Below, one piece after another: positions 1 through 64,000 of a stretch of DNA of 64,000 nt. The stretch's first letter is position 1. Each line of letters opens with the position of its first letter. Position numbers and translations under genes: made by a program. A model generated the notes under the pieces. That model did no database searches and was not told the origin of the DNA. It saw only the letters and a program-made list of their open reading frames with translations. The DNA comes from an uncultured Acidobacteriota bacterium (GTDB taxonomy: Bacteria > Acidobacteriota > Thermoanaerobaculia > Multivoradales > UBA5704). The stretch is taken from assembly GCA_963700145.1 (NCBI GenBank), contig OY969474.1:1-64000 (forward strand). Direction: 5' to 3'.

Positions 1-810
1 GTGCGCTTGGAGCGGGGCCGCTTCCTCGAGGACACCGACCGGGCGGACGCGCCCTTCGCCGCCGTCGTCAACCGCAGCATGGCGGCGCGCTACTGGCCGG
101 ACCAGGACGTCCTCGGCCAGCGCTTCCGCCTCGGCACCGCGCCGGACCGGCCTTGGTTCACGATCGTCGGCGTCTTCGCCGACGTCCACCACAACGGCGT
201 CGTCGAGGAGCCGCGCACCGAGATGGTCCTGCCGCTGGAGCAGTTCCAGCTCGCCACCGGCTCCCTGCGCCGCGGCATGACGCTCGTGGTCAAGAGCCGC
301 GGCGAGCCGCTGGCGCTGGCGGCGGCGGTGCGCGCGACGGTGCGGCGGCTCGACCCGCGCCTGCCCGTGGCACGAGTGCGCACGATGGACGAGGTCGTCG
401 GCACCGCGCTCTCCCAGCCGCGCTTCATGGCCCTCCTCCTCGCCCTCTTCGCCGGCCTGGCGCTGGCGCTCGCCGCGGTCGGGCTCTACGGCGTCATCGC
501 CTACGGCGTCGCGGCGCGCGGCCACGAGATCGGCATCCGCGTGGTGCTCGGGGCGACGCGCCTGCGGGTCCTCCGCCTGGTGCTGAGCGAGGGGATGGCG
601 ATGGCCGCCGCCGGCATCGGCGTCGGGCTGGCGCTGGCGCGCCTCCTGACGCGCTTCTTGGCCGGCCAGATCTACGGCGTCACCGCCGACGACCCGGCGA
701 CCTTCGCGGCGGTGCCGCTCGTCCTCGCCGCGGTGGCGCTCGCCGCCACCTGGCTCCCGGCCCGCCGCGCCGCCCGTCTCGACCCGGCGACGACGCTGCG
801 CGCGGGGTAG
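1..810 (+). CDS. ABC transporter permease, MacB/FtsX family (ADOP-like), 5'-truncated by window edge
   Basis: GRFL..TD..DAP..AVVN..MA.RYWP periplasmic motif; VGLYGVIAY.V..R.HEIGIR..LGA FtsX motif; C-terminal ATWLPARRAARLDP; TAG at 808-810. Confidence 0.9.
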   Translation: MRLERGRFLEDTDRADAPFAAVVNRSMAARYWPDQDVLGQRFRLGTAPDRPWFTIVGVFADVHHNGVVEEPRTEMVLPLEQFQLATGSLRRGMTLVVKSRGEPLALAAAVRATVRRLDPRLPVARVRTMDEVVGTALSQPRFMALLLALFAGLALALAAVGLYGVIAYGVAARGHEIGIRVVLGATRLRVLRLVLSEGMAMAAAGIGVGLALARLLTRFLAGQIYGVTADDPATFAAVPLVLAAVALAATWLPARRAARLDPATTLRAG

Positions 811-1133
811 CTAGGTCGTCGCGACAGCCGTCAGGATCATGTGGCTGAATGGCCGCGACAAGGGGGAAAGCCTTCCCCAGGGCCTCTTCGTTGTGGGTGC
901 GGGTCATCAACACTAGTCCTACCACTCTCCTGACTACCGGCGGCGAGACCCGTCCTTGCCGCCGTCGGCTCCTGCCGAAACTATAGTGCAAGAGGGCCGG
1001 CCTGGAGGGAGGTTTTGCGTCGTCGGCCCCACTGCCCTCCGGAGCCGGCGCGGTAGTCGGAGGCTAAGGTCCACGATAACGTCCCAGAACTCCGGCGGCC
1101 TTCTTAGCAACGCAGTTCCACGTCAAACGAGAC

Positions 1134-3563
1134 CTATGCCGCCGCCACCGTTCGCGACGAACTCTGCAATTCCACAGCAGCTCTGCCCGCAGAGGACGTC
1201 TCTCGGCTCGAACGTACCCTTCGTACGAACGCCCCTACCCACGTATCATAGAAGTTCCGCTGGCTGACCTGCTTCCTCACGAACAGGGGAGTGAGCACAA
1301 GGAAGGGAAGGAGAAAAAAGGCATTGGCTATCGACCAAACGAGAAACAGGAGTTGACGTATGATTGCTCGCCAGAACGGAAGCGGCCGCCCCTCTTCAGT
1401 TTCAATCAACAAACCGCCGAATGCGAAGCCGACGGTCCTCCTCCGCAGCGAAAGGATCCTGCAAGAAGCCAACCAGGCCACGAGCGAACAGAGAGACCAA
1501 AGTAAGACCGTGGTGGCGCCAATGAAAGCCAGGCCGGAAAAAGGGTCGATCAACCCAGCAACCCCGACACTCATGCCTACAATCAGAACCATATTAACCA
1601 CGATGTCGACGAACTCTGCCACCATAATGCGAGTCAAAGTCTGCACGCGCTCAGAATGACTAAGCCGCTCGTTTAGGTCGATGAGCGAACGGATGTACAA
1701 AACGATAAATAATACTAAAGCAGCAAAGAAGGCTATGGATAAGTAGACATCCGGCAGTGGGCGGATGGCGAAAAGCACGGCTGCTCCCAAGATTCCTACA
1801 ACACCAGCCGCGAGGCTCCACCTTTGGCGCGTCGATGCGCCCACCGTAATGATGGCGGCGAACAAAGCGCTGGAGAAAAAAACCGCCAGTCTTACAATCA
1901 GGAAAGTGAAGGGCGAAAAGATACGCGCGCCAGGCAACAGAAATGCGACAAGACTCGGGATGCCCAACAGCGGAGCGAGTCGTAAGAACTTGAGCTGCCG
2001 AATCTCCCGGACCATCAGCTCTCCGAGCTGCTTCTCCTTCCCCTCCCGCTCTCGGCGTGAAAGCGCGATCTGCGCCGTCCGCTTCTGATCCAGCCGCCGC
2101 CACTCGCGAACCGCCGAGCGGACGGCGAAGTCATGGGCTAACTCGAACTGCCTTTGTCGATCGGGCGTCTCGTGCTCGGTGACAAGGCGCATATCAACGA
2201 GTGGTCTGATCGTCTCCTCCAGGAGTTTGCGATCGACCGTCGGCAAGTTCAGCTCACGGGGCCGAAGGCGGCGGACTTCGGTGAAAAGACCGGTTTCTGT
2301 CAGCGCGCGACGGTGTCGTACTCTGTCAGTGAGGAGATAGAGCACGTCGAGCCGGAGTTCTTTCATCGCGTCGGCGTCTGACCCAGCATCGTCGCGGATC
2401 TTGCAGATTTGTTCCAACAGGTAAGAATCCAGTACCCGCTGCGCCGGCGAGGTCGTCTCCTCAGGCTCCGCCGTTTGACCGCCGTGATTTCCCTCGACCA
2501 CTGTCTCTATGCCTCCGAGGGATTGGTAGTGCTCGAGAGTGAAGGGAGGGTTGTGCTGGTCGCGGGTCCTCCAGAACTGATCGGCAACCACTTGAAGAGC
2601 GGGTAGCTCGACGTACGGATCGTTGGTCGGTGATGGCGTGAGATCGATACCGTTAAAGCGATTTGTCTGACTTTCGGAGTACGATCGTGTTAAGTCGTTC
2701 AGGACAACTTCAACTGCCTCTGTTTCCCATGACATGTGGAGGCGCCCGATCGGGAAGGTCAGAACGTCGGCAGCACGCTTGCGTCCGAGCGGTGAAAGTT
2801 TGTAATAGCTCACGAAGATATCCGGGATCACCTTACGGAAAGCTATCATGCTACCCACCCAATCCTCCCGCATCGAGAAGAGGAAATGTACCCGGAGGCT
2901 GTTATCGGCCCAAACCTCGCCGAGTTGCGCCACGAACTCGTCCAACTCGGGGCTGTTGTTATAGTGAACGAATAGCTCCTCGAATTGATCGCAGATAAAG
3001 AGTAGCTGCGTCTCACCGCCGAGGTAGTCACGGATTTCAGCGACAAACTGGCCAATTGGCGACTCCACCTTCGACTGCAGGCGGACTAGAAGGTCCTCGG
3101 GCGCAGGCGACCTGAGCCGGAACCGGCTGATTTTAGCCTCCAACCGGCCCAGTACATCCGCAATCTCACTAGCCGAACCCTGCGGTAGCGATTCCGCCAG
3201 ATCGCGTGCCTCGCGGAGCTCTGTCACCTCGTCCTGACTGAAAAGCGGAAGCTCCATTCCATGTAACAGGCAATCTCTGAAAGCCCGCGATGGATTGTAG
3301 TTCGACCATGGCGGCCGGGGTCGTGTCCTGAACACAGCGTAGCCCAGGCGCTGGAAGTGCGGCACGACACCTGCGTTAAGGAGGGAACTCTTACCGTTAC
3401 CAGAAAATGCGTAGAGCAGAGAGACTCGCGAGGCGCAGACCATGTCGGTGACAATGCGAAGCTCGTCGGTCCGTGTGAGAGTGACGAGCTCGCAGTCGCC
3501 GGCATCTCCGGTATGCAGGGGAGAAAGGAATCGCCAAGGGCTCTGGTCTTGGTCAAGCCTCAT
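1134..3563 (-). CDS. nSTAND1-type NTPase with ~7 C-terminal TM helices ending in an RDD domain
   Basis: Walker A YAFSGNGKSSLLNAG, Walker B FICDQFEELF, SMREDW, VELPALQVV, FELAHD; RDD-like RIMVAEFVD...TVG...AIIR...RNFYD. ATG 3563 chosen (AGGATGG upstream); GTG 3620 is the alternative. Confidence 0.8.
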   Translation of the reverse strand: MRLDQDQSPWRFLSPLHTGDAGDCELVTLTRTDELRIVTDMVCASRVSLLYAFSGNGKSSLLNAGVVPHFQRLGYAVFRTRPRPPWSNYNPSRAFRDCLLHGMELPLFSQDEVTELREARDLAESLPQGSASEIADVLGRLEAKISRFRLRSPAPEDLLVRLQSKVESPIGQFVAEIRDYLGGETQLLFICDQFEELFVHYNNSPELDEFVAQLGEVWADNSLRVHFLFSMREDWVGSMIAFRKVIPDIFVSYYKLSPLGRKRAADVLTFPIGRLHMSWETEAVEVVLNDLTRSYSESQTNRFNGIDLTPSPTNDPYVELPALQVVADQFWRTRDQHNPPFTLEHYQSLGGIETVVEGNHGGQTAEPEETTSPAQRVLDSYLLEQICKIRDDAGSDADAMKELRLDVLYLLTDRVRHRRALTETGLFTEVRRLRPRELNLPTVDRKLLEETIRPLVDMRLVTEHETPDRQRQFELAHDFAVRSAVREWRRLDQKRTAQIALSRREREGKEKQLGELMVREIRQLKFLRLAPLLGIPSLVAFLLPGARIFSPFTFLIVRLAVFFSSALFAAIITVGASTRQRWSLAAGVVGILGAAVLFAIRPLPDVYLSIAFFAALVLFIVLYIRSLIDLNERLSHSERVQTLTRIMVAEFVDIVVNMVLIVGMSVGVAGLIDPFSGLAFIGATTVLLWSLCSLVAWLASCRILSLRRRTVGFAFGGLLIETEEGRPLPFWRAIIRQLLFLVWSIANAFFLLPFLVLTPLFVRKQVSQRNFYDTWVGAFVRRVRSSRETSSAGRAAVELQSSSRTVAAA

Positions 3564-3600
3564 TGTCAGTCCATCCTGTTCTGTGGGAAACTGGATGACC

Positions 3601-4581
3601 TCACGCCCGGACTGGCACACTTTCCTCGACTAGTGCGGCGAGCGCCGAGGCCAGGTCCTCGACGAATACGACAGCGTCTACATTTAAGATGTCGATCTTC
3701 TTGTTTCCCCAGAAGTCGATCATGGCCTTCCTAAGGTCCAGATCCTCGCCTTTCGGATCGTCGAAGTACTGTACAGCATAGCCGCTCAGGTCGTACCGCT
3801 CAGCAGTGGCCTTGAAAATAACCCTGAAATTCCAATCGGCAAGGCTGTAGCCGATAAAGAGAGGAGATGAGCGCGAGATCTTGCCCAGTACGTAAGGCAA
3901 AAGCATCTTGTTCTCATCATGACTCAGCGCATTGGAGAGAAAGTTGATGTAATCTTCCTCGGTGATCACGAGGTTGTGATTGTCACCCTGCGAGAGAGTC
4001 GCGTGCGTGATGCAGCCGTGCATCTTGTAGAGATGTGTTCCTGATCCACGTGGAAGCCAGGTTCGTGGATCGACATCGCCGATTCCCTCGTGCAAGGCGG
4101 CACCTCGGAGGTTCGCGTCCTCGCCACCTCGATAGACGATTACCCCTGGTGATCGGCCGAATTCCGCCTGGTAGGCTCGTTCAAAGTGCTGATCATAGTT
4201 GGTCGTAGTGACCAGTACGCTTCGCGACTGCGTCTCGAGCACCTTGATGATCTTCATCAACATCTGAAGAGTGGAGGAGGGTTGGATGTCTGGTTTGTCG
4301 ATCCGCGCCTTTAAGAAGAGATTGAGTGCGTCGCGCCGAAAAAAGAATTCGTAGTAGAAGGCAATGGTCGAAAGGGGAATGTGCTTGTACCAGGGAAGAT
4401 GGCATTCCTTGGCCAAGGCTTGTGAGAGATCGCTTCCCGTTGGGAGGTGAGCTCTCTTTGCGTCGAACCCTACGCCCGCTCCGAGGAAGATTAGAGAACT
4501 CTTTTCAGAGGAAAGGAACTGGCGAGCGAGCTTGTTGACCACTCCCTGGTACTGCCGGTCGTTCCTTGTGATCTCAGCCAT
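3601..4581 (-). CDS. SIR2-like (SIR2_2) domain protein, putative NADase effector
   Basis: IFLGAGVG, VTTNYD, YKMHGC, LVITEEDY, LFIGYSLADWNFR. ATG 4581 chosen because the ATG at 4632 overlaps a -10 box. Confidence 0.85.
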   Translation of the reverse strand: MAEITRNDRQYQGVVNKLARQFLSSEKSSLIFLGAGVGFDAKRAHLPTGSDLSQALAKECHLPWYKHIPLSTIAFYYEFFFRRDALNLFLKARIDKPDIQPSSTLQMLMKIIKVLETQSRSVLVTTTNYDQHFERAYQAEFGRSPGVIVYRGGEDANLRGAALHEGIGDVDPRTWLPRGSGTHLYKMHGCITHATLSQGDNHNLVITEEDYINFLSNALSHDENKMLLPYVLGKISRSSPLFIGYSLADWNFRVIFKATAERYDLSGYAVQYFDDPKGEDLDLRKAMIDFWGNKKIDILNVDAVVFVEDLASALAALVEESVPVRA

Positions 4582-4630
4582 GAAGGACCTCGAGCACTCG
4601 CCTACCCTCCTGATACAGACAGATTGGTTC

Positions 4631-4639
4631 ATTCTAGCA
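4631..4639 (-). promoter_or_regulatory. Extended -10 element (TGcTAGAAT) for the SIR2-STAND operon
   Basis: Minus-strand TGCTAGAAT in an AT-rich intergenic stretch ~50 nt upstream of ATG 4581. Confidence 0.45.
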
Positions 4640-4859
4640 TGGCATTCTTGAAGCGCTACGGTATAGCGATGTAGACATTAGTGCTGTGCGCAGCGTGCGC
4701 CGCTGAGGCAGGTGATCATCGCGACGGCCTTGCGGGAACTCGCCGAAAGCTCCAGCCGTCTGGCGCCACGAGGAGCGCTTCTCTTCCCGGAGGGCGCCGC
4801 GCCCGCGGCTTTATCTGCGCTCACATCGGGCCGCCCGCCTTCGGGTAGCATCCGCGGCC

Positions 4860-5522
4860 ATGGCAGCCGGGACCTGCGAGCCGCGCTACAGCGTCCGCGA
4901 GGAGATCGCCAACAGCGTCGTCCACGGCGCCGGCGCGGTGCTGGCGGTCGCCGGCCTCGCTCTCCTCGCCGACTCCGCGAGCCGCCACGGGAGCGTGCGC
5001 CACGTCGTCGGCTGCGCCGTCTTCGGCGCCACGCTGGTCCTGCTCTACACCGCGTCCACGCTCTACCACAGCATCCCGTTCGACCGCGCGAAGAAGGTCC
5101 TGCGGGTGATCGACCACTCGGCGATCTACCTGCTGATCGCCGGCACCTACACGCCGTTCGCGCTGGTCAGCCTGCACGGGCCGGTGGGATGGTGGCTGCT
5201 CGCCGCGATCTGGGCGGCGGCGCTGACCGGCATCGTCCTGCGCACCGCCTGCCCGTGCGTGCCGCCGGCGGTCTTCGTCGGCCTTTACCTGGCGATGGGC
5301 TGGGCGGTGGTGGCGGTGATCGAGCCACTGCTCGCCGCCGTGCCGCCGCGCGGCTTCGCCCTACTGCTCGCGGGCGGCGTCGCCTACACCGCCGGCGTCG
5401 CCTTCTACCTCTGGCGGAAGCTGCCGTACCACCACGCCATCTGGCACGGCTTCGTCCTCGCCGGCAGCGTCCTGCACTTCCTCGCCATCCTCGTCGCGGT
5501 CGTCCCGCCCCTTCCCGACTAG
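4860..5522 (+). CDS. Hemolysin III / PAQR family membrane protein
   Basis: EEIANSVVHG, STLYH, DHSAIYLLIAGTYTP, HAIWHGFVL; 7 TM. Confidence 0.93.
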   Translation: MAAGTCEPRYSVREEIANSVVHGAGAVLAVAGLALLADSASRHGSVRHVVGCAVFGATLVLLYTASTLYHSIPFDRAKKVLRVIDHSAIYLLIAGTYTPFALVSLHGPVGWWLLAAIWAAALTGIVLRTACPCVPPAVFVGLYLAMGWAVVAVIEPLLAAVPPRGFALLLAGGVAYTAGVAFYLWRKLPYHHAIWHGFVLAGSVLHFLAILVAVVPPLPD

Positions 5523-5527
5523 GCCCC

Positions 5528-6373
5528 ATGGTCCCCCGCCGCGCCGCGCCGCTGGCGCCGACGCTCGTCGCCCACCTCTTCCCGCTGCTCGGCCGCGAGT
5601 TGGTGGCGCTCCTGCGCTCGCTCGACGCCGCGGCGTGGCGGCGGCCCACCGTCTGCCCGGCCTGGTCGGTTCACGACGTCGCGGCGCATCTCCTCGACAC
5701 CGCCTGCCGCCGCCTGTCGTTCGGCCGCGACGGCCACGCGCCGCCGGCCGGACGGCTGGACGACTACGGCGAGCTGCTGCGCCTCCTCGACGGCCTCAAC
5801 GCCGGGTGGGTGGCGGCGGCGCGCCGCCTGAGCCCGCGGCTCCTCACCGACCTCCTCGAGTGGGTCGAGCCGCAGCTCGCCGAGCACCTGGCGGGCCTCG
5901 ATCCTTGGGCGGACGGCCTGCCGGTCGCCTGGGCCGGCGAGACGCGCTCGCCGAGCTGGTTCGACGTCGCCCGCGAGCTGACCGAGCGCTGGCACCACCA
6001 GCAGCAGATCCGCCTCGCCGTCGGGGCGCCGCCCCTGGCCGACCCGGAGACCTCCGAGGCCATCTTCGACACCTTCCTCCGCGGCCTGCCGCACCGCTAC
6101 CGCGACGTCGCCGCGCCGGACGGCACGGCCGTCGCTGTCGCCATCCGCGGTGCCCGCCCGTACGACTACACCCTGTGTCGCGAAGCCGGCGCCTGGCAGC
6201 TCCTCAAAGGCGCCGAGCCCGACCCCGCCGCCGGCGTCGCCCTCGACGAAGAGCCGGCCTGGCTGCTCCTTACCAAGGGGATGCCGGGACCGGAGGTGCG
6301 CGCTCGCGCCGCCATCGAGGGCGACCGGCGCCTTGCTGACCCCTTCTTCGGCCTGATCGCCGTCATGGCGTAG
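5528..6373 (+). CDS. Maleylpyruvate isomerase N-terminal (MDMPI/DinB-like) metal-binding protein
   Basis: W..PTVCPAWSVHDVAAHL and E.W.H.QQIR.A motifs; ATG 5528 just after the hemolysin stop. Confidence 0.8.
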   Translation: MVPRRAAPLAPTLVAHLFPLLGRELVALLRSLDAAAWRRPTVCPAWSVHDVAAHLLDTACRRLSFGRDGHAPPAGRLDDYGELLRLLDGLNAGWVAAARRLSPRLLTDLLEWVEPQLAEHLAGLDPWADGLPVAWAGETRSPSWFDVARELTERWHHQQQIRLAVGAPPLADPETSEAIFDTFLRGLPHRYRDVAAPDGTAVAVAIRGARPYDYTLCREAGAWQLLKGAEPDPAAGVALDEEPAWLLLTKGMPGPEVRARAAIEGDRRLADPFFGLIAVMA

Positions 6374-6384
6374 GGTCGAGCGCT

Positions 6385-6714
6385 CTAGTCTTCGATCCCC
6401 AGAACTCGCCTCATCCCCTCTTCGATCGCGGGCCACGAGCTCGAAGGCAGGGAACCGATCCGCTGCTTGAGCCGCGACTTGTGAATCGGTCCCAGGGACT
6501 CGCACTTGGCAAAGCTCGGTTGGCGCAAGCCGGTTCGTCCGGGGGCGTCGGGCAGCGGCACGCGCAGCGGACCGGCGATGCTGGTGAGCGGAATCAGGAG
6601 GACGTCCGGGCAGAGGTCGTTGATCGCGTCGATGCTGACGACGAGCGCCGGCCGCGGCTTCGGGTGGGCGACGAGCTCGACGGTCCAGATGTCTCCTCGC
6701 GCGACTCGTTCCAT
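6385..6714 (-). CDS. mazF: Type II toxin, PemK/MazF family endoribonuclease
   Basis: RGDIW.V..., KPRPALVVS, LIPLTS, GL..PS.A.CE....I.K.RL...IG. Confidence 0.88.
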   Translation of the reverse strand: MERVARGDIWTVELVAHPKPRPALVVSIDAINDLCPDVLLIPLTSIAGPLRVPLPDAPGRTGLRQPSFAKCESLGPIHKSRLKQRIGSLPSSSWPAIEEGMRRVLGIED

Positions 6715-6944
6715 TGGTCCTCCTCGAATGTGCGACGCCAGGCTTCGCTCTCCGAACGCTCGTCGTCGTCCTCTCGCGAAGCGGCAAGGGCGCGCCGCAA
6801 CTCGGCGTCAGACGCCGCCCGGCGGTAGCGCCGCAGGACGTGCTCCAGCTTCGCGGAGCGTGAGGGTCCCGGAAGAGTGTCGAGGTAGCGAACGAGAGGT
6901 CGTTCGACGGTGAGGGAGAGTTTCTCTTTGCTCGTCTTCTTCAT
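6594..6944 (-). CDS. Putative ribbon-helix-helix antitoxin of the MazF-like toxin
   Basis: MKKTSKEKLSLTV (RHH strand), SRSAKLE, acidic tail; AGGAG RBS; directly upstream of the toxin. Confidence 0.65.
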   Translation of the reverse strand: MKKTSKEKLSLTVERPLVRYLDTLPGPSRSAKLEHVLRRYRRAASDAELRRALAASREDDDERSESEAWRRTFEEDQWNESREETSGPSSSSPTRSRGRRSSSASTRSTTSARTSS

Positions 6945-6970
6945 GGTAGGACTCCTGGTAGGACATCCTA
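6945..6970. promoter_or_regulatory. Candidate TA autoregulatory operator
   Basis: Direct repeat GGTAGGAC (6945-6952, 6957-6964) and palindrome TAGGA-ca-TCCTA (6959-6970) over the antitoxin RBS. Confidence 0.4.
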
Positions 6971-7039
6971 TCCGATTGCGGACATGGCGGCCTTGCGCGG
7001 CTAGGCGTCGACAGCCGTCGGCCTGGACGCCCCGGCGCG

Positions 7040-9256
7040 ATGCTCCTAGCATGGGCGGTCGTGCGCGGTGCGGACTTCCGGCGAACCGTCTTGCTCGCCG
7101 TCCTGGCGCTCGTCGTCCTGGCGGCGGCCTGGGGCGGTGGGGCCGAGCCCGTCTTCCGCCCCCTCCTCGACGACGCCCACGCTCCCGACCTGCTGGTCGA
7201 GGAGCGCCGCCTCGTACGCCCCCCCGCCACCCACGGCAACCGCTTCCTGACCGGCTGGTCGCCGGAGATCGCGGACGGCGCGCTCCGGCTGGTCCCCGCC
7301 GCCGCCGGCGCGCGGCTGGAGCTGGTGCAGCTCGCGGCGCGGCCGCGGCGGCTGGCCGTCGATCTCGCCACGCCGCCGCCAGGGGGTTTCCTCCGTCTCC
7401 GCCACGGCGCCCGCGACCTCGGCCGCTTCCCGCTCGCCGATCCGCTCGAAGTGCCGCTGCCGGCCGACCTGCCGCTCGGGCGCGTCGCGCTCGACCTCGC
7501 CTGGGAGCTCCCCGACGGGGCGGCTCCGCCGCGGGTCGCCAGAGCCGCCGTTCGCCCCGCGCTGGCCACCGGCGGCCTGCGCGTCGACGGCACGGACCTC
7601 CTCCAGCGGGGCGACTCCCTGATCGACATTGTCCGCCCCCTCGCCGGCGGCGAGACCCTGGTCGGCGCCTTCCGCCCGCCCTGGCCGCCGCGCTCTGGCC
7701 AGCGCTTCGAACTGATCCTGGAGCGCGAGGGGGGCGAGGTCGCGCGCCTCGCCTGGACGCCTTCCTGGCTCGATCTCTTCCGACCCGCGCGTGCCATTCG
7801 CCTGTCGCTCGGGCCGGAGCCCGGCTTCGTGCGTGTGCGCCTGCGTGCTGAAGGGAGCGGTCCCTCGTGCCGCTGGCGCGACCTGCGGCTCGAGAGCGCG
7901 GCAACGCCTCCGTCCGTCGCGGCCGTCGAGCCCCCGCGCCTCGCGCCGCCGCGCCTGGTCGTCGTCTACGTCCTCGACGCCCTGCGCGCCGACCGCGTCG
8001 GCCACCTGGGCGGGCCGCCCGACCTCTCGCCGACCCTCGACCGCCTGGCCTTCGCCGGGCGCAGTTACCGCCTGCACCGCAGCGTCGCGCCGAACACCCT
8101 GCCTTCGACCAAGGCGCTTTTCACCGGCCGCACGGCGCTCGCCGGCGGCGACTTGCCGCTCGCTCCCGAGGACGGCCCGACCTTGGCCGAGCGCTTCCGC
8201 GCCGCGGGCTACCGGACGGGGCTCTTCTCGGGCAACGTCTTCGTCAGCCGCGCCTTCGGCATGGACCGCGGCTTCGAGCACGTGGCGGAGGAGGCGCTGG
8301 TGGAGGGCGGCGGCCGCCGCGCCGTCCGCTTCAACGACAACGCCGCCCGCGTCCACGCCGCGGCGCTCGCCTGGCTGCGGGCGCTGCCGCCGGAGGCGCC
8401 GGCCTTCCTCTACCTGCACGCGATCCACCCGCACAACCCGTACGACCCGCCGCCGCCCTTCCGCGCCCGCTTCGCCGGCGGCGGCCGGTCGCCGATCGGC
8501 GGCAGCACCGAGACGCTCCTCGCGGTGCGCGCCGGCGAGCGCGCGCTGGCGCCGCGCGATGCCCGCCGCCTGCGCGGCCTCTACGCCGGCGGCCTCGCCT
8601 ACGGCGACGCCGAGCTGGCCGCCTTCCTGCGCGCCGTCGCCGGGCGCGTGCCGGCCGAGGAGACCCTCCTCGCCGTCACCTCCGACCACGGCGAGGAGCT
8701 GCTCGAGCACGGCGGCATCCTCCACGGCTACACGCTCTACGAGGAGATGCTGCGCATCCCGGCGGTGCTCTGGGGGCCGGGGCGGGTGGCGCCGGAGGCG
8801 GTCTTCGCGCCGACCTCGACGCTCGACCTGCGCCGCGCGCTGCTCGAAGCGGCGGGGTTGCCGCAGGCGGCGTCCGAGCCGGAAGAGGGCGCCGCGCCCG
8901 CCGCGGACCCCGCCGCCCCCGCCGTCCACTTCGCCGCCGCGGCGAGCGTCCCCGGCGGCATCTTCTCGGCCCAGACGGCGCGCTGGAAGGTGGTGTGGGC
9001 GCCGCGCCGCGGCGTGATGTGGGGAGTGGGGGAGGGGATCGGCCGCTCGCGCGACGCCGAGTACGTCTTCGACCTCGCCCACGATCCGCGCGAGACGGTC
9101 AACCTCGCCGGTGCCCCGGGCCTCGCCCTCGAAGCCTTGTGGCTCCGCCAGCGCCTCCTCGGCTGGGTCGAGGCCGAAGGCGGCGCCGTCCCGCCCGACC
9201 CCGCCCTCGACGCCCAGACCCGCGCCCGCCTCCGCGCCCTCGGCTACCTGCGGTGA
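7040..9256 (+). CDS. Membrane-anchored sulfatase-like hydrolase/transferase (alkaline phosphatase superfamily)
   Basis: YVLDALRAD, NTLPSTKALFTG (Thr-type, not CxPxR), HPHNPY, TSDHGEE, HG.TLYEE, C-terminal RLRALGYL. Confidence 0.85.
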   Translation: MLLAWAVVRGADFRRTVLLAVLALVVLAAAWGGGAEPVFRPLLDDAHAPDLLVEERRLVRPPATHGNRFLTGWSPEIADGALRLVPAAAGARLELVQLAARPRRLAVDLATPPPGGFLRLRHGARDLGRFPLADPLEVPLPADLPLGRVALDLAWELPDGAAPPRVARAAVRPALATGGLRVDGTDLLQRGDSLIDIVRPLAGGETLVGAFRPPWPPRSGQRFELILEREGGEVARLAWTPSWLDLFRPARAIRLSLGPEPGFVRVRLRAEGSGPSCRWRDLRLESAATPPSVAAVEPPRLAPPRLVVVYVLDALRADRVGHLGGPPDLSPTLDRLAFAGRSYRLHRSVAPNTLPSTKALFTGRTALAGGDLPLAPEDGPTLAERFRAAGYRTGLFSGNVFVSRAFGMDRGFEHVAEEALVEGGGRRAVRFNDNAARVHAAALAWLRALPPEAPAFLYLHAIHPHNPYDPPPPFRARFAGGGRSPIGGSTETLLAVRAGERALAPRDARRLRGLYAGGLAYGDAELAAFLRAVAGRVPAEETLLAVTSDHGEELLEHGGILHGYTLYEEMLRIPAVLWGPGRVAPEAVFAPTSTLDLRRALLEAAGLPQAASEPEEGAAPAADPAAPAVHFAAAASVPGGIFSAQTARWKVVWAPRRGVMWGVGEGIGRSRDAEYVFDLAHDPRETVNLAGAPGLALEALWLRQRLLGWVEAEGGAVPPDPALDAQTRARLRALGYLR

Positions 9257-10335
9257 CGCCGCCCGATTCGCCGTCGGCGCGCCGGCACCGTCTCCGCCGC
9301 ACGCTCCTCGCCGCCGCTCTCGCCCTTCCGCTCCTCGCCTGGGCGGAGCGGGCGGGGGTGACGGCGGTGGCGCGGCGCGTCCTGCCGACCGGGGAGGCGG
9401 AGTGGATCTGGGCGGAATGGGCGGCGGGAGCGAAGACGCCGGCCGTCTTCTATGCGGCGCGCGACTTCGAGCTCGACGCGGTGCCGGCGGGCGCGCGGCT
9501 CCTGGTCTTGGCCGACGAGGAGCACGTGCTCTGGGTCAACGGCCGCCGCGTCGGCGCCGGCCGCTACCGTACCGGCGCGCCGCTCGACGTCTATCCCGCC
9601 GCCGAGCTCCTGCAGCCCGGCGCCAACCGCATCCTCGTCGAGCTGCGCAGCGCCCGCGGCGCCGGCGGCTTCATCGCCCGGCTCGAGGACGGCGGCGGGC
9701 GGTCGCTCCTCGTCAGCGACCCGTCCTGGCTGGTCTTCCGCCGCCACCGCCCGGGCCTCGTCCGCGGCTGGGAGCCGCTGGAGGAGGGTCCGGCCGCCGG
9801 CGAGCCGGCCTTCTCCTGGGGGTCGCCGCCGGTGGGGCGGTGGGACGCGCCGCGCCCCGGCCCGCCGCGGCCGCCGCTCGACGAGCGCACCGGCCGTGCC
9901 GTCCGCCCGCGCCGCGTCGCCGGCGACCCAGCCGGCGAGCGCAAGCTCTACGACTTCGGCCGCGAGGTCACCGGCTACCTGCGCTTGGAGCACCGCCCGG
10001 CCGCGGAGATGGAGGTCGCCCTCCTCTTCGCCGGCGACCGCCCGCCGGATCCGCGCGGCCATGCGCAGGGCGCGGTCCTCCTCATGCCGGACGGCCGGAG
10101 CTGGCTCGACGCCCGCCCGCGCCGCTTCCGCTACGTGCTCCTGCTGGGGGCGCCGTCGGTCGTCGGGGCGCGGGTGTTCCCGGTCTCGGGTGAAGAGGCC
10201 GCGGCGGCCGCGCGGCCGGAGCCGCCGGAGGGGGCGTTCGGGCTCAGGCCGCCGCCCTTACGAGCGTCGGTTGAGGACGAAGTCCGGCGCGAACTCAAGG
10301 GCGTCCCGCGCGTCGCCGGGCGGGAAGAACTCTAG
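9253..10335 (+). CDS. Exported hypothetical protein with alpha-L-rhamnosidase N-terminal-like beta-sandwich
   Basis: GTG overlaps upstream TGA (GTGA); AEWIW, FYAARDF, AD....LWVNG, LQPGAN, YDFGREVTGY, FRYV. Confidence 0.6.
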   Translation: MTPPDSPSARRHRLRRTLLAAALALPLLAWAERAGVTAVARRVLPTGEAEWIWAEWAAGAKTPAVFYAARDFELDAVPAGARLLVLADEEHVLWVNGRRVGAGRYRTGAPLDVYPAAELLQPGANRILVELRSARGAGGFIARLEDGGGRSLLVSDPSWLVFRRHRPGLVRGWEPLEEGPAAGEPAFSWGSPPVGRWDAPRPGPPRPPLDERTGRAVRPRRVAGDPAGERKLYDFGREVTGYLRLEHRPAAEMEVALLFAGDRPPDPRGHAQGAVLLMPDGRSWLDARPRRFRYVLLLGAPSVVGARVFPVSGEEAAAAARPEPPEGAFGLRPPPLRASVEDEVRRELKGVPRVAGREEL

Positions 10336-11259
10336 CTCCCGCTTGGCCTCGGCGGCGTAGCTCTCGGCGAGCTCGCGCACCTCGGCGAGCGTGCCCTCGG
10401 CGGCCACCAGCTCCAGCATCTCCGCGCGCCCGACCCGCTCGAAGCTGCGGTCCTCGAGCACCCACTCGACCAGCCGCCGCCGCGCCGGCGCCACGCGCGG
10501 CAGCAGCAGGAGGAGCGGCAGCGTGAGCTTGCCTTCGCGCAGGTCGGAGAGCACGGGCTTGCCCAGCTCCTCCTCGCGGGAGGTGAAGTCGAGGAGGTCG
10601 TCGACGAGCTGGAAGCAGGTGCCGAGCGCGCGGCCGTAGCGGCCGAGCACCTGGCCGGCCTCCGGGCGGCAGGGCGGGATCAGGCTGGGCATCGAGCAGG
10701 CGGCGGCGAAGAGGTGCGCCGTCTTGCGGTCGACGATCTCGAAGTACTCCTCGACGGAGAGGTCGGCGGCGCCCAGGCGCGCCAGCGCCAGCAGCTCGCC
10801 TTCGGTCATCTTGAGGGTCGCGGCGCAGAGCCGCTGCACGACTTCCAGCTGTCCGTGCGAGAGCGCCATGCGCATCGCCGTGGTGTAGATCCAGTCGCCC
10901 AGGAGCACCGTCAGGTTGTTGCCCCAGAGGTGGTTGAGCGTCGGCTGGCCGCGGCGCAGGCTGGCGTGGTCGAGGATGTCGTCGTGGATCAGCGTCGCGG
11001 TGTGGATGAACTCGACGACCGCGGCGTAGGTCACCTCCTCGCGGCCGTCGTGGCCGAGGAGGCGGGCGGAGAGCAGGAGCAGCGCCGGGCGCACGCGCTT
11101 GCCGCCCGAGGCGGCGATGTACTCGCCGGCGCGGTGGATGAACGGCACGTCCGAGTCGAGGTGGGTGCGGAAGACCTCTTCGGTCGCGAGGAGCTTGTCG
11201 GCGACCAGGTCGAGGAAGCGGGCCGGGGCCGGGGCGGTCGTCTGCTCGGGGTCGATCAT
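10258..11259 (-). CDS. ispB: Polyprenyl (octaprenyl-type) diphosphate synthase
   Basis: GGKRVRP, HTATLIHDDILD, RRG, KTA, FQLVDDLLD, GKP..SDL.EGK.TLP. Confidence 0.9.
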   Translation of the reverse strand: MIDPEQTTAPAPARFLDLVADKLLATEEVFRTHLDSDVPFIHRAGEYIAASGGKRVRPALLLLSARLLGHDGREEVTYAAVVEFIHTATLIHDDILDHASLRRGQPTLNHLWGNNLTVLLGDWIYTTAMRMALSHGQLEVVQRLCAATLKMTEGELLALARLGAADLSVEEYFEIVDRKTAHLFAAACSMPSLIPPCRPEAGQVLGRYGRALGTCFQLVDDLLDFTSREEELGKPVLSDLREGKLTLPLLLLLPRVAPARRRLVEWVLEDRSFERVGRAEMLELVAAEGTLAEVRELAESYAAEAKRELEFFPPGDARDALEFAPDFVLNRRS

Positions 11260-11284
11260 GCGCGGCGGTCGCGGGGCCCGGGCC

Positions 11285-11941
11285 TCAGAACTTGCGGACC
11301 GGCTCGAAGGGGGTGACCTGCGTCAGCCTGCCGTCGCGGAAGCGGTAGACCTTGCCGCTCTCGAAGAACCACCACGCGCTCTCCCGGTGGTCGGGGAAGT
11401 TGACGACCTGCACCTCGTCGGGCTTGCCCATCTCGGTGTAGACGCGCTGCTCGTCCTCGCTCTGCACCTGCGCCACGAACTGCCGCAGCTTGGCGACGAA
11501 GGCGGCGTTCTGGACCACCACCGTGGCCACCACCGGCCCGGATTGCGCGAAGCGCGGCGTCAGGTCCACCCGCTCCAGCACCTCGATGCGCTCGCCGCCG
11601 GGCTTGCGCACCGGCACGCCGACCAGCAGCTCGAAGCGGTTGTAGTAGCGGTCGCGCGGCCAGGCGAGCGCGAACGCCCCTTCGCGGTCGGTGGTGGCGG
11701 CGACGCGGCGGGTGTCGGTCGTGGTGCGCTGCAGGTGGCGCAGGCTCCAGGTCGAGCGCGAGGCTTCGAGCACCACCCGCAGGTTGGGGATGGGGGAGCC
11801 GTCCGGCCCGGTCACCAGGCCGCTGACCTCGACCTTCTCGCCGCTCTCGGCGGGGATGGCGGCGGCCGCCGGCGCCGCGGCCGCGAGGCCGGCGAGGAGG
11901 AGCGCGCCGAAGGCGCGCGCGGCGGTCGGGCGGCGCGGCAT
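11285..11941 (-). CDS. Exported protein with carboxypeptidase-regulatory-like Ig domain
   Basis: Signal peptide; VSGLVTGPDGSPIPN..V and TTDREG.F; C-terminal MGKPD..W.F; TATAAT 7 nt before ATG. Confidence 0.7.
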   Translation of the reverse strand: MPRRPTAARAFGALLLAGLAAAAPAAAAIPAESGEKVEVSGLVTGPDGSPIPNLRVVLEASRSTWSLRHLQRTTTDTRRVAATTDREGAFALAWPRDRYYNRFELLVGVPVRKPGGERIEVLERVDLTPRFAQSGPVVATVVVQNAAFVAKLRQFVAQVQSEDEQRVYTEMGKPDEVQVVNFPDHRESAWWFFESGKVYRFRDGRLTQVTPFEPVRKF

Positions 11942-11955
11942 GGGCGGGATTATAG

Positions 11956-12576
11956 CTACGGCTCTTCCCAGCGGACGTTCTTGGGCGGCGTGAACTGCCC
12001 GCGGCGCGGCAGCGTGCGGTAGCCCCCGATCTCGAAGCGGGTGCGGTTGCCCTCCCGGTCGCGGTAGGCGAGCTCGACGATCCGCTGCTTGTCGGGATCG
12101 ACGACGAAGGTCGCCTCGGCGAGCTGCTCGAGCGGGCGGATCGGCGTCAGCGTCACCGCGACGCCGCCCTCCCCCGGGCGGCTGGCGGCGCGGTAGCGGC
12201 CGCGCAGGTCGGCGACCGAGAGCATCAGGAGGTCCAGCCCCGGCTCGTTCTTGCGGTCCACCTCGAAGCGCTGGCCGGTGCCGTCCTCGGGGTTCCACTG
12301 GTGGGCCACCCCGCCGCAGAGGAGGAAGCTCTTGGGGAAGGGGTCGAGGTAGTCCCAGCGCAGGCAGTCGGGCAGCGCGAAGGCGAGCTGCCCGCTCTCG
12401 CGCTCGCCCGAGCTGAAGCCGGCCGGCACGTAGACCTGGACGAAATTGGCCCCGGTCGGCCCGGCCGCCGCGAGGCTCCGCCGCACCCCCTCCAGCGTCC
12501 CCCAGGGGTCCTGGGCGGCGGCGGGCCAAGCGAGGAGGAAGCCGAGGAGGAAGCCGAGGGCGAGGAGGCGTCTCAT
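11956..12576 (-). CDS. lolA: Outer-membrane lipoprotein carrier LolA family protein
   Basis: Signal peptide; A.F.Q, ESG.L....P..LRWDY..P, D.EGNRTRF, F.PP; alternative start 12609. Confidence 0.75.
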   Translation of the reverse strand: MRRLLALGFLLGFLLAWPAAAQDPWGTLEGVRRSLAAAGPTGANFVQVYVPAGFSSGERESGQLAFALPDCLRWDYLDPFPKSFLLCGGVAHQWNPEDGTGQRFEVDRKNEPGLDLLMLSVADLRGRYRAASRPGEGGVAVTLTPIRPLEQLAEATFVVDPDKQRIVELAYRDREGNRTRFEIGGYRTLPRRGQFTPPKNVRWEEP

Positions 12577-12624
12577 GCCGAGGGAAACAAACTCACGCTC
12601 CCCCATCATCCCGGCGCCCCGCCG

Positions 12625-14187
12625 TCAATGCCGAAAATGCCGTATTCCCGTCAGCACCATCGCCATCCCGTGCTCGTCCGCCGCTGCCACGAGCTCCTCG
12701 TCCCGCTTGCTCCCCCCCGGCTGCACGACCGCCGTCACCCCCGCCGCCGCCAGCACGTCGAGCCCGTCGCGGAAGGGGAAGAAGGCGTCCGAAGCCGCCG
12801 CGGCGCCGGCGGTCGCGAGCCCCGCCTGCCGCGCTTTGCGCACGGCGAGGTCGCAGGCGTCCACCCGGCTCATCTGGCCGGCGCCGATCCCGACCGTGCC
12901 GTCGCCCTCGGCGAGCACGATGGCGTTCGACTTGACGTGCCGCACGACCGCCCAGCCGAAGTCGAGCGCCCGCCGCTCCTTGGCCGTCGGCTGCCGGCGC
13001 GTCGGGCAGGTCCAGCCGGCGGGGTCGTCGGGCGCCGCGTCCGGCGCCTGGGCCAGAAAGCCGCCGTCGATGCCGCGCAGCTCAGGCTCGCCGGCGCGCG
13101 GCGCGTAGGGCGGGCAGGCGAGGAGGCGGAGCGCCTTCTTCGCCGCGAAGCGCACGCGCGCGCCGGCGTCGAACTCCGGCGCCACGAGCACCTCGACGAA
13201 AAGGGTGCCGAGCGCCTCGGCGAAGGCCTCGTCGGCCGGGCGGTTGACCGCGACGACCGAGCCATAAGCCGACACCGGGTCGGTGACGAGCGCGTGTCCG
13301 AAGGCCGCCGCGAGGTCGGCGCCGCGCCCGGCACCGCACGGCGTGTTGTGCTTGACGATCACGACCGCTGGCTCGGCGAACAGCGCCACGGCCTTGCGCG
13401 CGGCGTCGGCGTCGAGCAGGTTGTTCCAGGAGAGGTCCTTCCCCTGGAGCTGGACCAAGCCGCCGAGGACGCCGGGGCCGCCGGCGGTGCGGTAGACCGC
13501 GGCCGGCTGGTGCGGGTTCTCGCCGTAGCGCGGCACGAGCGCGCGCTCGAGCGCGAGGGTCAGGCGCTCGGGGAAGAGGTCCTGCGGCGCGCCCGCCGCT
13601 TCCTGCCGGTCCAGCCAGTCGGCGATCGCCCCGTCGTAGTCGTGCGTGTGGCGGAAGGCCTTAGCCGCGAGCCGCCGGCGCAGCGCGGCCGGCAGCCGCC
13701 CGTCCCCCGCGCTCTCCAGCGCCGCCAGCACCTCGCGGTAGTCCGCGGGATCGACCACCGCCGCCACCGACTCGTAGTTCTTGGCCGCGGCGCGCAGCAT
13801 CGCCGGGCCGCCGACGTCGATCGACTCGACGACCCGCTCCGGCGTCGCCCCCGCCGCCGCGGCGGTCTCGCGGAAGGGGTAGAGGTTGACGACCACGAGG
13901 TCGATCGGCCGGATGCCGTGCTCGGCGAGCTGGGCCAGGTGCTGCGGGCTGGCGCGGCGCGCCATGATGCCGCCGTGGATGCGCGGGTGGAGGGTCTTGA
14001 CGCGGCCGTCGAGGATCTCGGGGTAGCCGGTGATCTCGGTCACCGGCCGCACCGGCAGGCCGCGCCCGGCGAGGTAGGCGAGCGTGCCGCCGGTCGAGAG
14101 CAGCTCGAAGCCCAGGCGCACGAGCCCGCGCGCCAGCTCCTCGAGACCGCCTTTGTCGGAGACCGAGAGGAGGGCGCGCGGCCTCAA
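12625..14187 (-). CDS. purH: Bifunctional AICAR transformylase / IMP cyclohydrolase
   Basis: RALLSVSDK, STGGT, GRVKTLHP, IDVGGP, RYGENPHQ, KHNTPCG, KSNAI, SDAFFPFRD, GIRHFRH; TTG start. Confidence 0.97.
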   Translation of the reverse strand: MRPRALLSVSDKGGLEELARGLVRLGFELLSTGGTLAYLAGRGLPVRPVTEITGYPEILDGRVKTLHPRIHGGIMARRASPQHLAQLAEHGIRPIDLVVVNLYPFRETAAAAGATPERVVESIDVGGPAMLRAAAKNYESVAAVVDPADYREVLAALESAGDGRLPAALRRRLAAKAFRHTHDYDGAIADWLDRQEAAGAPQDLFPERLTLALERALVPRYGENPHQPAAVYRTAGGPGVLGGLVQLQGKDLSWNNLLDADAARKAVALFAEPAVVIVKHNTPCGAGRGADLAAAFGHALVTDPVSAYGSVVAVNRPADEAFAEALGTLFVEVLVAPEFDAGARVRFAAKKALRLLACPPYAPRAGEPELRGIDGGFLAQAPDAAPDDPAGWTCPTRRQPTAKERRALDFGWAVVRHVKSNAIVLAEGDGTVGIGAGQMSRVDACDLAVRKARQAGLATAGAAAASDAFFPFRDGLDVLAAAGVTAVVQPGGSKRDEELVAAADEHGMAMVLTGIRHFRH

Positions 14188-14933
14188 CGCCGCCCGCCCG
14201 CGCGCGTCACCTGGAGCAGCCGCCCGGCGCCGGGCTGGAGGCCGCCGCGCGGGTCGGCGCCGCCGGCGCGCAGCCAGACCGAGCGGTAGACCGAGACCAG
14301 GTCGGTGACCGCGTGGCTGAAGCAGAGCGAGCCGACGGCGAAGGCGGTGGAGCGGTCGTCGAAGCGGCCGAGGCCGGAGGCGTAGCCGATGCGCCGGTAC
14401 TCGAGGCCGATCGAGGCGGAGAGGGCGCCGGCGCGGTTGCGGCTGGCGGCGGTGAGACCCGCCAGGTCGGGCCGGGAGGCGGCGAGCTGCGGGCGGAGGC
14501 CGTAGAAGACGAGCGGGAAGCGCCCCTCGGCGCTCTCGACGTAACGCGCGTAGTCGGCGGCGTAGCGCGCCTCGTTGGGGTCGCCGCCGGCGGCGGCGAG
14601 CGGGTCGTTGGCCTCGGCGACGCGCGCCGCGATGCCGCCGAGGCGCGCCACGATCTCCGCGAACGGCCGGTGCTCCTGGATGGCGGCGACCGTGGCCTCC
14701 ACCTCGGCCGCGAGCTGGCGGTCGCCGCCGAGGGCGACCGGCGCCTGCGCCGCCTCGAGATAGACCGCGCGGTGCTTCTCGATCTGCCGCGCCAGATCCG
14801 GCGGCGCCAGCCGCGCCCCTTCGAGGGCGACCGTCGAACGCGTCTTCGCCGTCCAGCCGAGGGCGGGCGCCGGCGCGGCCGCGAGGAGCGCCGCGAGCAC
14901 CGCCGCGCGGCGCCGGTACAATGCGGGAAGCAT
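14184..14933 (-). CDS. Exported hypothetical protein, degenerate Zn-phospholipase C / S1-P1-like helical fold
   Basis: Signal peptide ending ALG-W; helical body; stop overlaps purH TTG; metal-ligand His residues not evident. Confidence 0.55.
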   Translation of the reverse strand: MLPALYRRRAAVLAALLAAAPAPALGWTAKTRSTVALEGARLAPPDLARQIEKHRAVYLEAAQAPVALGGDRQLAAEVEATVAAIQEHRPFAEIVARLGGIAARVAEANDPLAAAGGDPNEARYAADYARYVESAEGRFPLVFYGLRPQLAASRPDLAGLTAASRNRAGALSASIGLEYRRIGYASGLGRFDDRSTAFAVGSLCFSHAVTDLVSVYRSVWLRAGGADPRGGLQPGAGRLLQVTRAGGRR

Positions 14934-14946
14934 CGATTCATTGTAC

Positions 14947-15189
14947 ATGCCCGCCCGCACTCTCGACGTCACCGGCACCCTCTGCCCCATCCCGGCCCTC
15001 CTCGCTCGCCGCGCCATGCGCGCCCTGGGCCCCGGCGACCACCTCGAAGTCGTCGGCGACGACCCGGCGATGATGGTGGACATGCCGGTCTGGGCCGAAC
15101 GGGACGGCCATCGCCTGCTCGAGCTGGCGAAGGAGCCCGGGGGGCGGGTGCGCTGCCTGGTGGAGAAGGGGCGCGGCACGGCGGTGTGA
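14947..15189 (+). CDS. tusA: TusA/SirA family sulfur carrier
   Basis: LDVTGTLCPIP (CPxP), L.PGD.LEV..DDP....D.P.W. Confidence 0.88.
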   Translation: MPARTLDVTGTLCPIPALLARRAMRALGPGDHLEVVGDDPAMMVDMPVWAERDGHRLLELAKEPGGRVRCLVEKGRGTAV

Positions 15190-15290
15190 AACACGTCACA
15201 GCGCAGCCGTGGCGGACTTCACTGCGGCGGATGGTCCGCGGCGCTAGCCTCTCGGGCGGATCAGGAACCCCTGCCGTGAAGGAGATCACC

Positions 15291-16058
15291 GTGCGCGCAC
15301 TCCGACTCGTCCGCAACCTTCCCCTTTTCGTTCTTGCGCTGGCTGTTCCGGCCGGCCTCGTGGCTTGCAGCGACGGCAGCAGTCCCACCGAGCCCGCCCC
15401 CGCCGTGAGCGCCGCGACGGCGGCCGCGGCCGCCGCTCCGGTCGTCGTCGCGGAGGAAGGGCCCGCGGCGCGCGGCGGCGCGCGGGCTTTCCGTCAGGAG
15501 GCGATGGGCGGCGAGGCGCCGCGCCGCGCGGCGGCCGGCGCGCCGGCGGTCCGCGTGGCCGCCGCCCCCGCGTCGCCGGTCGTCGGCACCCCCGAGGCCG
15601 CCCGCGGCGGCAACGGCAAGGGGAAAGGCGGCGCCAAGCCGAAGCCGGCGCCGCCGGCCAAGCCGGAGAAGCCGGAGAAGGGCGGCAAGGGCAAGCCCGG
15701 CGGCGACCTTCGCCTCGAGATCCAGCCCGACGTCTGGAACACCAACTGGGCGCGCAGCAACGGCACGGTCACGGCGCTGATCCGCGGCAGCAACCTCGGG
15801 GCCATCGATGTCGACTCGATCGTCCTCGTCGGCACCGACGGCGCCGCCGAGGAGCTGGAGCCGCTGCGCGTGCAGCGCGTCGGCAACCACGTCCGCGCCT
15901 TCTTCGCCAAGGAGGACGCCTTCGACACCCTCGACACGCCGGCCCCCGGTGAGATCCACGAGATCGTCGTCCGCCTGACGATCGAGGGCGTCGCGGACGC
16001 GCCGGACGTCGAGAAGGAGCTCAAGGACACGATCCGGGTCGTCGGCCCCGCCACCTAG
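15291..16058 (+). CDS. Putative lipoprotein with Ala/Pro/Lys-rich linker
   Basis: AAGGAG RBS before GTG 15291; lipobox LVAC; C-terminal beta domain. Confidence 0.65.
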   Translation: MRALRLVRNLPLFVLALAVPAGLVACSDGSSPTEPAPAVSAATAAAAAAPVVVAEEGPAARGGARAFRQEAMGGEAPRRAAAGAPAVRVAAAPASPVVGTPEAARGGNGKGKGGAKPKPAPPAKPEKPEKGGKGKPGGDLRLEIQPDVWNTNWARSNGTVTALIRGSNLGAIDVDSIVLVGTDGAAEELEPLRVQRVGNHVRAFFAKEDAFDTLDTPAPGEIHEIVVRLTIEGVADAPDVEKELKDTIRVVGPAT

Positions 16059-16071
16059 CCGCCGGCCCACC

Positions 16072-16124
16072 GCGCGGGCGGTGGCGGTTTCCTCCCCACG
16101 CCGCCGCCCGCGCCTCTCGTTTTT
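16072..16124 (+). terminator. GC-rich hairpin, probable intrinsic terminator
   Basis: GCGCGGGCGGTGGCG (16072-16086) pairs with CGCCGCCGCCCGCGC (16099-16113), followed by CTCTCGTTTTT. Confidence 0.55.
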
Positions 16125-16276
16125 CCCTCTCGCTTTCCCGCAGCTTCAGCGCCCTCTGTTGTTATTGATCTATTCAACCTCGCTCAGATCATTGCGCTGC
16201 CCTTCGAACAGCATTAACCTCTTTCACAAGCTCTAAAAAAACTCGTTACGCCGGGCGCACCGCCCGGGAGTGAGCC

Positions 16277-19200
16277 GTGAGCTTCAACACCGAGGCCCTG
16301 ACCCTCCTCACTCTCGGGATCCGCGGCGACCAGCCGTTCGGCTCCGAGCGGCCGGCACTGCCCGACGGCAACCACTGCCGCTGGTTTCCCGACCAGGACC
16401 TAGGGTTCCCCTGGCACGGCTTCTACCTCTTCCGGCGCGAGAGCCGGCCGTCCCGCCCGCGCTGCCTCAGCGCGGAGCTCCGCCACTTGCGGCCGGGAAC
16501 GTCCCAGAGCATCCGCCTGGAGACGACGCTCGGACGCCTGAGCAGCGCCAAGCCCCTCGTTTTCACCGAAGACTTCCTCCCTGCCGGCCTGGTGGAAGTC
16601 GATCTCGCGCAGGGGGCGTCCCTCCGCTTCGACCTGCCGGGGGGCGTTGAGGCGCGGCGGGTGGACGTGCGGATCGGCCTGCGCGACGCCGGGGCGCCGC
16701 GGAGCTGCGTCGACTTCCGTCGGCTGCCGCTCGGCCTGGGTCCGAACCCCCGGACCGAAAAGGAGGCCGTCTTCACCACCGAGCCTCCGCCGATCAGTGG
16801 GGCGATCGACGCGACCTCGATCGAGCAGTGGCCCGGCTCCCCACCGGGGCTTCAGACCAGCCGGCGGCTCGAGATTGCCCTGCCGTGCCCGGCGACCCGC
16901 ATTGATCTCCTGCTCAGCAACCGGGGGGAGCTGAAGATCGAGGCCCTCGACGCTGACGGCCGCAGCGTCGCGGTCCAGAACGTCGCGCCCCTGGCCCTCA
17001 CCGCCGGCACCGTGAGCCTGACCGGCAAGGCGATCACCCAAGTCACCCTCGAGAGCTCCATCGGCGATCCGGCGCTCCTCCACGAGATCTGTTTCGAGTG
17101 CCCGGCGGCCGTATTGGCCGCACCGGGCAAGGGGGCCCGCATCGAGGTCCGCGCCCTGGCGGGGACGGCGGCCGTCGCGAGCACGGTCGTGCAAGGGAAC
17201 GCCGGAGAGGTCGTCGCGGCCACCCTGGAGGGGACCGGGATCACCGCCGTCGAGCTCGCCCCCGGGCCGGGCGCGCTCGTCGACCTCTGCGTCTGGACGA
17301 GCGCTCAGGGCGTGACCTTCGGCTGGGAGGAAGTGCCGGGGTTCCGCTACCCGCTCTGCCTGCCGGTGGCGCATCCGGACTACCCGTGCGCGGGCAAGCC
17401 GGCCACCTTCGACGACGCCAAGGCCCTGGCGCTCTCGCGCGTGACCTACCCCGCCCCCCAAGGCTGGGACCAGGGGTTCGCCGAGCTGCACGGCGAGCTC
17501 ACGCTCTTGGTTCAAGGGGGCCCCGGCGGCGTCCCGATGGCGCAGCGTGTCCATCCCGACCTGCCCGGCCAGCCGCTCTCGCCTGCGACGCAGAGCGACG
17601 TCCCGAAGCTGCCCGGCCTGCGCCCGCTCGACCTCGTCTTCCTCGCCAGCCTCCACCCGGCGATGGCTCAGATGCTCGGCCTCTACTTCGCCGACACGTC
17701 GGTGCCGGCGAGCGTCGGCTACGACTATCTCCTCCTCGCCGACCCGACAGGCGTCCTCGGCGGCAGCGCGGAGACCGCCCTCGCATGGCTCGCCTTCACC
17801 GCCGATTCCAGCCAGGTCGACGCCACGCTCGTGCTCGGCCGGCGACCAACCCCTCGCCCGCCGATCGACCCGCCCGGCGCACCGCGCGCCTACGCCCTGC
17901 CCGGGATGGCGACCCGTGCGATCGACGGCACGGTCCCGGAGACGGCGGGCAACGTCGGCCTCTGGTGGCCGCTGCCCGCCGACTCGACTGACGAGCAACC
18001 GGACCAGATCGTCTTCTACTACCCGCAGCGGGTCTCCCTCGGCCCCATCGAACCGACCGCGCAGCCCGCCGTCGCCCAGTACCAACCGCTGCCGCATTTC
18101 GCGCCGGTACTCGTCTCCGAGCCCGACCCGCTGGCGGTCCCCGGCCCGCGCAGCTCGGACTGGCCGCCACCGTCGATCCCACTCCACGTCGTCGACGCCA
18201 ACCTGCCCGAGGGCTGGTACAGCTACCGCGTCGCCGGCGACGACCTCTTCGGCCGCCGGAGCGCCCTGGGGCCGCCCTCGCAGTGGTTCGAGTGGGAGCC
18301 CACGGAGCACCAACGCCATCCCTATGCCGTGGCCCTGCTCGACAAGGTCCCGCCGCCGCCGCCCCTGGGAGTCGAGGCCTGGGCCCTCGATCCGCTCGAC
18401 CGCTGGGTGCTCGTGGACGAGCCGCACGAGACATGGCGGGCGGACGTTGGCGACACGCTGGTCGGCCTGCGCGTGCGCTGGCGCTGGACCCTGTTGCAGC
18501 AAGTTCAAGCGCCGGACATGGCGGAGTTCCGGATCTACTACCAGCCCGGCCGCTGGAACGCCCTCCTGGGGAAGATCGAGCAGGTCGCCGCCGCCTCGGC
18601 CTTCGAGAGCGACGTGGACCTCGACGTCGCCGATTCCCACCCGCCGAACACCTTCGCCGGCGCCCGCTTGCGCGTGGGCAACGAGGATTTCGGCATTCTC
18701 GGCAGCCAGCCGGGCGCCAAGCTCCGCCTACGGGTGAAGAACCTCGGGGTTGACGACGAGGTCCGCCCGGCGGAAGGGAAGCCCTGCACCGTGGCGATCC
18801 CGGAGAAGCACGCGCTCTGGGTCGATACCAGCTTCGCGACGACCTGGGCGAAGCGCCTCGCGGTCGTGGACTACGACCCGCCGGCGCGGACGGTCGTCGA
18901 TCCGGTGGAGGACGCCAACGGCAGGCTGCTCACGGACGCGGCGTTCACGGCGGCGAGCGAGAGCGCCGGCGTGACGGTGAGCGGCACAATCGCCCAGCTC
19001 CCGCCGATGGCCGATCTCTCCGGCGTCCAGCCCTGGATCGACCACCTCTGGCTGGAGGACGCGACCGAGGCGCGCGAAACCCACCGCATCGTGCGCTACG
19101 ACGCCGCCGCCCGCACGGTGGAACTCGAAACGCCCCCCGCGCTCGGCCCGCCGGTCCACTGGATCCTCGGCCGGCCCACCCGCGAGTACGACGTCTTCCT

Positions 19201-20836
19201 CCCGGCTCCGGACGTCGGAGCCGGCAAGCCCTTCGAGCCCAGCCTCGCCGAGCCCGCCGTCTATGCCCAGATCGCCGTCAGCGCCGCGGACGACAAGCAA
19301 CACGCGGCGGACGATCCCAAGTGGAACGATCCCGCCCGCTTCGGCAACGAGAGCCGGCTCTCGCCGTCGGCAACGGTCTTCCGCGTCCTCCAGACGCCGC
19401 CGCAAGCGCCCGAGCTGCCGGACCTCGGCGACCGACTCTGGGCCACGCCAGCCGACTACTACGACCGCTCCTACTCGACGTTCCGCTTCAAAGACCCCAA
19501 GGAGCCGCTGCGAGTCCACATCCTGCGCGCCCTCGACGACAGCCTCTTCAAGCGCGACTGGCTCATCCGCGAGACGCGGAAGCTCCTCGATCCGGTGCTC
19601 GACCCGGCGGCGCTCGGCGCCAAGATCGAGCACCTGGCGTTCTTCCCGGACGGCTGGGACTTCTCGCAGCGGAAGGCCGCGGCGGACGGCGTAAACGCTC
19701 TCGCCCAAGGGGCTGCCTACAGCAGCCTGTCGAATGACGCCTGGACTGTGCTGGCTCTCCTCCCGGGCAACGAGTCCCAGGCGAACCGAACCGCCCTCGA
19801 GCAGCGCGACGTGGAGATGCGTCGCCTCCGCGGGAAGCTCGTGGCCGCCGACGCCGACCTCTCTCCGCAGAGCTGGACCGCGGCCACGCACCTCGATGCG
19901 GCCAAGTCCCTCAACGATCTCGCCGACCCGCCCGGCTACCTCGCGCTCCCGGACAGCGCCCTCCGCCTCCTCGCCGCCCTCCCCGGAAACGAGGTCGCCT
20001 TCACCCAGGTCACGCTGCAGCCCTTCGACATGGCGGACCCCGAGATCCAGGACCAGCGCCGGCCGGACGACGCCGAGAGCTACACCCCCGACCCGACGAC
20101 GCTCCGCGCCTACACGGACACCCTCCCCGGCCGCGCCACCAATCGCTACTTCTACCGCGCCTCGTTCGTGGACGGCGCCCAAAACCCGAGCGCCCTGAGC
20201 CTCCCGGGGCCGCCGGTATATCTGCGCAAGGTGGAACCGCCGCGAACGCCGGTGATCACCCGCATCGAAGGCGGGGACCGGCAGATCACCGTGGCATGGG
20301 CTGCGAACCGGGAAGTGGAGCTGGTCGAGTACCGCGTGTACCGGGCGACGACGAAGGAGGCCGCCCGTGATCTGCGTCTAATGACCCTGGTCGCCACCCA
20401 CGGGCCGACCGAGCGGTCCTGGGTCGACACCAGCGCGCCGCTCGCAATGACGGTGTACTACCGATTGGCGGCGGTGGACTCAGCGGGCAACGTGTCGTCG
20501 CCGTCGAGGTCCGCCTCGGCGCGGGCGTTCGACGATTCCGAGGCGCCAGTTCCGGTGTGGAAACCACCGACCGTGGAGCCTGGTGGCACCGCGGTGGCTC
20601 TCTCCTGGGAACTCCCGTCGGCCGACCTGCGGGCCGTCGTCTTCCGGCGATCGTCAGCCGACACCGCCTGGGAGAACCTCACCGGGTGGCTGCCGGAGGA
20701 AACCGCCACCTTCAAGGACAGCGGCGGCAGCGGCCCCCGCGTCTACCGGCTGGTCGTGATGGACGGCGAGGGTCGCGTCGCGAAGGCAGCACCGGACCTG
20801 ACGGTCGACCCAACGATCGAGACAACCGGCTCATGA
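16277..20836 (+). CDS. 1519-aa hypothetical protein with fibronectin type III-like repeats, no signal peptide
   Basis: GGAG RBS; FN3-like ends YSYRVAGDDLFGRRS, YFYRASFVDGAQNPS, VYYRLAAVDSAGNVS, VYRLVVMD; Pro-rich linkers. Confidence 0.85.
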   Translation: MSFNTEALTLLTLGIRGDQPFGSERPALPDGNHCRWFPDQDLGFPWHGFYLFRRESRPSRPRCLSAELRHLRPGTSQSIRLETTLGRLSSAKPLVFTEDFLPAGLVEVDLAQGASLRFDLPGGVEARRVDVRIGLRDAGAPRSCVDFRRLPLGLGPNPRTEKEAVFTTEPPPISGAIDATSIEQWPGSPPGLQTSRRLEIALPCPATRIDLLLSNRGELKIEALDADGRSVAVQNVAPLALTAGTVSLTGKAITQVTLESSIGDPALLHEICFECPAAVLAAPGKGARIEVRALAGTAAVASTVVQGNAGEVVAATLEGTGITAVELAPGPGALVDLCVWTSAQGVTFGWEEVPGFRYPLCLPVAHPDYPCAGKPATFDDAKALALSRVTYPAPQGWDQGFAELHGELTLLVQGGPGGVPMAQRVHPDLPGQPLSPATQSDVPKLPGLRPLDLVFLASLHPAMAQMLGLYFADTSVPASVGYDYLLLADPTGVLGGSAETALAWLAFTADSSQVDATLVLGRRPTPRPPIDPPGAPRAYALPGMATRAIDGTVPETAGNVGLWWPLPADSTDEQPDQIVFYYPQRVSLGPIEPTAQPAVAQYQPLPHFAPVLVSEPDPLAVPGPRSSDWPPPSIPLHVVDANLPEGWYSYRVAGDDLFGRRSALGPPSQWFEWEPTEHQRHPYAVALLDKVPPPPPLGVEAWALDPLDRWVLVDEPHETWRADVGDTLVGLRVRWRWTLLQQVQAPDMAEFRIYYQPGRWNALLGKIEQVAAASAFESDVDLDVADSHPPNTFAGARLRVGNEDFGILGSQPGAKLRLRVKNLGVDDEVRPAEGKPCTVAIPEKHALWVDTSFATTWAKRLAVVDYDPPARTVVDPVEDANGRLLTDAAFTAASESAGVTVSGTIAQLPPMADLSGVQPWIDHLWLEDATEARETHRIVRYDAAARTVELETPPALGPPVHWILGRPTREYDVFLPAPDVGAGKPFEPSLAEPAVYAQIAVSAADDKQHAADDPKWNDPARFGNESRLSPSATVFRVLQTPPQAPELPDLGDRLWATPADYYDRSYSTFRFKDPKEPLRVHILRALDDSLFKRDWLIRETRKLLDPVLDPAALGAKIEHLAFFPDGWDFSQRKAAADGVNALAQGAAYSSLSNDAWTVLALLPGNESQANRTALEQRDVEMRRLRGKLVAADADLSPQSWTAATHLDAAKSLNDLADPPGYLALPDSALRLLAALPGNEVAFTQVTLQPFDMADPEIQDQRRPDDAESYTPDPTTLRAYTDTLPGRATNRYFYRASFVDGAQNPSALSLPGPPVYLRKVEPPRTPVITRIEGGDRQITVAWAANREVELVEYRVYRATTKEAARDLRLMTLVATHGPTERSWVDTSAPLAMTVYYRLAAVDSAGNVSSPSRSASARAFDDSEAPVPVWKPPTVEPGGTAVALSWELPSADLRAVVFRRSSADTAWENLTGWLPEETATFKDSGGSGPRVYRLVVMDGEGRVAKAAPDLTVDPTIETTGS

Positions 20837-21759
20837 ACCCAGTCTTCTGTCCCGTGCAGGGAGAGCTCGATCTGGCCCGCTTGCGGCTGGTGTTCGAAAA
20901 CGGTCTCGACGAGGCGCTGGTCACGGCGATCAAGAACGGCATTGAAGATTGGGTGGCTGTCGACCGCGGCAACCTTGGTGTTTCGATTGTAAAGCTCAAT
21001 CTGAAAAGAACAACCGCCGCGACTGGGGATTACATCATCTATGTCGGCAACGGATCTGCCGGAGACACCAAGGCGCGCGAACCGGAGCGAACGTTGCAGA
21101 TCTCTCACGTCGTCGCCACTCACGGTTACCTATTTAGCACTGAATCTGATCTGAGACGGACGGCGGCGCATGAATTTGGTCACTTGCTGGGACTGGCCGA
21201 CCGCTACTACGAGGGCTACTCACACAAGAAGCACGAAGTTGGCAATCGGCTCAACGTGCCCATGGACAGTCAGCTCTTTCCGCAGGAACAAGACTATGTT
21301 CCGAGCACCAATCTCATGTCGGGTGGTGCTTCCGCTTGGACGCTTTCAGAGGCTCAGCGCAAATTGGTATTGGCGTGTAAGTCCGAAACCCAGAAGTCGA
21401 GGCGTGTGGCGGGGCTCTTCGACCAAAACCAGTCCGAGGGAAGTTGGCACCTTCCATCAACGATGTATCTGAGTGGCGATGCGCTGATGACGCCGAATGG
21501 CCCGCCGCCACCGGATCTTGCGATCGCCGGCTACATGCTGGTTGGCGGCCTCGTCTTCATGGCCAAGGCCGGCAAAACCAAGCTGAAGAACGAACCGGTC
21601 CGAGAGCTGTGGAACCTGCGACCGCCTCCCAAGAAGGGTGCGGAGAGGAAAACGTGGTTCAGAAAAGGGAAAAGACACAAGAGTAGGCGGATGGTGTCCA
21701 CGGCGCCGCGAATCCACCGCGAAATGATGAGGCACATCGGGCAGCTCGCGGGCCCCTAG
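20833..21759 (+). CDS. Zinc metallopeptidase (HEXXHXXGXXD) with basic C-terminal tail
   Basis: ATGA overlap with upstream stop; AAHEFGHLLGLADRY and Met-turn-like NLMS; visibly lower GC. Confidence 0.8.
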   Translation: MNPVFCPVQGELDLARLRLVFENGLDEALVTAIKNGIEDWVAVDRGNLGVSIVKLNLKRTTAATGDYIIYVGNGSAGDTKAREPERTLQISHVVATHGYLFSTESDLRRTAAHEFGHLLGLADRYYEGYSHKKHEVGNRLNVPMDSQLFPQEQDYVPSTNLMSGGASAWTLSEAQRKLVLACKSETQKSRRVAGLFDQNQSEGSWHLPSTMYLSGDALMTPNGPPPPDLAIAGYMLVGGLVFMAKAGKTKLKNEPVRELWNLRPPPKKGAERKTWFRKGKRHKSRRMVSTAPRIHREMMRHIGQLAGP

Positions 21760-21784
21760 TTCCGACCGCTCCCACACCACTGCC

Positions 21785-24700
21785 ATGGACGAAACGAAAC
21801 CCATCGAAGAGTTGTGGACGGCACTGGACGGGATCCTGCCCCCGCAGTGGCGAAGCGGTCCGGTGGCCGCCCTTCTCGAGGGGCTGTCTTTCGCCGACGC
21901 GCTGGTGTCATCGGATGGGGACGACAAGTTCACCCTTACCGTCACCATCAGCGCGGACGCTCCGCTCGACCTGGCGATTCCCGGTCTGCCCGAGTTCGGG
22001 ATCACGGTCGGCGAGTTCGACAGTTTCGGCTATTCACTCGAGCTGGGGTACGACGCGGGCGTCTTGTCGCTCGCGGTCGTCGACGTGCCGATCACCATCT
22101 ACCTGCCGGACTCATTCCTGCGGCCGGTGGACGAGGAAGACGGGCTGGCATTGATCGGCGTCGGGATGTTGCGGGTTTCTTCGGTCGGTGAGTTTGAGAT
22201 CAAACTGGCCGACGGCCTCGATTTGCCGCCTTGCCAGCTCGGCGACTCCGGCGTGGTGATCGCCGCCTCGGGTCTGAAATTGGACTTGTCGGTGGCCGAC
22301 AGTCCACCCGAGGTGTTGGCGGCGGGATTCGGGGAGTCATTCGTCGGTCTCTATTTTCAGGAAGTCCGCGTGGCGTTGCCCGCGGGGTTGCCGGGCTTGG
22401 TCCCGGAGGACCTCATCCTCAAGAAGTGCGTCATCGGCTCGGGAGGCGTGAGCGGTGAGCTCGATCTCACCTACGCCCCGGCATACGACGCAGCCACCAG
22501 GAAATTCAGCGGTCCCGGTGCCGGGGAGCTATTCGGGATTCCAGTGGGCCTCGAGCGCGTCGAATTGGTGGTGCGGAAGAATGCCCTCACCAAGTCCAGC
22601 CTCGCGGGCAGGTTGCTGCTGCCATTCTTCGACGAGCCGATCGACGTCGATCTCGGCTTCGACCTCGACGGCAACGTCACCGTGGAGATCACCGGCAGCG
22701 GCGGCAACGCCCTGAAGACCCTGACGAAACCAAACGTCATGAGCATGGAGCTGGACTCCATCGGGGCCGAAATCGCCGACGGCACGTTCAGCCTCAAGCT
22801 CAGCGGCAAGCTCACACCGCTTTTCGGCGCCGACAAGGGCCTCAAGTGGCCCACCTTCGACATCAAAGAGCTCTCCATCGATTCCGAGGGCCACGTCCAT
22901 TTCGACGGCGGCTGGCTCACGCTGCCTCAGCAGCAGACCCTCGACTTCTACGGCTTCAAGATCGAGATCAGCCAGCTCGGCTTCGGCAAGAACGAGGACG
23001 GTAGCAAGTGGGTCGGCTTCTCGGGTGGGTTGAAGCTTGTCGACGGCCTCCAGGCGGGTGCTTCAGTCGAGGGGCTGCGGATCACCTGGTTCGAAGGGAG
23101 CCTTCCCAAGATCTCTCTCAACGGTGCTGGCGTCGAGCTCAAGATCCCTGGGGTTCTCGAGCTCAAGGGCTCGGTCTCGTTCAAGGAGATCACAGACCAG
23201 CTCACCGGGGAGGAAGTCAAACGCTTCGACGGCGACATCCACGTGACTCTCGAAACGCCGGAGCTCGAGATCGACGGCATGATGGTGATCGGCTCGGTCA
23301 AGGGGCCGTTGGGCCGGTACAACTTCTTCGCCATCTACGCCGACGTCGCGCTCCCGACCGGCCTTCCGCTCGCCAGCACCGGGCTCGGGATCTACGGCTT
23401 CGCCGGGCTCGTCGCTCTGCAGATGGAACCCAACAAGAAGCCCGAGGAGATGTGGTTCAGCATCGACCACGGCAAGAGCTTCTACCACCGCGGCGATCCC
23501 GGCATCACCGACCTCAAGAACAAGTGGGAGCCGCGGAAGGGGAGCTTCGCCCTGGGCGCCGGGATCACGCTCGGCACTCTGTCGGACAATGGCTACACCT
23601 TCAACGGCAAGTTCCTGCTCGCCATCGTCCTGCCGGGGCCGATCATCATGCTGCAGGGCGCCGCTTCGTTTCTCAAGAAGCGGGCGGAGGGAACGGACGA
23701 AGGGCAGTTCCGCGCGCTCGCCGTGCTCGACGGCCGCGCCGGCAGCGTCCTCATCGGTCTCGACGCCGAGTACAAGACCGGCAAGGGCGGGGAGCTGCTC
23801 CAGATCGGCGGCAGCTTGGAGGCGTATTACGCCTTCCGCGACCCTACGGCCTGGCATCTCTATCTAGGCCTCAAGGAGCCGCGCGAGCTGCGCATCCGTG
23901 CGCTCTTCGCCCGCCTCGTCGAGGCCAACGCCTACTTCATGCTGGACGCCCACCAGCTCGCCGTGGGCGCCTGGTTCGGCTACGCCAACGCCTGGAAGTT
24001 CGGGCCCCTCCAGGTCACGCTCGAGGCCTGGGCGGAGGGCAACGCCCTCCTCAGCTTCAAGCCCACGCACTTCCACGGCGATCTCTGGCTCCACTGTCTC
24101 CTGGAGCTCAAGGTCTTCGGAATCGGCTTGGGCCTGTCCCTCGACGCGAAGATCGCGGCCGACCTGTTCAAGCCCTATCACCTGCTCGGCACGTTCAGCG
24201 TCGGCATCAAGCTCCCCTGGCCGTTCAAGAAGAAGATCAGCGCCAAGGTGGTGCTGGAGTGGAAGCCGCTTCCGCTTCCGCCGCCGCTCTCCCTGCCGGT
24301 GACAGAGGTGGCCGCGGAGCACTTCAAGAGCACGGTGGTTTGGCCGCTGCCGCGCGGCAAGTACCTTCGGCCCAACTGGTCCGACGGCGACGGCTTCCTG
24401 GCGGGCCCGACCGGCGCGAGTGATCCGGACCTCGCCACGGTCCCCTTGGTGCCGCTGGACGCGCGCCTCTCCGTGACCTTCGGGCGCTCGGTCCACGACT
24501 TGGCGAAAGTTGGGATCAACCTCCAGCCGATCGTTCCGGCCGAGGAGGATATCGGCCATCCAGGCGGCGGCCCGATCGCCAAGGTTCGCTACGAGCTCGC
24601 CGGCCTCGAGCTCCATCGCAAGGTCGGAGCGAGCTGGCAGCTCGTGGCGAGCAGCCCGCAGAGCGGATCGACGCCTGCGCTCTTCGGGTCGTGGCTGCCG

Positions 24701-27700
24701 GGGCCGCAGCTTCCGGACGGCGGCGCGCAGCCTCCCGCGCGCGGGCAGACGAAGCTCCTGGCCTGGTCGAAGACCCCGTTCGATTTCACGCGCGCCACCG
24801 GCTCGACCTGGGAGGAGTGGGTGACCGACGCGTGGCCGGAATACCCCTGCGTGCCGCTGCTGCCGGCGGAGGAGATCTGCTTCGGCTTTGACGACCTAGC
24901 GCCGGGCACGCTGGTGCGCTCGCCCTGGACGCACCCCGGACCGCCCGCCTTCACCCTCTCCTGGGGCTTCGGGCCGGCGGTCGTGCAGGTAGGGCAGGTG
25001 ACGCAGCCTGGCGCCCCCGTGCGGACGGTGAGCTACCTCTGCTTTCCCGCCGCGGCGCTGCGCCGCGGCGTGCGCGTCCGCTCTTCGGCGCCGGGACGAT
25101 CGTTCCGCCTCGTCCTCGCGCCGGCGGTCCAGACGATCAACCTTCGTCCTGTCGCGCCGCCGCAGGCCGCGCCGGATGCGGGACCGCGCCCGGTCACCTT
25201 GCCATGGACGACGTCGGACGCGACCAGGATTTGCGTGGACCTCCGCTCGCGCACGGCCGGCACGGTGGCGAACCCGTGGAGCGCGGAGGGCGTGCGCTTC
25301 ACGGTGCGCGGCGCCGACGGCGGGCCCCTCCCGTTGGCGCGCCTGGAGCGCTGGGGAAAGGGTTCCATCGGCCTCGCCGCGGGTTTCCGGCTCGACGTCG
25401 CCTTGCCCTGCGCTTCCGACTGGGTGGAGCTCATCGTCACTCACCGGCCACCGTTCCGCGTCGTCGCGTTCAACGGCGCCGGCGCCGCTGTCGCCAGCCA
25501 CGCCCCAGCCGGCACGGGCGGCGAGACGACGGAGACGATCCGCCTGGAGGGGCGAGGGATCACCCGCCTGGAAGTGCACGCCGCCGGCAACGAGAAGCTG
25601 GTCCACAGCGTCTGCTATGCCTGCGCTCCTGCCACCGGCCCCTCCGTCACCTGGTATGACAGCGAAGGCTTCCCCCACGGTCCGTACTTCCCGGCGGACG
25701 ACGGAGACGACGTCATCGCCGAGGGGCCCGGCGTCGTCGAGGTCGTGTGGACGGGCGAGGACCGCCCCTGCCTCGAGAAGATCTGCGTCACGCCGGACCC
25801 CGAGGCGGGACTGGGGGTGGGACGCGAGGAGATCATCCAACACATCCGCGACGAGCTGGCGCGCTGGCAGGGCGAAGGCGCGGTGCTGGCGCCGCACACG
25901 ACCTATCGCTTGACCGTGCGGACGCGGGTGGTACCGACGCCTCTTCTTCAAGGCCTTTCGTTTCCGCAGGCCGACAGGAACCCGGTGGAGCACGCCTACT
26001 TCCGCACGGAGGGGCCTCCCGGCTTGGTCGATCTACTGCCGCCGGAAGGCGTTGCGGCGGACACCTTCGACAGCGGCCTCGAGGACCTCGTCCGCTACGT
26101 GCGCGAGACCGACCCGCCGACCGTGCCGCTGCCGGGCGAGAAGCCGATCCTCTTCAAGCCCTTCTACCGCGCCTACGACGTGGGCGTTGAGTTCAACGAG
26201 GACTATGTCGAGCAGATGTACCGCATGGACGGGCGCGACCTCGGCCTCTATCTCTACGACAACAACAACCAACCGGCGCGCGACGCCCGCGGCCGGCTCC
26301 TCGCCCTCGCCAACCGCTGGGGACGGACCGAGACGCTGACCCTCTCCGAGAAGGAGACGCGCTGGCTCACCCTGATCGACGCCGCCACCTGCCTGCCGGA
26401 GAAGCCCGATCCGCGGACCTTCCCGCACGACGCCACGCTCGTCTCGGCCGAGGAGCGTGTGCTCGCCCCGGACACGCTCCACGAGGCGCGCCTGGTTCCG
26501 CTCCTCCTCCACGAGAGCTTTACGGCCGGGAGCGTCGGGACGGCCCCGCCGGGCTGGCTCGCCGACGACGCCGGGGCGGGTGGGCCTTCGCTCTGGCGCC
26601 TGGGGGAGGTGGGGGACCCGGCGAGCCGGTTCGTCGAGCAGGCGTCGGGAATCGGCGGCGCCGGGGAGCCGGCGCGGCCGGGCACCGTGCTCCTCCTCGC
26701 CGGTCCCGCGGCCGGCGCCTGGACCGACTATCGGCTGAGCGTCTACGCGCGCGCGGCGGCGGGCGGCGCGGTCGGCGTCGTCTTCCGCCACGGCGGCGGC
26801 GGGAGCTGGTACCGCTTCGCCCTCGACGAGCGGGGCCGGCGGCTGGTGAAGGCCGGCCCGGCGGGCGTCACTGTCCTCGCCGCGGACCACGTCGGCTCGC
26901 GGCGCAACCGCGACTACTTGCTGACGGTGGAGGCGATCGGGACGTCCCTGCGCACCTACGTGGACGGCGCGCCGGTCTTCGCGGTCGAGGACGGCGACCT
27001 CGCGGCGGGCCGCATCGGCCTCTACGTCTGCCAGAGCCCCGGCGCGCGCTTCACCGACGTGCGGGTGGACGACTTCCGCGCCGCGGCGCCGGTGGTTTAC
27101 CGCTTCCAGCTCACGACCTCGCTCTACGCTAACTTCTTCCACCACCTGCACGGCTTCGACGACCTGACCTGGAGCGGCAGCCTCGGGCCGGAGGCCGCCG
27201 CGCCGCTCGCGCTCGCCGCACCGCCGTCCTTCGCGCCGCCCGGCGAAGCGGAGGCGCGGGCGTACGACGAGCTCGCCGACTTGGCGCTCAAGGCGGAGGC
27301 GCGCCAGAACCCGCCGCGCGTCGAGGTCACCCGTTTGGCGCTCCCCGCCGGCGGGCCGGCGCTCCTCTTGCGGAGCCCCGAGCCGCTAGCCTGGCAACGG
27401 GTCGAGCTGTCCCTCTCACGCCCCGCGCACACCCTGCCCGCGCCGCGGCCGCCGGGCGATCTCAAGCTCACGGACGTCGCCTTCGGCACTCTCAGCCCCG
27501 CGGAGGAAGCGGTCACTCTCCTGCTGCGCGAGGCTGCCGACCTCACGCGGCACCGCATCGAGCTGCGGCAGCTCCCCGGCCCGCTCGCCGAGCCGGCCGG
27601 CGATCCCTTCCTCGCCATCGAGAGCTTCGGCGACCCCGCGGCCCTCGGCCGCTTCGCCGTCGTCGACTTGGGAACAGACGGCGGTCCGTCCGACTGGCGG

Positions 27701-30697
27701 ATCGAAGGCGGCGCTCTGCTCCAGCTCGCGCCGATCGCCGGCGGCGCCGAGCCCGAGCTTCCCGGCACGCAGGCGTTGACGGGCGACGCCGAATGGACCG
27801 ACTACCGGCTGGCGGCCGAGCTGCGCTCCGACGCCGGCTCATCGCTCGGCGTCGTCTTCCGCTGGCGCGACGCTGACAACCACTATCGCCTCTCCGCTGA
27901 CGCCACCCTGAGGTTCCGCCGGCTCGTCAAGCGCGAGGCGGGGGTCGTGACGATTCTCTGGGAGGACGCCGGACGCTACGCTCCGGGCGAGCCATTCCGC
28001 CTCGAGATCGAGGCGGTGGGCCCGCGGCTCACCGGCTTCCTCGACGCCGTCCGGCTCTTCACGCTGACCGACGCCGCCCACGCCGCCGGCCAGGTCGGGA
28101 TCTACGCCTGGAACGATCCAACCGCGCGCTGCGAGCGGCTCGAGGTCCGGCGCCCGTCACTGGAAGGGCAGGCCCTGCTGCGCGACGCCTTCGCCGCCGG
28201 CGACCTCGCCGGGTGGTCCCTCCTCTCGGAGGTCTCGACCGTTCCCTTGGCGCAGGCCGTGGCGTGGGAGACCGCGGGCGGCGCCCTCCGCCTGCGCAGC
28301 CTGCTCGCCCGGGGCGGGGCCCCCGACTTCCCCGGCGCGCTGGCGGCGGCCGGAGACGCCGCCTGGACCGACGTCGTCTTCCAGGTCCGCCTGCGCTCTC
28401 CCGGCGGCGCGATCGGCGTCGTCTTCCGCGGCCAGAACCTGGCGAGCTACTACCGCTTCGCGATGAGCCGCGACCAGGGCTTCCGCCAGCTCGTCAGAAA
28501 GTCTGGCGGGCAAACGCAGGTGCTGTGGCAGGACGGCGTGCTCTACGAGGCGGACCGCACCTACGAGCTCACCGTCGTCGCCGCCGGCGCCTCGCTGCGC
28601 GGCTGGCTCGACGGCGTGCCGCTCTTCGCGGTCGAGGACGCGGCCGTGCCCGCGGGGCGGATCGCGCTCTACGCCTGGAACAACCCGGAGGCCTGGTTCT
28701 CCGCGGTCCGGGTCTGGCCGGCCGAGCGCGCGTACGCGGCCTGGACGCTGGACGAGCCGTTCGCCGTCGCCGCTGGCGGCCGCTGGACCTTCCACGACGA
28801 GGCGGGGGAGCCCGATCCCGTCGCCTGGACCGCGGGCGGCGGGGAGTTACGCGCGGAGCCCGACCCGGTCGTCTGGGAGGCGGCGGGGGAGGGCGTCGAC
28901 GGCCGGGCCCGCGCGCTCGCGGTGGCGGGCGATGGGGTCTACGCGGGCGGCGACTTCCTGCACGCCGGGGGCGTCCCGGCGAATCGCATCGCGCTCTGGA
29001 CCGGCAGCGCCTGGCAGGCCCTGGGCGCCGGCCTCGACGGGCCGGTGCGGGCGCTCGCCGTCGACGGCGACCGGGTCTACGTCGGCGGGCAGTTCGCGCA
29101 GGCCGGGGGGAGCGCGGCCGCCAACGTCGCCGTTTGGGACCGCGGCGCCGGGACCTGGTCGGCGCTCGGCGGCGGCGTCAACGGGCCGGTGCTCGCCCTC
29201 GCCGTGCTCGGCGACCTGCTCTACGCCGGCGGGCAGTTCACGGCCGCGGGCGGTGTGGCCGCCGCGAACCTGGCGGTGTGGGACCGACAGGCCGGCTCCT
29301 GGTCGGAGGTCGGCGGGGGCGTCAACGCGCAGGTGCTTGCCCTCGCCGTCCGCGGCAGCCGGCTTTACGTGGGCGGTCGCTTCACTCAGGCGGGAGGCAC
29401 GCCGGCGAGCCGGATCGCCCTCTGGGATGGGGCGAGTTGGGCGGCGGCGGCCGGCACGGTCAACGGTCCCGTCTCGGCGATCGCGGTGGCGGCGGGGAGC
29501 GGCGCCCTCTTCATCGGCGGCGGGTTCACCCAAGCCGGGGGCGTCGCCGCGAGCCGTATCGCGCGTTGGACCGGCAGCGCCTGGGCGCCGCTCGGCGCCG
29601 GGGCCGACGGACCCGTCGACGCCCTGACCCTGGACGGCGGCCAGCTCTGGGCCGGTGGCCGCTTCACGCAGGCCGGTGGCGCTTCGGCGAGCCGGATCGC
29701 GCGCTGGAGCCTCGCGGTGCAGACCTGGTCGCCGGTGGGAGAGGGTCTGCCGGATGGCGTCTTCGCTCTCGCCGCGAACGGTAACCGCCTGTGGGCGGGA
29801 GGAGACTTCACCGCGGCGCCGACAGGCTCCCCGGTGCAGCGGATCGCGGCGCTGCTCCTGGGCCGGACCCGCTTCGCCCTGTCGGCGACGCCGGCGCCCG
29901 GCGACTTCCGGCTTGCCGTTCGTCTCGTCCCCGGCAGCGACGGTGCTGCGGCGGTGGTCCTGCGCTTCGCCGACGCTGCGCACTACCTCGCCTTCTGGCT
30001 CGACGCCGAGCAGGGGCAGCGCCGGCTGGTCCGGACCGACGGCGGCATCAGCGAGGTGCTCTGGCAGGACGGTGTGCGGCCCGCGGCCGGACGGGAGCAC
30101 GCGGTGACGATCGACGCGGTGGGCGACCGCCTCGTCGGGTTCGTGGACGGCGTGCCGGTCTTCGACCTCGCGGTCCCGGACGCCGCTCCAGCACCGCTCC
30201 GTGCCGGCGTCGCTGTCTGGCGCAGCCCGGACGCGCGGTGCCACGAGGTGCGTCTCGCCGTGCCCGCCTGGACCCTCTGGCACGCCTTCGGCGACGAGGA
30301 GCGTCTCCTCGCCGGCACGCGGGTGCGCGTGCACGCGGCGCCGCCGGTCTCATCCGGGCCGCGCGAGCCGGGCGTCGTCCTGCGCTCCGCGGCCCTCGCC
30401 GGCGAGAGCGGCGGCCTGCGCCTCTCCACCCGCGGCGCCGACCTGCGCGTCGTGGCGCCCGACGGCGCCGTGGGCCACACGCGCGGCTTCCTCGGCCCCG
30501 ACGCCTACGCCCCCGTCTCCGTGCAGGTCATACGCAAGGCGGATGGCACCAGCGTTTTCTTACTCCCGGGTGGCGACGCGGCCGCCCGATCCGTGCGGCT
30601 GCAGCTCACCTACCACCGCGACCGGCAGGATGCCGGCCGGACGTTCCGCCAAGCGGGAGATGCGCGGGCGGAGCAGGTGATCCTGGATATTCCGTGA
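21785..30697 (+). CDS. 2970-aa protein: beta-rich (DUF6603-like) N-terminus, four ConA/LamG (DUF1080-like) domains, 7-bladed Rax2-like propeller
   Basis: Uninterrupted ORF; amphipathic strand runs (GLGIYGFAGLVALQMEP, FALGAGITLGT); repeated WTDY.L...G..GVVFR...YR...GRIGLY; seven W..LG.G.NG.V.ALA...LY.GG.F repeats. Confidence 0.85.
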   Translation: MDETKPIEELWTALDGILPPQWRSGPVAALLEGLSFADALVSSDGDDKFTLTVTISADAPLDLAIPGLPEFGITVGEFDSFGYSLELGYDAGVLSLAVVDVPITIYLPDSFLRPVDEEDGLALIGVGMLRVSSVGEFEIKLADGLDLPPCQLGDSGVVIAASGLKLDLSVADSPPEVLAAGFGESFVGLYFQEVRVALPAGLPGLVPEDLILKKCVIGSGGVSGELDLTYAPAYDAATRKFSGPGAGELFGIPVGLERVELVVRKNALTKSSLAGRLLLPFFDEPIDVDLGFDLDGNVTVEITGSGGNALKTLTKPNVMSMELDSIGAEIADGTFSLKLSGKLTPLFGADKGLKWPTFDIKELSIDSEGHVHFDGGWLTLPQQQTLDFYGFKIEISQLGFGKNEDGSKWVGFSGGLKLVDGLQAGASVEGLRITWFEGSLPKISLNGAGVELKIPGVLELKGSVSFKEITDQLTGEEVKRFDGDIHVTLETPELEIDGMMVIGSVKGPLGRYNFFAIYADVALPTGLPLASTGLGIYGFAGLVALQMEPNKKPEEMWFSIDHGKSFYHRGDPGITDLKNKWEPRKGSFALGAGITLGTLSDNGYTFNGKFLLAIVLPGPIIMLQGAASFLKKRAEGTDEGQFRALAVLDGRAGSVLIGLDAEYKTGKGGELLQIGGSLEAYYAFRDPTAWHLYLGLKEPRELRIRALFARLVEANAYFMLDAHQLAVGAWFGYANAWKFGPLQVTLEAWAEGNALLSFKPTHFHGDLWLHCLLELKVFGIGLGLSLDAKIAADLFKPYHLLGTFSVGIKLPWPFKKKISAKVVLEWKPLPLPPPLSLPVTEVAAEHFKSTVVWPLPRGKYLRPNWSDGDGFLAGPTGASDPDLATVPLVPLDARLSVTFGRSVHDLAKVGINLQPIVPAEEDIGHPGGGPIAKVRYELAGLELHRKVGASWQLVASSPQSGSTPALFGSWLPGPQLPDGGAQPPARGQTKLLAWSKTPFDFTRATGSTWEEWVTDAWPEYPCVPLLPAEEICFGFDDLAPGTLVRSPWTHPGPPAFTLSWGFGPAVVQVGQVTQPGAPVRTVSYLCFPAAALRRGVRVRSSAPGRSFRLVLAPAVQTINLRPVAPPQAAPDAGPRPVTLPWTTSDATRICVDLRSRTAGTVANPWSAEGVRFTVRGADGGPLPLARLERWGKGSIGLAAGFRLDVALPCASDWVELIVTHRPPFRVVAFNGAGAAVASHAPAGTGGETTETIRLEGRGITRLEVHAAGNEKLVHSVCYACAPATGPSVTWYDSEGFPHGPYFPADDGDDVIAEGPGVVEVVWTGEDRPCLEKICVTPDPEAGLGVGREEIIQHIRDELARWQGEGAVLAPHTTYRLTVRTRVVPTPLLQGLSFPQADRNPVEHAYFRTEGPPGLVDLLPPEGVAADTFDSGLEDLVRYVRETDPPTVPLPGEKPILFKPFYRAYDVGVEFNEDYVEQMYRMDGRDLGLYLYDNNNQPARDARGRLLALANRWGRTETLTLSEKETRWLTLIDAATCLPEKPDPRTFPHDATLVSAEERVLAPDTLHEARLVPLLLHESFTAGSVGTAPPGWLADDAGAGGPSLWRLGEVGDPASRFVEQASGIGGAGEPARPGTVLLLAGPAAGAWTDYRLSVYARAAAGGAVGVVFRHGGGGSWYRFALDERGRRLVKAGPAGVTVLAADHVGSRRNRDYLLTVEAIGTSLRTYVDGAPVFAVEDGDLAAGRIGLYVCQSPGARFTDVRVDDFRAAAPVVYRFQLTTSLYANFFHHLHGFDDLTWSGSLGPEAAAPLALAAPPSFAPPGEAEARAYDELADLALKAEARQNPPRVEVTRLALPAGGPALLLRSPEPLAWQRVELSLSRPAHTLPAPRPPGDLKLTDVAFGTLSPAEEAVTLLLREAADLTRHRIELRQLPGPLAEPAGDPFLAIESFGDPAALGRFAVVDLGTDGGPSDWRIEGGALLQLAPIAGGAEPELPGTQALTGDAEWTDYRLAAELRSDAGSSLGVVFRWRDADNHYRLSADATLRFRRLVKREAGVVTILWEDAGRYAPGEPFRLEIEAVGPRLTGFLDAVRLFTLTDAAHAAGQVGIYAWNDPTARCERLEVRRPSLEGQALLRDAFAAGDLAGWSLLSEVSTVPLAQAVAWETAGGALRLRSLLARGGAPDFPGALAAAGDAAWTDVVFQVRLRSPGGAIGVVFRGQNLASYYRFAMSRDQGFRQLVRKSGGQTQVLWQDGVLYEADRTYELTVVAAGASLRGWLDGVPLFAVEDAAVPAGRIALYAWNNPEAWFSAVRVWPAERAYAAWTLDEPFAVAAGGRWTFHDEAGEPDPVAWTAGGGELRAEPDPVVWEAAGEGVDGRARALAVAGDGVYAGGDFLHAGGVPANRIALWTGSAWQALGAGLDGPVRALAVDGDRVYVGGQFAQAGGSAAANVAVWDRGAGTWSALGGGVNGPVLALAVLGDLLYAGGQFTAAGGVAAANLAVWDRQAGSWSEVGGGVNAQVLALAVRGSRLYVGGRFTQAGGTPASRIALWDGASWAAAAGTVNGPVSAIAVAAGSGALFIGGGFTQAGGVAASRIARWTGSAWAPLGAGADGPVDALTLDGGQLWAGGRFTQAGGASASRIARWSLAVQTWSPVGEGLPDGVFALAANGNRLWAGGDFTAAPTGSPVQRIAALLLGRTRFALSATPAPGDFRLAVRLVPGSDGAAAVVLRFADAAHYLAFWLDAEQGQRRLVRTDGGISEVLWQDGVRPAAGREHAVTIDAVGDRLVGFVDGVPVFDLAVPDAAPAPLRAGVAVWRSPDARCHEVRLAVPAWTLWHAFGDEERLLAGTRVRVHAAPPVSSGPREPGVVLRSAALAGESGGLRLSTRGADLRVVAPDGAVGHTRGFLGPDAYAPVSVQVIRKADGTSVFLLPGGDAAARSVRLQLTYHRDRQDAGRTFRQAGDARAEQVILDIP
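28874..29850 (+). repeat. Seven coding tandem repeats (~46-48 aa) forming a beta-propeller
   Basis: Blade starts WEAAGEGVDG, WQALGAGLDG, WSALGGGVNG, WSEVGGGVNA, WAAAAGTVNG, WAPLGAGADG, WSPVGEGLPDG. Confidence 0.8.
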
Positions 30698-30719
30698 CTG
30701 AAGCGCGGCGCGGCGGGCG

Positions 30720-31565
30720 TCACTCCCGCTCGAGCAGCTTCTTGTAGGCCGCCAGGTGGCGGATCGTCTCTGCCCCTTCGCCCAGCTCCTCGTAAAGGCC
30801 GGCGAGGTTGTAGTGGGCGTCGGCGCAGGCAGGGTCGGCGGCGAGGGCTTCGAGGTAAGCGGCGATCGCCTCGCGCGGGCGGTCGAGGTCCTGGAGGGCG
30901 ACGCCCAGGTTGAAGCTGGCGGTGACGTCGCCGGGGCGGGCGGCGAGGGCGCGGCGGTAGTGGGCGGCGGCGCCGGCGGCGTCGCCGTCCTCGTGCAGGA
31001 GCCGGCCGAGGTTGAGGTGCGCGTCCGGGTGCTCGGGGTCGAGGGCCAGCGCCTTGCCGTAGGCCTCCTGGGCCGCGGCCGGCGCCGTCGCCTCCAGCTC
31101 GCAGGCCAGCTCGTACCAGTCGTCGGCCTCGAGGTCCTCGCGGTCGCGCGCTTCGGCGTAGGCGCGCTCGGTGAAGGGCGCCGCGGCCGCGGCGAGCGGC
31201 GCCACCTCGAAGTCCAGCACCTGCTGGCCCGACTCAGCGAGCCAGGCCTCGCCGCCGGCGCGCACCACGATCGAGCCGCCCTCGGCGGCGATGCGCACGG
31301 TGGCGAGCGAGCGGCCGCGCGGGAGCTGCTCGTGGAGGCGCGCCAGCGCCCGGCGCACCCGCCGCGGCGCGACGCCCGAGGCGAGGAGGCCCTGCGCCGC
31401 GCGCAGGACGACGAGGTCCTGGAAGGAGAACAGGTAGGCACCGCGCGCCCCGCGCCGCGGCGCCAGGAACCCGGCGCGCACGAACGAGCGCACCCGCTCC
31501 TCGGCGACGCCGAGGAGGCGCGCCACGTCGTGGGTGGTGTAGCCGGGGAGGGGCGAGGAGAGCAT
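30720..31565 (-). CDS. MerR-type HTH plus tetratricopeptide repeat protein
   Basis: YTTHDVARLLGV..ERVR....GFL.P.R...G.Y.FSFQDL; TPRs (ALALDPEHPDAHLNLGRL, ADAHYNLA.LY); start could be GTG 31628. Confidence 0.85.
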   Translation of the reverse strand: MLSSPLPGYTTHDVARLLGVAEERVRSFVRAGFLAPRRGARGAYLFSFQDLVVLRAAQGLLASGVAPRRVRRALARLHEQLPRGRSLATVRIAAEGGSIVVRAGGEAWLAESGQQVLDFEVAPLAAAAAPFTERAYAEARDREDLEADDWYELACELEATAPAAAQEAYGKALALDPEHPDAHLNLGRLLHEDGDAAGAAAHYRRALAARPGDVTASFNLGVALQDLDRPREAIAAYLEALAADPACADAHYNLAGLYEELGEGAETIRHLAAYKKLLERE

Positions 31566-31631
31566 GACGCTGACGAGCGAGCTGTCCGCGAACGCCGCGC
31601 CGTGATCGTCTGGCGCCGGCGGGCGCACCGT

Positions 31632-32528
31632 CTAGCGCTTGCCGGCGGCGGCGCGCGGCTTGGCGGCGCCGCGGCCGCCCTTCGCCGCCGCGGCCTTGAT
31701 CGGCGTCGCCTTGGCCGCCGCCTCGCGCGGCGCGCGGCGGGCCGGCTTCTTGACGCCCGCCTCGCCGAGGCTCGCCTTGAGCGCCGCCATGAGGTCGATG
31801 ACCTGCGCCTTCGGCGCCTCCTCGGGGGGCGCCACGATCTGCTCACCGGCGACCTTCTTCTCGATCAGCGCGACGATGCGGTCGCGCAGCACGTCCTTGT
31901 AGGGCTTCGGGTCGAAGCGCTCCGCGGCGATCTGGTCGACCAGCCGCAGCGCCAGCTCGAGCTCGTTCGGCTTGACGTCGGCGTCGCCCACCGGCACCTC
32001 GTCGAAGCTGCGCAGCTCGTCGGCGTAGCGGAGCTGCTGCATGACGAGGCCGTTCTCGAACGGGCGCAGCAGGACGAGGTAGCTGCGGCCGCGCGCGAGG
32101 TAGGTGGCGAGCGCGGCGTACCCCGACTCCTTCATCGCCAGCGCCAGCAGGCGGTAGGGCTTCGGCCCGCCCTTGTCCGGCCCGAGGTAGTAGGACTTCT
32201 CGAAGTAGATCGGATCGACCGCGGCGAGCGGCACGAACTCGGCGATCTCGATCGCGTTGGTGGCCTCCGGCTCGAGCGCCTTGAGCTCCTCCTCGTTGAA
32301 GAGGACGTACTGCCCCTTGGCGAACTCGTACCCCTTGGCCATCTCGTCGCGCTCGACGAAGACCTCGTCGGTGGGGCACCAGTAGCGGTACTTGAGGCGC
32401 GTGCCGCAGGAGCGGTGCACCATGTTGAAGGAGACGGCGCTCTGCGGTTCGCCGGTCGAGTACAGCTTGACCGGGATCGCCACGAGGCCGAAGGAGATCG
32501 TGCCGGAGCCGATCGCACGTGCGGGCAT
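31632..32528 (-). CDS. ku: Non-homologous end joining protein Ku
   Basis: RAIGSGTISFGLVAIPVKLY, KGYE, IDLMAALKASL, Lys/Ala-rich tail. Confidence 0.96.
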   Translation of the reverse strand: MPARAIGSGTISFGLVAIPVKLYSTGEPQSAVSFNMVHRSCGTRLKYRYWCPTDEVFVERDEMAKGYEFAKGQYVLFNEEELKALEPEATNAIEIAEFVPLAAVDPIYFEKSYYLGPDKGGPKPYRLLALAMKESGYAALATYLARGRSYLVLLRPFENGLVMQQLRYADELRSFDEVPVGDADVKPNELELALRLVDQIAAERFDPKPYKDVLRDRIVALIEKKVAGEQIVAPPEEAPKAQVIDLMAALKASLGEAGVKKPARRAPREAAAKATPIKAAAAKGGRGAAKPRAAAGKR

Positions 32529-32590
32529 AATGCGGAAAAGTGTAGCACGGAAGGCTAGTTAGGGGCGGTGGAGGGGGCCCGCGGCGGGCG

Positions 32591-32990
32591 ATTGGGCTGG
32601 GTCGGCCGCCGGACTGCGTAAGTAGAGGACCGGATGGGCCTTCGCGACGGCCAATTGGGCTGGGTCGGCCGGCCAACTGCGTAGGTTGGGGACCGCGGAG
32701 CGCTCCGCGCCCAGCGAATTGCGTAGGTTGAGGACCGAATGGGCTGGGTTGGCGGACGAACTGCGTAAACTGAGGACAGGAGTGGGTCGATCGGTAGCAC
32801 GACCCAGCCGGTTTGCCCGACGAACCGCGTAAAACGAGGACCGGAGCTGCCATTTCGGCAGAGAACCCAGCCCAACGGCCCGGCAAACCGCGTAGGTTGA
32901 GGACCGCGACCCCTCAATCAGCCGGCGAATTGCGTAGGTAGAGGACCGGAGCGCTCCATCCGGCCGCCGAACCGCGTAAAACGGGGACCG
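32591..32990. repeat. Non-coding array of 8 degenerate 22-bp direct repeats (consensus GAAC[TC]GCGTA.GT.GAGGACCG) with 20- or 41/42-bp spacers
   Basis: Copies start at 32611, 32674, 32716, 32758, 32822, 32885, 32927, 32969 (periods 63, 42, 42, 64, 63, 42, 42). Confidence 0.85.
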
Positions 32991-33008
32991 CGGGACCCGA
33001 ATCGCCGC

Positions 33009-33443
33009 TTACGGCGCCGTCGGAGCGCCGCCGTTCGGGCCGGCGGGCGGCGCCGTCAGCCCGCGCCGGTCCAGCTCGGCGCAAAACGCCCGGCGCAGCA
33101 CCTCCTCGAGCTCGGCGCGCGTCCGCGGCAGTCCGGCGAGGGCTGCGTCGCGCTCCGCGGGGCTGCGGCGGGCGATCCAGTCGCTCAGGCTCCGCTTCGC
33201 GGCGGCTTCCTGCTCCGGGAAGGCGAGCGACAGCAGCTGCGACACCGGCACGTCCAGCACCTCGGCGAAGGCCATCAGGTGGTCGACCGTCAGCCGGCTC
33301 TCGCCGCTGAGGAGCTTCCCGAGGTTGCCGTTGCCGACCCCCAGCCGCCGCCCCAGCGCGCGCTTGCTCCAGCCGTCGCGGAACAAGGCCTCCACCGCCT
33401 CGCTGAGCAACTGTCGTAGGTCCTTCGTGTCGAGCTGGGGCAT
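33009..33443 (-). CDS. XRE-family helix-turn-helix protein
   Basis: GWSKRALGRRLGV..GNL.KLLSGE..LTVDHL..FAEVLDVPVSQLL. Confidence 0.8.
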   Translation of the reverse strand: MPQLDTKDLRQLLSEAVEALFRDGWSKRALGRRLGVGNGNLGKLLSGESRLTVDHLMAFAEVLDVPVSQLLSLAFPEQEAAAKRSLSDWIARRSPAERDAALAGLPRTRAELEEVLRRAFCAELDRRGLTAPPAGPNGGAPTAP

Positions 33444-33515
33444 CTCGACCGCGGAGTATGGACCCCTCCACACCCGCTGTCCACCGGGAACACCGCCGCC
33501 GCGCCGGCCGTTTCC

Positions 33516-33544
33516 TTGACTGGGCGCCTCCTGGGTGCCAAACT
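33516..33544 (+). promoter_or_regulatory. Sigma70-type promoter for tRNA-Phe
   Basis: TTGACT-N17-CAAACT with upstream TG and a GC-rich discriminator. Confidence 0.5.
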
Positions 33545-33591
33545 CCGCCGTCCGCGCGGGAGCCCGACGGCCTCCCAAGACTGCCCACCGT

Positions 33592-33667
33592 GCCCAGGTA
33601 GCTCAGTTGGTAGAGCACGTGACTGAAAATCACGGTGTCGCTGGTTCGATTCCGGCCCTGGGCACCA
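33592..33667 (+). tRNA. tRNA-Phe (GAA)
   Basis: 76 nt; acceptor GCCCAGG/CCTGGGC, anticodon arm CGTGA-CTGAAAA-TCACG, T-arm GGTTCGATTCC, encoded CCA. Confidence 0.97.
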
Positions 33668-33681
33668 CTCAGAGCGCCGCC

Positions 33682-33984
33682 ATGGACGAGCTCCGAAACG
33701 CCATCCGGCGACAGGACCTCTCGGCGTTCTGCCGCCGTCACGGCATCCGGCGGCTCGCTCTGTTCGGCTCCGTGCTGCGCGACGATTTCGGGCCGCAGAG
33801 CGACGTTGACGTCCTCGTCGAGTTCGAGCCGGCCGCACGCGTCGGCCTTCGCTTCTTCACCATCCAAGAGGAGCTGACCGCGCTGCTCGGCCGGCGAGTG
33901 GATCTCAACACTCCCGCTTTCCTCAGCTCGGCGTTTCGCCAGGAAGTGCTGGCAGAGGCCGAGAATCTCTATGTCGCGGCGTGA
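33682..33984 (+). CDS. mntA: MNT minimal nucleotidyltransferase antitoxin
   Basis: LFGSVLRDDF..SDVDVLVEF, LGRRVDL. Confidence 0.9.
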   Translation: MDELRNAIRRQDLSAFCRRHGIRRLALFGSVLRDDFGPQSDVDVLVEFEPAARVGLRFFTIQEELTALLGRRVDLNTPAFLSSAFRQEVLAEAENLYVAA

Positions 33985-34315
33985 CGATCGCGTCCGGCTC
34001 GGTCATATGTTGAGCCATGCCCGCGAGGCCATTGGCATGGCCCAGGGCCGCTCGCGCGCCGATCTAGACACCGATCGCCAGTTCAACCTGGCGCTCGTGC
34101 GCCTCGCCGAGATCGTCGGCGAGGCCGCCGCTCGGATCACGACAGAGACGCAGGAGCGCCTGACCTCCGTGCCCTGGGCGGAGGTAGTCGGACTTCGCAA
34201 CAGAGTGATCCACGGTTACGACGAAGTGGATTTCGACATCTTATGGAACACCGTCGTCTTCGACTTTCCGCCTCTCGCGGAAGAGATCGACCGCTTTCTA
34301 AGGGGTCGCGCTTAG
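33971..34315 (+). CDS. hepT: HEPN (DUF86/HepT) RNase toxin
   Basis: EIVGEAA, VPW, RNRVIHGY (RX4HXY); overlaps MNT stop. Confidence 0.9.
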   Translation: MSRRDDRVRLGHMLSHAREAIGMAQGRSRADLDTDRQFNLALVRLAEIVGEAAARITTETQERLTSVPWAEVVGLRNRVIHGYDEVDFDILWNTVVFDFPPLAEEIDRFLRGRA

Positions 34316-34602
34316 GCATCGATCAGCTCCGGTTCGATGCGCTGCCAAAGAGAAGGCTTGATGGCGCGTCGCGAGACGAGATCCACCCGGCGCCCCAGCG
34401 CCCGCTCAAGCTCCTCCCCGAGATCGACGAAGCGCAGGCCGATCGAGGGGTCTACCTCCACTAGCACATCGACATCGCTGTCCTCTCTCGCCTCGCCGCG
34501 TGCCCAGGAGCCGAAGAGGGCCAAGCGCCGGATCGGGTAACGGCCGCTGAGGATGGCGCGCTGCTCGCGCAATGTCGCCAGGATCTCTTCGACGGTTGGC
34601 AT
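34312..34602 (-). CDS. Second, orphan MNT nucleotidyltransferase
   Basis: LFGSWARGEAREDSDVDVLVE, LGRRVDLV; alternative start 34620. Confidence 0.85.
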   Translation of the reverse strand: MPTVEEILATLREQRAILSGRYPIRRLALFGSWARGEAREDSDVDVLVEVDPSIGLRFVDLGEELERALGRRVDLVSRRAIKPSLWQRIEPELIDA

Positions 34603-34620
34603 GACCGAACTCTGCCTCAT

Positions 34621-37434
34621 TTACCCGTGCGCCGCCAGCACGTCCGCCACGTCTGACGGCGACCGCGACACGTCGCACGCCCACCGCCCGAACCCCCCGT
34701 GCTCGTTGACGGCGGCGACCCACTCGGCGAGGAAGTCCCGCTTGGTGCGGTCCTGCGCGGTCTCCTGGCCCTTCGTCTCGAGCACCAGCAGCACGCCGTT
34801 CGAGAGCCGCACGAGGAAGTCCGGCCGGTACTTGTGGACGCCGCCTTCGAAGAGGTAGTGGACTTCGAAGCCGAGGTGCTCGTTCTTGGCCCAGGCGGCG
34901 ACTTGGGGGTGGTGGTCCAGGGCGAAGGCCTCGCTCGATTCCCAGGCGCTGTCGAAGACGCAGAAGTTGATGTGCGAGCGGTCGGTCGGGGCGTTGGGCT
35001 TCGAGGTGTACCAGGGGAGCATGTCGCCGGTCGAGCGGAGGGGGCGCTCGCGGTCGAGGACGAGCTTGCGCGCGGTCGTGTTCTCCAGGCGGATGGCGTC
35101 GAAGAGGTGCTGGACGATGCGGCTCATGTTGAGGGTCAGGAGGATGCGCCGCCGCAGCGGGTCGTCGGCGTAGGCGCGCGGCGTGATGGCGATGCGGTCG
35201 GAGGCGAGGAACCGCTCGACGATCCGCACGAGCTGGCCGAGCAGCGCCTCGCGGCTGCCGGGCCAGCCGGGCTTGACCTGGTCGAAGACCTCGGCGGCGG
35301 TCTTGAAGGCGATCGTCTGCATGCGGTTGCGGCGGCCGAGCTCTTCGAGCTCGATCTGCGCGATGCGGGTCGGGTCGGGCTTGCCGTCCACGGTGGGCGC
35401 GATCTCGGCGAGCTGGATCGTCTCGTGCGCCTCGAGGTGGAGCGGCGGCACGGCCGACAGGTCGAGGGTCAGGCGCGTACCGTAGACCTGATCGATTCGC
35501 ACGACGTTCGGCCACTCGATCGCGAGCTCCGCTTTCTCCGGCACCGGCTCGATCCGCGTGCGCGGCTTGGGCGGCGGGGGCGGCGTCCCCTCGGTCGCCT
35601 CGTGCGGCAGGAAGGTGAACGGCACGCCGAAGATGTTGACGAACTCGGGGCGGAAGAAGCCGCTCTCGGGATCGACCTCGTAGCTCGTGCGCCGCAGCCC
35701 GCGCCCCACGACCTGCTCGCAGAGGAGCTGGCTGGTGAAGGCGCGCAGGCCCATGATGTGCGTCACCGTCTTGGCGTCCCAGCCCTCGGAGAGCATGCCG
35801 ACCGAGATCACGTTCTGGATGTGCTCGCCCGGCTTGCCGCGCTGCCCGACGCTGTCGACCTGCTGGCGCAGCGCCTCGGCCTGCTGCTGCTTGGTGAGCT
35901 TGCGGACCGGCGCCTCCTCGTCGGCGGTTTCCTCGTCCTCGTCCGCCGCCTCCACCGCAGCCACTGATGCCGCGGCCTCCGGCGCCTCCTCCCGCTCCTC
36001 GGCCATCTCCAGCACCTTCGAGTCGATGTGGAGGAGCCGCTCCGGGTCGCCCAGCTTCTCGATCAGGATGCGCTTCTTCTCGAAGGCCGTGTGGATGCGC
36101 GCCGCCGTCTCGGTGCGGTTGCAGACAGTGATCATCACCGGCGGCGTCGCGGCGCCCTCCCGCTCCCACTCGTTCGCCGTCTCCTGCCAGTCGCGCCCGA
36201 GGAGGTAGTAGGCGTTGGTCACGAGCTGCGGCAGCGGCTCGTGCGGCTCGGCCTTGCGGTTGAGGTCGTCGGCGACGTGCGGGTAGATGTGGAAGAGCTT
36301 CGAGCGGTAGCTCTTGGCGTCGGGCACGCCGTCGTCGCGGATCACCACCCGCGGCGTCTTCACCAGCCCGGACTCGATCGCGTCGGAGAGCCCGAAGTCG
36401 CTGACGATCCAGCCGAAGAGCGCCTCCTCCTGGCTGCGCTTGCCCGACGGCACGAACGGCGTGGCGGAGAAGTCGTAAGCGGCGAGGATGCCGCGCGCGC
36501 GGTGGATGCGGTCGAGGCCGCCGACCCACTTCGTGGCCTCTTCGACCTCGGCCTTCGAGACGCCCGCCACCTTCTGCCCGGCGGGGACGCGCCAGGCGTG
36601 GTGCGCCTCGTCGTTGATGACCAGGAGGCTGCGCGCGCCGGCCAGGTCGCCCAGCACGTCGCGCACGTAGGCCTCGTCGCTCTTCGCGCCGCGCTTGTCG
36701 ACGGAGCGCCGCTTCTGCGAGCCGCTCCTCGCTCTCCCAACCGAGCGCGTGCCAGTTGCGCACCAGCACCGTCCCCTGCCGCAGCCGCTCGCGCAAGCGC
36801 GGAGGGGACGACGTCGAAGGCGTCGTAGTAGCTCTCGGGGTGCGCGGTCTCGAGCACCTGCAGGCGGCTCCGCACGGTCAGGCCCGGCGCCACGACGAAG
36901 ACGTGCTTGGCGAAGCGGCGGTCCTGCGGGTCGGCGACCTTGTTGAGCACGTGCCAGGCGATCGCCATCGCCATGACGATCGTCTTGCCGGTGCCCGTCG
37001 CCAGCTTGACGCAGAGGCGCGCGAAGGCGCCGCCGTCGCCCGCGAGCTCGATTCCCTGCCGCTCGGCGGCGGGCGCCTCGGTCAACCAGATCAGCGTCTC
37101 GACGGCCTCGAGCTGGCAGAAGAAGAAGCGCTGCCCCTCCTCCCGCTCGGGGGTCGTACCAGTGCTCGAGCAGGCGCTTCGTCGTGCCGGTGACGCCGGG
37201 GTAGCCGGCCGCCCGCCAGGCGGCCACCCGCTCGCGGATCCGGTTCACTACCGGCAGCTCGACGAAGATCCCCGGATCGTCGAAGGAGTCCTGCCCCGGT
37301 GTCGCGATCACGTACCCCGCCGGGCGCCGGCCGTCGCGGAGCTCGAAGCGCCGGAGCTCGCGGTCGTAGCCCCAGTGGCGGCGCGGCTCCTCGTACGGGG
37401 AGTTGACGATCAGGTGGTCGATGCCGCGGGGCAT
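34621..37434 (-). CDS. res: Type III restriction enzyme Res subunit (helicase + PD-(D/E)XK nuclease); internal compensating frameshifts ~36730-37150
   Basis: LATGTGKT (in the 36360-37085 frame), INDEAHH, FSATP, SVGMLSEGWD, QVVGRGLRR, YRPDFLV...LETKG. Confidence 0.85.
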   Translation of the reverse strand: MPRGIDHLIVNSPYEEPRRHWGYDRELRRFELRDGRRPAGYVIATPGQDSFDDPGIFVELPVVNRIRERVAAWRAAGYPGVTGTTKRLLEHWYDPRAGGGAALLLLPARGRRDADLVDRGARRRAAGNRARGRRRRLRAPLRQAGDGHRQDDRHGDGDRLARAQQGRRPAGPPLRQARLRRGAGPDRAEPPAGARDRAPRELLRRLRRRPLRACASGCGRGRCWCATGTRSVGRARSGSQKRRSVDKRGAKSDEAYVRDVLGDLAGARSLLVINDEAHHAWRVPAGQKVAGVSKAEVEEATKWVGGLDRIHRARGILAAYDFSATPFVPSGKRSQEEALFGWIVSDFGLSDAIESGLVKTPRVVIRDDGVPDAKSYRSKLFHIYPHVADDLNRKAEPHEPLPQLVTNAYYLLGRDWQETANEWEREGAATPPVMITVCNRTETAARIHTAFEKKRILIEKLGDPERLLHIDSKVLEMAEEREEAPEAAASVAAVEAADEDEETADEEAPVRKLTKQQQAEALRQQVDSVGQRGKPGEHIQNVISVGMLSEGWDAKTVTHIMGLRAFTSQLLCEQVVGRGLRRTSYEVDPESGFFRPEFVNIFGVPFTFLPHEATEGTPPPPPKPRTRIEPVPEKAELAIEWPNVVRIDQVYGTRLTLDLSAVPPLHLEAHETIQLAEIAPTVDGKPDPTRIAQIELEELGRRNRMQTIAFKTAAEVFDQVKPGWPGSREALLGQLVRIVERFLASDRIAITPRAYADDPLRRRILLTLNMSRIVQHLFDAIRLENTTARKLVLDRERPLRSTGDMLPWYTSKPNAPTDRSHINFCVFDSAWESSEAFALDHHPQVAAWAKNEHLGFEVHYLFEGGVHKYRPDFLVRLSNGVLLVLETKGQETAQDRTKRDFLAEWVAAVNEHGGFGRWACDVSRSPSDVADVLAAHG

Positions 37435-40124
37435 CAGTCGATCTCGAGGATGCGCAGCGACTCGATGCCGCGGTCGTCCACCATCTTGACCGCCACCTTC
37501 TGGCCGGGCGCGCCCGCGAAGGGCAGCGACACCGTGCCGCGGTAGGCCTCGATCGCCTCCTCGTCGATCTCGGCGCGCAGGCTCTTGGCGAGGCGCGCCC
37601 AGCCCTCGCCGTCGCCCGCCATCGGGAAGAACACCTGGCGCGGGAAGAGGCTGCGGTCGTCGTAGTCGGGGTCGAGCATCCAGAGCGCGATGCGCCGCAC
37701 GTCGCCCGACTCGATCTCGCCGGTCTTGGTGTTGTAGTAGTCGAAGCCCTGCACCTCGACCTGCCAGCTCCCGGCGTGCTCACCCTGCCTCGACGCGCCG
37801 CAGCTCGACGTCCGGCTGGCCGACCAGCCAGAAGGATCTCGTTGCTGGCGCGCTTCTTCTTGAGGTCGTCGGTCAGGAGGTCGGGTTCATCTGCGCCTTG
37901 AGGAGCGTCATGCCCGGCCTTCGCGGGCGTCAGCTCGTCGATGTCCTTGGCGGCCTCGGGGTCGAACTGGAAGGCGGCGAAGACGAGGAGGGCGGGCTTG
38001 GCATCGAGGGAGCGCGCCTCCTGCCAGGCGCGCTCGACCTGCTTCTGCTCCAGCGGCGCGTGCTCGGGGCCGAAGGAGACGACGACGCGCTGCGCCGCGC
38101 TCGCCGCGCCCTCGGCGACGTGGCCCGCGCCGGCGTCGTTGGGCAGCGTCTCGGCCTCGGCGTGGAGCCAGCGCGTGCCGGCGAGCGGCTCGACGCGGGA
38201 GAAGAGGATGCGCTGCCCCGACTTGCCGCGGATGCCGGTCTTGAGCAGCTCCTCGCGCCACTCGGCCTGGCGCAGCGTCGCGCCCGAGCGGGCGGCGGAG
38301 ACGTCCGGCGGCGGGTGCATCGGCGGCTCGTCCGCGACCGTCGAGCGGCTTGACCACCGGCGCCGGGCACCGCCTCGACGGTGAACGGGCCGGTGACGCG
38401 GGCCCGGCTCTTGTCAGCCTTCGGCTGGTCGTAGAGCGTCTCCTGATCGGCGTACTTGGCGATGGCGCGGTCGATCTCCGCGCGGCTCATCCCCTCGCGG
38501 ATCTCGGGGTTGTTGGCGATCGACTTGAGCGTGACGTGCGGGACGGTCTTGTAGACGAAGCCGCTGGCGACGCCTTCGTTCGGGTGCGCCAGCTCGTAGT
38601 AGTCGTAGACGCGCCGTCATGAGCCGCTGCTTGGCGAGGGCGATGGCGACGCGCGAGGTGTCGCAGGTGATCCAGCGACGGCCCCACTGCTCGGCGACGA
38701 AGGCGGTGGTGCCGGAGCCGCAGGTGGGATCGAAGACGAGATCGCCTGGGTCTGTGGTCATGAGGAGGCAACGGGCGACAACCTTCGCATTGGTCTGAAC
38801 GACGTAAATGCGGGCCTCCACAAACCCGCCGAGACCCGTATCTGTCCCACCAGTTGCTCAGGGGCCTATGGCCGAAGTCATCGTGATAGCGGACGTACGA
38901 AGGTGTGTTTCCAGAAAGCGGTCACGCGGCCTGCCAACTGTAAGTGACGCATCCCTTCGCGGTGTCGTTGCCCAATGTCGGCCGGCCGGCGGCCTGAACG
39001 TCCTCCCATCGATCTCGAGGGGATAGATGCATGTAGCGGATGATGCCCATGTTCGAGATCTGGTCGAGCCTGAAAGGACGAGCACCTTCGCGTCTGCACT
39101 TCGTCCTTGCTCGATTTCGTCGCGAGACAGTCGGCCGCTTGCCGGCAGATCCGTCTACAAATCGATACGGTGCTACTCGGGTCCCAGCGGTCGTTCTTGG
39201 TAAAGCTGCCGGTACTTCACACTTTTCTTGCTTCGTGCGTACCAGAGGATGTAGTCGGCGACAGTTCCCAGCACGATCGTCTTCGCAAACGGGCTGCTTG
39301 CCCCGCTGGTCTTCCTGAAGTTGATCACCGAACAGAAGTTCTCTGCGCCGAAGACCTCGTCCATCAACTCTCTAACGTGGTGCAGGTTCTCATCGCTGAT
39401 CTGCACGAAGATGGAGCCACTTTCGTGCAGGAGCTCTCGTGCTAGCAGATAGGCGGTCTCGAAGGTACGTCAGGTACGAGTGGATCCCCAGCTCCCACGT
39501 GTCTCGGAACGCCCGGATCATCTCCGGCTCCTGCGTCAGGTCTTCGTCCCTGCCGTCCTTCACGTCCCGCCGGTTGACGAAGGGCTGGAAGTTCGATCCG
39601 TACCGGATGCCGTAGGGCGGGTCGATGTAGATCATCTGCACCTTGCCCGCCATGCCCTCCTTCTCGAGCAGCGAGTTCATCACCAGCAGCGAGTCGCCCG
39701 CCACCATCCGGTTGCTCCAGCCGTGCGCGTGCTTGTAGAAATCCAGCGCCTCGCGCAGCGGCCGCTGCTCCTCCGGGCGCGCGAACATCGACATCTGCTC
39801 GGGGCCTCGCGCCGCATCGCCGTTGCGCTTGCGCACGGCTTCGAGCATCGTCTTCGGATCGATCCGCTCGTGAACGTGCAGCGACACCGTCGGCACCTCG
39901 AAGCTGGTGTGCTCGGCCTTGCCGGCCCAGACGAGCTGCGGGTCGAGGTGCGGGTCGTACGCGTACTTCTTCTTGCTCTCTTCGGGGTCGGTCTCGGGCT
40001 TCACCAGCCCGACCGGCGGATTGTTGAGGCGCGTCTCGTGCGTGTGCTCGTACTGCTCGATCGGCTTGCGCGAGCTTTTCGACCGACCGCCGTCGGTCTT
40101 CCTGGGACGTGGCATCCGGCGCAT
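37434..40124 (-). pseudogene. mod: Type III R-M Mod adenine methyltransferase, broken by multiple single-base indels as sequenced
   Basis: Fragments in successive frames: [58 protein letters not shown]; AT-richer TRD ~38830-39250. Confidence 0.85.
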
Positions 40125-40181
40125 TTCTCCAGAGTGGGCGCCTCGATTCTACATGGGGACTGCGCTACCATTCCGTTCGCC

Positions 40182-40454
40182 ATGGCTGCCACGACCGAGA
40201 TCGGAAGCCTCATCGAGCGCCGCCCGGATGTGCGGGGGAATCGGCCGATCCTCAGTGGCACGGGTGTCTCCGTCCACCGCATCGTCGGGTGGTACAAGCT
40301 TGGTCTGGGCCCGGAGGAGATCGCCGAGAATTTCGACCATCTTTCCCTAGCGCAGGTCCACGCGGCGCTTGCCTACTACCACGCGAACCGCGAAGAGATC
40401 GAAGGGTACCTTGCCAAGGAAGAGGCCCCAAGCCGATTGGCTCAGGCTTCTTAG
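40182..40454 (+). CDS. DUF433 protein (antitoxin-like)
   Basis: P.V.GNRPI..GT.VSV..IV.....G...EEI......LS.AQV.AALAYY..N.EEI. Confidence 0.88.
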   Translation: MAATTEIGSLIERRPDVRGNRPILSGTGVSVHRIVGWYKLGLGPEEIAENFDHLSLAQVHAALAYYHANREEIEGYLAKEEAPSRLAQAS

Positions 40455-40496
40455 GCCGTAGCTTGCCCTAAGGCTCGCAACGCTGTCGGGGCGACG

Positions 40497-40697
40497 TCAC
40501 CGAGAGGTCTGGCGCGCCCCGTTGAGGATCTCCTCCAGGCTCATCCCCTCGAAGTGCTTGTCGCGCCAGCTCTGGTAGTCGAACGGCTCGTGGCTCAGGA
40601 GCGCGAGGAACCGCAACGTCTCGACCGGTCCGAGGCTCGCCTCGAGGACCGCCAATCCCTTCGCGCGAAGGGCGTCGTCCGCTAGTGCTTCAGCCAC
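40497..40697 (-). CDS. Small hypothetical protein resembling PIN-associated antitoxins
   Basis: GGAGG before GTG 40697; KGL.VL...LGPVET.RF......DY..WR...F..MS.EEI. Confidence 0.6.
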   Translation of the reverse strand: MAEALADDALRAKGLAVLEASLGPVETLRFLALLSHEPFDYQSWRDKHFEGMSLEEILNGARQTSR

Positions 40698-40755
40698 TCT
40701 CAAGGTCCTCCAAAGCACGGGTGTTTTCTCGCGCGGCTCTCGGCCCGAGCTCGTG

Positions 40756-41835
40756 TCAGAGCGGACTTCCCGTCGCGGCCTCGTTGAGCTGGTCCTTGCA
40801 CTCGTCGAGCCTCGGCGCCCAGGCCGGCGCAGGGGCGGCGCCGTTCCACGTGCCGACGAGCTGCGGGGCCGCGCCGGGCGCGGCGACGCGATAGTGGCGC
40901 CAAGCCGGCGCCGCTTCGAAGAAGTAGTCGTAGCCGGTGCCCGGGCCGGCGATGGCGCACAGCCCTGTGGTCGGCGCCGGTTCGCCCGCAGGCCAACTCA
41001 AGACGTTGGCCTCCCCGCGCACGACGCCGGCCAGCGCCGCGTAGTCGGCCGCGACGCGCAGCGGATGGACGAGCCCCTCGAACTCCAGGAGCACCCACGG
41101 GATGTAGCTGTAGACGTGGGCGAGGGAGCCGCGGTACCAGGCGTTCAGGCAATCCCACTCCTCGTAGGTGCCGGCGCCGACGGCCGCGAAGGCGGACGGG
41201 GTGAGCTCGAGGAGGAGCGACTGCGGGTCCCACCAGATGTTGTGGAAGACCGCCGGCCCCGCGGCCGGATCGAAGCCACGGATGGCGGCGAGATCGGCCC
41301 GCAGCCGCTCGTACAACGCGGTCGTCGCGACGGGGCCGTCACCCAGGAGCAGCGCCAGCGCTTCGGCCTCGGCATCGGCGCGCGGCGAGGCTTCGACGTC
41401 CGCGCGGGTGCCCTGCCCGCACGCGGGGCCCCCGATGCCGCAGCCGTTGAACGTGGCGGTGTCGGCGAGCGGGGCGAACAGGGCGCCCCCGGCGCGGTGG
41501 TACTGCTTGCGCTGACCGCTCCAGGTGTCCTCGACCGTCAGCGTGACCTCCACGTTGGTGAGGCCCGAGGCGAAGACCCAGAAACGGTCGTAGGCGGCGC
41601 AGGCGTCGATCACCTTGACCACCAGCTCGACATTGGTCGGAGAGAAGAACCAGAAGAGGCCCGTCTCCGAAGTGAGGGGGACCGCCTCGGCTTGGCCGCT
41701 GGCGCCGCCGGGGAGACGCCACTCGGCGGTCACCAGGAAGCGCTCTCCGACCAGAGGTAGACCGCTGGCGGCGTGGGCGGAGGAAGTGGCGAAGCAGGCG
41801 AGAGCAACGGCGAGCAGGGCGGTGCGCAGCTTCAT
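40756..41835 (-). CDS. Secreted protein with FWFF-N-ELVVK-DAC domain
   Basis: Signal peptide; FWFFSPTNVELVVKVIDAC..FWVFASGLTNVEVTLTVEDT. Confidence 0.75.
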   Translation of the reverse strand: MKLRTALLAVALACFATSSAHAASGLPLVGERFLVTAEWRLPGGASGQAEAVPLTSETGLFWFFSPTNVELVVKVIDACAAYDRFWVFASGLTNVEVTLTVEDTWSGQRKQYHRAGGALFAPLADTATFNGCGIGGPACGQGTRADVEASPRADAEAEALALLLGDGPVATTALYERLRADLAAIRGFDPAAGPAVFHNIWWDPQSLLLELTPSAFAAVGAGTYEEWDCLNAWYRGSLAHVYSYIPWVLLEFEGLVHPLRVAADYAALAGVVRGEANVLSWPAGEPAPTTGLCAIAGPGTGYDYFFEAAPAWRHYRVAAPGAAPQLVGTWNGAAPAPAWAPRLDECKDQLNEAATGSPL

Positions 41836-41898
41836 GGCGCAATAGCATGGCGCGAGGTGGCCGGCGACCGGCGAGAAGGGCGCGCCCGAGCCGCTAAA

Positions 41899-44484
41899 TC
41901 ACTCAGAGACCAGGTAGTAGCCCACGACGTCCAGCACGAGGTGGACCGTGCCCGCGGGCTGGTTCGCCCGTACGCTGACCGCTCCCGCCGCGCCGAGACG
42001 GACCATCGCGTTGTTGGAGCGGGCGCGGGTCGGGCCCGCGCGGTAGATAACGACGGAGCCCGCCGGGGGCGCCGTGTCGGCGGCGTAGACCTGGAGGTCC
42101 CCGTCGTCGGTGGCGCTCACCGCGGAGACGTTGAGGGCGACCGCCACGGCCTGGGCCGGGATGCCGCAGGTGCCGGCGAGCGGGAACGTGCGCTCGACGC
42201 CGGGGGCGAGCGCGGGACCGCCCTGCGGGCCTGCCGAGTCCCGCGTATCCACGAGGCGGCACGGTGTCAGCGTGAAGAAGTCGGCCGGCCGGTCGGGCCC
42301 GCTGATCTTTAGTAGAAAGCCGCTGGAGGCCGCGCTGGCGTCCGGGTCGAAGCTGGGCAACCCTCCGATGCCGTCGCCATCGGGGAAGCTGGTCTCGCTG
42401 GAGTGGGTCTGGCCGACGACATAGGCGGCGCCGGCGCCGTCCACGGCCACGCCGAACGCATCGTCGGTATCGACAGAGCTGCCGCCGATGTAAGTGGCAA
42501 AGAGCAACGGCGTCCCGCTCGCCGCCACCTTGACGACAAAGCCGTCGCCGTTGAGGTTGTACGTCGTGTCGGGGCCCGTAAGGCCGCCGAAGCCGTCGCC
42601 GTCGGGTAAGGTCGCCTGCGTGGAGCCGGTGTGGCCGACGACGTAGGCATTGCCGGCCGTGTCGAGGGCGACGTCGAAGGCTTCGTCGGTGGAGCTGCCG
42701 CCCAGGTAGCTGGCCCAGACGAGCGCCGCGCCCGCAGCATTCACCTTGGCCACGAAGGCATCCTCCATCCCGCCGTTGTGGGTCGTGTCCGCCCCGGTGA
42801 GAGCGCCGAAGCCGTCGCCGTCGGGGAACGTCGCCTCCGTGGACTGAGTCGTACCGACGAGGTAGGCCTCGCCGGTCGGAGCCACGGCGAGGCCGCCGGC
42901 CGCCCTTTCGTATGAGGCGCCGCCGACGTAGCCGGCGTAGAGGAAGGCCGTTCCCGCCGCGTCGATCTTGGCGATGAAGGCATCCGCGAGGCCGTTGTGC
43001 GTCGTGTCCGGTCCGCTGAGGGCGCCGAAGCCGTCGCCGTCGGGGAAGGTCGCCTGCGTCGACATGGTCGTACCCGCGAGGTAGGCGTTGCCGGTCGAAT
43101 CTACGGCGACGTCGGTGGCGCCATCGGTGCCGAGGCCGGCGCCGCCGATGTAGCCGGCGTTGAGGAACGCCGTGCCCGCGGCGTTCACCTTGACGAAGAA
43201 GCCGTCGTCGTACGACCCGTTGTAGGTCGTGTCCGGTCCAGGAAGACCGCCGAAGCCGTCGCCGTCGGGGAAGGTCGTCTCGGTGGAGTTGGTGACGCCG
43301 GCGACGTAGGCATTGCCGGCCCCGTCCACGGCGATGGAGTTCGCCCTATCGGAACCGGAGCCGCCGACGAAACCCGCATAGAGCAGCGAAGTGCCGGCGG
43401 CATCGAGCTTGGCGACGAAGCCATCGGAAGCTCCGCCGTTGAAGCTCGTGTCGGGTCCGGAGACGGCCGGAAACCCCGTACCGGTCGTGTCTCCGGCAAC
43501 GTAGACATTGCCGGCCGCATCGATCGCGAGGTCAGCGATCCAGGAGACGCCCTGGAAGTAGGCGGTCCAGAGAACGGCGGTGCCGGCCGCATTGATCTTG
43601 GCGACGTAAACCAGGGTGCTGGAAGACCCGGGTGGGTGATAGTCGCTGATGCAGGCCGCGTAGGCATTGCCCGCCCCATCCACGGCGACCGCCGAGCAGG
43701 CGTCGTAGTCGAACTCCGGGTCGAAGTTCCTCCCGAAGAAGCCGGCGTAGACGAAGACCTCGGGGTCGATGAGCAGCGGCAGGCGAGGGTCGTAGGCGCC
43801 GAGTCGGAAGCCGTGGCTGCCGCCGGCGGTGTCGAGGTCGTAGGCCGTCGCGACCTCGACCGCGCGGCCGCCCACCGTCTGGAAGGAGACCGGCCGCGCG
43901 TCGTGGAGGCTTCCCGCGGGCGTTTCGACCTCGAGCTCCCCCCGGGCGTTCACCGCCAGTCGCGTGGCGCCGCGATAGGCCAAGCGGATCCGGCGCGGAT
44001 CGGCGCCGGGGCGCACCAGGAGCTCGTACTTCAGCCGCCCGGCGGCGCCGGAGAAGATCAGGTCGATCCCCGGCCAGAGGTCCGGGTAGACCAGCCGGGA
44101 GTAGGTCGGGATCCCGGCGCGCCAGCTCGCCGGCTGGCCCTGGAAGTAGCTCACCACGGCCGGCGTTCTGGCCTCGGCCCGCGGCTGGACGTCGCGGGCG
44201 GCTCCCACGAACTCCAGGCGCAGGGCGTCCGGTGGCTCGGCTCCCCGCGCCTTCGAGTGGAGGAGGAACGTCAGCGCCTGCGCCGTGAAGGAGAGGGTCT
44301 TGTCCCGGTCCTGGACGTAGTAGGCGACGTGCGGGTCGGCCTGGCCGCGGTTCTCGATGAAGGAGAGCGGTAGGCGTGCCAGCGCGGCCTCCTGCCGCAC
44401 GTTCCGGGCGCCAGCCGGCGAGGCGCCGGCAGCGAAGCCGAGGAGGGAGACGATGAGGGCCGTCCAGGCTTCGCGACTGCGCAT
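41899..44484 (-). CDS. Secreted SBBP beta-propeller repeat protein with C-terminal PCRLVDTR domain
   Basis: FIENRGQ, LWPGIDL, LKYE..V.PGADP; AVD..GNAYV.G.T repeats; PCRLVDTR...CGIP...AVALNV; TAGCTT 8 nt before ATG 44484. Confidence 0.88.
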   Translation of the reverse strand: MRSREAWTALIVSLLGFAAGASPAGARNVRQEAALARLPLSFIENRGQADPHVAYYVQDRDKTLSFTAQALTFLLHSKARGAEPPDALRLEFVGAARDVQPRAEARTPAVVSYFQGQPASWRAGIPTYSRLVYPDLWPGIDLIFSGAAGRLKYELLVRPGADPRRIRLAYRGATRLAVNARGELEVETPAGSLHDARPVSFQTVGGRAVEVATAYDLDTAGGSHGFRLGAYDPRLPLLIDPEVFVYAGFFGRNFDPEFDYDACSAVAVDGAGNAYAACISDYHPPGSSSTLVYVAKINAAGTAVLWTAYFQGVSWIADLAIDAAGNVYVAGDTTGTGFPAVSGPDTSFNGGASDGFVAKLDAAGTSLLYAGFVGGSGSDRANSIAVDGAGNAYVAGVTNSTETTFPDGDGFGGLPGPDTTYNGSYDDGFFVKVNAAGTAFLNAGYIGGAGLGTDGATDVAVDSTGNAYLAGTTMSTQATFPDGDGFGALSGPDTTHNGLADAFIAKIDAAGTAFLYAGYVGGASYERAAGGLAVAPTGEAYLVGTTQSTEATFPDGDGFGALTGADTTHNGGMEDAFVAKVNAAGAALVWASYLGGSSTDEAFDVALDTAGNAYVVGHTGSTQATLPDGDGFGGLTGPDTTYNLNGDGFVVKVAASGTPLLFATYIGGSSVDTDDAFGVAVDGAGAAYVVGQTHSSETSFPDGDGIGGLPSFDPDASAASSGFLLKISGPDRPADFFTLTPCRLVDTRDSAGPQGGPALAPGVERTFPLAGTCGIPAQAVAVALNVSAVSATDDGDLQVYAADTAPPAGSVVIYRAGPTRARSNNAMVRLGAAGAVSVRANQPAGTVHLVLDVVGYYLVSE

Positions 44485-44532
44485 GCGACGCGAAGCTACC
44501 ACGCCGGCGGCAGCGAGTGCAGCAGCAGGAGC

Positions 44533-44561
44533 TTGACGTGGTCGGTGAATCTTAGTATTTT
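44533..44561 (+). promoter_or_regulatory. Sigma70-type promoter for the SIR2-TIR/STAND operon
   Basis: TTGACG-N17-TATTTT in the AT-rich intergenic region. Confidence 0.5.
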
Positions 44562-44696
44562 TGTACCAGACTCCGCGGTACATCGATGCAGAGCGGCGCA
44601 AGAGCCCGGGTTGCGTCTGGGTAGCCTTACAGGCACGGACAATCAAATGACATCTGGACGTGATCTGCCAAACTCGTTCCGAAAAGAGGTTGGGCG

Positions 44697-45983
44697 GTGA
44701 AAGAGAAGGACTGGGGCACGCTCCTTTGGAGTTTGCAGCGTCGCAACTGCATCCTTCTTCTGGGACCAGAACTCACGGCCGAAGGCCTGCCGGGAAGCAC
44801 GACGCTTACCGGGGAACTCGCGCGGCAGCTCGCAAGCGATATCGAGCCGCCTTTGCTGGCGACGACGGACTTGCCGCGCGTCGCACAGCAGTACCTTGCT
44901 CAGAATGGTCGCAACGACCTGGAACGAGAAGTTGTCCGTTTCTACGCGGCGCACGAGGACGACTCGTCGGAGATCCACGAAGCGCTCGCCGCCGTGCCGT
45001 TTTACTTTGCCATCACGTCATGCCACGACAGCCTGCTACGGCGCGCCATGGAGAGGGCGGGTAAGGCCCCCTTCGCCGAGCGGTACAACTTCCAGGGCGA
45101 CAAAGAGGACAACGTCCCGATGGGGACGGTTGACCGCCCCCTGATCTATCACCTCTACGGCTCCATCCAGGAGCCGGAATCGCTCGTACTCACCGAAAAC
45201 GATCTTCTCGATTTCCTGGTAGCAGTCGTATCGAAGAACCCATCGCTGCCGGACAACGTCCGCAGTGCGCTGCAGAAGAAGGGCAAGAATTTTCTCTTCC
45301 TCGGCTTCGGGATCAGGCACTGGTATCTCCGCATCCTGCTCCACCTCTTAAAGTTCAATCAATCCGACAGTCGCTCGTTCGCCCTTGAGGCATTTCAGGC
45401 CCAGAACTTTCCGGACCTCGAGCAGACGGTCCTCTTCTACAAGACCGGCTTCAAGATCGAGGTGTTCGACACCGAGATCGAGACCTTCGTCCAGGAGCTC
45501 CGCGAGCGCTACCAGGCGATGTCGCCCTCCCTCGAGGCGCCGCCGTCCGGCAGGGGCCTGCGCCAAGCGCGCGTCTTCCTCTCCTATGCCAGTGAGGATC
45601 AAGCGACCGCCAGACGGCTGTGCCAGGAGCTGCGAGAGGGCGGACTTGATCCCTGGATGGACAAGACGGGGCTCGGCCCGGGGGTGGAATGGGACGGGAT
45701 GATCGAGGAGAAGCTCGAGGAGGCGGACTATGTCTGCGTCCTCCAGAGCCGGGCCCTTGCGGACAAGAGATTCAGCTACGTCAACAAAGAGATCAAGCTT
45801 GCCCTCGAGCGCCAGAGGTATGCCCAAAAGGGAGTGCTCTACCTCATCCCTCTCCAGATCGACGACGGTCCACGATTGGACATCCTCAAGGAGCTCGAAA
45901 CCTTGTCGCTGCGCGACGATGACGCGGTCAGGAGTTTGGTCACCACGATCAAGCGGGACTTCCAGCGCCGCGGAAGGCAGTAG
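44697..45983 (+). CDS. Degenerate SIR2-like domain fused to C-terminal TIR domain
   Basis: SIR2 variants ILLLGPEL, ITSCHD, IYHLYGS, LVLTEND, FLFLGFG; TIR VFLSYASED, PWMD, YVNKEI..AL. Confidence 0.85.
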   Translation: MKEKDWGTLLWSLQRRNCILLLGPELTAEGLPGSTTLTGELARQLASDIEPPLLATTDLPRVAQQYLAQNGRNDLEREVVRFYAAHEDDSSEIHEALAAVPFYFAITSCHDSLLRRAMERAGKAPFAERYNFQGDKEDNVPMGTVDRPLIYHLYGSIQEPESLVLTENDLLDFLVAVVSKNPSLPDNVRSALQKKGKNFLFLGFGIRHWYLRILLHLLKFNQSDSRSFALEAFQAQNFPDLEQTVLFYKTGFKIEVFDTEIETFVQELRERYQAMSPSLEAPPSGRGLRQARVFLSYASEDQATARRLCQELREGGLDPWMDKTGLGPGVEWDGMIEEKLEEADYVCVLQSRALADKRFSYVNKEIKLALERQRYAQKGVLYLIPLQIDDGPRLDILKELETLSLRDDDAVRSLVTTIKRDFQRRGRQ

Positions 45984-45985
45984 GG

Positions 45986-48900
45986 ATGGCCGCCACCTTC
46001 CACTCCCGCTACCCCGGGGCGCGCTCCTTCCAGGACGATGACGTCGATCGCAAGCTCTTCCGAGGCCGCGACAGAGAAAAGGAATCTCTGCTGCACCTGG
46101 TGCTCGCCGAGGATCTCGTCGTCGTCTACGCGAAGTCGGGCATGGGAAAGACGTCGTTGCTCAACGCAGGGCTGATGGAGCCGCTGCGCGAGGAGGGGTA
46201 TCTGCCCATGAGTGTTCGTCTGAACGACCCCGCGGCGGGGCCCTTCCGGACGCTCTACGACGGCATCGCCGAAAAGGCCACCCAACAGGGAATCGAGCAC
46301 GTCTCTGGCGACGAGACCTCGCTGTGGCACTTCTTCAAGACGCTCGAGCTGTGGCGCGGCGACGATCTGCTCACGCCGGTGCTGATCCTCGATCAGTTCG
46401 AGGAACTCTTCACCCTGCAGTCGCGCGCGAACCGGCGCGCCTTCATCGACCAGCTCGCGGACCTGGTCCGCGGCAAGGTGCCTCAAGACCTCGCCGAGAG
46501 CCGCGGCCTCGAGGACGATCGCCGTTTGAGCCCCTCCGCACCCCTGATCAAGGTGGTGCTCGCGATCCGCGAGGACTTCCTCGGCAACCTGGAGGAGCTG
46601 GGTCGCAAGATTCCGAATATCTTGAATACCCGCTTCCGCCTCGGCCCGCTCAGTCGAGACGAAGCGCGGCGGGCGATCAGCGAGCCGGCGCGGGTTCTCG
46701 ACGAGCAGATCCCCACCGCGCGCTTCGACTACGAGCCCGCGGCCGTCGAGGCGATCCTCGACTTCCTCGCCGAGCGCCATCTGCAAGGGGGGGTCGACAC
46801 CACCCCCGAGATCGAACCATTCCAGCTCCAGCTCATATGCCAGCACGTCGAGTCGATCGTGGCTGCGCGCCAGGCGGCCTCCGGAGCCGTAGCGCCGATC
46901 ACTTACGACGACCTCGGGGGAGACGCTGGCATCTACGAGATGCTCAAGGGATTCTGTGACAGCCAGATCGGGGCGATCGCGGACACCTACGGCAGGCGCG
47001 CGCTTTACCGGCTATGTGAGCAGGGGTTGATCAGCCCGCACGGCCGCCGCCTGAGCCTCGAGGAGGGCGAGATCGAGCGCCGATTCCGTGTGCCCAAGGA
47101 AGCCCTGCACCACCTGGTGAACCGGCGCCTCCTCAGAGCTGAGCCGCGGCTCGGGAGTTTCTCCTACGAGCTAAGCCATGACACCTTGGTCGCGCCGATC
47201 CTCGCCTCGCGCGAGCGCCGTGCGCGGTCCCGGCGACTATGGGCAGGCGGCGCGGCCCTCGCGGCGGTGCTCGTCGTGGTCGCCGTCTTCGGCAGGCGCG
47301 GCTACGTCCATGGGCAAGAGGATGCCCTGGCCGACGACGCGCGACGGATCGGCGAGTACCTAGCGAGCGATCCCCCGCGGGCCCTCGTCCTGGCTGTGGA
47401 CGCGACCGGCCGTAGCCTCTCGCTCTACGGCGAGCCCACGCCCCAAATCTCCCTCGAATTGGCCAAGGTGGTCGAGAAGGCCCGCTTTACGCGCTCACGG
47501 ATCCTCCAGGAGATGCAGCCAACGGCCAGCGCCCTCGCCCCCGGAGGAGAGATCGCCGCGACCGGGACCGAGGATGGCAGGATCGTTCTCTACGATACCG
47601 CAGGTAACCGTCTGCGCGAGCTCGCTCCAGCCGGGGGAGGGCCGGTCACGCAACTTGCGTTCAGCCCCGGGGGCCAATGGATCGCAGCGGTGACAGGGGA
47701 GCGGCTGCGGCTCTGGAGCCGGGAGGGCCGGTCCGAAGGCCATCCCTACGCGGTCACGGGCGGCGTGCGGGCGATCGCCTTCCGCCCGGGCGACGACTGC
47801 TTGGCCGTGGCCACACCAGCGGGGCTGCGCCTTCTGGAGATCGCGAAGAAGCGGTGGAGCGGCGGGAAGCCGCAGGGCGGAATTACGCGCTTGACCTTCA
47901 GTCACGACGGCGAGCGGCTGCTCTCTTTGCATCAGGACGGCACGGCTCGCGTATGGGGCGTGCCCTCGCCGGGGGCGCTGTCCAATGCGAGCAGCGCCCT
48001 GGCGGTGATCAGCTCGCCCAATGATTGGTCGTTCGGCGGCAACCGGCGGGCCCTACTTAAGCCTGATGGGATCTGGATCGGGGACCGCGGGACCAGGCGT
48101 CTGCGCCCGCTCACAGGGATCGGCGAGAGCCCGACATCGCTGGCCCTGAGCCCCGACGGCAAGAGCATCGCTGTTGGATTGTACGCCGGCGGTTTCGAGC
48201 TGCATCGCCTCGAAAAAGAACGCAAGGCAGCGAAGGCCACTGGCAGCGCCACCCCTGCCACCGCCGGCTCCAAGGCAGTCGCGACGCGGATCTTCGAGAA
48301 GCCTCAGGGCACTGCTACGACGGCGCTGGCTCTAGATTCGACGACGGACTTCGCGGCGACCGGCGAGGCTGACGGCACGATTACGTTTTGGAACCGCACA
48401 ACCGGAGATTTCACGGCTCAGGAGAGAGCTCACGAGGGTTATATCTTCGCCCTCGCCATCGATCGCAAGGAGCACCGGCTGATCAGCGGTGGCAGCGATT
48501 GCGCAATCAGAATCTGGAGCCTCGATCGTAAGCTGTTGCGTGATCTCACGCGCAGCGGCGAGAACTGTGCAGTGATGGGTCTAGCCGTCCACCCAGGGGC
48601 GGAGTTTTTCGCCCTTGGTGACCGGGCAGGACATATCGAGACGTGGAGCTTCGACGGCCGACGCCTCTCGTCGTCCACAAGCGAGCCGGTTCTCGCCCTG
48701 GCGATAGGCCCCAAGGGCGTCGTGAGCTCGGCGCACTTCGACGGCGCAGTGCGTGAATGGTCAACCGACCAGGGCCGAGATCTCTCCCTACTCGACGAAG
48801 TTCCTGCTCCCCATCTGCTGATGACGGCCGCAACCTTTGCCCCGGATGGCGCCATCGTGCTCGGCGGTGAGGACGGCCGCTGGCGGATGGTTCCCCAGGA

Positions 48901-51900
48901 GAGCTACATGCAGGATCCGGGCGACGGTGTGATCAGGTTCGACGAGAGCGGCGAAGGGGTCAAGACGCAGGATGCCCACAAGGCGGCTGTGCAAGTCCTG
49001 GCCTTCAGCTCGGACGGCCTGAGCCTGGTTAGTGGCGACGCGGTGGGCGGCCTGCGCCTGTGGAGCGCGGAGGGTGAGCTGCTAAGTGACCCCATCCCGG
49101 GCCGGGGGTCGCCCACGACTGCCGCCGGCTTCAGCGGCGATGGCGAGAGCGTGCTGGCCCTTGCCCGTGACCTCACGCTGACAATCTGGGACCGCCACGG
49201 CATGAACCCACCGGGTGTTCCGGAGGCTCAGATCGGCGAAGGCTTTGGTCTCGCTATCGATCCTAAGGGAGCATTTTTCGCCACGATCTCTGACAGTGGC
49301 GACGGCAAGCAGTTGGCCGTATGGGATCTGCATACAGCCCGGAAGCTGAGCTGGTCTAGCGAGATCGAGCAGTGCTCGCCTGCAGGCATCGCCATCCGCC
49401 CGGACGGGTTGGGGATGGCTGTCGGCTGCGAGGACGGGCATATTGCCATGGTGGATGCTTGGTTGGACGAGCTGCCCAGCGCGTCCAAGAAGCCGGGCGC
49501 CGCCGTCCGGGCACTCGCCTTCGATCCACAAGGGCAGTACTTTGCGGCCGGCGACGACGATGGAAGGCTGGGCCTCTGGGACGCGCGAGGGAGGCCTCTC
49601 GCCGCGCCGCCATGGCCGGCGCATGCGGGTCCCGTGCTCGCGCTCGCGGTAAGCCCGGACGGCAACTGGATCGCTAGCGCCGGCGGCGAGGCGCCACCCG
49701 CCGGCGCTGGAGCGGTCCGCAAGGACGACTCCAACGTCAAATTGTGGAACCGTTGGAAACCGGGCGAGGTCGTTTGGCCACGTCCCTGGAATGTTCTCTC
49801 CAGCCACCCGCGTCGCGGCATCAACTCCTTGGCCTTTAGCCCCGACGGTAGAACCCTAATCACCGGCGGGGATGACGGGATGGTCCGCTTCTGGAACGTC
49901 GAGGACGGCACGGAGCAGCAGATCCTGGAGACCCAGGGAGGTCGCGTCGCCTCGGTCGCCTTCAGCCCCGACGGTACGCAAATCCTCACCGCGGGCTTCG
50001 ACGGCAACCTCCGGCTCTGGGATCTTCAGCGTAATCTGCTCGCGCTGGCCCTCCCCATCCGCGCCAATGCCGGGCCTGGAGAGGAGTTAGCCGTTCAGGC
50101 GGCCTTTGCCCCCGGGGGAGACCTCCTCGTCAGTAGCGCGGCGCAGGGGAGGTCACTGCTCCGGCGAGGGAGCTGGCGCGGGTGGCTGCAGGTCGCCTGC
50201 CATCGCCTGCGCCGCGATGATGGCTGGCGCCGTCCCAGCCTACCCGGCGAGCGCAAGGCCCGAGAAACCTGCGAGCGGTGGGCTGGGCCCGACGACGATC
50301 CATGGAGCGGGCTGGCATCCGCCGGACAGGCACCGCCGGGCTCCACGCCCCTCCATCGGGCTGTCGTGATGGGGGTTGTGGGAGACGTGACGTCTCTGCT
50401 CCTCGAGGGGCAGGACCCCAACGTCCGCGATGCAGCGGCCCGGACGCCGCTCGCCCTTGCGGTTGCGGCGGGCCGTGCCGAGGCGGCCCGGGCGCTCCTC
50501 GCCAACCACGCGGATCCCAGGCTCGGGGACGGCTTCGGCGACACCCCCCTCCACCAGGCCGCCGCCCGCGGTGACTCGATGGTGATCGACCTCCTCCTTC
50601 GCGGCGGGGCCGCGCCGGGCGCACGCAACCGCTACGGCGTGACGCCCCTCATGAACTCGGCCCATCGCGGCCATGCGGCCGCTGCCCGGGCGTTGCTCGA
50701 CAAGGGGGCTCCGGTCGACACGGCGGATGACGGAGGAAACACCGCCTTGATGGACGCTGCCAGAAATGGCCATCTGGATCTTGTGGAGCTATTGATCGCG
50801 CGAGGAGCCGACATCAACCGGGAGAATCGGACTCCGGCGCGGATGACCGCCCTGCGCTGGGCGAGGTACGGAGGACATTCCGGCGTTGTCGATTTCCTCC
50901 AAGCGAAAAGTCTGCGCGTCAGCGAAGACCTGCCCACGGCCGTCCAGCGCATCCACCTGGCGCGCTATGCTCCCGCCCACCTGCGGCCGGCTGCCGCGAC
51001 GCTGGGGCGCTGGTGGACACCGATCCGGAACGAAGTCAGCATGCGGACTTTCCGCTCGGTCCGCGCGATCGCCGAGCAAGGCGACAGCTTTGCGCAGTTC
51101 CTGGTGGGTTACGCCTTGGCGCGGGGGCTAGGAGTCGGCCGCGATCCGGACGCCGCCCTGATTTGGTACCGCCGATCGGCCGAACAGGGCGACCCGCTCG
51201 GCCAAGCCGCGCTCGGGATGGCCTACTGGACGGCCGAAGGTCCGCGTACGCGGCAGGACATGCAACAGGCCCTGCTCTGGAACCAACGATCCGCGGCGCA
51301 GGGTCATCCCGTGGGCCACTGGAACCTCGGCAACATGTACAGCCAGGGTATCGGGGTCGAGAACTCCTCCGGGACCGGCGCCCTCTGTTCTTACCTAGAG
51401 GCCGCCCGCGCGCAACTCGCAGACCTTGTTTGCAGCCCCCCAGTTCCGGCCCAACGCCAATGGGCGCGCGCCGATCCCGCCGCGATCAATTCCGTCGGCT
51501 GGAGTCTCGACAACGGTGCGGGTTACAGAGAGGACTCGCAAGCTGCTTTCGCCTACTTCCGGCGGGCCGCTAGCCAAGGGGACCTGGTCGCCCAGCGCAA
51601 TATCGGCTCGATGTGGCTCTATGGAAGGGCTGTCCCGAGATCTCTCGCGCAAGCCCACGTGTGGCTGCGGCGGGCGGCCGACCAGGGGCACGGCGGTGCC
51701 ATGTCTCTCCTAGGCCATAGCTACCTCTATGGCTTAGGGGTCCCGGCCTCTGCCGTCGAGGCCCTGAGTTGGTACAGACGGGGCGGCGAGGCCGGCAATC
51801 GTTCGTCTCAGCGCCAGACAGGTTGGATGCTGGAGCGCGGCCTCGGGGAGGAGCGGTCGCTGGTCGCCGCCGTGGGCTGGTACCGAAGAGCCGCCGCGCA

Positions 51901-51952
51901 AGGCAGTATTCCCGCCACCCAGAGACTCGAGAGTCTGGGGATAAAGCCGTGA
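45986..51952 (+). CDS. nSTAND1 NTPase - TM helix - WD40 repeats - ankyrin repeats - Sel1 repeats (1988 aa)
   Basis: YPG..SF, YAKSGMGKTSLLNAG, LDQFEELF, IREDF, YELSHD; TM LWAGGAALAAVLVVVAVF; AFSPDG..WD; TPLH.AA; WYRRSAEQGD. Confidence 0.9.
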   Translation: MAATFHSRYPGARSFQDDDVDRKLFRGRDREKESLLHLVLAEDLVVVYAKSGMGKTSLLNAGLMEPLREEGYLPMSVRLNDPAAGPFRTLYDGIAEKATQQGIEHVSGDETSLWHFFKTLELWRGDDLLTPVLILDQFEELFTLQSRANRRAFIDQLADLVRGKVPQDLAESRGLEDDRRLSPSAPLIKVVLAIREDFLGNLEELGRKIPNILNTRFRLGPLSRDEARRAISEPARVLDEQIPTARFDYEPAAVEAILDFLAERHLQGGVDTTPEIEPFQLQLICQHVESIVAARQAASGAVAPITYDDLGGDAGIYEMLKGFCDSQIGAIADTYGRRALYRLCEQGLISPHGRRLSLEEGEIERRFRVPKEALHHLVNRRLLRAEPRLGSFSYELSHDTLVAPILASRERRARSRRLWAGGAALAAVLVVVAVFGRRGYVHGQEDALADDARRIGEYLASDPPRALVLAVDATGRSLSLYGEPTPQISLELAKVVEKARFTRSRILQEMQPTASALAPGGEIAATGTEDGRIVLYDTAGNRLRELAPAGGGPVTQLAFSPGGQWIAAVTGERLRLWSREGRSEGHPYAVTGGVRAIAFRPGDDCLAVATPAGLRLLEIAKKRWSGGKPQGGITRLTFSHDGERLLSLHQDGTARVWGVPSPGALSNASSALAVISSPNDWSFGGNRRALLKPDGIWIGDRGTRRLRPLTGIGESPTSLALSPDGKSIAVGLYAGGFELHRLEKERKAAKATGSATPATAGSKAVATRIFEKPQGTATTALALDSTTDFAATGEADGTITFWNRTTGDFTAQERAHEGYIFALAIDRKEHRLISGGSDCAIRIWSLDRKLLRDLTRSGENCAVMGLAVHPGAEFFALGDRAGHIETWSFDGRRLSSSTSEPVLALAIGPKGVVSSAHFDGAVREWSTDQGRDLSLLDEVPAPHLLMTAATFAPDGAIVLGGEDGRWRMVPQESYMQDPGDGVIRFDESGEGVKTQDAHKAAVQVLAFSSDGLSLVSGDAVGGLRLWSAEGELLSDPIPGRGSPTTAAGFSGDGESVLALARDLTLTIWDRHGMNPPGVPEAQIGEGFGLAIDPKGAFFATISDSGDGKQLAVWDLHTARKLSWSSEIEQCSPAGIAIRPDGLGMAVGCEDGHIAMVDAWLDELPSASKKPGAAVRALAFDPQGQYFAAGDDDGRLGLWDARGRPLAAPPWPAHAGPVLALAVSPDGNWIASAGGEAPPAGAGAVRKDDSNVKLWNRWKPGEVVWPRPWNVLSSHPRRGINSLAFSPDGRTLITGGDDGMVRFWNVEDGTEQQILETQGGRVASVAFSPDGTQILTAGFDGNLRLWDLQRNLLALALPIRANAGPGEELAVQAAFAPGGDLLVSSAAQGRSLLRRGSWRGWLQVACHRLRRDDGWRRPSLPGERKARETCERWAGPDDDPWSGLASAGQAPPGSTPLHRAVVMGVVGDVTSLLLEGQDPNVRDAAARTPLALAVAAGRAEAARALLANHADPRLGDGFGDTPLHQAAARGDSMVIDLLLRGGAAPGARNRYGVTPLMNSAHRGHAAAARALLDKGAPVDTADDGGNTALMDAARNGHLDLVELLIARGADINRENRTPARMTALRWARYGGHSGVVDFLQAKSLRVSEDLPTAVQRIHLARYAPAHLRPAAATLGRWWTPIRNEVSMRTFRSVRAIAEQGDSFAQFLVGYALARGLGVGRDPDAALIWYRRSAEQGDPLGQAALGMAYWTAEGPRTRQDMQQALLWNQRSAAQGHPVGHWNLGNMYSQGIGVENSSGTGALCSYLEAARAQLADLVCSPPVPAQRQWARADPAAINSVGWSLDNGAGYREDSQAAFAYFRRAASQGDLVAQRNIGSMWLYGRAVPRSLAQAHVWLRRAADQGHGGAMSLLGHSYLYGLGVPASAVEALSWYRRGGEAGNRSSQRQTGWMLERGLGEERSLVAAVGWYRRAAAQGSIPATQRLESLGIKP

Positions 51953-52092
51953 GCCCAAGCGCCATCTCGCTCCGCTCGCTCTTGCGGTTCGACTCGGCGT
52001 AACTCATCGCGCGCCCCTGAGGGGACTTCGCCTGCACGTCCGTCTTATTGGAGGAAGATAGCTGACAGTATCTGCCGCAGGAGGAACCCACC

Positions 52093-54168
52093 ATGCAGGA
52101 CCTCGAAGCCCGCGTCAAAGCGGCGGTTGCCAAGATCGAAGGCCGCGATCCCAAGCTGGCCGATGAGCTGAACGAGCTCCGCGGGAGTGCGAAGACCAAG
52201 AAGGAAGCCAGGGCCCTGGCGCCGGCGATGGCCCTGCGGGGGCTCGCACTGGAGGGGGCGGCTCCCAGGCCGGCGGTCGCGCTCGAAACGATCGTGCTGC
52301 GGGTCGGCCGCCCGGTGCTGGCGGTCGTCCGCGACGAGGCCCTCCTCGAGTTCCAGGACGCGGAGAGCGAGATCTGGCGGCAGCGGCTGACCGACGCGCG
52401 CGACCGCCTGGTGCCGGCCATCAAGGCGGTCGGCCGCATCGAGGTGGAGAACCATCCACGGTTCGAATGGCTCGGGACCGGATGGCTGGTCGCCGACGAC
52501 GTCGTGGTGACGAACCGGCACGTGGCGCGCGAGTTCGGCCGCGGCAGCGGCTCCGGCTTCGTCTTCCGGCCGGGCCGGGCCAACCGGCGGATGACCGCGT
52601 CGATCGATTTCCTGGAGGAGTTCGACCGCCCCGAGAGCCTGGAGTTCCGCCTGCGGCGCATCCTGCACATCGAGGGCGACGGCGGACCCGACGTGGCGCT
52701 GCTCCAGGTCGAGCCGGTTGCGGGAAGGGGCCTGGCGGCGCCGATCAGGCTCGGCGTCCGGAGAGGCGCGGGAGGAGCAGCAGGTGGCCGTGATCGGCTA
52801 TCCGGCGAAGGACAGCCGGATCCCGGACCAGCAGCTCATGCAGGACATCTTCGGCGACGTCTTCGACAAGAAGCGGCTGGCGCCGGGCCAGATCACCGGC
52901 AGCGCGGGCCACGAGCTCGCTGCACGACTGCTCGACGCTCGGCGGCAACTCCGGCTCGGTGGTGCTCGACCTCGAGACCGGCGAGGCGCTCGGTCTCCAC
53001 TTCGCCGGCCGCTTCCTGGAGGCGAACTTCGCGGTGCCCGCCGCGCTCGTCGCGGAGCGGCTGCGGCGGCTCGGCCGCGAGGGTGCGCGCCCCGCCGCGG
53101 CGCGCCCGCCGGCCGGCGCGCGCGGCACTCTCCAGTCGCGCTCCGGCGGCGCCACGGCCTCCGTCGACGACGATCAGCCTACACGATCCCGGTCCGGGTC
53201 ACGGTGGACATCGGCGCTCCGGTCGCCGGCGAGCCGGCCGGGCGCGCAGGGCACGCCACCCGGCGCTCCTCGCGCCGACCCCTGCCGACGTGGGCGACGA
53301 CGAGGACGAGATCCTCCTCGACGTCGAGGCGCGGCCGGAGGACTACGCAGACCGGCCCGGCTACACGGCCGGGCTTCCTCGGCTACGGGTTCGAGGTCGC
53401 CGCTGCCGGCGCTGGGCGCGGAGCTGGAGAGCGACCTGCTCACCTTCGAGGTCGACGGGGAGACGGAGAGCGAGCTCCGCTACCAGCACTTCTCGGTCGT
53501 CATGAGTCAGAGCCGGCGCCTCTGTCTCTACAGCGCGGTGAACATCGACGGCGACCAGTCGCGGAAGGTGAAGCGCACCGGATGGCGGCTGGACCCGCGG
53601 ATCGCCCAAGGAGGCGCAGATCCTCCGCGAGTGCTACGGCAACGCGCCCAAGTTCAGCCGCGGCCACATGACGCGGCGCGAGGACCCGATCTGGGGCTCC
53701 GCAGGGGACGCCAAGCTCGGCAACGCCGACTCCATGCACGTCACCAACGCCGTGCCGCAGATGCAGGTCGTTCAATGCCGGCATCTGGCTCGGCCTCGAG
53801 GACTACGCCCTCGACAACGCGCGCGAGGACGACATGCGGATCTCGGTGTTCACGGGACCGTTCCTGCGCGACGACGACCCGGTCCGCTTCGGCGTCCAGG
53901 TCCCGCGCGACGTTCTGGAAGGTCATCGCGTTCGTCCACGACGAGACGGGCGAGCTCTCCGCCACGGGCTACACGATGTCGCAGGACGACTTCCTGCGCG
54001 AGGAGGAGTTCGTCTTCGGCCAGCACGAGACGTCGCAGGTGCCGATCGTCGCTGATCGAGCAGCGGACCGGGCTGTCGTTCGGCGACCTCGCCTCCCGCG
54101 ATCCGCTCGGCGAGGTGGAGGAGGCCCTGCCGGCGCCGCTGACGGATTTCCGGCAGATTCGGTTCTAG
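52093..54168 (+). pseudogene. Trypsin-like serine peptidase fused to DNA/RNA non-specific (EndoG/NucA-like) endonuclease, frameshifted as sequenced
   Basis: GTGWLV, VTNRHV, DVALL, VIGYP, HDCSTLGGNSGS; LRYQHFSV, YSAVNIDG, SRGHMTRREDP, TNAVPQ, FWKV in successive frames. Confidence 0.82.
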
Positions 54169-54197
54169 GTAGTTCTACCTTCAAGGGAGGTCTCTCC

Positions 54198-55130
54198 ATG
54201 CCTCATGTCACGTTCGTCCACGGCATCGCCAATAAACCCCCGACGGACAAGCTGCTGGACCTCTGGCGGCGCAGCCTGGCGGAGTCCGACGGCCCCGACC
54301 TCGGCAGCGAAGGGGTCACCAGCTCGATGGTCTACTGGGCGGACGTGTTGTACGCCGAGCCGCTCAAGGAGGGCATGGAGGAGAGCGCCACGGACGAGTC
54401 CACGGTCGAGGCCGTGTCGCCCGAGTCCCCGGACCTCGGCGTCGAGAACATGGACGCCGCGGAGCAGCTCTGGGTGGCCGAGCTCGCGGTCAAGCTGGCC
54501 GTCCCGCTCGCCGCCGAGGAGGCGGTCGAGGCCCTGCCCACGCCCGTGCGCGAACAGCTCGAGCGCATCCCCCTGCCCTGGCCGGTCAAGGAGCGGCTCA
54601 TGCGGCGCCTCCTGCGGGACGTCCACCACTACCTCTTCAACGTCGACTACAGCCCACGGCCGGGAGAGACCTTCAAGGTGCAGGACGAGATCCGCGGGCG
54701 GATGATCAAGGCGTTGCAGGAGGGCGCGACCATGCCCGGCCCCCACGTCGTGATCAGCCACAGCATGGGCACGGTGATCGCCTACGACTGCCTGAAGCGA
54801 GTCGGCGACGCACCCGTGGTGGACGGTCTGATGACCATCGGCAGCCCGCTCGGAATCGACGAGGTCCAGGACAAGCTGCGGCCGGAGTGGAGCCGGGACA
54901 ACGGCTTCCCGCACGAGAAGGTCCGCGGCAAGTGGATCAACGTCTACGACCGTCTCGATCCGGTGGCCGGCTTCGATCCGAGCTTCGCCAACGACTACCG
55001 GCGCGGCGGCCAGAGGACGGTCGAGGACGTCAACGAGCAGAACTCCGGCTCGTGGCGCCACAACGTCAGCAAGTACCTGAGCGGGGCGCAGCTCCGGGCA
55101 CGCGTGCGCGAGATGCTGGGCTTGGAGTGA
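54198..55130 (+). CDS. Alpha/beta hydrolase (lipase-like)
   Basis: GGAGG RBS; FVHGI, ISHSMGTVIAYD, TIGSPLG, W.NVYD..DPV, H...KYL. Confidence 0.85.
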   Translation: MPHVTFVHGIANKPPTDKLLDLWRRSLAESDGPDLGSEGVTSSMVYWADVLYAEPLKEGMEESATDESTVEAVSPESPDLGVENMDAAEQLWVAELAVKLAVPLAAEEAVEALPTPVREQLERIPLPWPVKERLMRRLLRDVHHYLFNVDYSPRPGETFKVQDEIRGRMIKALQEGATMPGPHVVISHSMGTVIAYDCLKRVGDAPVVDGLMTIGSPLGIDEVQDKLRPEWSRDNGFPHEKVRGKWINVYDRLDPVAGFDPSFANDYRRGGQRTVEDVNEQNSGSWRHNVSKYLSGAQLRARVREMLGLE

Positions 55131-55136
55131 ACGACG

Positions 55137-56786
55137 ATGGACACGCCCTGGAACGAGGACGAGTTCCTGACCGAGCTGACCGCGGTCGTCGAGCGCTTCA
55201 ACCGCGACGGCGCGGCCAAGCTGTGCAATGAGCTGATCGCCGCGCTGCATCAGGGAGCGCTGCCGAGCGCCAAGGCGGCGAAGAAGATCCTCCAGGTCTT
55301 GCGCCGCAAATGCCACTTCGACCTGATGGAGCGGGTGACGGAGGCCCTCCGCCTCGTCGGGCTCGACGAGAACCAGATCCGCCGCCAATACGCCCAGTCG
55401 CTCATCGACCAGGGGAAGGCCGCGGCGGCCATCGACGTCCTGGAGTCGCTGATGGCGCGGACGGAAGGGAAGGACCCGGCAGAGCACGCGGAGGCGCGCG
55501 GCCTGCTCGGCCGCGTCTACAAGCAGCTCTACGTCAATGCGGTCAACGCCGACCCCGAAGCCAGGCGCTCGCGGCTGAGCCAGCTCAACCTGCAGCGGGC
55601 GGTGAACGCCTACCACGAGGTCTACCTGTCGGGCCCGGCCGATCACCTGTGGCACGGCATCAACACGGTGGCGCTGGTCTTCCGCGCGCGGAGGGACGGC
55701 GTGCAGCTCGATCCGGAGCCGGACGCCGAGACGATCGCCCGGGAGATCCTGGCGGCGCTCGAGGCGCGCAAGGAGCAGGGGGCGATCGGCTACTGGGACA
55801 TGGCCACGGCGGCGGAGGCGAGCGTGGCGCTCGCGGATTTCGGCAAGGCGCTGCTCTGGGTCGCGGAATACGTGCAGCAGGCCGACGCCGACGCCTTCGA
55901 GCTGTCGAGCACCGAACGCCAGCTGCGGGAGGTCTGGGGGCTGACCGTCGAGAAGCCGCCCGGCTCTCTCCTCCTCCCGTTGCTCCAGGCCCACATCCTT
56001 CAGCGCAAGGGCGGCCGGGTCGAGGTGCCGCAAGGGAGCCTGGGCGCGACGATAGAGCGCGCCGGCGACCTACGGCTGGAGAAGGTCCTCGGCAGCGAGG
56101 GATTCATGACCCTGAAGGCGTACCGGGAGGGGCTGGAGCGCTGCCGGCTCGTCGCGCAGGTGAAGACGCGGACGGACGAGGGCTTCGGCACCGGGTTCCT
56201 GATCCGCGGCAAGGACCTCGACGATCGGTTCGGCGACGAGCTTCTCGTGCTGACCAATGCCCACGTGGTCAGCGATGATCCGGCCGTCCGGGCCGCCAAG
56301 GGCTCGCTGCCGGCCGAAGATGCCGTCGTCGTGTTCGAAGCCCTGGAGTCGGCCGCCGATCAGGAGTATCAGGTCTCGCTCCTGTGGTCCTCTCCTCCCG
56401 ACGAGCTGGATGCGACGCTGCTGCGGATCGATCCGCCGATCACCGGCCTGACGCCCTATCCGGTCGCGAAGAACCTCCCGCTGGGTGACGGCAAGCAGAA
56501 GGTCTACGTCATCGGCCATCCCGGCGGTCGTTCGCTCTCCCTCTCGCTCAACGACAACCTGCTGCTCGACTACGACGACCGGCTGCTGCACTACCGTGCT
56601 CCCACCGAAGGGGGCAGCTCGGGAAGCCCGGTCTTCAACAACCAGTGGAAACTGATCGGTCTCCACCACGCCGGAGGCTTCGGCCTGCAGCGCTTGAACG
56701 GCAAGGAGGGGACCTACGACGCCAACGAGGGCATCCAGATCCAGAAGATCATCGTCGCGATAAAAGAGGCGGCGATCGGCGGCTGA
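55137..56786 (+). CDS. Helical TPR-S/DUF4071-like domain fused to trypsin-like serine peptidase
   Basis: GLLGRVYKQ, GIN, YWDMAT..EA; GTGFL, TNAHV, LDATLL, IGHP.G, GGSSGSPVFN..W.LIGLHH. Confidence 0.85.
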   Translation: MDTPWNEDEFLTELTAVVERFNRDGAAKLCNELIAALHQGALPSAKAAKKILQVLRRKCHFDLMERVTEALRLVGLDENQIRRQYAQSLIDQGKAAAAIDVLESLMARTEGKDPAEHAEARGLLGRVYKQLYVNAVNADPEARRSRLSQLNLQRAVNAYHEVYLSGPADHLWHGINTVALVFRARRDGVQLDPEPDAETIAREILAALEARKEQGAIGYWDMATAAEASVALADFGKALLWVAEYVQQADADAFELSSTERQLREVWGLTVEKPPGSLLLPLLQAHILQRKGGRVEVPQGSLGATIERAGDLRLEKVLGSEGFMTLKAYREGLERCRLVAQVKTRTDEGFGTGFLIRGKDLDDRFGDELLVLTNAHVVSDDPAVRAAKGSLPAEDAVVVFEALESAADQEYQVSLLWSSPPDELDATLLRIDPPITGLTPYPVAKNLPLGDGKQKVYVIGHPGGRSLSLSLNDNLLLDYDDRLLHYRAPTEGGSSGSPVFNNQWKLIGLHHAGGFGLQRLNGKEGTYDANEGIQIQKIIVAIKEAAIGG

Positions 56787-56793
56787 GCCCGGG

Positions 56794-58136
56794 TCACTTC
56801 GGCCAGCCGGCCAGCTCCTCCTCGGCCTCCTTGGCCCACGGCACCTCGTCGCCTCGCCTCTCCCGCGCCTCGCGGATGAGGCGCAGGTTGCGTACCGTGG
56901 TCTCCGGCTCCCAGGTCTCGCGGACGTTGGCCAGCGCGTCGCCCAGGGCCTGGACGGCCTTCTCCTCGTCCTTGCCCAGGACCGCCAGCTCGAGGCGCGT
57001 CGCGTAGTCCCAGTAGTCGGGCTGGCCGGCGGCGATCTTCCGCTCGACGGCGTAGGCGACGACGGGGAGGAGCTCTCCGCGGCGGGGGTCGGGCGGCTCC
57101 TTGAGCTCCATCAGGGTGACGGCGTTGATGCCGGGGTAGGCGTCGCGCCAGTCGGCCTCGAAGCCCTTCCGATAGGCGTCGATCGCCTTGTCGAGCAGGC
57201 CGCGGGCGGCGATCGCCTTGCCGGCCTTCGCGGCGGCCTCCCAGCGGTCCTTGTAGACGCGGCCGAGGATGCCGTAGGTCTCGCTGCTCGGGCCGCGCGT
57301 CGCGATCAGGTCGAGCAGCGACCTGCTCCGCCTCCTCGCCCCGCCCGGCCCGGTTCAGGGCCAGGCCGAGCTGCTCCTGGACCATGACGGTCACGGCGAG
57401 CGGCTGCGGCATCTGCTCGACGAGCTCGATCATGTCGTCCCAGGCCTTGACCGCCCGGTAGGAGAGGAGGAGGTCGACGACGACGCCCGACTCGACGCTC
57501 GTCAGGTCCCCCATCTCCGCTTCGGCGGCGCGCAGCGGCCTCGGCGCCCTCTCGCGCGCGCGGCGGCGAGCTTCCTCTTCTGCTCCTCGGAGTAGCGGAC
57601 GCGCTCGCGGAAGACATCGGTCTTCGTGTGATCGATGTCGGGATAGCTCTCGACGAGCTGATAGATCGGGCTGTCGTGCGCGGCGTCCTTGCTCGCCGCC
57701 TCGCGGGCCTGGGCGAGGCGCTCGGCGAGCGCCGCGCGCGCGGCCTCCAGGTCCGCGGGCTTCCCCTCGGCGTCAGCGTGTAGGGCATGGCGCGCAGGGG
57801 AGCGACGTCGAAGGGGAGCTGGCTGCCGCCCTCGGAGAAGATCAGGACGGTGCTCCAGGGGCGCACCGCGTGGCGCACGCCCAGTTCGTAGAAGACGTTG
57901 GCGTTCGCCGTCGTCAGGTCGGCCACCGCGAACTTGCAGAAGATCAGCCGCTCGAACATCGGCTTGTGGATGATGCCGCCGGTCATCTCCTCGTCGGCGC
58001 GGATCGGCTCGAGCCCGGCCTCGCGGATCGCCGGTGCGATCAGCTCCTGGTAGACGGCGTCGAAGTCCACCGGCGCGCCGGACACGTCGGGTTTCTTGCC
58101 GAACGGCATGAGGACGAAACAGAGGTCGTTGGGCAT
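56794..58136 (-). pseudogene. DUF4071 / MAP3K TRAF-binding-like protein with N-terminal nucleoside-deoxyribosyltransferase-like domain, frameshifted as sequenced
   Basis: CFVLMPFGKK, ADLTTANANVFYELGVRHA, LPFDV; LLSYRAVKAWDDMI; ETYGILGRVYKD, YPGINAVTL, DYWDYAT, WEPETT..NL. Confidence 0.82.
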
Positions 58137-58171
58137 GTGTGAGATCCCCGGCGTGTCCGCGGCTCCGCGCT

Positions 58172-59518
58172 TTACTCCACCTTCCTCGCCTCGGTGGCGA
58201 GGTGGCTCTGGCGCAGGACGAGGTGCGTCACCGCTCCGCCTGCGCCCTTGACGAACGCAAGCTCGCTGTCCGGGTCGCGGGTGAAGAACGTGGACTCGGA
58301 CGCGGCAAAGAGCTCCCGGCGCGGGCCGCTTCCCGTCTGCGCCCAGAGCTTGCCGTCCTCGCGGGAGACCACGAGCCGGACGTTCGGCCTCAGCTCGTAG
58401 CTGCCGACGTAGGCGTCGAAGGCCTCGGGGGCGATCGGCACGGCGGTGTGCTCGACGGGCGCGAGCTCGGGGTCGTAGAGGGCGGCGACGCCGTTGGTGA
58501 TGGCGGCCGGGTCGGCCTGCGCCAGGTTGGTGAGCACGATGACGGTCAGCTTCTTGTCGACGAAGCGCACGATGTCGGCGGCGAAGCCTTGCCAGCCGCC
58601 GCCGTGCCGCACGACGCGGTGGCCGCGGACCTCGCCCACCATCCAGCCGAAGCCGTAGCCGAACGACGCGGGGCTGCCGTCGGCGAGCCTGGCCGGCGTC
58701 CAGGTCAGGTCGAGCGTGGCGCGGTCGAGGAGCTTCTCTGTGTAGAGCCCGGCGTCCCACCGCGCGAGGTCGAGCACGGTCAGGTAGAGCGCGCCGTCGG
58801 CGGTCGTGTTGAGCACCGGGGAGACCCACTCCTGGTTCTTGAGCTCGCCGTCGACGAGCCGGTAGCCGGCGGCGCGGTTGGGCACGATGGCGGCCTCGTC
58901 GATGATGCGCGCGGTCGCCATGCCGAGCGGCGCGAAGACCCGCTCGCGGAGGAGGTCGCCGTAGAACTTGCCGGTCACCCTGCGCACGAGGACTCCGAGC
59001 ATCACGTAGCCCGGGTTGCTGTAGCTCCACCGCGTGCCGGGCGCGAAATCGAGCGGCAGCGCCGCGATCTCCTTGACCAGCTCGTCCTCGGTGTAGTCCC
59101 GGCGCATGTCGAGCTCGTCGTAGAGCGCGTTCGAGAGGCCCGAGGTGTGCGTCAGCAGGTGGCGCACCGTGATGTCGCGCCAGGTTTCCGGCGCCTCGGC
59201 GACGTGCTTGCCGATGCGGTCGTCGAGGCTCAGCTTGCCGTCCTCGACGAGCATCATCACGAGCGCGGCCGTGAACTGCTTGCCGACCGATCCGGACTGA
59301 TAGATCGTTTCCGGACGCGCCGGAACGCCGAGCTCGACGTTCGCGAGTCCGTAGCCTTGGGCCTTGACGACCCCTCCGTCGCGCACGACGGCAAGCGAGA
59401 GGCCGGGGATCTTCTGGCGCTGCATCTCGGCCGCGACGAAGGCGTCGACCTCCGCGGCGGCCGCCGGCGCCGTCAGCGCGGCGAGGAGGAGGGGAACCAG
59501 GGCTCGTGGGTTCCTCAT
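58172..59518 (-). CDS. Serine hydrolase, beta-lactamase (AmpC-like) family with DUF3471-like C-terminus
   Basis: Signal peptide; GSVGKQF (SxxK), LLTHTSG, YSN, HGG; YVGSY C-terminal domain. Confidence 0.9.
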
Positions 59519-59574
59519 CGCGGCGGATTGTAACTTCGAGCTAAGCTTCTATCTCATTCTCTAAGGAGAGGCTC

Positions 59575-60819
59575 ATGCGCGATCGTCGTTTCCCGTCGTC
59601 GTCGTCATCCGTCTCCGCCGTCTTCGCCGTTGCCGCGCTGTTGTTCGCCGCCACCTCGGCCGCCGCCTCCGGGCCTTACTCGGTCACGGCGACAAGCACG
59701 AGCCAGGTCGGCCCTCTCGTCCGGACCGAGTTTCTCGTGCAGGCCGGCGCCCATCCCCTGGACCGCTTCAAGATGGTCCGGCTGGCGAAGGACGTGCCGC
59801 CGCACGTGCTCGCCGGCTCGATCCTCTTCCTGCCGCCGCTCGGCCTCACCTTTAGCTTCTACGAGCAGCGCGACGAGTCCGGCGGGATGGGAAGCTCGAT
59901 CGCCGAGTTCTTCGCCCTGCGCAACTTCGACGTCTACGGCTACTCGCCTCGCTTCGCGGACATCCCGGCCGGCACCTGCGAGGCCGGTCTGCTCGACTGC
60001 TCGGTGATGGCGGACTGGAACCTCCAGTCGATGGTGGACGACATCGCCTTCGTCCGCGCGCAGATCGAGCAGCTCCATCCGGGGACGAAGATCGTCGCCG
60101 GCGGCGCTTCGCTCGGCGGCATCCTCGCCCTCGCCGTCGCCAACGCCCAGCCCGCCGACTACGACGGCATCCTGCCCTGGGAGGGGATGCTGGCGAGCCC
60201 CGACCCGGTGGTGCAGGGGCTCAACCAGCTCTACTGCGCCGCGCTCGAGGTGCAGATCGCCGGCGGCGGCGTGGTGGACGGCGTCTCGACCAACGTCTTC
60301 AAGGCGGTGACCAAGCAGGCGGAGCTGGCGCCTTCGGGGTCGAACGCCATTCCGCTCTTCCCCTCCACCCTGACCGCCCATCAGGTGATGGTGCTGCTGC
60401 TCGCCGTCACCGCGCCCGGGCCGGTCACCATGCCGGTGCCCAACTACGTGCAGATGAACGGCAGCTTCGCCGAGGACCGCCTGTTCTTCGCCGACGAGGC
60501 GCGGGTGTTCGAGAACGTCGGCCGCTTCAACAGCTACGTGCCGGTGCCGGTGGTGCGCGACGTCTCGTGCTCGCTGGCCGGCGTGGAGACCGCCTACGTC
60601 TCCAACCTCGGCAGCTACACCGGCTCGGTCCTCGCCATCGGCGGCGGCCGAGGCTTCGGCCCGTTCATGGCCGCGCAGCTCGCGATGCTCGGCTCGACCG
60701 ACGTCACCTTCCTCCTCGAGCCGGAGTTCGGCCACATCGACCACTTCATGACCGCCCGGCACCGGGAGTTCGTCGAGCACCCGATCCTCGCCTGGGCGGG
60801 GCGGGTGCTCCAGGAGTGA
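59575..60819 (+). CDS. Secreted alpha/beta hydrolase
   Basis: AAGGAG RBS; signal peptide; GASLGG nucleophile elbow; FGHID. Confidence 0.75.
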   Translation: MRDRRFPSSSSSVSAVFAVAALLFAATSAAASGPYSVTATSTSQVGPLVRTEFLVQAGAHPLDRFKMVRLAKDVPPHVLAGSILFLPPLGLTFSFYEQRDESGGMGSSIAEFFALRNFDVYGYSPRFADIPAGTCEAGLLDCSVMADWNLQSMVDDIAFVRAQIEQLHPGTKIVAGGASLGGILALAVANAQPADYDGILPWEGMLASPDPVVQGLNQLYCAALEVQIAGGGVVDGVSTNVFKAVTKQAELAPSGSNAIPLFPSTLTAHQVMVLLLAVTAPGPVTMPVPNYVQMNGSFAEDRLFFADEARVFENVGRFNSYVPVPVVRDVSCSLAGVETAYVSNLGSYTGSVLAIGGGRGFGPFMAAQLAMLGSTDVTFLLEPEFGHIDHFMTARHREFVEHPILAWAGRVLQE

Positions 60820-60841
60820 CCTCGCGGGGGCACGCGCCTGC

Positions 60842-60870
60842 TTGACCAGGCCATACGGCAGAGCCATACT
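60842..60870 (+). promoter_or_regulatory. Sigma70 promoter of vapBC, probably leaderless
   Basis: TTGACC-N17-CATACT, ATG 7 nt downstream. Confidence 0.55.
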
Positions 60871-60877
60871 CATGCAT

Positions 60878-61093
60878 ATGAGAACGACCCTGATCCTCGA
60901 CGACGAGCTGCTCGACAAGGCGAGCCGGCTGGCCGGCCTCGCGGGGAAGACCGCGACGGTCCACGCCGGGCTGGAGGCGTTGATCGCGCGCGAGAGCGCT
61001 CGGCGGCTGGCCGCGCTCGGCGGCACGGAGAAGGCCCTGCGCCCCATCCGCCGCCGGCGGCCCGCGCCGCGCCGGCCGGCGGCGAAGCGGTGA
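60878..61093 (+). CDS. vapB: VapB antitoxin
   Basis: MRTTLILDDELL..A..L.G...KT..V..GL.ALI.RE.ARRLA.LGG. Confidence 0.88.
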   Translation: MRTTLILDDELLDKASRLAGLAGKTATVHAGLEALIARESARRLAALGGTEKALRPIRRRRPAPRRPAAKR

Positions 61094-61461
61094 TTCTCGT
61101 CGACACCTCGGTGTGGGTCGATCACCTGCGCAACGGCAGCCCGCGCCTGGCGGCGCTGCTCGCCGAGGGCCAGGTGCTAAGGCACCCCTTCGTGCTCGGC
61201 GAGCTGGCCCTCGGCCACCTCCGGCGCCGCCGCGAGGTCCTGGCGCTCCTGGCCGACCTGCCCGCGGCCGGCGCCGCCGACCACGACGAGGTGCTCGCCT
61301 TTGTCGAGCGCCACGCCCTCGCCGGCGGCGGGATCGGCTGGGTCGACGCCCACTTGCTCGCCGCCGCGGCCCTCGGCGGCGATTCGCTGTGGACCCTCGA
61401 TCGGCGCCTGGCGGCGCTGAGCGAGAAGCTGGGCGTGGCGGCCGGGCACGGCCGCCACTAG
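61090..61461 (+). CDS. vapC: VapC PIN-domain toxin
   Basis: MILVDTSVWVDHL, HPFVLGEL, GIGWVDAHLL, LWTLDRRL; GTGA overlap. Confidence 0.9.
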   Translation: MILVDTSVWVDHLRNGSPRLAALLAEGQVLRHPFVLGELALGHLRRRREVLALLADLPAAGAADHDEVLAFVERHALAGGGIGWVDAHLLAAAALGGDSLWTLDRRLAALSEKLGVAAGHGRH

Positions 61462-62399
61462 TCCGGCAGCTTGATCACGAGGCTGCGGAACCCGTCGGGC
61501 TTGAAACAGAAGGCGCCTTCGTCGCTGAGGACCATGAGGTCGGAGGGCGCCGCCAAGAAGGCGGCCTCTGGAATCAGTCCCGCGAAGTTGGCGCTGGCGA
61601 TCGGTTCCGGCGGGTCGTTTGATTGTCCGGACCAGCGATACGCCTGAAACCGCCCACTGTCGTCCGTCGAGCCGGCGATGATCACGTAAGCCTCGCCGGC
61701 GGGCCAAAACTCCAAGCTGCGGATGCCCAGCCCGTTGAGATCGAGCTCGACAGGAGCGCCGAAGGAGGCCGGCGCGCCGTCCAGGACCGCTCGCGGATTG
61801 TTGAGCGTCACGATCAGCGCCTTCCCCTCTCTGGTTGGGTTGCGGAATCCGATCAGCAGCTTCCCGTCGGGACTCGCACCGAGGCCCTCGATGTTGAGCC
61901 CGCCGGGCTCTTCGGGCGCGAGCTCAGACGCGCACGCGAGCTTGAAGGCGTTGAACCGCTCGTCGCGCTGGAGATCGGCGAGGAGTGTTGTATAGGGTCT
62001 TCCCACGGCCTCAGCGGAGAAGGTGCCGTCGCGCGGTGCGACGCGTAGCGCGAAGAGCCGATGGCGTTCGGGCTGCTCTTCGCCGTTGCGATTCCTGCTG
62101 TGCGAGCCGATCCAGTAGAGGTCGTCTCCGATGCGGGCGGCCCCCTCCATGTCTTCCGTTTCGAAGCCAGCCGGCAGCGGGAGGTCCTGGGGCTTGTCGG
62201 GCTGTTCCTGGCTTAGCACGAACAGCTTTTTCTGCTTCTCGTCGTCGGCGAGCACAAACGTGCTGGAAGCAAGCGCGACGGCGGCCGAAGGCTCGCACGC
62301 TCCGCGATAGAGGACGGGCCGGGGCTTGGGAGCCTGCGCCGAGGCGGCGGTGCAGAAGGCGACGGCGAGCGTTAGGCTGCGGACGATGGGGGGCCTCAT
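61458..62399 (-). CDS. Exported DUF3616-like beta-propeller protein
   Basis: AAGGAG RBS; signal peptide; CEPSA, ADDE, D.EG, YWIGSHSR, LNIEGL, IGFRNP. Confidence 0.78.
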   Translation of the reverse strand: MRPPIVRSLTLAVAFCTAASAQAPKPRPVLYRGACEPSAAVALASSTFVLADDEKQKKLFVLSQEQPDKPQDLPLPAGFETEDMEGAARIGDDLYWIGSHSRNRNGEEQPERHRLFALRVAPRDGTFSAEAVGRPYTTLLADLQRDERFNAFKLACASELAPEEPGGLNIEGLGASPDGKLLIGFRNPTREGKALIVTLNNPRAVLDGAPASFGAPVELDLNGLGIRSLEFWPAGEAYVIIAGSTDDSGRFQAYRWSGQSNDPPEPIASANFAGLIPEAAFLAAPSDLMVLSDEGAFCFKPDGFRSLVIKLPD

Positions 62400-62467
62400 G
62401 CGTGCTCCTTTCGTGCGGGACAAGAATTTCCTCACCGTGAAGTGACGGACGCTCTCTGCCCTTTCCC

Positions 62468-62983
62468 ATGGCCCGCTCGGCTCCGTCGCATCTCTCCCTC
62501 ACCGCCGCCACCCCCGACGACGTCCCGGCGATCGCTGCGCTGCGGACGGCGGTCGCCGAGCGGCTGACGCGCGAGTACGGCCCGGGACACTGGTCGCCCG
62601 CGGTGTCCGAGCGGGGCGTCCTCCACGGGATGCGCACGTCGCGGGTGCTCGTGGCGCGGGACGGCGGGCGCATCGTCGCCGCGCTGCGGCTGGCGACGAA
62701 GAAGCCGTGGGCCATCGACCCGACGTACTTCACCGCCTGCGGGCGGGCGCTCTACCTGACCGACATGGCGGTCGCGCCGGACGTGCAGCGCCGCGGGATC
62801 GGGCGCCGCTGTCTCGAGGAGGCCCGCCGGCTGGCGCGCGAGTGGCCGGCCGGTGCGATCCGGCTCGACGCCTACGACGCGCCCGCCGGCGCCGGCGGCT
62901 TTTACGCGCGCTGCGGCTTCCGCGAGGTCGGGCGCGTCACGTACCGCAAGACGCTGTTGATCTACTACGAGCTGCTCGTGTAG
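62468..62983 (+). CDS. GNAT family N-acetyltransferase
   Basis: MAVAPDVQRRGIG and FY.RCGF motifs. Confidence 0.88.
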   Translation: MARSAPSHLSLTAATPDDVPAIAALRTAVAERLTREYGPGHWSPAVSERGVLHGMRTSRVLVARDGGRIVAALRLATKKPWAIDPTYFTACGRALYLTDMAVAPDVQRRGIGRRCLEEARRLAREWPAGAIRLDAYDAPAGAGGFYARCGFREVGRVTYRKTLLIYYELLV

Positions 62984-63477
62984 CGCGCGGTCCAATACCG
63001 GGCGACGACCCGCTCGGCGATCGGGTCGCAGACCTCCGGCCAGGCCGGTCCCTCCCAGCGGACCGCGCGCGCCTCGGCGGCGGCATCGGCCGGGAGGTAC
63101 GGGAGAATGGACACGGCGCCGCCGCGTGGATCGCGGGCGCCGAAGACGACGCCGCCGATCCGGTGCAGGACGAGGGCGCCGAAGCACATCAGGCAGGGCT
63201 CCAGCGTGCAGTAGCAGGTCATCTCGGCGAGGTGCGGCACGAGCGGTTCGGGAATCGCCGCGAGGGCGAGCACTTCGGCGTGCCGCCCGGGATGGGCGGC
63301 GGGCTGGAGGGTGCGCGCCGCGGCCGCCGCCACGATCTCGTCACTGAGCGCGATGACCGCGGCGACCGGCAGGTTGCCGCCGCGCTCCGCCGCGAGGGCT
63401 AGCTCGACGGCGTGCTGCAGGAAGCGGGCTGCGGCCGCGGTGAGGCCGGCGGCCGGTCCGCTCAGCGTCTGGGCCAT
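62965..63477 (-). CDS. Nucleoside/tRNA deaminase (TadA/CDA family)
   Basis: HAE and TLEPCLMC zinc motifs; VFGA.DP..G. Confidence 0.88.
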   Translation of the reverse strand: MAQTLSGPAAGLTAAAARFLQHAVELALAAERGGNLPVAAVIALSDEIVAAAAARTLQPAAHPGRHAEVLALAAIPEPLVPHLAEMTCYCTLEPCLMCFGALVLHRIGGVVFGARDPRGGAVSILPYLPADAAAEARAVRWEGPAWPEVCDPIAERVVARYWTARYTSSS

Positions 63478-63520
63478 CGCGGCGGAGTGTAGACGAGGCG
63501 CGACGCGCCCTGAGCGCCGA

Positions 63521-64000
63521 TCAGCGCACCTCCACGCGCAGCCCGATCCGCAGGGTGCGCGGCTCCTGCAGCTCGTCGGCTTGGCCGCCGCGGGTGACGC
63601 CGAGGTCGAGCTCGCGAGCGACGACGGCGCCGTCGTCGAGGAGGTTGGAGCCTTCGAGGCTCAGGGTCAGCAGGGCGTCGCCGATCTCGACTTCCTTGGA
63701 CAGGCGGCCGTCGAGCGTGACGACCTCGCCGGTGCGGAGGGCGTCGGGGCGCTCGGTGAGCTGGACGCGCGCGATGCCGGCCCGCTCGCGGGCGATCCGG
63801 CGGTAGTAGGGAAGAGGGTCGCCGTCGCGGCCGCGCAAGGTCGCCGCGACGTAGACGCCGCGCGGCAGATCGACCAGGCCGCTCGTCTGGAACGTCCAGC
63901 GCGCCGACCGGAAGGACGGCGTCTCGTGCGGCCGGCCGCTGTCCACCGCCGTCACCGGCTGGCCGGCGTCGTCGTCGCCGCCGAGGGCGTTCGTCGGGTC
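63521..64000 (-). CDS. C-terminal fragment of a probable TonB-dependent/Oar-like outer membrane protein
   Basis: Frame open to window end; LDGRLSK, L.L.GSNLL, terminal PRTLRIGLRVEV strand. Confidence 0.6.
   Translation of the reverse strand, partial: DPTNALGGDDDAGQPVTAVDSGRPHETPSFRSARWTFQTSGLVDLPRGVYVAATLRGRDGDPLPYYRRIARERAGIARVQLTERPDALRTGEVVTLDGRLSKEVEIGDALLTLSLEGSNLLDDGAVVARELDLGVTRGGQADELQEPRTLRIGLRVEVR

What the first reader, a model, noticed from the sequence alone, without database searches (positions are those of the whole stretch)
44697..51952. Pseudo-SIR2-TIR plus a transmembrane NLR-like receptor with WD40, ankyrin and Sel1 arrays
Seen: genes 2 bp apart. The SIR2 motifs are degenerate (GPE for GAG, SCHD for TNYD, LYG for LHG) while the TIR keeps its Glu (NKEI). 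The STAND protein has one TM helix after the NTPase, so ~1500 aa of three repeat classes would lie across the membrane. Known: TIR domains are NADases or signal synthases activated by clustering. Inference: a periplasmic sensor oligomerises the cytoplasmic STAND, which recruits TIR through a catalytically dead SIR2 adaptor, a Toll-receptor-like layout.
Basis: partly seen in the sequence, partly recalled or inferred. Interest (0 to 1): 0.78.

Follow-up and report, generated by a model that had tools for sequence, protein, structure and literature searches.

The report
Membrane-spanning STAND with pseudo-SIR2-TIR partner
Two coupled genes encode an NLR-like ATP switch that appears to cross the cell membrane, with a huge repeat sensor facing outwards, and a partner enzyme built from a dead SIR2 domain and an intact NAD-cleaving TIR domain: a widespread, untested variant of bacterial innate immunity.

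Summary
Window 44697-45983 encodes a 428-aa SIR2_2 + TIR_2 protein. Two bases later, 45986-51952 encodes a 1988-aa protein with an nSTAND1 NTPase, one hydrophobic helix (residues 418-436), then WD40, ankyrin and Sel1 arrays.

The SIR2 catalytic Asn and His are missing across the family (Asn in 1 of 120, His in 4 of 120). The TIR catalytic Glu is present in 120 of 120.

The pair is a conserved module. In 75 of 80 loci from many phyla the gene after the SIR2-TIR gene is a close homologue of this NTPase. In 63 of 72 of those a hydrophobic segment follows the NTPase directly. In single-pass forms a polybasic stretch lies on the N side in 22 of 23, which predicts N-in, C-out.

The part after the membrane segment is swappable: TPR, WD40, FGE-sulfatase, a polytopic membrane domain, or WD40-Ank-Sel1 again in the nearest relative.

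The same genome holds a second copy, a broken TIR-nSTAND1 fusion, and, in this window, an active SIR2 + nSTAND1 pair.

Not shown: binding through SIR2 (complex prediction gave weak support only), topology, NADase activity and the trigger. No paper found describes the module. I rate it a new variant of a known kind.

The parts
44684..44689 (+). Shine-Dalgarno-like AAGAGG, 7 nt before the GTG start of the SIR2-TIR gene
   Evidence: Read from the sequence. The start agrees with the N-termini of homologues (MKERDW... and VKEKDW...).
44697..45983 (+). Gene 1: pseudo-SIR2-TIR protein, 428 aa (P0001)
   Evidence: Full-length homologues at 40-81% identity. 337 representatives of 50%-identity clusters at E <= 1e-30.
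44697..45521 (+). SIR2-like domain (aa 1-275), catalytically degenerate. C109 (45021-45023) stands at the Asn position and Y154 (45156-45158) at the His position. G23, D111 and G155 are kept.
   Evidence: Pfam SIR2_2. hhalign to the active stand-alone SIR2 of this window: probability 96.8%, 263 columns. Alignment to ThsA. Counts in 120 members. Foldseek hits to ThsA, KomC, DSR2 and EfAvs5.
45522..45566 (+). Linker (aa 276-290), low model confidence
   Evidence: pLDDT below 50 for residues 278-287.
45567..45980 (+). TIR domain (aa 291-428) with catalytic-position Glu E365 (45789-45791)
   Evidence: Pfam TIR_2 E 5.7e-21. Nearest solved relatives are the SPARTA TIR-APAZ TIR domains, AbTIR and SARM1. 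Glu present in 120 of 120.
45986..51952 (+). Gene 2: membrane-spanning STAND protein, 1988 aa (P0002). It starts 2 nt after the stop of gene 1, with GGAAGG upstream.
45986..47230 (+). nSTAND1 NTPase module (aa 1-415): N-terminal RYPG...FRGR motif, Walker A GMGKTS (K55, 46148-46150), Walker B ILDQFEE (D136, 46391-46393), helical and winged-helix parts
   Evidence: Pfam nSTAND1. Invariant columns in 39 orthologues. AlphaFold model with pLDDT 91.9 and pTM 0.86. Foldseek hits to ORC/Cdc6, archaeal ATPases, ZAR1, NLRC4, Apaf-1 and NLRP3.
47207..47236 (+). Polybasic stretch SRERRARSRR (aa 408-417) on the N-terminal side of the membrane helix
   Evidence: The same feature precedes the helix in single-pass orthologues: K+R in 15 aa averages 5.7 before against 2.3 after, and the N side is richer in 22 of 23.
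47237..47293 (+). Predicted transmembrane helix LWAGGAALAAVLVVVAVFG (aa 418-436)
   Evidence: The only hydrophobic peak in the protein (KD 2.31). It is modelled as part of one long helix, 399-441. A hydrophobic segment lies 14-58 aa after the conserved SHD motif in 63 of 72 orthologues.
47456..50185 (+). WD40-type beta-propeller arrays (about aa 491-1400), predicted extracytoplasmic
   Evidence: Pfam WD40 and beta-propeller families in all three pieces scanned.
50381..50905 (+). Ankyrin repeats (about aa 1466-1640)
   Evidence: Ank_2 E 2.7e-36 on the piece 1441-1670. PADLOC PDC-M72A match at 1466-1637.
51089..51925 (+). Sel1 repeats (about aa 1702-1980)
   Evidence: Sel1 E 6.6e-43 with 5 stretches on the piece 1671-1988.

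Best explanation
This is a two-gene conflict (immune-type) module of the nSTAND1 kind.

Gene 2 makes an NLR-like ATPase anchored in the inner membrane by one helix. The NTPase lies in the cytoplasm. About 1,550 residues of WD40, ankyrin and Sel1 repeats lie in the periplasm and act as the variable sensing part.

Gene 1 makes the effector, which stays in the cytoplasm. It has an intact TIR domain, most likely an NADase switched on by clustering. This is fused to a SIR2 domain that has lost its catalytic Asn and His but remains under selection. I read the SIR2 domain as the surviving docking or regulatory part of an older SIR2 + nSTAND1 pair.

Proposed sequence of events: an envelope or periplasmic cue changes the oligomeric state of the receptor; the cytoplasmic NTPases assemble; the bound SIR2-TIR partners are brought together; the TIR active sites form; NAD+ is consumed and the cell stops growing or dies.

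Shown here: the domains, the motif states, the gene linkage, conservation of the membrane segment and its charge bias, and the swapping of the C-terminal part.

Inferred: topology, binding through SIR2, activation by oligomerisation, NADase output and the immune role.
For: (1) Linkage. In 75 of 80 genome loci holding a SIR2-TIR homologue, the next gene on the same strand is a close homologue of P0002 residues 1-445 (phmmer E from 5e-38 to 1e-130). Two of the 5 misses end at a contig edge. Distance matrices of SIR2, TIR and NTPase correlate at r = 0.97 over 60 pairs. Many of those rows are close kin, so this shows co-inheritance only.

(2) Effector state. Among 120 family members the Asn position holds N in 1. 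The His position holds H in 4 and Y in 104. The TIR Glu is present in 120. The SIR2 part is as conserved as the TIR part (mean p-distance 0.515 against 0.514). G23, D111 and G155 are kept in 118, 114 and 119 of 120.

(3) The NTPase looks intact. Walker A G-x-G-K and Walker B D-Q-F-E are invariant in 39 orthologues. The model is confident (pLDDT 91.9) with an ORC/Cdc6/NLR-like fold.

(4) Membrane. P0002 has a single hydrophobic peak. A hydrophobic segment directly follows the NTPase in 63 of 72 orthologues. The charge bias points N-in in 22 of 23 single-pass forms. Omp85 homologues are present in the genome: 4 matches, best E 2.3e-54, and the control matched only the 7 double-membraned genomes among the 14 well-known ones.

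(5) Variable C-terminal part, as expected of a sensor. In 13 orthologues scanned it holds TPR in 6, WD40 in 1, WD40+Ank+Sel1 in 1, FGE-sulfatase in 1 and no Pfam match in 4. Compared with the nearest relative, L037, the NTPase is 53% identical but the collinear ectodomain only 27%.

(6) Related arrangements. An active SIR2 (TTNYD, KMHG) followed by an nSTAND1 protein lies in this window at 4632-1134 on the minus strand. All 5 further loci with homologues of that SIR2 are also followed by an nSTAND1-like gene. A second SIR2-TIR + nSTAND1-TM-WD40 pair (29% identity) and a TIR-nSTAND1 fusion are in the same genome.

(7) Complex prediction of NTPase 1-415 with P0001: weak support. Score 0.49 (runs 0.53, 0.47, 0.49); best of 3 controls 0.00. 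The mark was reached by 58 of 80 solved complexes and 2 of 110 mismatched pairs. At 0.60 or under it was reached by only 7 of those 80 and by both mismatches that passed. The runs agree in at least 42% of contacts and the partner pLDDT is at least 73. My own alignments were used, so these counts hold only roughly.

(8) Accessory-gene behaviour. No match in 60 other genomes of the same order at E <= 1e-20. The NTPase tree mixes phyla. GC3 is 0.79-0.80 against 0.85-0.97 in most neighbouring genes. A NucA-type endonuclease and TPR-S/trypsin genes lie directly downstream.
Against: - No experiment exists for any member that I could find.
- The complex score is in the band where passes are more often wrong than right unless the prior was high, and no interface was reported. 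Which domain of P0001 touches the NTPase is therefore unknown.
- Six orthologues have only two membrane helices and a short tail, and 31 have a polytopic membrane domain instead of a soluble ectodomain. A soluble periplasmic sensor is therefore not a defining part of the module.
- Nine of 72 orthologues show no hydrophobic segment by my simple scale; 2 of those are cut by contig ends.
- Topology rests on hydropathy and the positive-inside rule only. No dedicated predictor was available.
- Three loci have a SIR2-TIR gene, or a truncated one, with downstream flank and no STAND gene: L023, L026 and L090.
- No PADLOC model recognises the pair as a system. No copy was found on phages, and only partial matches were found on 3 plasmids, so the link to phage defence is by analogy.
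- A conserved Tyr at the SIR2 His position (104 of 120) could mean a ligand-binding or other chemistry rather than docking.
Confidence: 0.55

Rival explanations
1. The membrane itself is what is sensed. The conserved feature is a STAND NTPase held at the inner membrane, triggered by envelope or membrane perturbation such as phage DNA entry, depolarisation or pore formation. The WD40-Ank-Sel1 part only positions or tethers the protein in the envelope, for example to peptidoglycan or outer-membrane partners.
For: Minimal orthologues consist of the NTPase plus two membrane helices with a tail of 50-110 residues (6 rows). A large clade has 5-8 membrane helices instead of soluble repeats (31 rows; the two together form one clade of 38 rows with SH-aLRT 100). 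Sel1 repeats preceded by a membrane segment were described as peptidoglycan-associating parts of other conflict systems (PMC7159879, passages seen).
Against: In the single-pass clade that holds P0002, the ectodomains are large, differ in kind (TPR, WD40, FGE-sulfatase) and diverge faster than the NTPase (27% against 53% identity). That is the pattern of a ligand-recognising part.
Confidence: 0.15
2. The TIR domain is a signal synthase, not a terminal NADase. The pseudo-SIR2 domain is a nucleotide-binding regulatory pocket in the same chain. This would be a ThsA-like SIR2-plus-Rossmannoid layout with the roles rearranged, and the output acts on some other target.
For: The best Foldseek matches of the whole P0001 model are ThsA (SIR2-SLOG) chains, aligned over 450-479 columns (8bto_A E 6.8e-13; also 7uxt, 8wc0, 6lhx). 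The SIR2 part keeps G23 of the Gly-rich loop and D111 of the TNYD motif. It also keeps a near-fixed Tyr at the His position.
Against: No third conserved gene that could be a signal-activated effector follows the pair in this window. The neighbours are a DUF7948/SBBP protein upstream and a separate NucA/trypsin set downstream. The TM-scores to ThsA are low (0.38-0.42) with rmsd of 14-15 A, so the two-domain match is loose. The nearest TIR relatives by sequence are the SPARTA TIRs, AbTIR and SARM1. I recall these as NAD-consuming effectors.
Confidence: 0.12
3. The module is not antiviral. It is a cell-surface recognition and self-destruction device for dealings between cells (kin or competitor recognition, predator sensing, or programmed death in a social bacterium).
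For: An outward-facing protein-binding array (WD40, ankyrin, Sel1) would meet foreign cells or secreted proteins rather than cytoplasmic phage proteins. The papers that defined nSTAND1 and related systems tie them to bacteria with a multicellular habit (PMC8195603 and PMC7159879, passages seen).
Against: The module occurs in many phyla without a known social habit, for example Nitrosomonas, Gallionella, Methylococcaceae and Aminicenantes MAGs. Its patchy, transfer-prone distribution is typical of defence genes.
Confidence: 0.08
4. The hydrophobic helix is not a membrane span. The whole protein is cytoplasmic and works as an ordinary STAND with C-terminal repeats that sense a cytoplasmic ligand.
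For: WD40, TPR and FGE-sulfatase sensors are the usual cytoplasmic sensors of bacterial STANDs (PMC12803255, passages seen). Nine of 72 orthologues lack a clear hydrophobic segment.
Against: The segment is 19 residues of L, A, V, G, F and W with KD 2.31. It is conserved in position but not in sequence. It is preceded by a polybasic stretch in 22 of 23 single-pass forms. In a sister clade it is replaced by 2-8 such segments. In the model it continues a solvent-exposed long helix (399-441) rather than forming a buried strand or core helix.
Confidence: 0.05

Closest known systems
nSTAND1-centred counter-invader systems (Kaur, Iyer, Burroughs, Aravind, eLife 2021, PMC8195603; Pfam PF20703)
   Same: The NTPase is a clear nSTAND1 member (121 bits against cut-off 27.1). 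NAD-targeting effectors including TIR and C-terminal repeat arrays belong to that described repertoire (passages seen).
   Different: The passages I could read describe effectors or effector-associated adaptor domains fused at the N-terminus. Here the effector is a separate upstream protein and no known adaptor domain is present. A membrane helix separates the NTPase from the repeats, and the partner carries a dead SIR2. 'SIR2' occurs once in that paper, in another context. Its source-data files could not be opened.
Avs5 / SIR2-STAND (EfAvs5, PDB 9jap; preprint 10.1101/2024.09.15.613165, abstract start seen in a search listing)
   Same: A SIR2 module is coupled to a STAND NTPase with a C-terminal sensor. 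The EfAvs5 chain is among the Foldseek hits of P0001 (E 1.7e-6). The active SIR2 + nSTAND1 pairs found here are the split counterpart.
   Different: Avs5 is one cytoplasmic chain with a catalytic SIR2. Here there are two chains, the SIR2 lacks Asn and His, a TIR is added, and the NTPase is membrane-anchored. No Avs model of PADLOC matched.
Thoeris ThsA (SIR2-SLOG) and ThsB (TIR)
   Same: These are the closest solved folds and sequences for the SIR2 part (SeThsA E 2.7e-14; Foldseek ranks 1-8). SIR2 and TIR work in one pathway.
   Different: In Thoeris the TIR makes a signal and the SIR2 is the killer. Here the SIR2 is dead and fused to the TIR, there is no SLOG domain, and a STAND NTPase is the obligate neighbour.
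SPARTA (short Argonaute with TIR-APAZ)
   Same: These are the nearest solved TIR domains by sequence (8j8h_B E 4.9e-13, 8qlo_A 6.6e-13). Their activation is by oligomerisation, as the entry title 'Tetramerized activation of MapSPARTA bound with NAD+' says.
   Different: The sensor is completely different (guide-loaded Argonaute in the cytoplasm) and there is no NTPase.
Toll-like receptors and plant TIR-NLRs
   Same: The logic matches: a repeat-array sensor, clustering, and a TIR output. The STAND switch matches that of TIR-NLRs.
   Different: TLRs are N-out single chains with an LRR ectodomain and a cytoplasmic TIR, and they have no NTPase. Plant TNLs are wholly cytoplasmic. This module combines a membrane-spanning sensor with a STAND switch and a TIR supplied in trans.

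Membership tests
nSTAND1 STAND NTPase (PF20703) | Match to the family model above the curated cut-off | tested here: met
   E 1.2e-34, 121 bits against cut-off 27.1, residues 9-402.
nSTAND1 STAND NTPase (PF20703) | Intact Walker A and Walker B motifs and an NBD-helical-winged-helix fold | tested here: met
   G52, G54, K55, D136, Q137 and E140 are invariant in 39 orthologues. Model pLDDT 91.9 with hits to ORC/Cdc6, ZAR1, NLRC4, Apaf-1 and NLRP3.
Canonical tripartite STAND/NLR (effector - NOD - repeats in one cytoplasmic chain) | N-terminal effector or adaptor domain in the same chain | tested here: not met
   The Walker A motif starts at residue 50. The first 28 residues are the conserved RYPG...FFGR lead-in of the NTPase. 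No effector family matched P0002.
Canonical tripartite STAND/NLR (effector - NOD - repeats in one cytoplasmic chain) | C-terminal repeat array contiguous with the NOD in the same compartment | tested here: not met
   Repeats are present but separated from the NOD by a predicted membrane helix. The compartment itself was not measured.
SIR2 NADase/deacylase (PF13289 SIR2_2, defence type) | SIR2 fold and sequence family | tested here: met
   SIR2_2 at 58 bits against cut-off 24.5. Matches to ThsA, KomC and DSR2 by sequence and fold.
SIR2 NADase/deacylase (PF13289 SIR2_2, defence type) | Catalytic Asn (TNYD) and His (xHG). The His is the residue mutated in the inactive DSR2(H171A) and KomC(H146N) entries. 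| tested here: not met
   C109 and Y154 in P0001. N in 1 of 120 and H in 4 of 120 family members. PDB entry titles.
TIR NADase (PF13676 TIR_2) | TIR domain with the conserved catalytic Glu | tested here: met
   TIR_2 at 75.7 bits against cut-off 28. E365 aligns with the Glu of the SPARTA TIR and is present in 120 of 120. That this Glu is catalytic is established knowledge of TIR NADases, which I recall.
TIR NADase (PF13676 TIR_2) | NAD+ cleavage activity | not testable with these tools
   Needs an enzyme assay.
Thoeris | ThsA with a SLOG (or Macro) signal-binding domain plus a separate ThsB TIR | tested here: not met
   No SLOG family matched in Pfam. The PADLOC ThsA hits (E 5e-11) cover only the SIR2 part, residues 40-225. 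The TIR is fused, not separate.
Avs5 (SIR2-STAND) | SIR2 fused to the STAND NTPase in one chain, with a catalytic SIR2 | tested here: not met
   The genes are separate. In the search for longer forms, the one protein found at E <= 1e-20 (776 aa) carried SIR2_2 and TIR_2 annotations but no STAND domain, among 7,999 candidates scored. This is weak evidence. The catalytic residues are absent.
Toll-like receptor | LRR ectodomain, one membrane helix and a cytoplasmic TIR in one N-out chain | tested here: not met
   No LRR is present. The TIR is on another protein, and the predicted orientation is N-in.

The most novel reading that the evidence does not exclude
Bacteria have a transmembrane NLR. It is a STAND ATP switch that reads the outside of the cytoplasm through a fast-evolving ectodomain, here a WD40-ankyrin-Sel1 array of about 1,550 residues. 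It passes the signal across the inner membrane by oligomerisation, without the intramolecular sensor-on-NOD autoinhibition that all studied NLRs use.

It fires a TIR NADase held on the NTPase by a pseudo-SIR2. That pseudo-SIR2 has a conserved Tyr-for-His pocket that still binds NAD+ or ADPR and gates the response.

This would be an innate-immune receptor combining the sensing geometry of Toll-like receptors with the switch of NLRs, able to act before or at genome entry.
Probability: 0.3. Interest if true: 0.85.

Novelty: new variant of a known kind. Interest (0 to 1): 0.64.

Why it matters
The studied bacterial STAND immune proteins that I recall or saw in the passages read (Avs, bNACHT) are wholly cytoplasmic and detect phage proteins inside the cell.

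This module is widespread: 337 sequence clusters at 50% identity, across many phyla. Its NOD is separated from its sensor by the membrane. That raises two testable questions:
- Can a STAND switch be driven from outside the cytoplasm?
- What envelope or extracellular cue does it read?

The module is also a natural case of a pseudoenzyme retained in an immune effector. A SIR2 without its catalytic Asn and His is as conserved as the live TIR beside it. Active SIR2 + nSTAND1 pairs from this genome and others are available as the comparison state.

The operon is small, at two genes and 7.3 kb, so it can be moved into a laboratory host for direct tests.

Tried and rejected
- Public sequencing runs for 44697-51952: none was listed, and no RNA holder was listed. 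Nothing can be said on expression.
- Metagenome scan with P0001: only 4 loci at 46-49% identity. The 78-81% identical proteins were not retrieved, so very close orthologues could not be compared.
- Phage collection: no match.
- Plasmids: 3 records, none covering 80% of the query. Two of these match only the SIR2 part. I read the Ensifer adhaerens pB locus by eye as an active SIR2 (TTNYD, HFHG) followed by a 1303-aa nSTAND1-like protein with a polybasic stretch and a hydrophobic segment. The NTPase similarity there was read from motifs, not scored.
- Search for longer fused forms of P0001: one 776-aa protein, with no STAND fusion. This is weak evidence of absence.
- PADLOC: no system-level model. 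Only domain-level hits were found (ThsA SIR2 part, TIR models, repeat models).
- Earlier-findings look-ups by place and by sequence returned nothing.
- Considered and rejected: a Thoeris variant (no SLOG domain, SIR2 dead) and Avs5 (not fused, SIR2 dead, membrane helix).
- Considered and rejected: a gene-calling artefact. Both ORFs have GC3 well above GC2, homologues are full-length, and the start codons agree with relatives.
- The careful maximum-likelihood tree did not finish in the time allowed. The quick tree is used and labelled as such.

Full report
WHAT IS THERE.

Gene 1 (44697-45983, +) starts at a GTG preceded by AAGAGG and ends at TAG 45981-45983. Gene 2 starts at ATG 45986, two bases later, and runs to TGA 51950-51952. 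Both show the GC3 > GC1 > GC2 pattern of coding DNA. Their GC3 (0.80 and 0.79) is lower than that of most neighbouring genes (0.85-0.97), and local G+C dips to 0.64. This suggests acquisition by transfer.

Gene 1 (P0001, 428 aa) matches Pfam SIR2_2 (106-230) and TIR_2 (293-414), both well above their curated cut-offs. An AlphaFold model built on 35 homologues (mean pLDDT 79) shows two Rossmann-like domains joined by a low-confidence linker at 278-287. Its best Foldseek matches in the PDB are ThsA chains aligned over 450-479 columns. These are followed by the SIR2 domains of KomC and DSR2, EfAvs5 (SIR2-STAND) and the TIR of SPARTA.

Gene 2 (P0002, 1988 aa) matches nSTAND1 (9-402), WD40-type propellers, ankyrin and Sel1. 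Scanning it in five pieces places propeller matches in all of 441-1440, ankyrin in 1441-1670 and Sel1 in 1671-1988. The NTPase part, modelled on 39 orthologues, is very confident (pLDDT 91.9, pTM 0.86). It resembles ORC/Cdc6 and archaeal ATPases first, then ZAR1, NLRC4, Apaf-1 and NLRP3, with no close solved relative (TM-scores at most 0.49).

THE SIR2 DOMAIN IS DEAD, FAMILY-WIDE, AND STILL CONSERVED.

A profile of the family aligns to SeThsA (E 2.7e-14) so that the family's 'tsthd' lies on TTNYD and 'hLyG' on KLHG. In P0001 these positions are C109 and Y154. I aligned 120 members: P0001 plus 119 of the 120 proteins listed, leaving out only the window's own copy. The Asn position holds N in 1 of 120 (T 52, C 33, S 18, A 9 and others). 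The His position holds H in 4, Y in 104 and F in 5. The PDB entries for inactive DSR2 and KomC are mutated at this His (H171A, H146N; titles).

Other SIR2 positions are kept: G23 in 118, D111 in 114 and G155 in 119 of 120. Over 60 module pairs the SIR2 part is as conserved as the TIR part (mean p-distance 0.515 against 0.514; NTPase 0.484). So this is a maintained pseudoenzyme, not a decaying one. The TIR Glu (E365, NKEI) is present in 120 of 120. It aligns with the Glu of the SPARTA TIR-APAZ TIR domains, the nearest solved relatives by sequence (E 4.9e-13).

THE PAIR IS A CONSERVED MODULE.

The SIR2-TIR protein has hundreds of full-length relatives. One search returned 500 at E <= 0.001 among 8,000 scored candidates, and the 120 best all carry both Pfam domains. 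One search found 337 representatives of 50%-identity clusters at E <= 1e-30 out of 1.84 billion. In the ESM Atlas the three best-scoring clusters (382, 70 and 337 members) are auto-named 'SIR2-like/TIR domain-containing protein'.

A scan of species-representative genomes gave 93 confirmed loci, of which the best 80 were kept. They come from Acidobacteriota, Pseudomonadota, Thermodesulfobacteriota, Actinomycetota, Bacteroidota, Verrucomicrobiota, Nitrospirota, Spirochaetota, Myxococcota, Gemmatimonadota, Omnitrophota and others.

In 75 of these 80 loci the next ORF on the same strand is a strong homologue of P0002 residues 1-445. That ORF abuts or overlaps the end of the SIR2-TIR gene. Of the five misses, two end at the contig edge (L086, L098). 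One is a truncated SIR2-TIR (L090). Two are full-length genes without the partner (L023, L026).

The distance matrices of the two genes correlate at r = 0.97 (Mantel p = 0.001 with 999 shuffles). Many rows are close kin, so this shows only that the genes travel together.

The module is patchy. None of 60 other genomes sampled from the same order has a match at E <= 1e-20. The NTPase tree interleaves phyla.

THE MEMBRANE HELIX.

P0002 has one hydrophobic peak, LWAGGAALAAVLVVVAVFG (418-436), with KD 2.31. Nothing else exceeds 1.31. It is preceded by SRERRARSRR and followed by RR and then an acidic stretch. In the model it is part of one long helix, 399-441, that leaves the winged-helix domain.

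Among 72 partner NTPases with E < 1e-70, 63 have a hydrophobic segment starting 14-58 residues after the conserved SHD motif that ends the NTPase. Of the 9 without one, 2 are cut by contig ends. The segment's sequence is not conserved, but its place is. In the 23 forms with a single segment, K+R in the 15 residues before it averages 5.7 against 2.3 after it. The N side is richer in 22 of 23.

By the positive-inside rule (established knowledge, recalled), this puts the NTPase in the cytoplasm and the C-terminal part outside. That also fits the NTPase's need for ATP and its partner's need for NAD+. The genome has Omp85/BamA homologues (best E 2.3e-54). The same search matched only the 7 double-membraned genomes among 14 controls. 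'Outside' therefore means the periplasm. No dedicated topology predictor was available, so the topology remains a prediction.

THE C-TERMINAL PART IS SWAPPABLE.

In a quick maximum-likelihood tree of 66 NTPase modules, forms with 5-8 membrane segments (31 rows) and forms with only two segments and a short tail (6 rows) fall in one clade of 38 rows (SH-aLRT 100). P0002 lies in the complementary starred set of 28 rows, made of single-pass forms (21) and forms with no detected segment (7). The careful tree search did not finish, so this is the quick tree.

I scanned the post-helix parts of 13 single-pass orthologues: 10 and 3. They hold TPR arrays in 6 (one of these also with Sel1), WD40 in 1, FGE-sulfatase in 1, no Pfam match in 4, and WD40 + ankyrin + Sel1 in 1.

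The last is L037, from an Acidobacteriaceae MAG, the nearest relative of P0002. Its NTPase is 53% identical over 406 columns. Its ectodomain is collinear with that of P0002 to the last residues, but only 27% identical over 1,064 columns. The three-class array is therefore an inherited unit, not an accident of this genome, and it diverges about twice as fast as the switch it is attached to.

RELATED ARRANGEMENTS IN THE SAME GENOME.

(i) A second pair lies at G000:C1:4781159-4785965. It has a SIR2-TIR at 29% identity over residues 5-427, with LTFD and HLLG at the two SIR2 motifs and the TIR Glu kept. This is followed by an nSTAND1 protein with RRNRRN plus a hydrophobic helix and about 14 regular WD40 repeats.

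(ii) Inside this window, on the minus strand, a stand-alone SIR2 (4632-3601) with intact TTNYD and KMHG overlaps the start of an nSTAND1 protein (3620-1134). That protein's C-terminal half is polytopic and weakly RDD-like. The pair sits in a 57% G+C island. hhalign aligns the whole pseudo-SIR2 region of the family (1-273) with this active SIR2 (probability 96.8%, E 2.4e-10, 263 columns).

Homologues of that active SIR2 were found in 4 of 400 other genomes of the phylum, at 5 loci. All 5 are followed by an nSTAND1-like gene. TTNYD is kept in 6 of 6 SIR2 genes there and the His in 5 of 6. An Ensifer adhaerens megaplasmid shows the same layout with a membrane segment and a propeller-like tail. 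I read this from the translation and did not score it.

(iii) A TIR_2-nSTAND1 fusion lies at about G000:C1:2491500-2493700. It is apparently broken by a frame change, since nSTAND1 positions 1-299 and 304-378 fall in two ORFs.

Taken together, SIR2 and TIR are both regular effectors of nSTAND1 switches. The simplest history for the present module is a SIR2 + nSTAND1 pair in which a TIR was added to the SIR2 protein and took over catalysis. The SIR2 body would then have been kept for something else. This ordering is an inference. I did not root or test it.

DOES THE PARTNER BIND THE NTPASE?

One complex prediction was run, with NTPase 1-415 and full P0001, using my own alignments. It gave weak support: score 0.49 (runs 0.53, 0.47, 0.49), best of 3 controls 0.00. 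The mark was reached by 58 of 80 solved complexes and 2 of 110 mismatched pairs. At 0.60 or under it was reached by only 7 of those 80 and by both mismatches that passed. The runs agree in at least 42% of contacts and the partner's pLDDT is at least 73. No interface was given.

Because the prior from gene linkage is high, I take this as mildly favourable to binding. It says nothing on whether SIR2 or TIR makes the contact. A search for longer, fused forms of P0001 found one 776-aa protein and no SIR2-TIR-STAND fusion among 7,999 scored candidates. This is weak evidence.

MECHANISM PROPOSED.

The steps run in this order:
1. An envelope or periplasmic cue is detected.
2. The oligomeric state of the single-pass receptor changes.
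3. The cytoplasmic NODs assemble, dependent on ATP.
4. The bound pseudo-SIR2-TIR partners cluster.
5. The TIR cleaves NAD+.
6. Growth arrest or death follows.

The last three steps borrow from solved systems in which TIR or SIR2 effectors are activated by assembly. Examples are the entry titles 'Tetramerized activation of MapSPARTA', the helical structures of ThsA and EfAvs5, and the KomBC filaments. A point of difference from every studied NLR follows from the topology. If the sensor is across the membrane it cannot autoinhibit the NOD by folding back on it, so control must come from lateral association or from the partner.

The main rival is that membrane state, not a periplasmic ligand, is sensed. 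This rests on the minimal two-helix and polytopic orthologues.

CONTEXT.

Directly downstream lie three ORFs:
- 52093-53505, with a weak Trypsin_2 hit (E 1.6e-4) and a weak PADLOC NACHT hit (E 5e-6).
- 52959-55130, an Endonuclease_NS protein.
- 55137-56786, a TPR-S + Trypsin_2 protein.

This composition matches the NucA-peptidase conflict system of PMC7159879 (passage seen). The module therefore sits in a conflict-gene neighbourhood.

WHAT IS KNOWN.

nSTAND1 was defined in PMC8195603. In the passages I read it is a STAND clade found with effector or adaptor domains, including TIR. PMC7159879 describes membrane-proximal conflict systems and Sel1 repeats behind membrane segments, but the word SIR2 does not occur in it. 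PMC10907252 (read as preprint 10.1101/2023.09.22.558884) notes that some STAND targets of diversity-generating retroelements may have periplasmic lectin domains. PMC12803255 surveys defence STANDs and their cytoplasmic sensors. The preprint 10.64898/2026.10.19.760177 mentions nSTAND1 once and SIR2 never. For all five papers I saw only the passages returned by 'find'.

No paper in the library holds 'SIR2-TIR' or 'TIR-SIR2'. The 19 papers listed (of 20 holding a term) for the phrases 'SIR2 and TIR' and 'TIR and SIR2' are, by title and abstract start, about other systems. Searches combining STAND, transmembrane, periplasmic and WD40 gave nothing on this module.

Earlier notes of this scan report the same module in at least eight other genomes, with the same reading. 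They are unchecked AI notes. I repeated their core claims here on this copy.

VERDICT.

I rate the module a new variant of a known kind: an nSTAND1/NLR-like conflict system with a membrane-spanning receptor and a pseudo-SIR2-TIR effector supplied in trans. This copy is complete. It has the largest and most composite ectodomain class seen among the orthologues examined. It also lies in a genome that carries the comparison states: an active SIR2 pair, a TIR fusion and a second copy.

Noticed in passing
window 1134-4632 (minus strand): A separate two-gene module in a 57% G+C island. A stand-alone SIR2 (4632-3601, 343 aa) has intact TTNYD and KMHG motifs. It overlaps the start of an nSTAND1 NTPase (3620-1134, 828 aa) whose C-terminal half is polytopic and weakly RDD-like. 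It is the active-SIR2 counterpart of the finding.
   Followed up: partly
window 52093-56786 (+): Three ORFs directly downstream. 52093-53505 has weak Trypsin_2 and weak NACHT-like hits and overlaps the next ORF in another frame. 52959-55130 has an Endonuclease_NS domain. 55137-56786 has TPR-S, MAP3K_TRAF_bd and Trypsin_2. The set resembles the NucA-peptidase conflict system of Kaur et al. 2020. The overlap of the first two ORFs may hide a frame change.
   Followed up: partly
G000:C1:4781159-4785965 (locus L021 3139-7966): A second copy of the module in the same genome: a pseudo-SIR2-TIR (451 aa, 29% identical, LTFD and HLLG motifs) followed by nSTAND1, one membrane helix and about 14 very regular WD40 repeats, ending in a Cys-rich tail.
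   Followed up: partly
G000:C1:about 2491500-2493700 (locus L001 720-2904, minus strand): A TIR_2-nSTAND1 fusion gene that seems broken. nSTAND1 profile positions 1-299 are in a 601-aa ORF and positions 304-378 in the next 269-aa ORF. A propeller-like fragment follows.
   Followed up: partly
window 41899-44646 (minus strand): The divergent upstream neighbour is a 915-aa protein with DUF7948 and SBBP beta-propeller repeats. No link to the module was seen or tested.
   Followed up: no
window 21731-30697 (+) and 16274-20836 (+): Two very large ORFs. The 2,988-aa one has Rax2-like propeller and 3-keto-disaccharide hydrolase-like matches. The 1,520-aa one has no Pfam match.
   Followed up: no
locus L106 (G310:C110), 335-2376 minus strand: Two SIR2 genes in tandem upstream of an nSTAND1-like gene. 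One has HLHG and the other HLYG at the His motif, and both keep TTNYD. This is a possible intermediate between active and pseudo-SIR2 partners.
   Followed up: no
protein P0123: A 776-aa relative of the SIR2-TIR protein (44% identity over 99% of the query) that a source names 'MinD-like ATPase'. It may be a fusion to a ParA/MinD-type NTPase.
   Followed up: no
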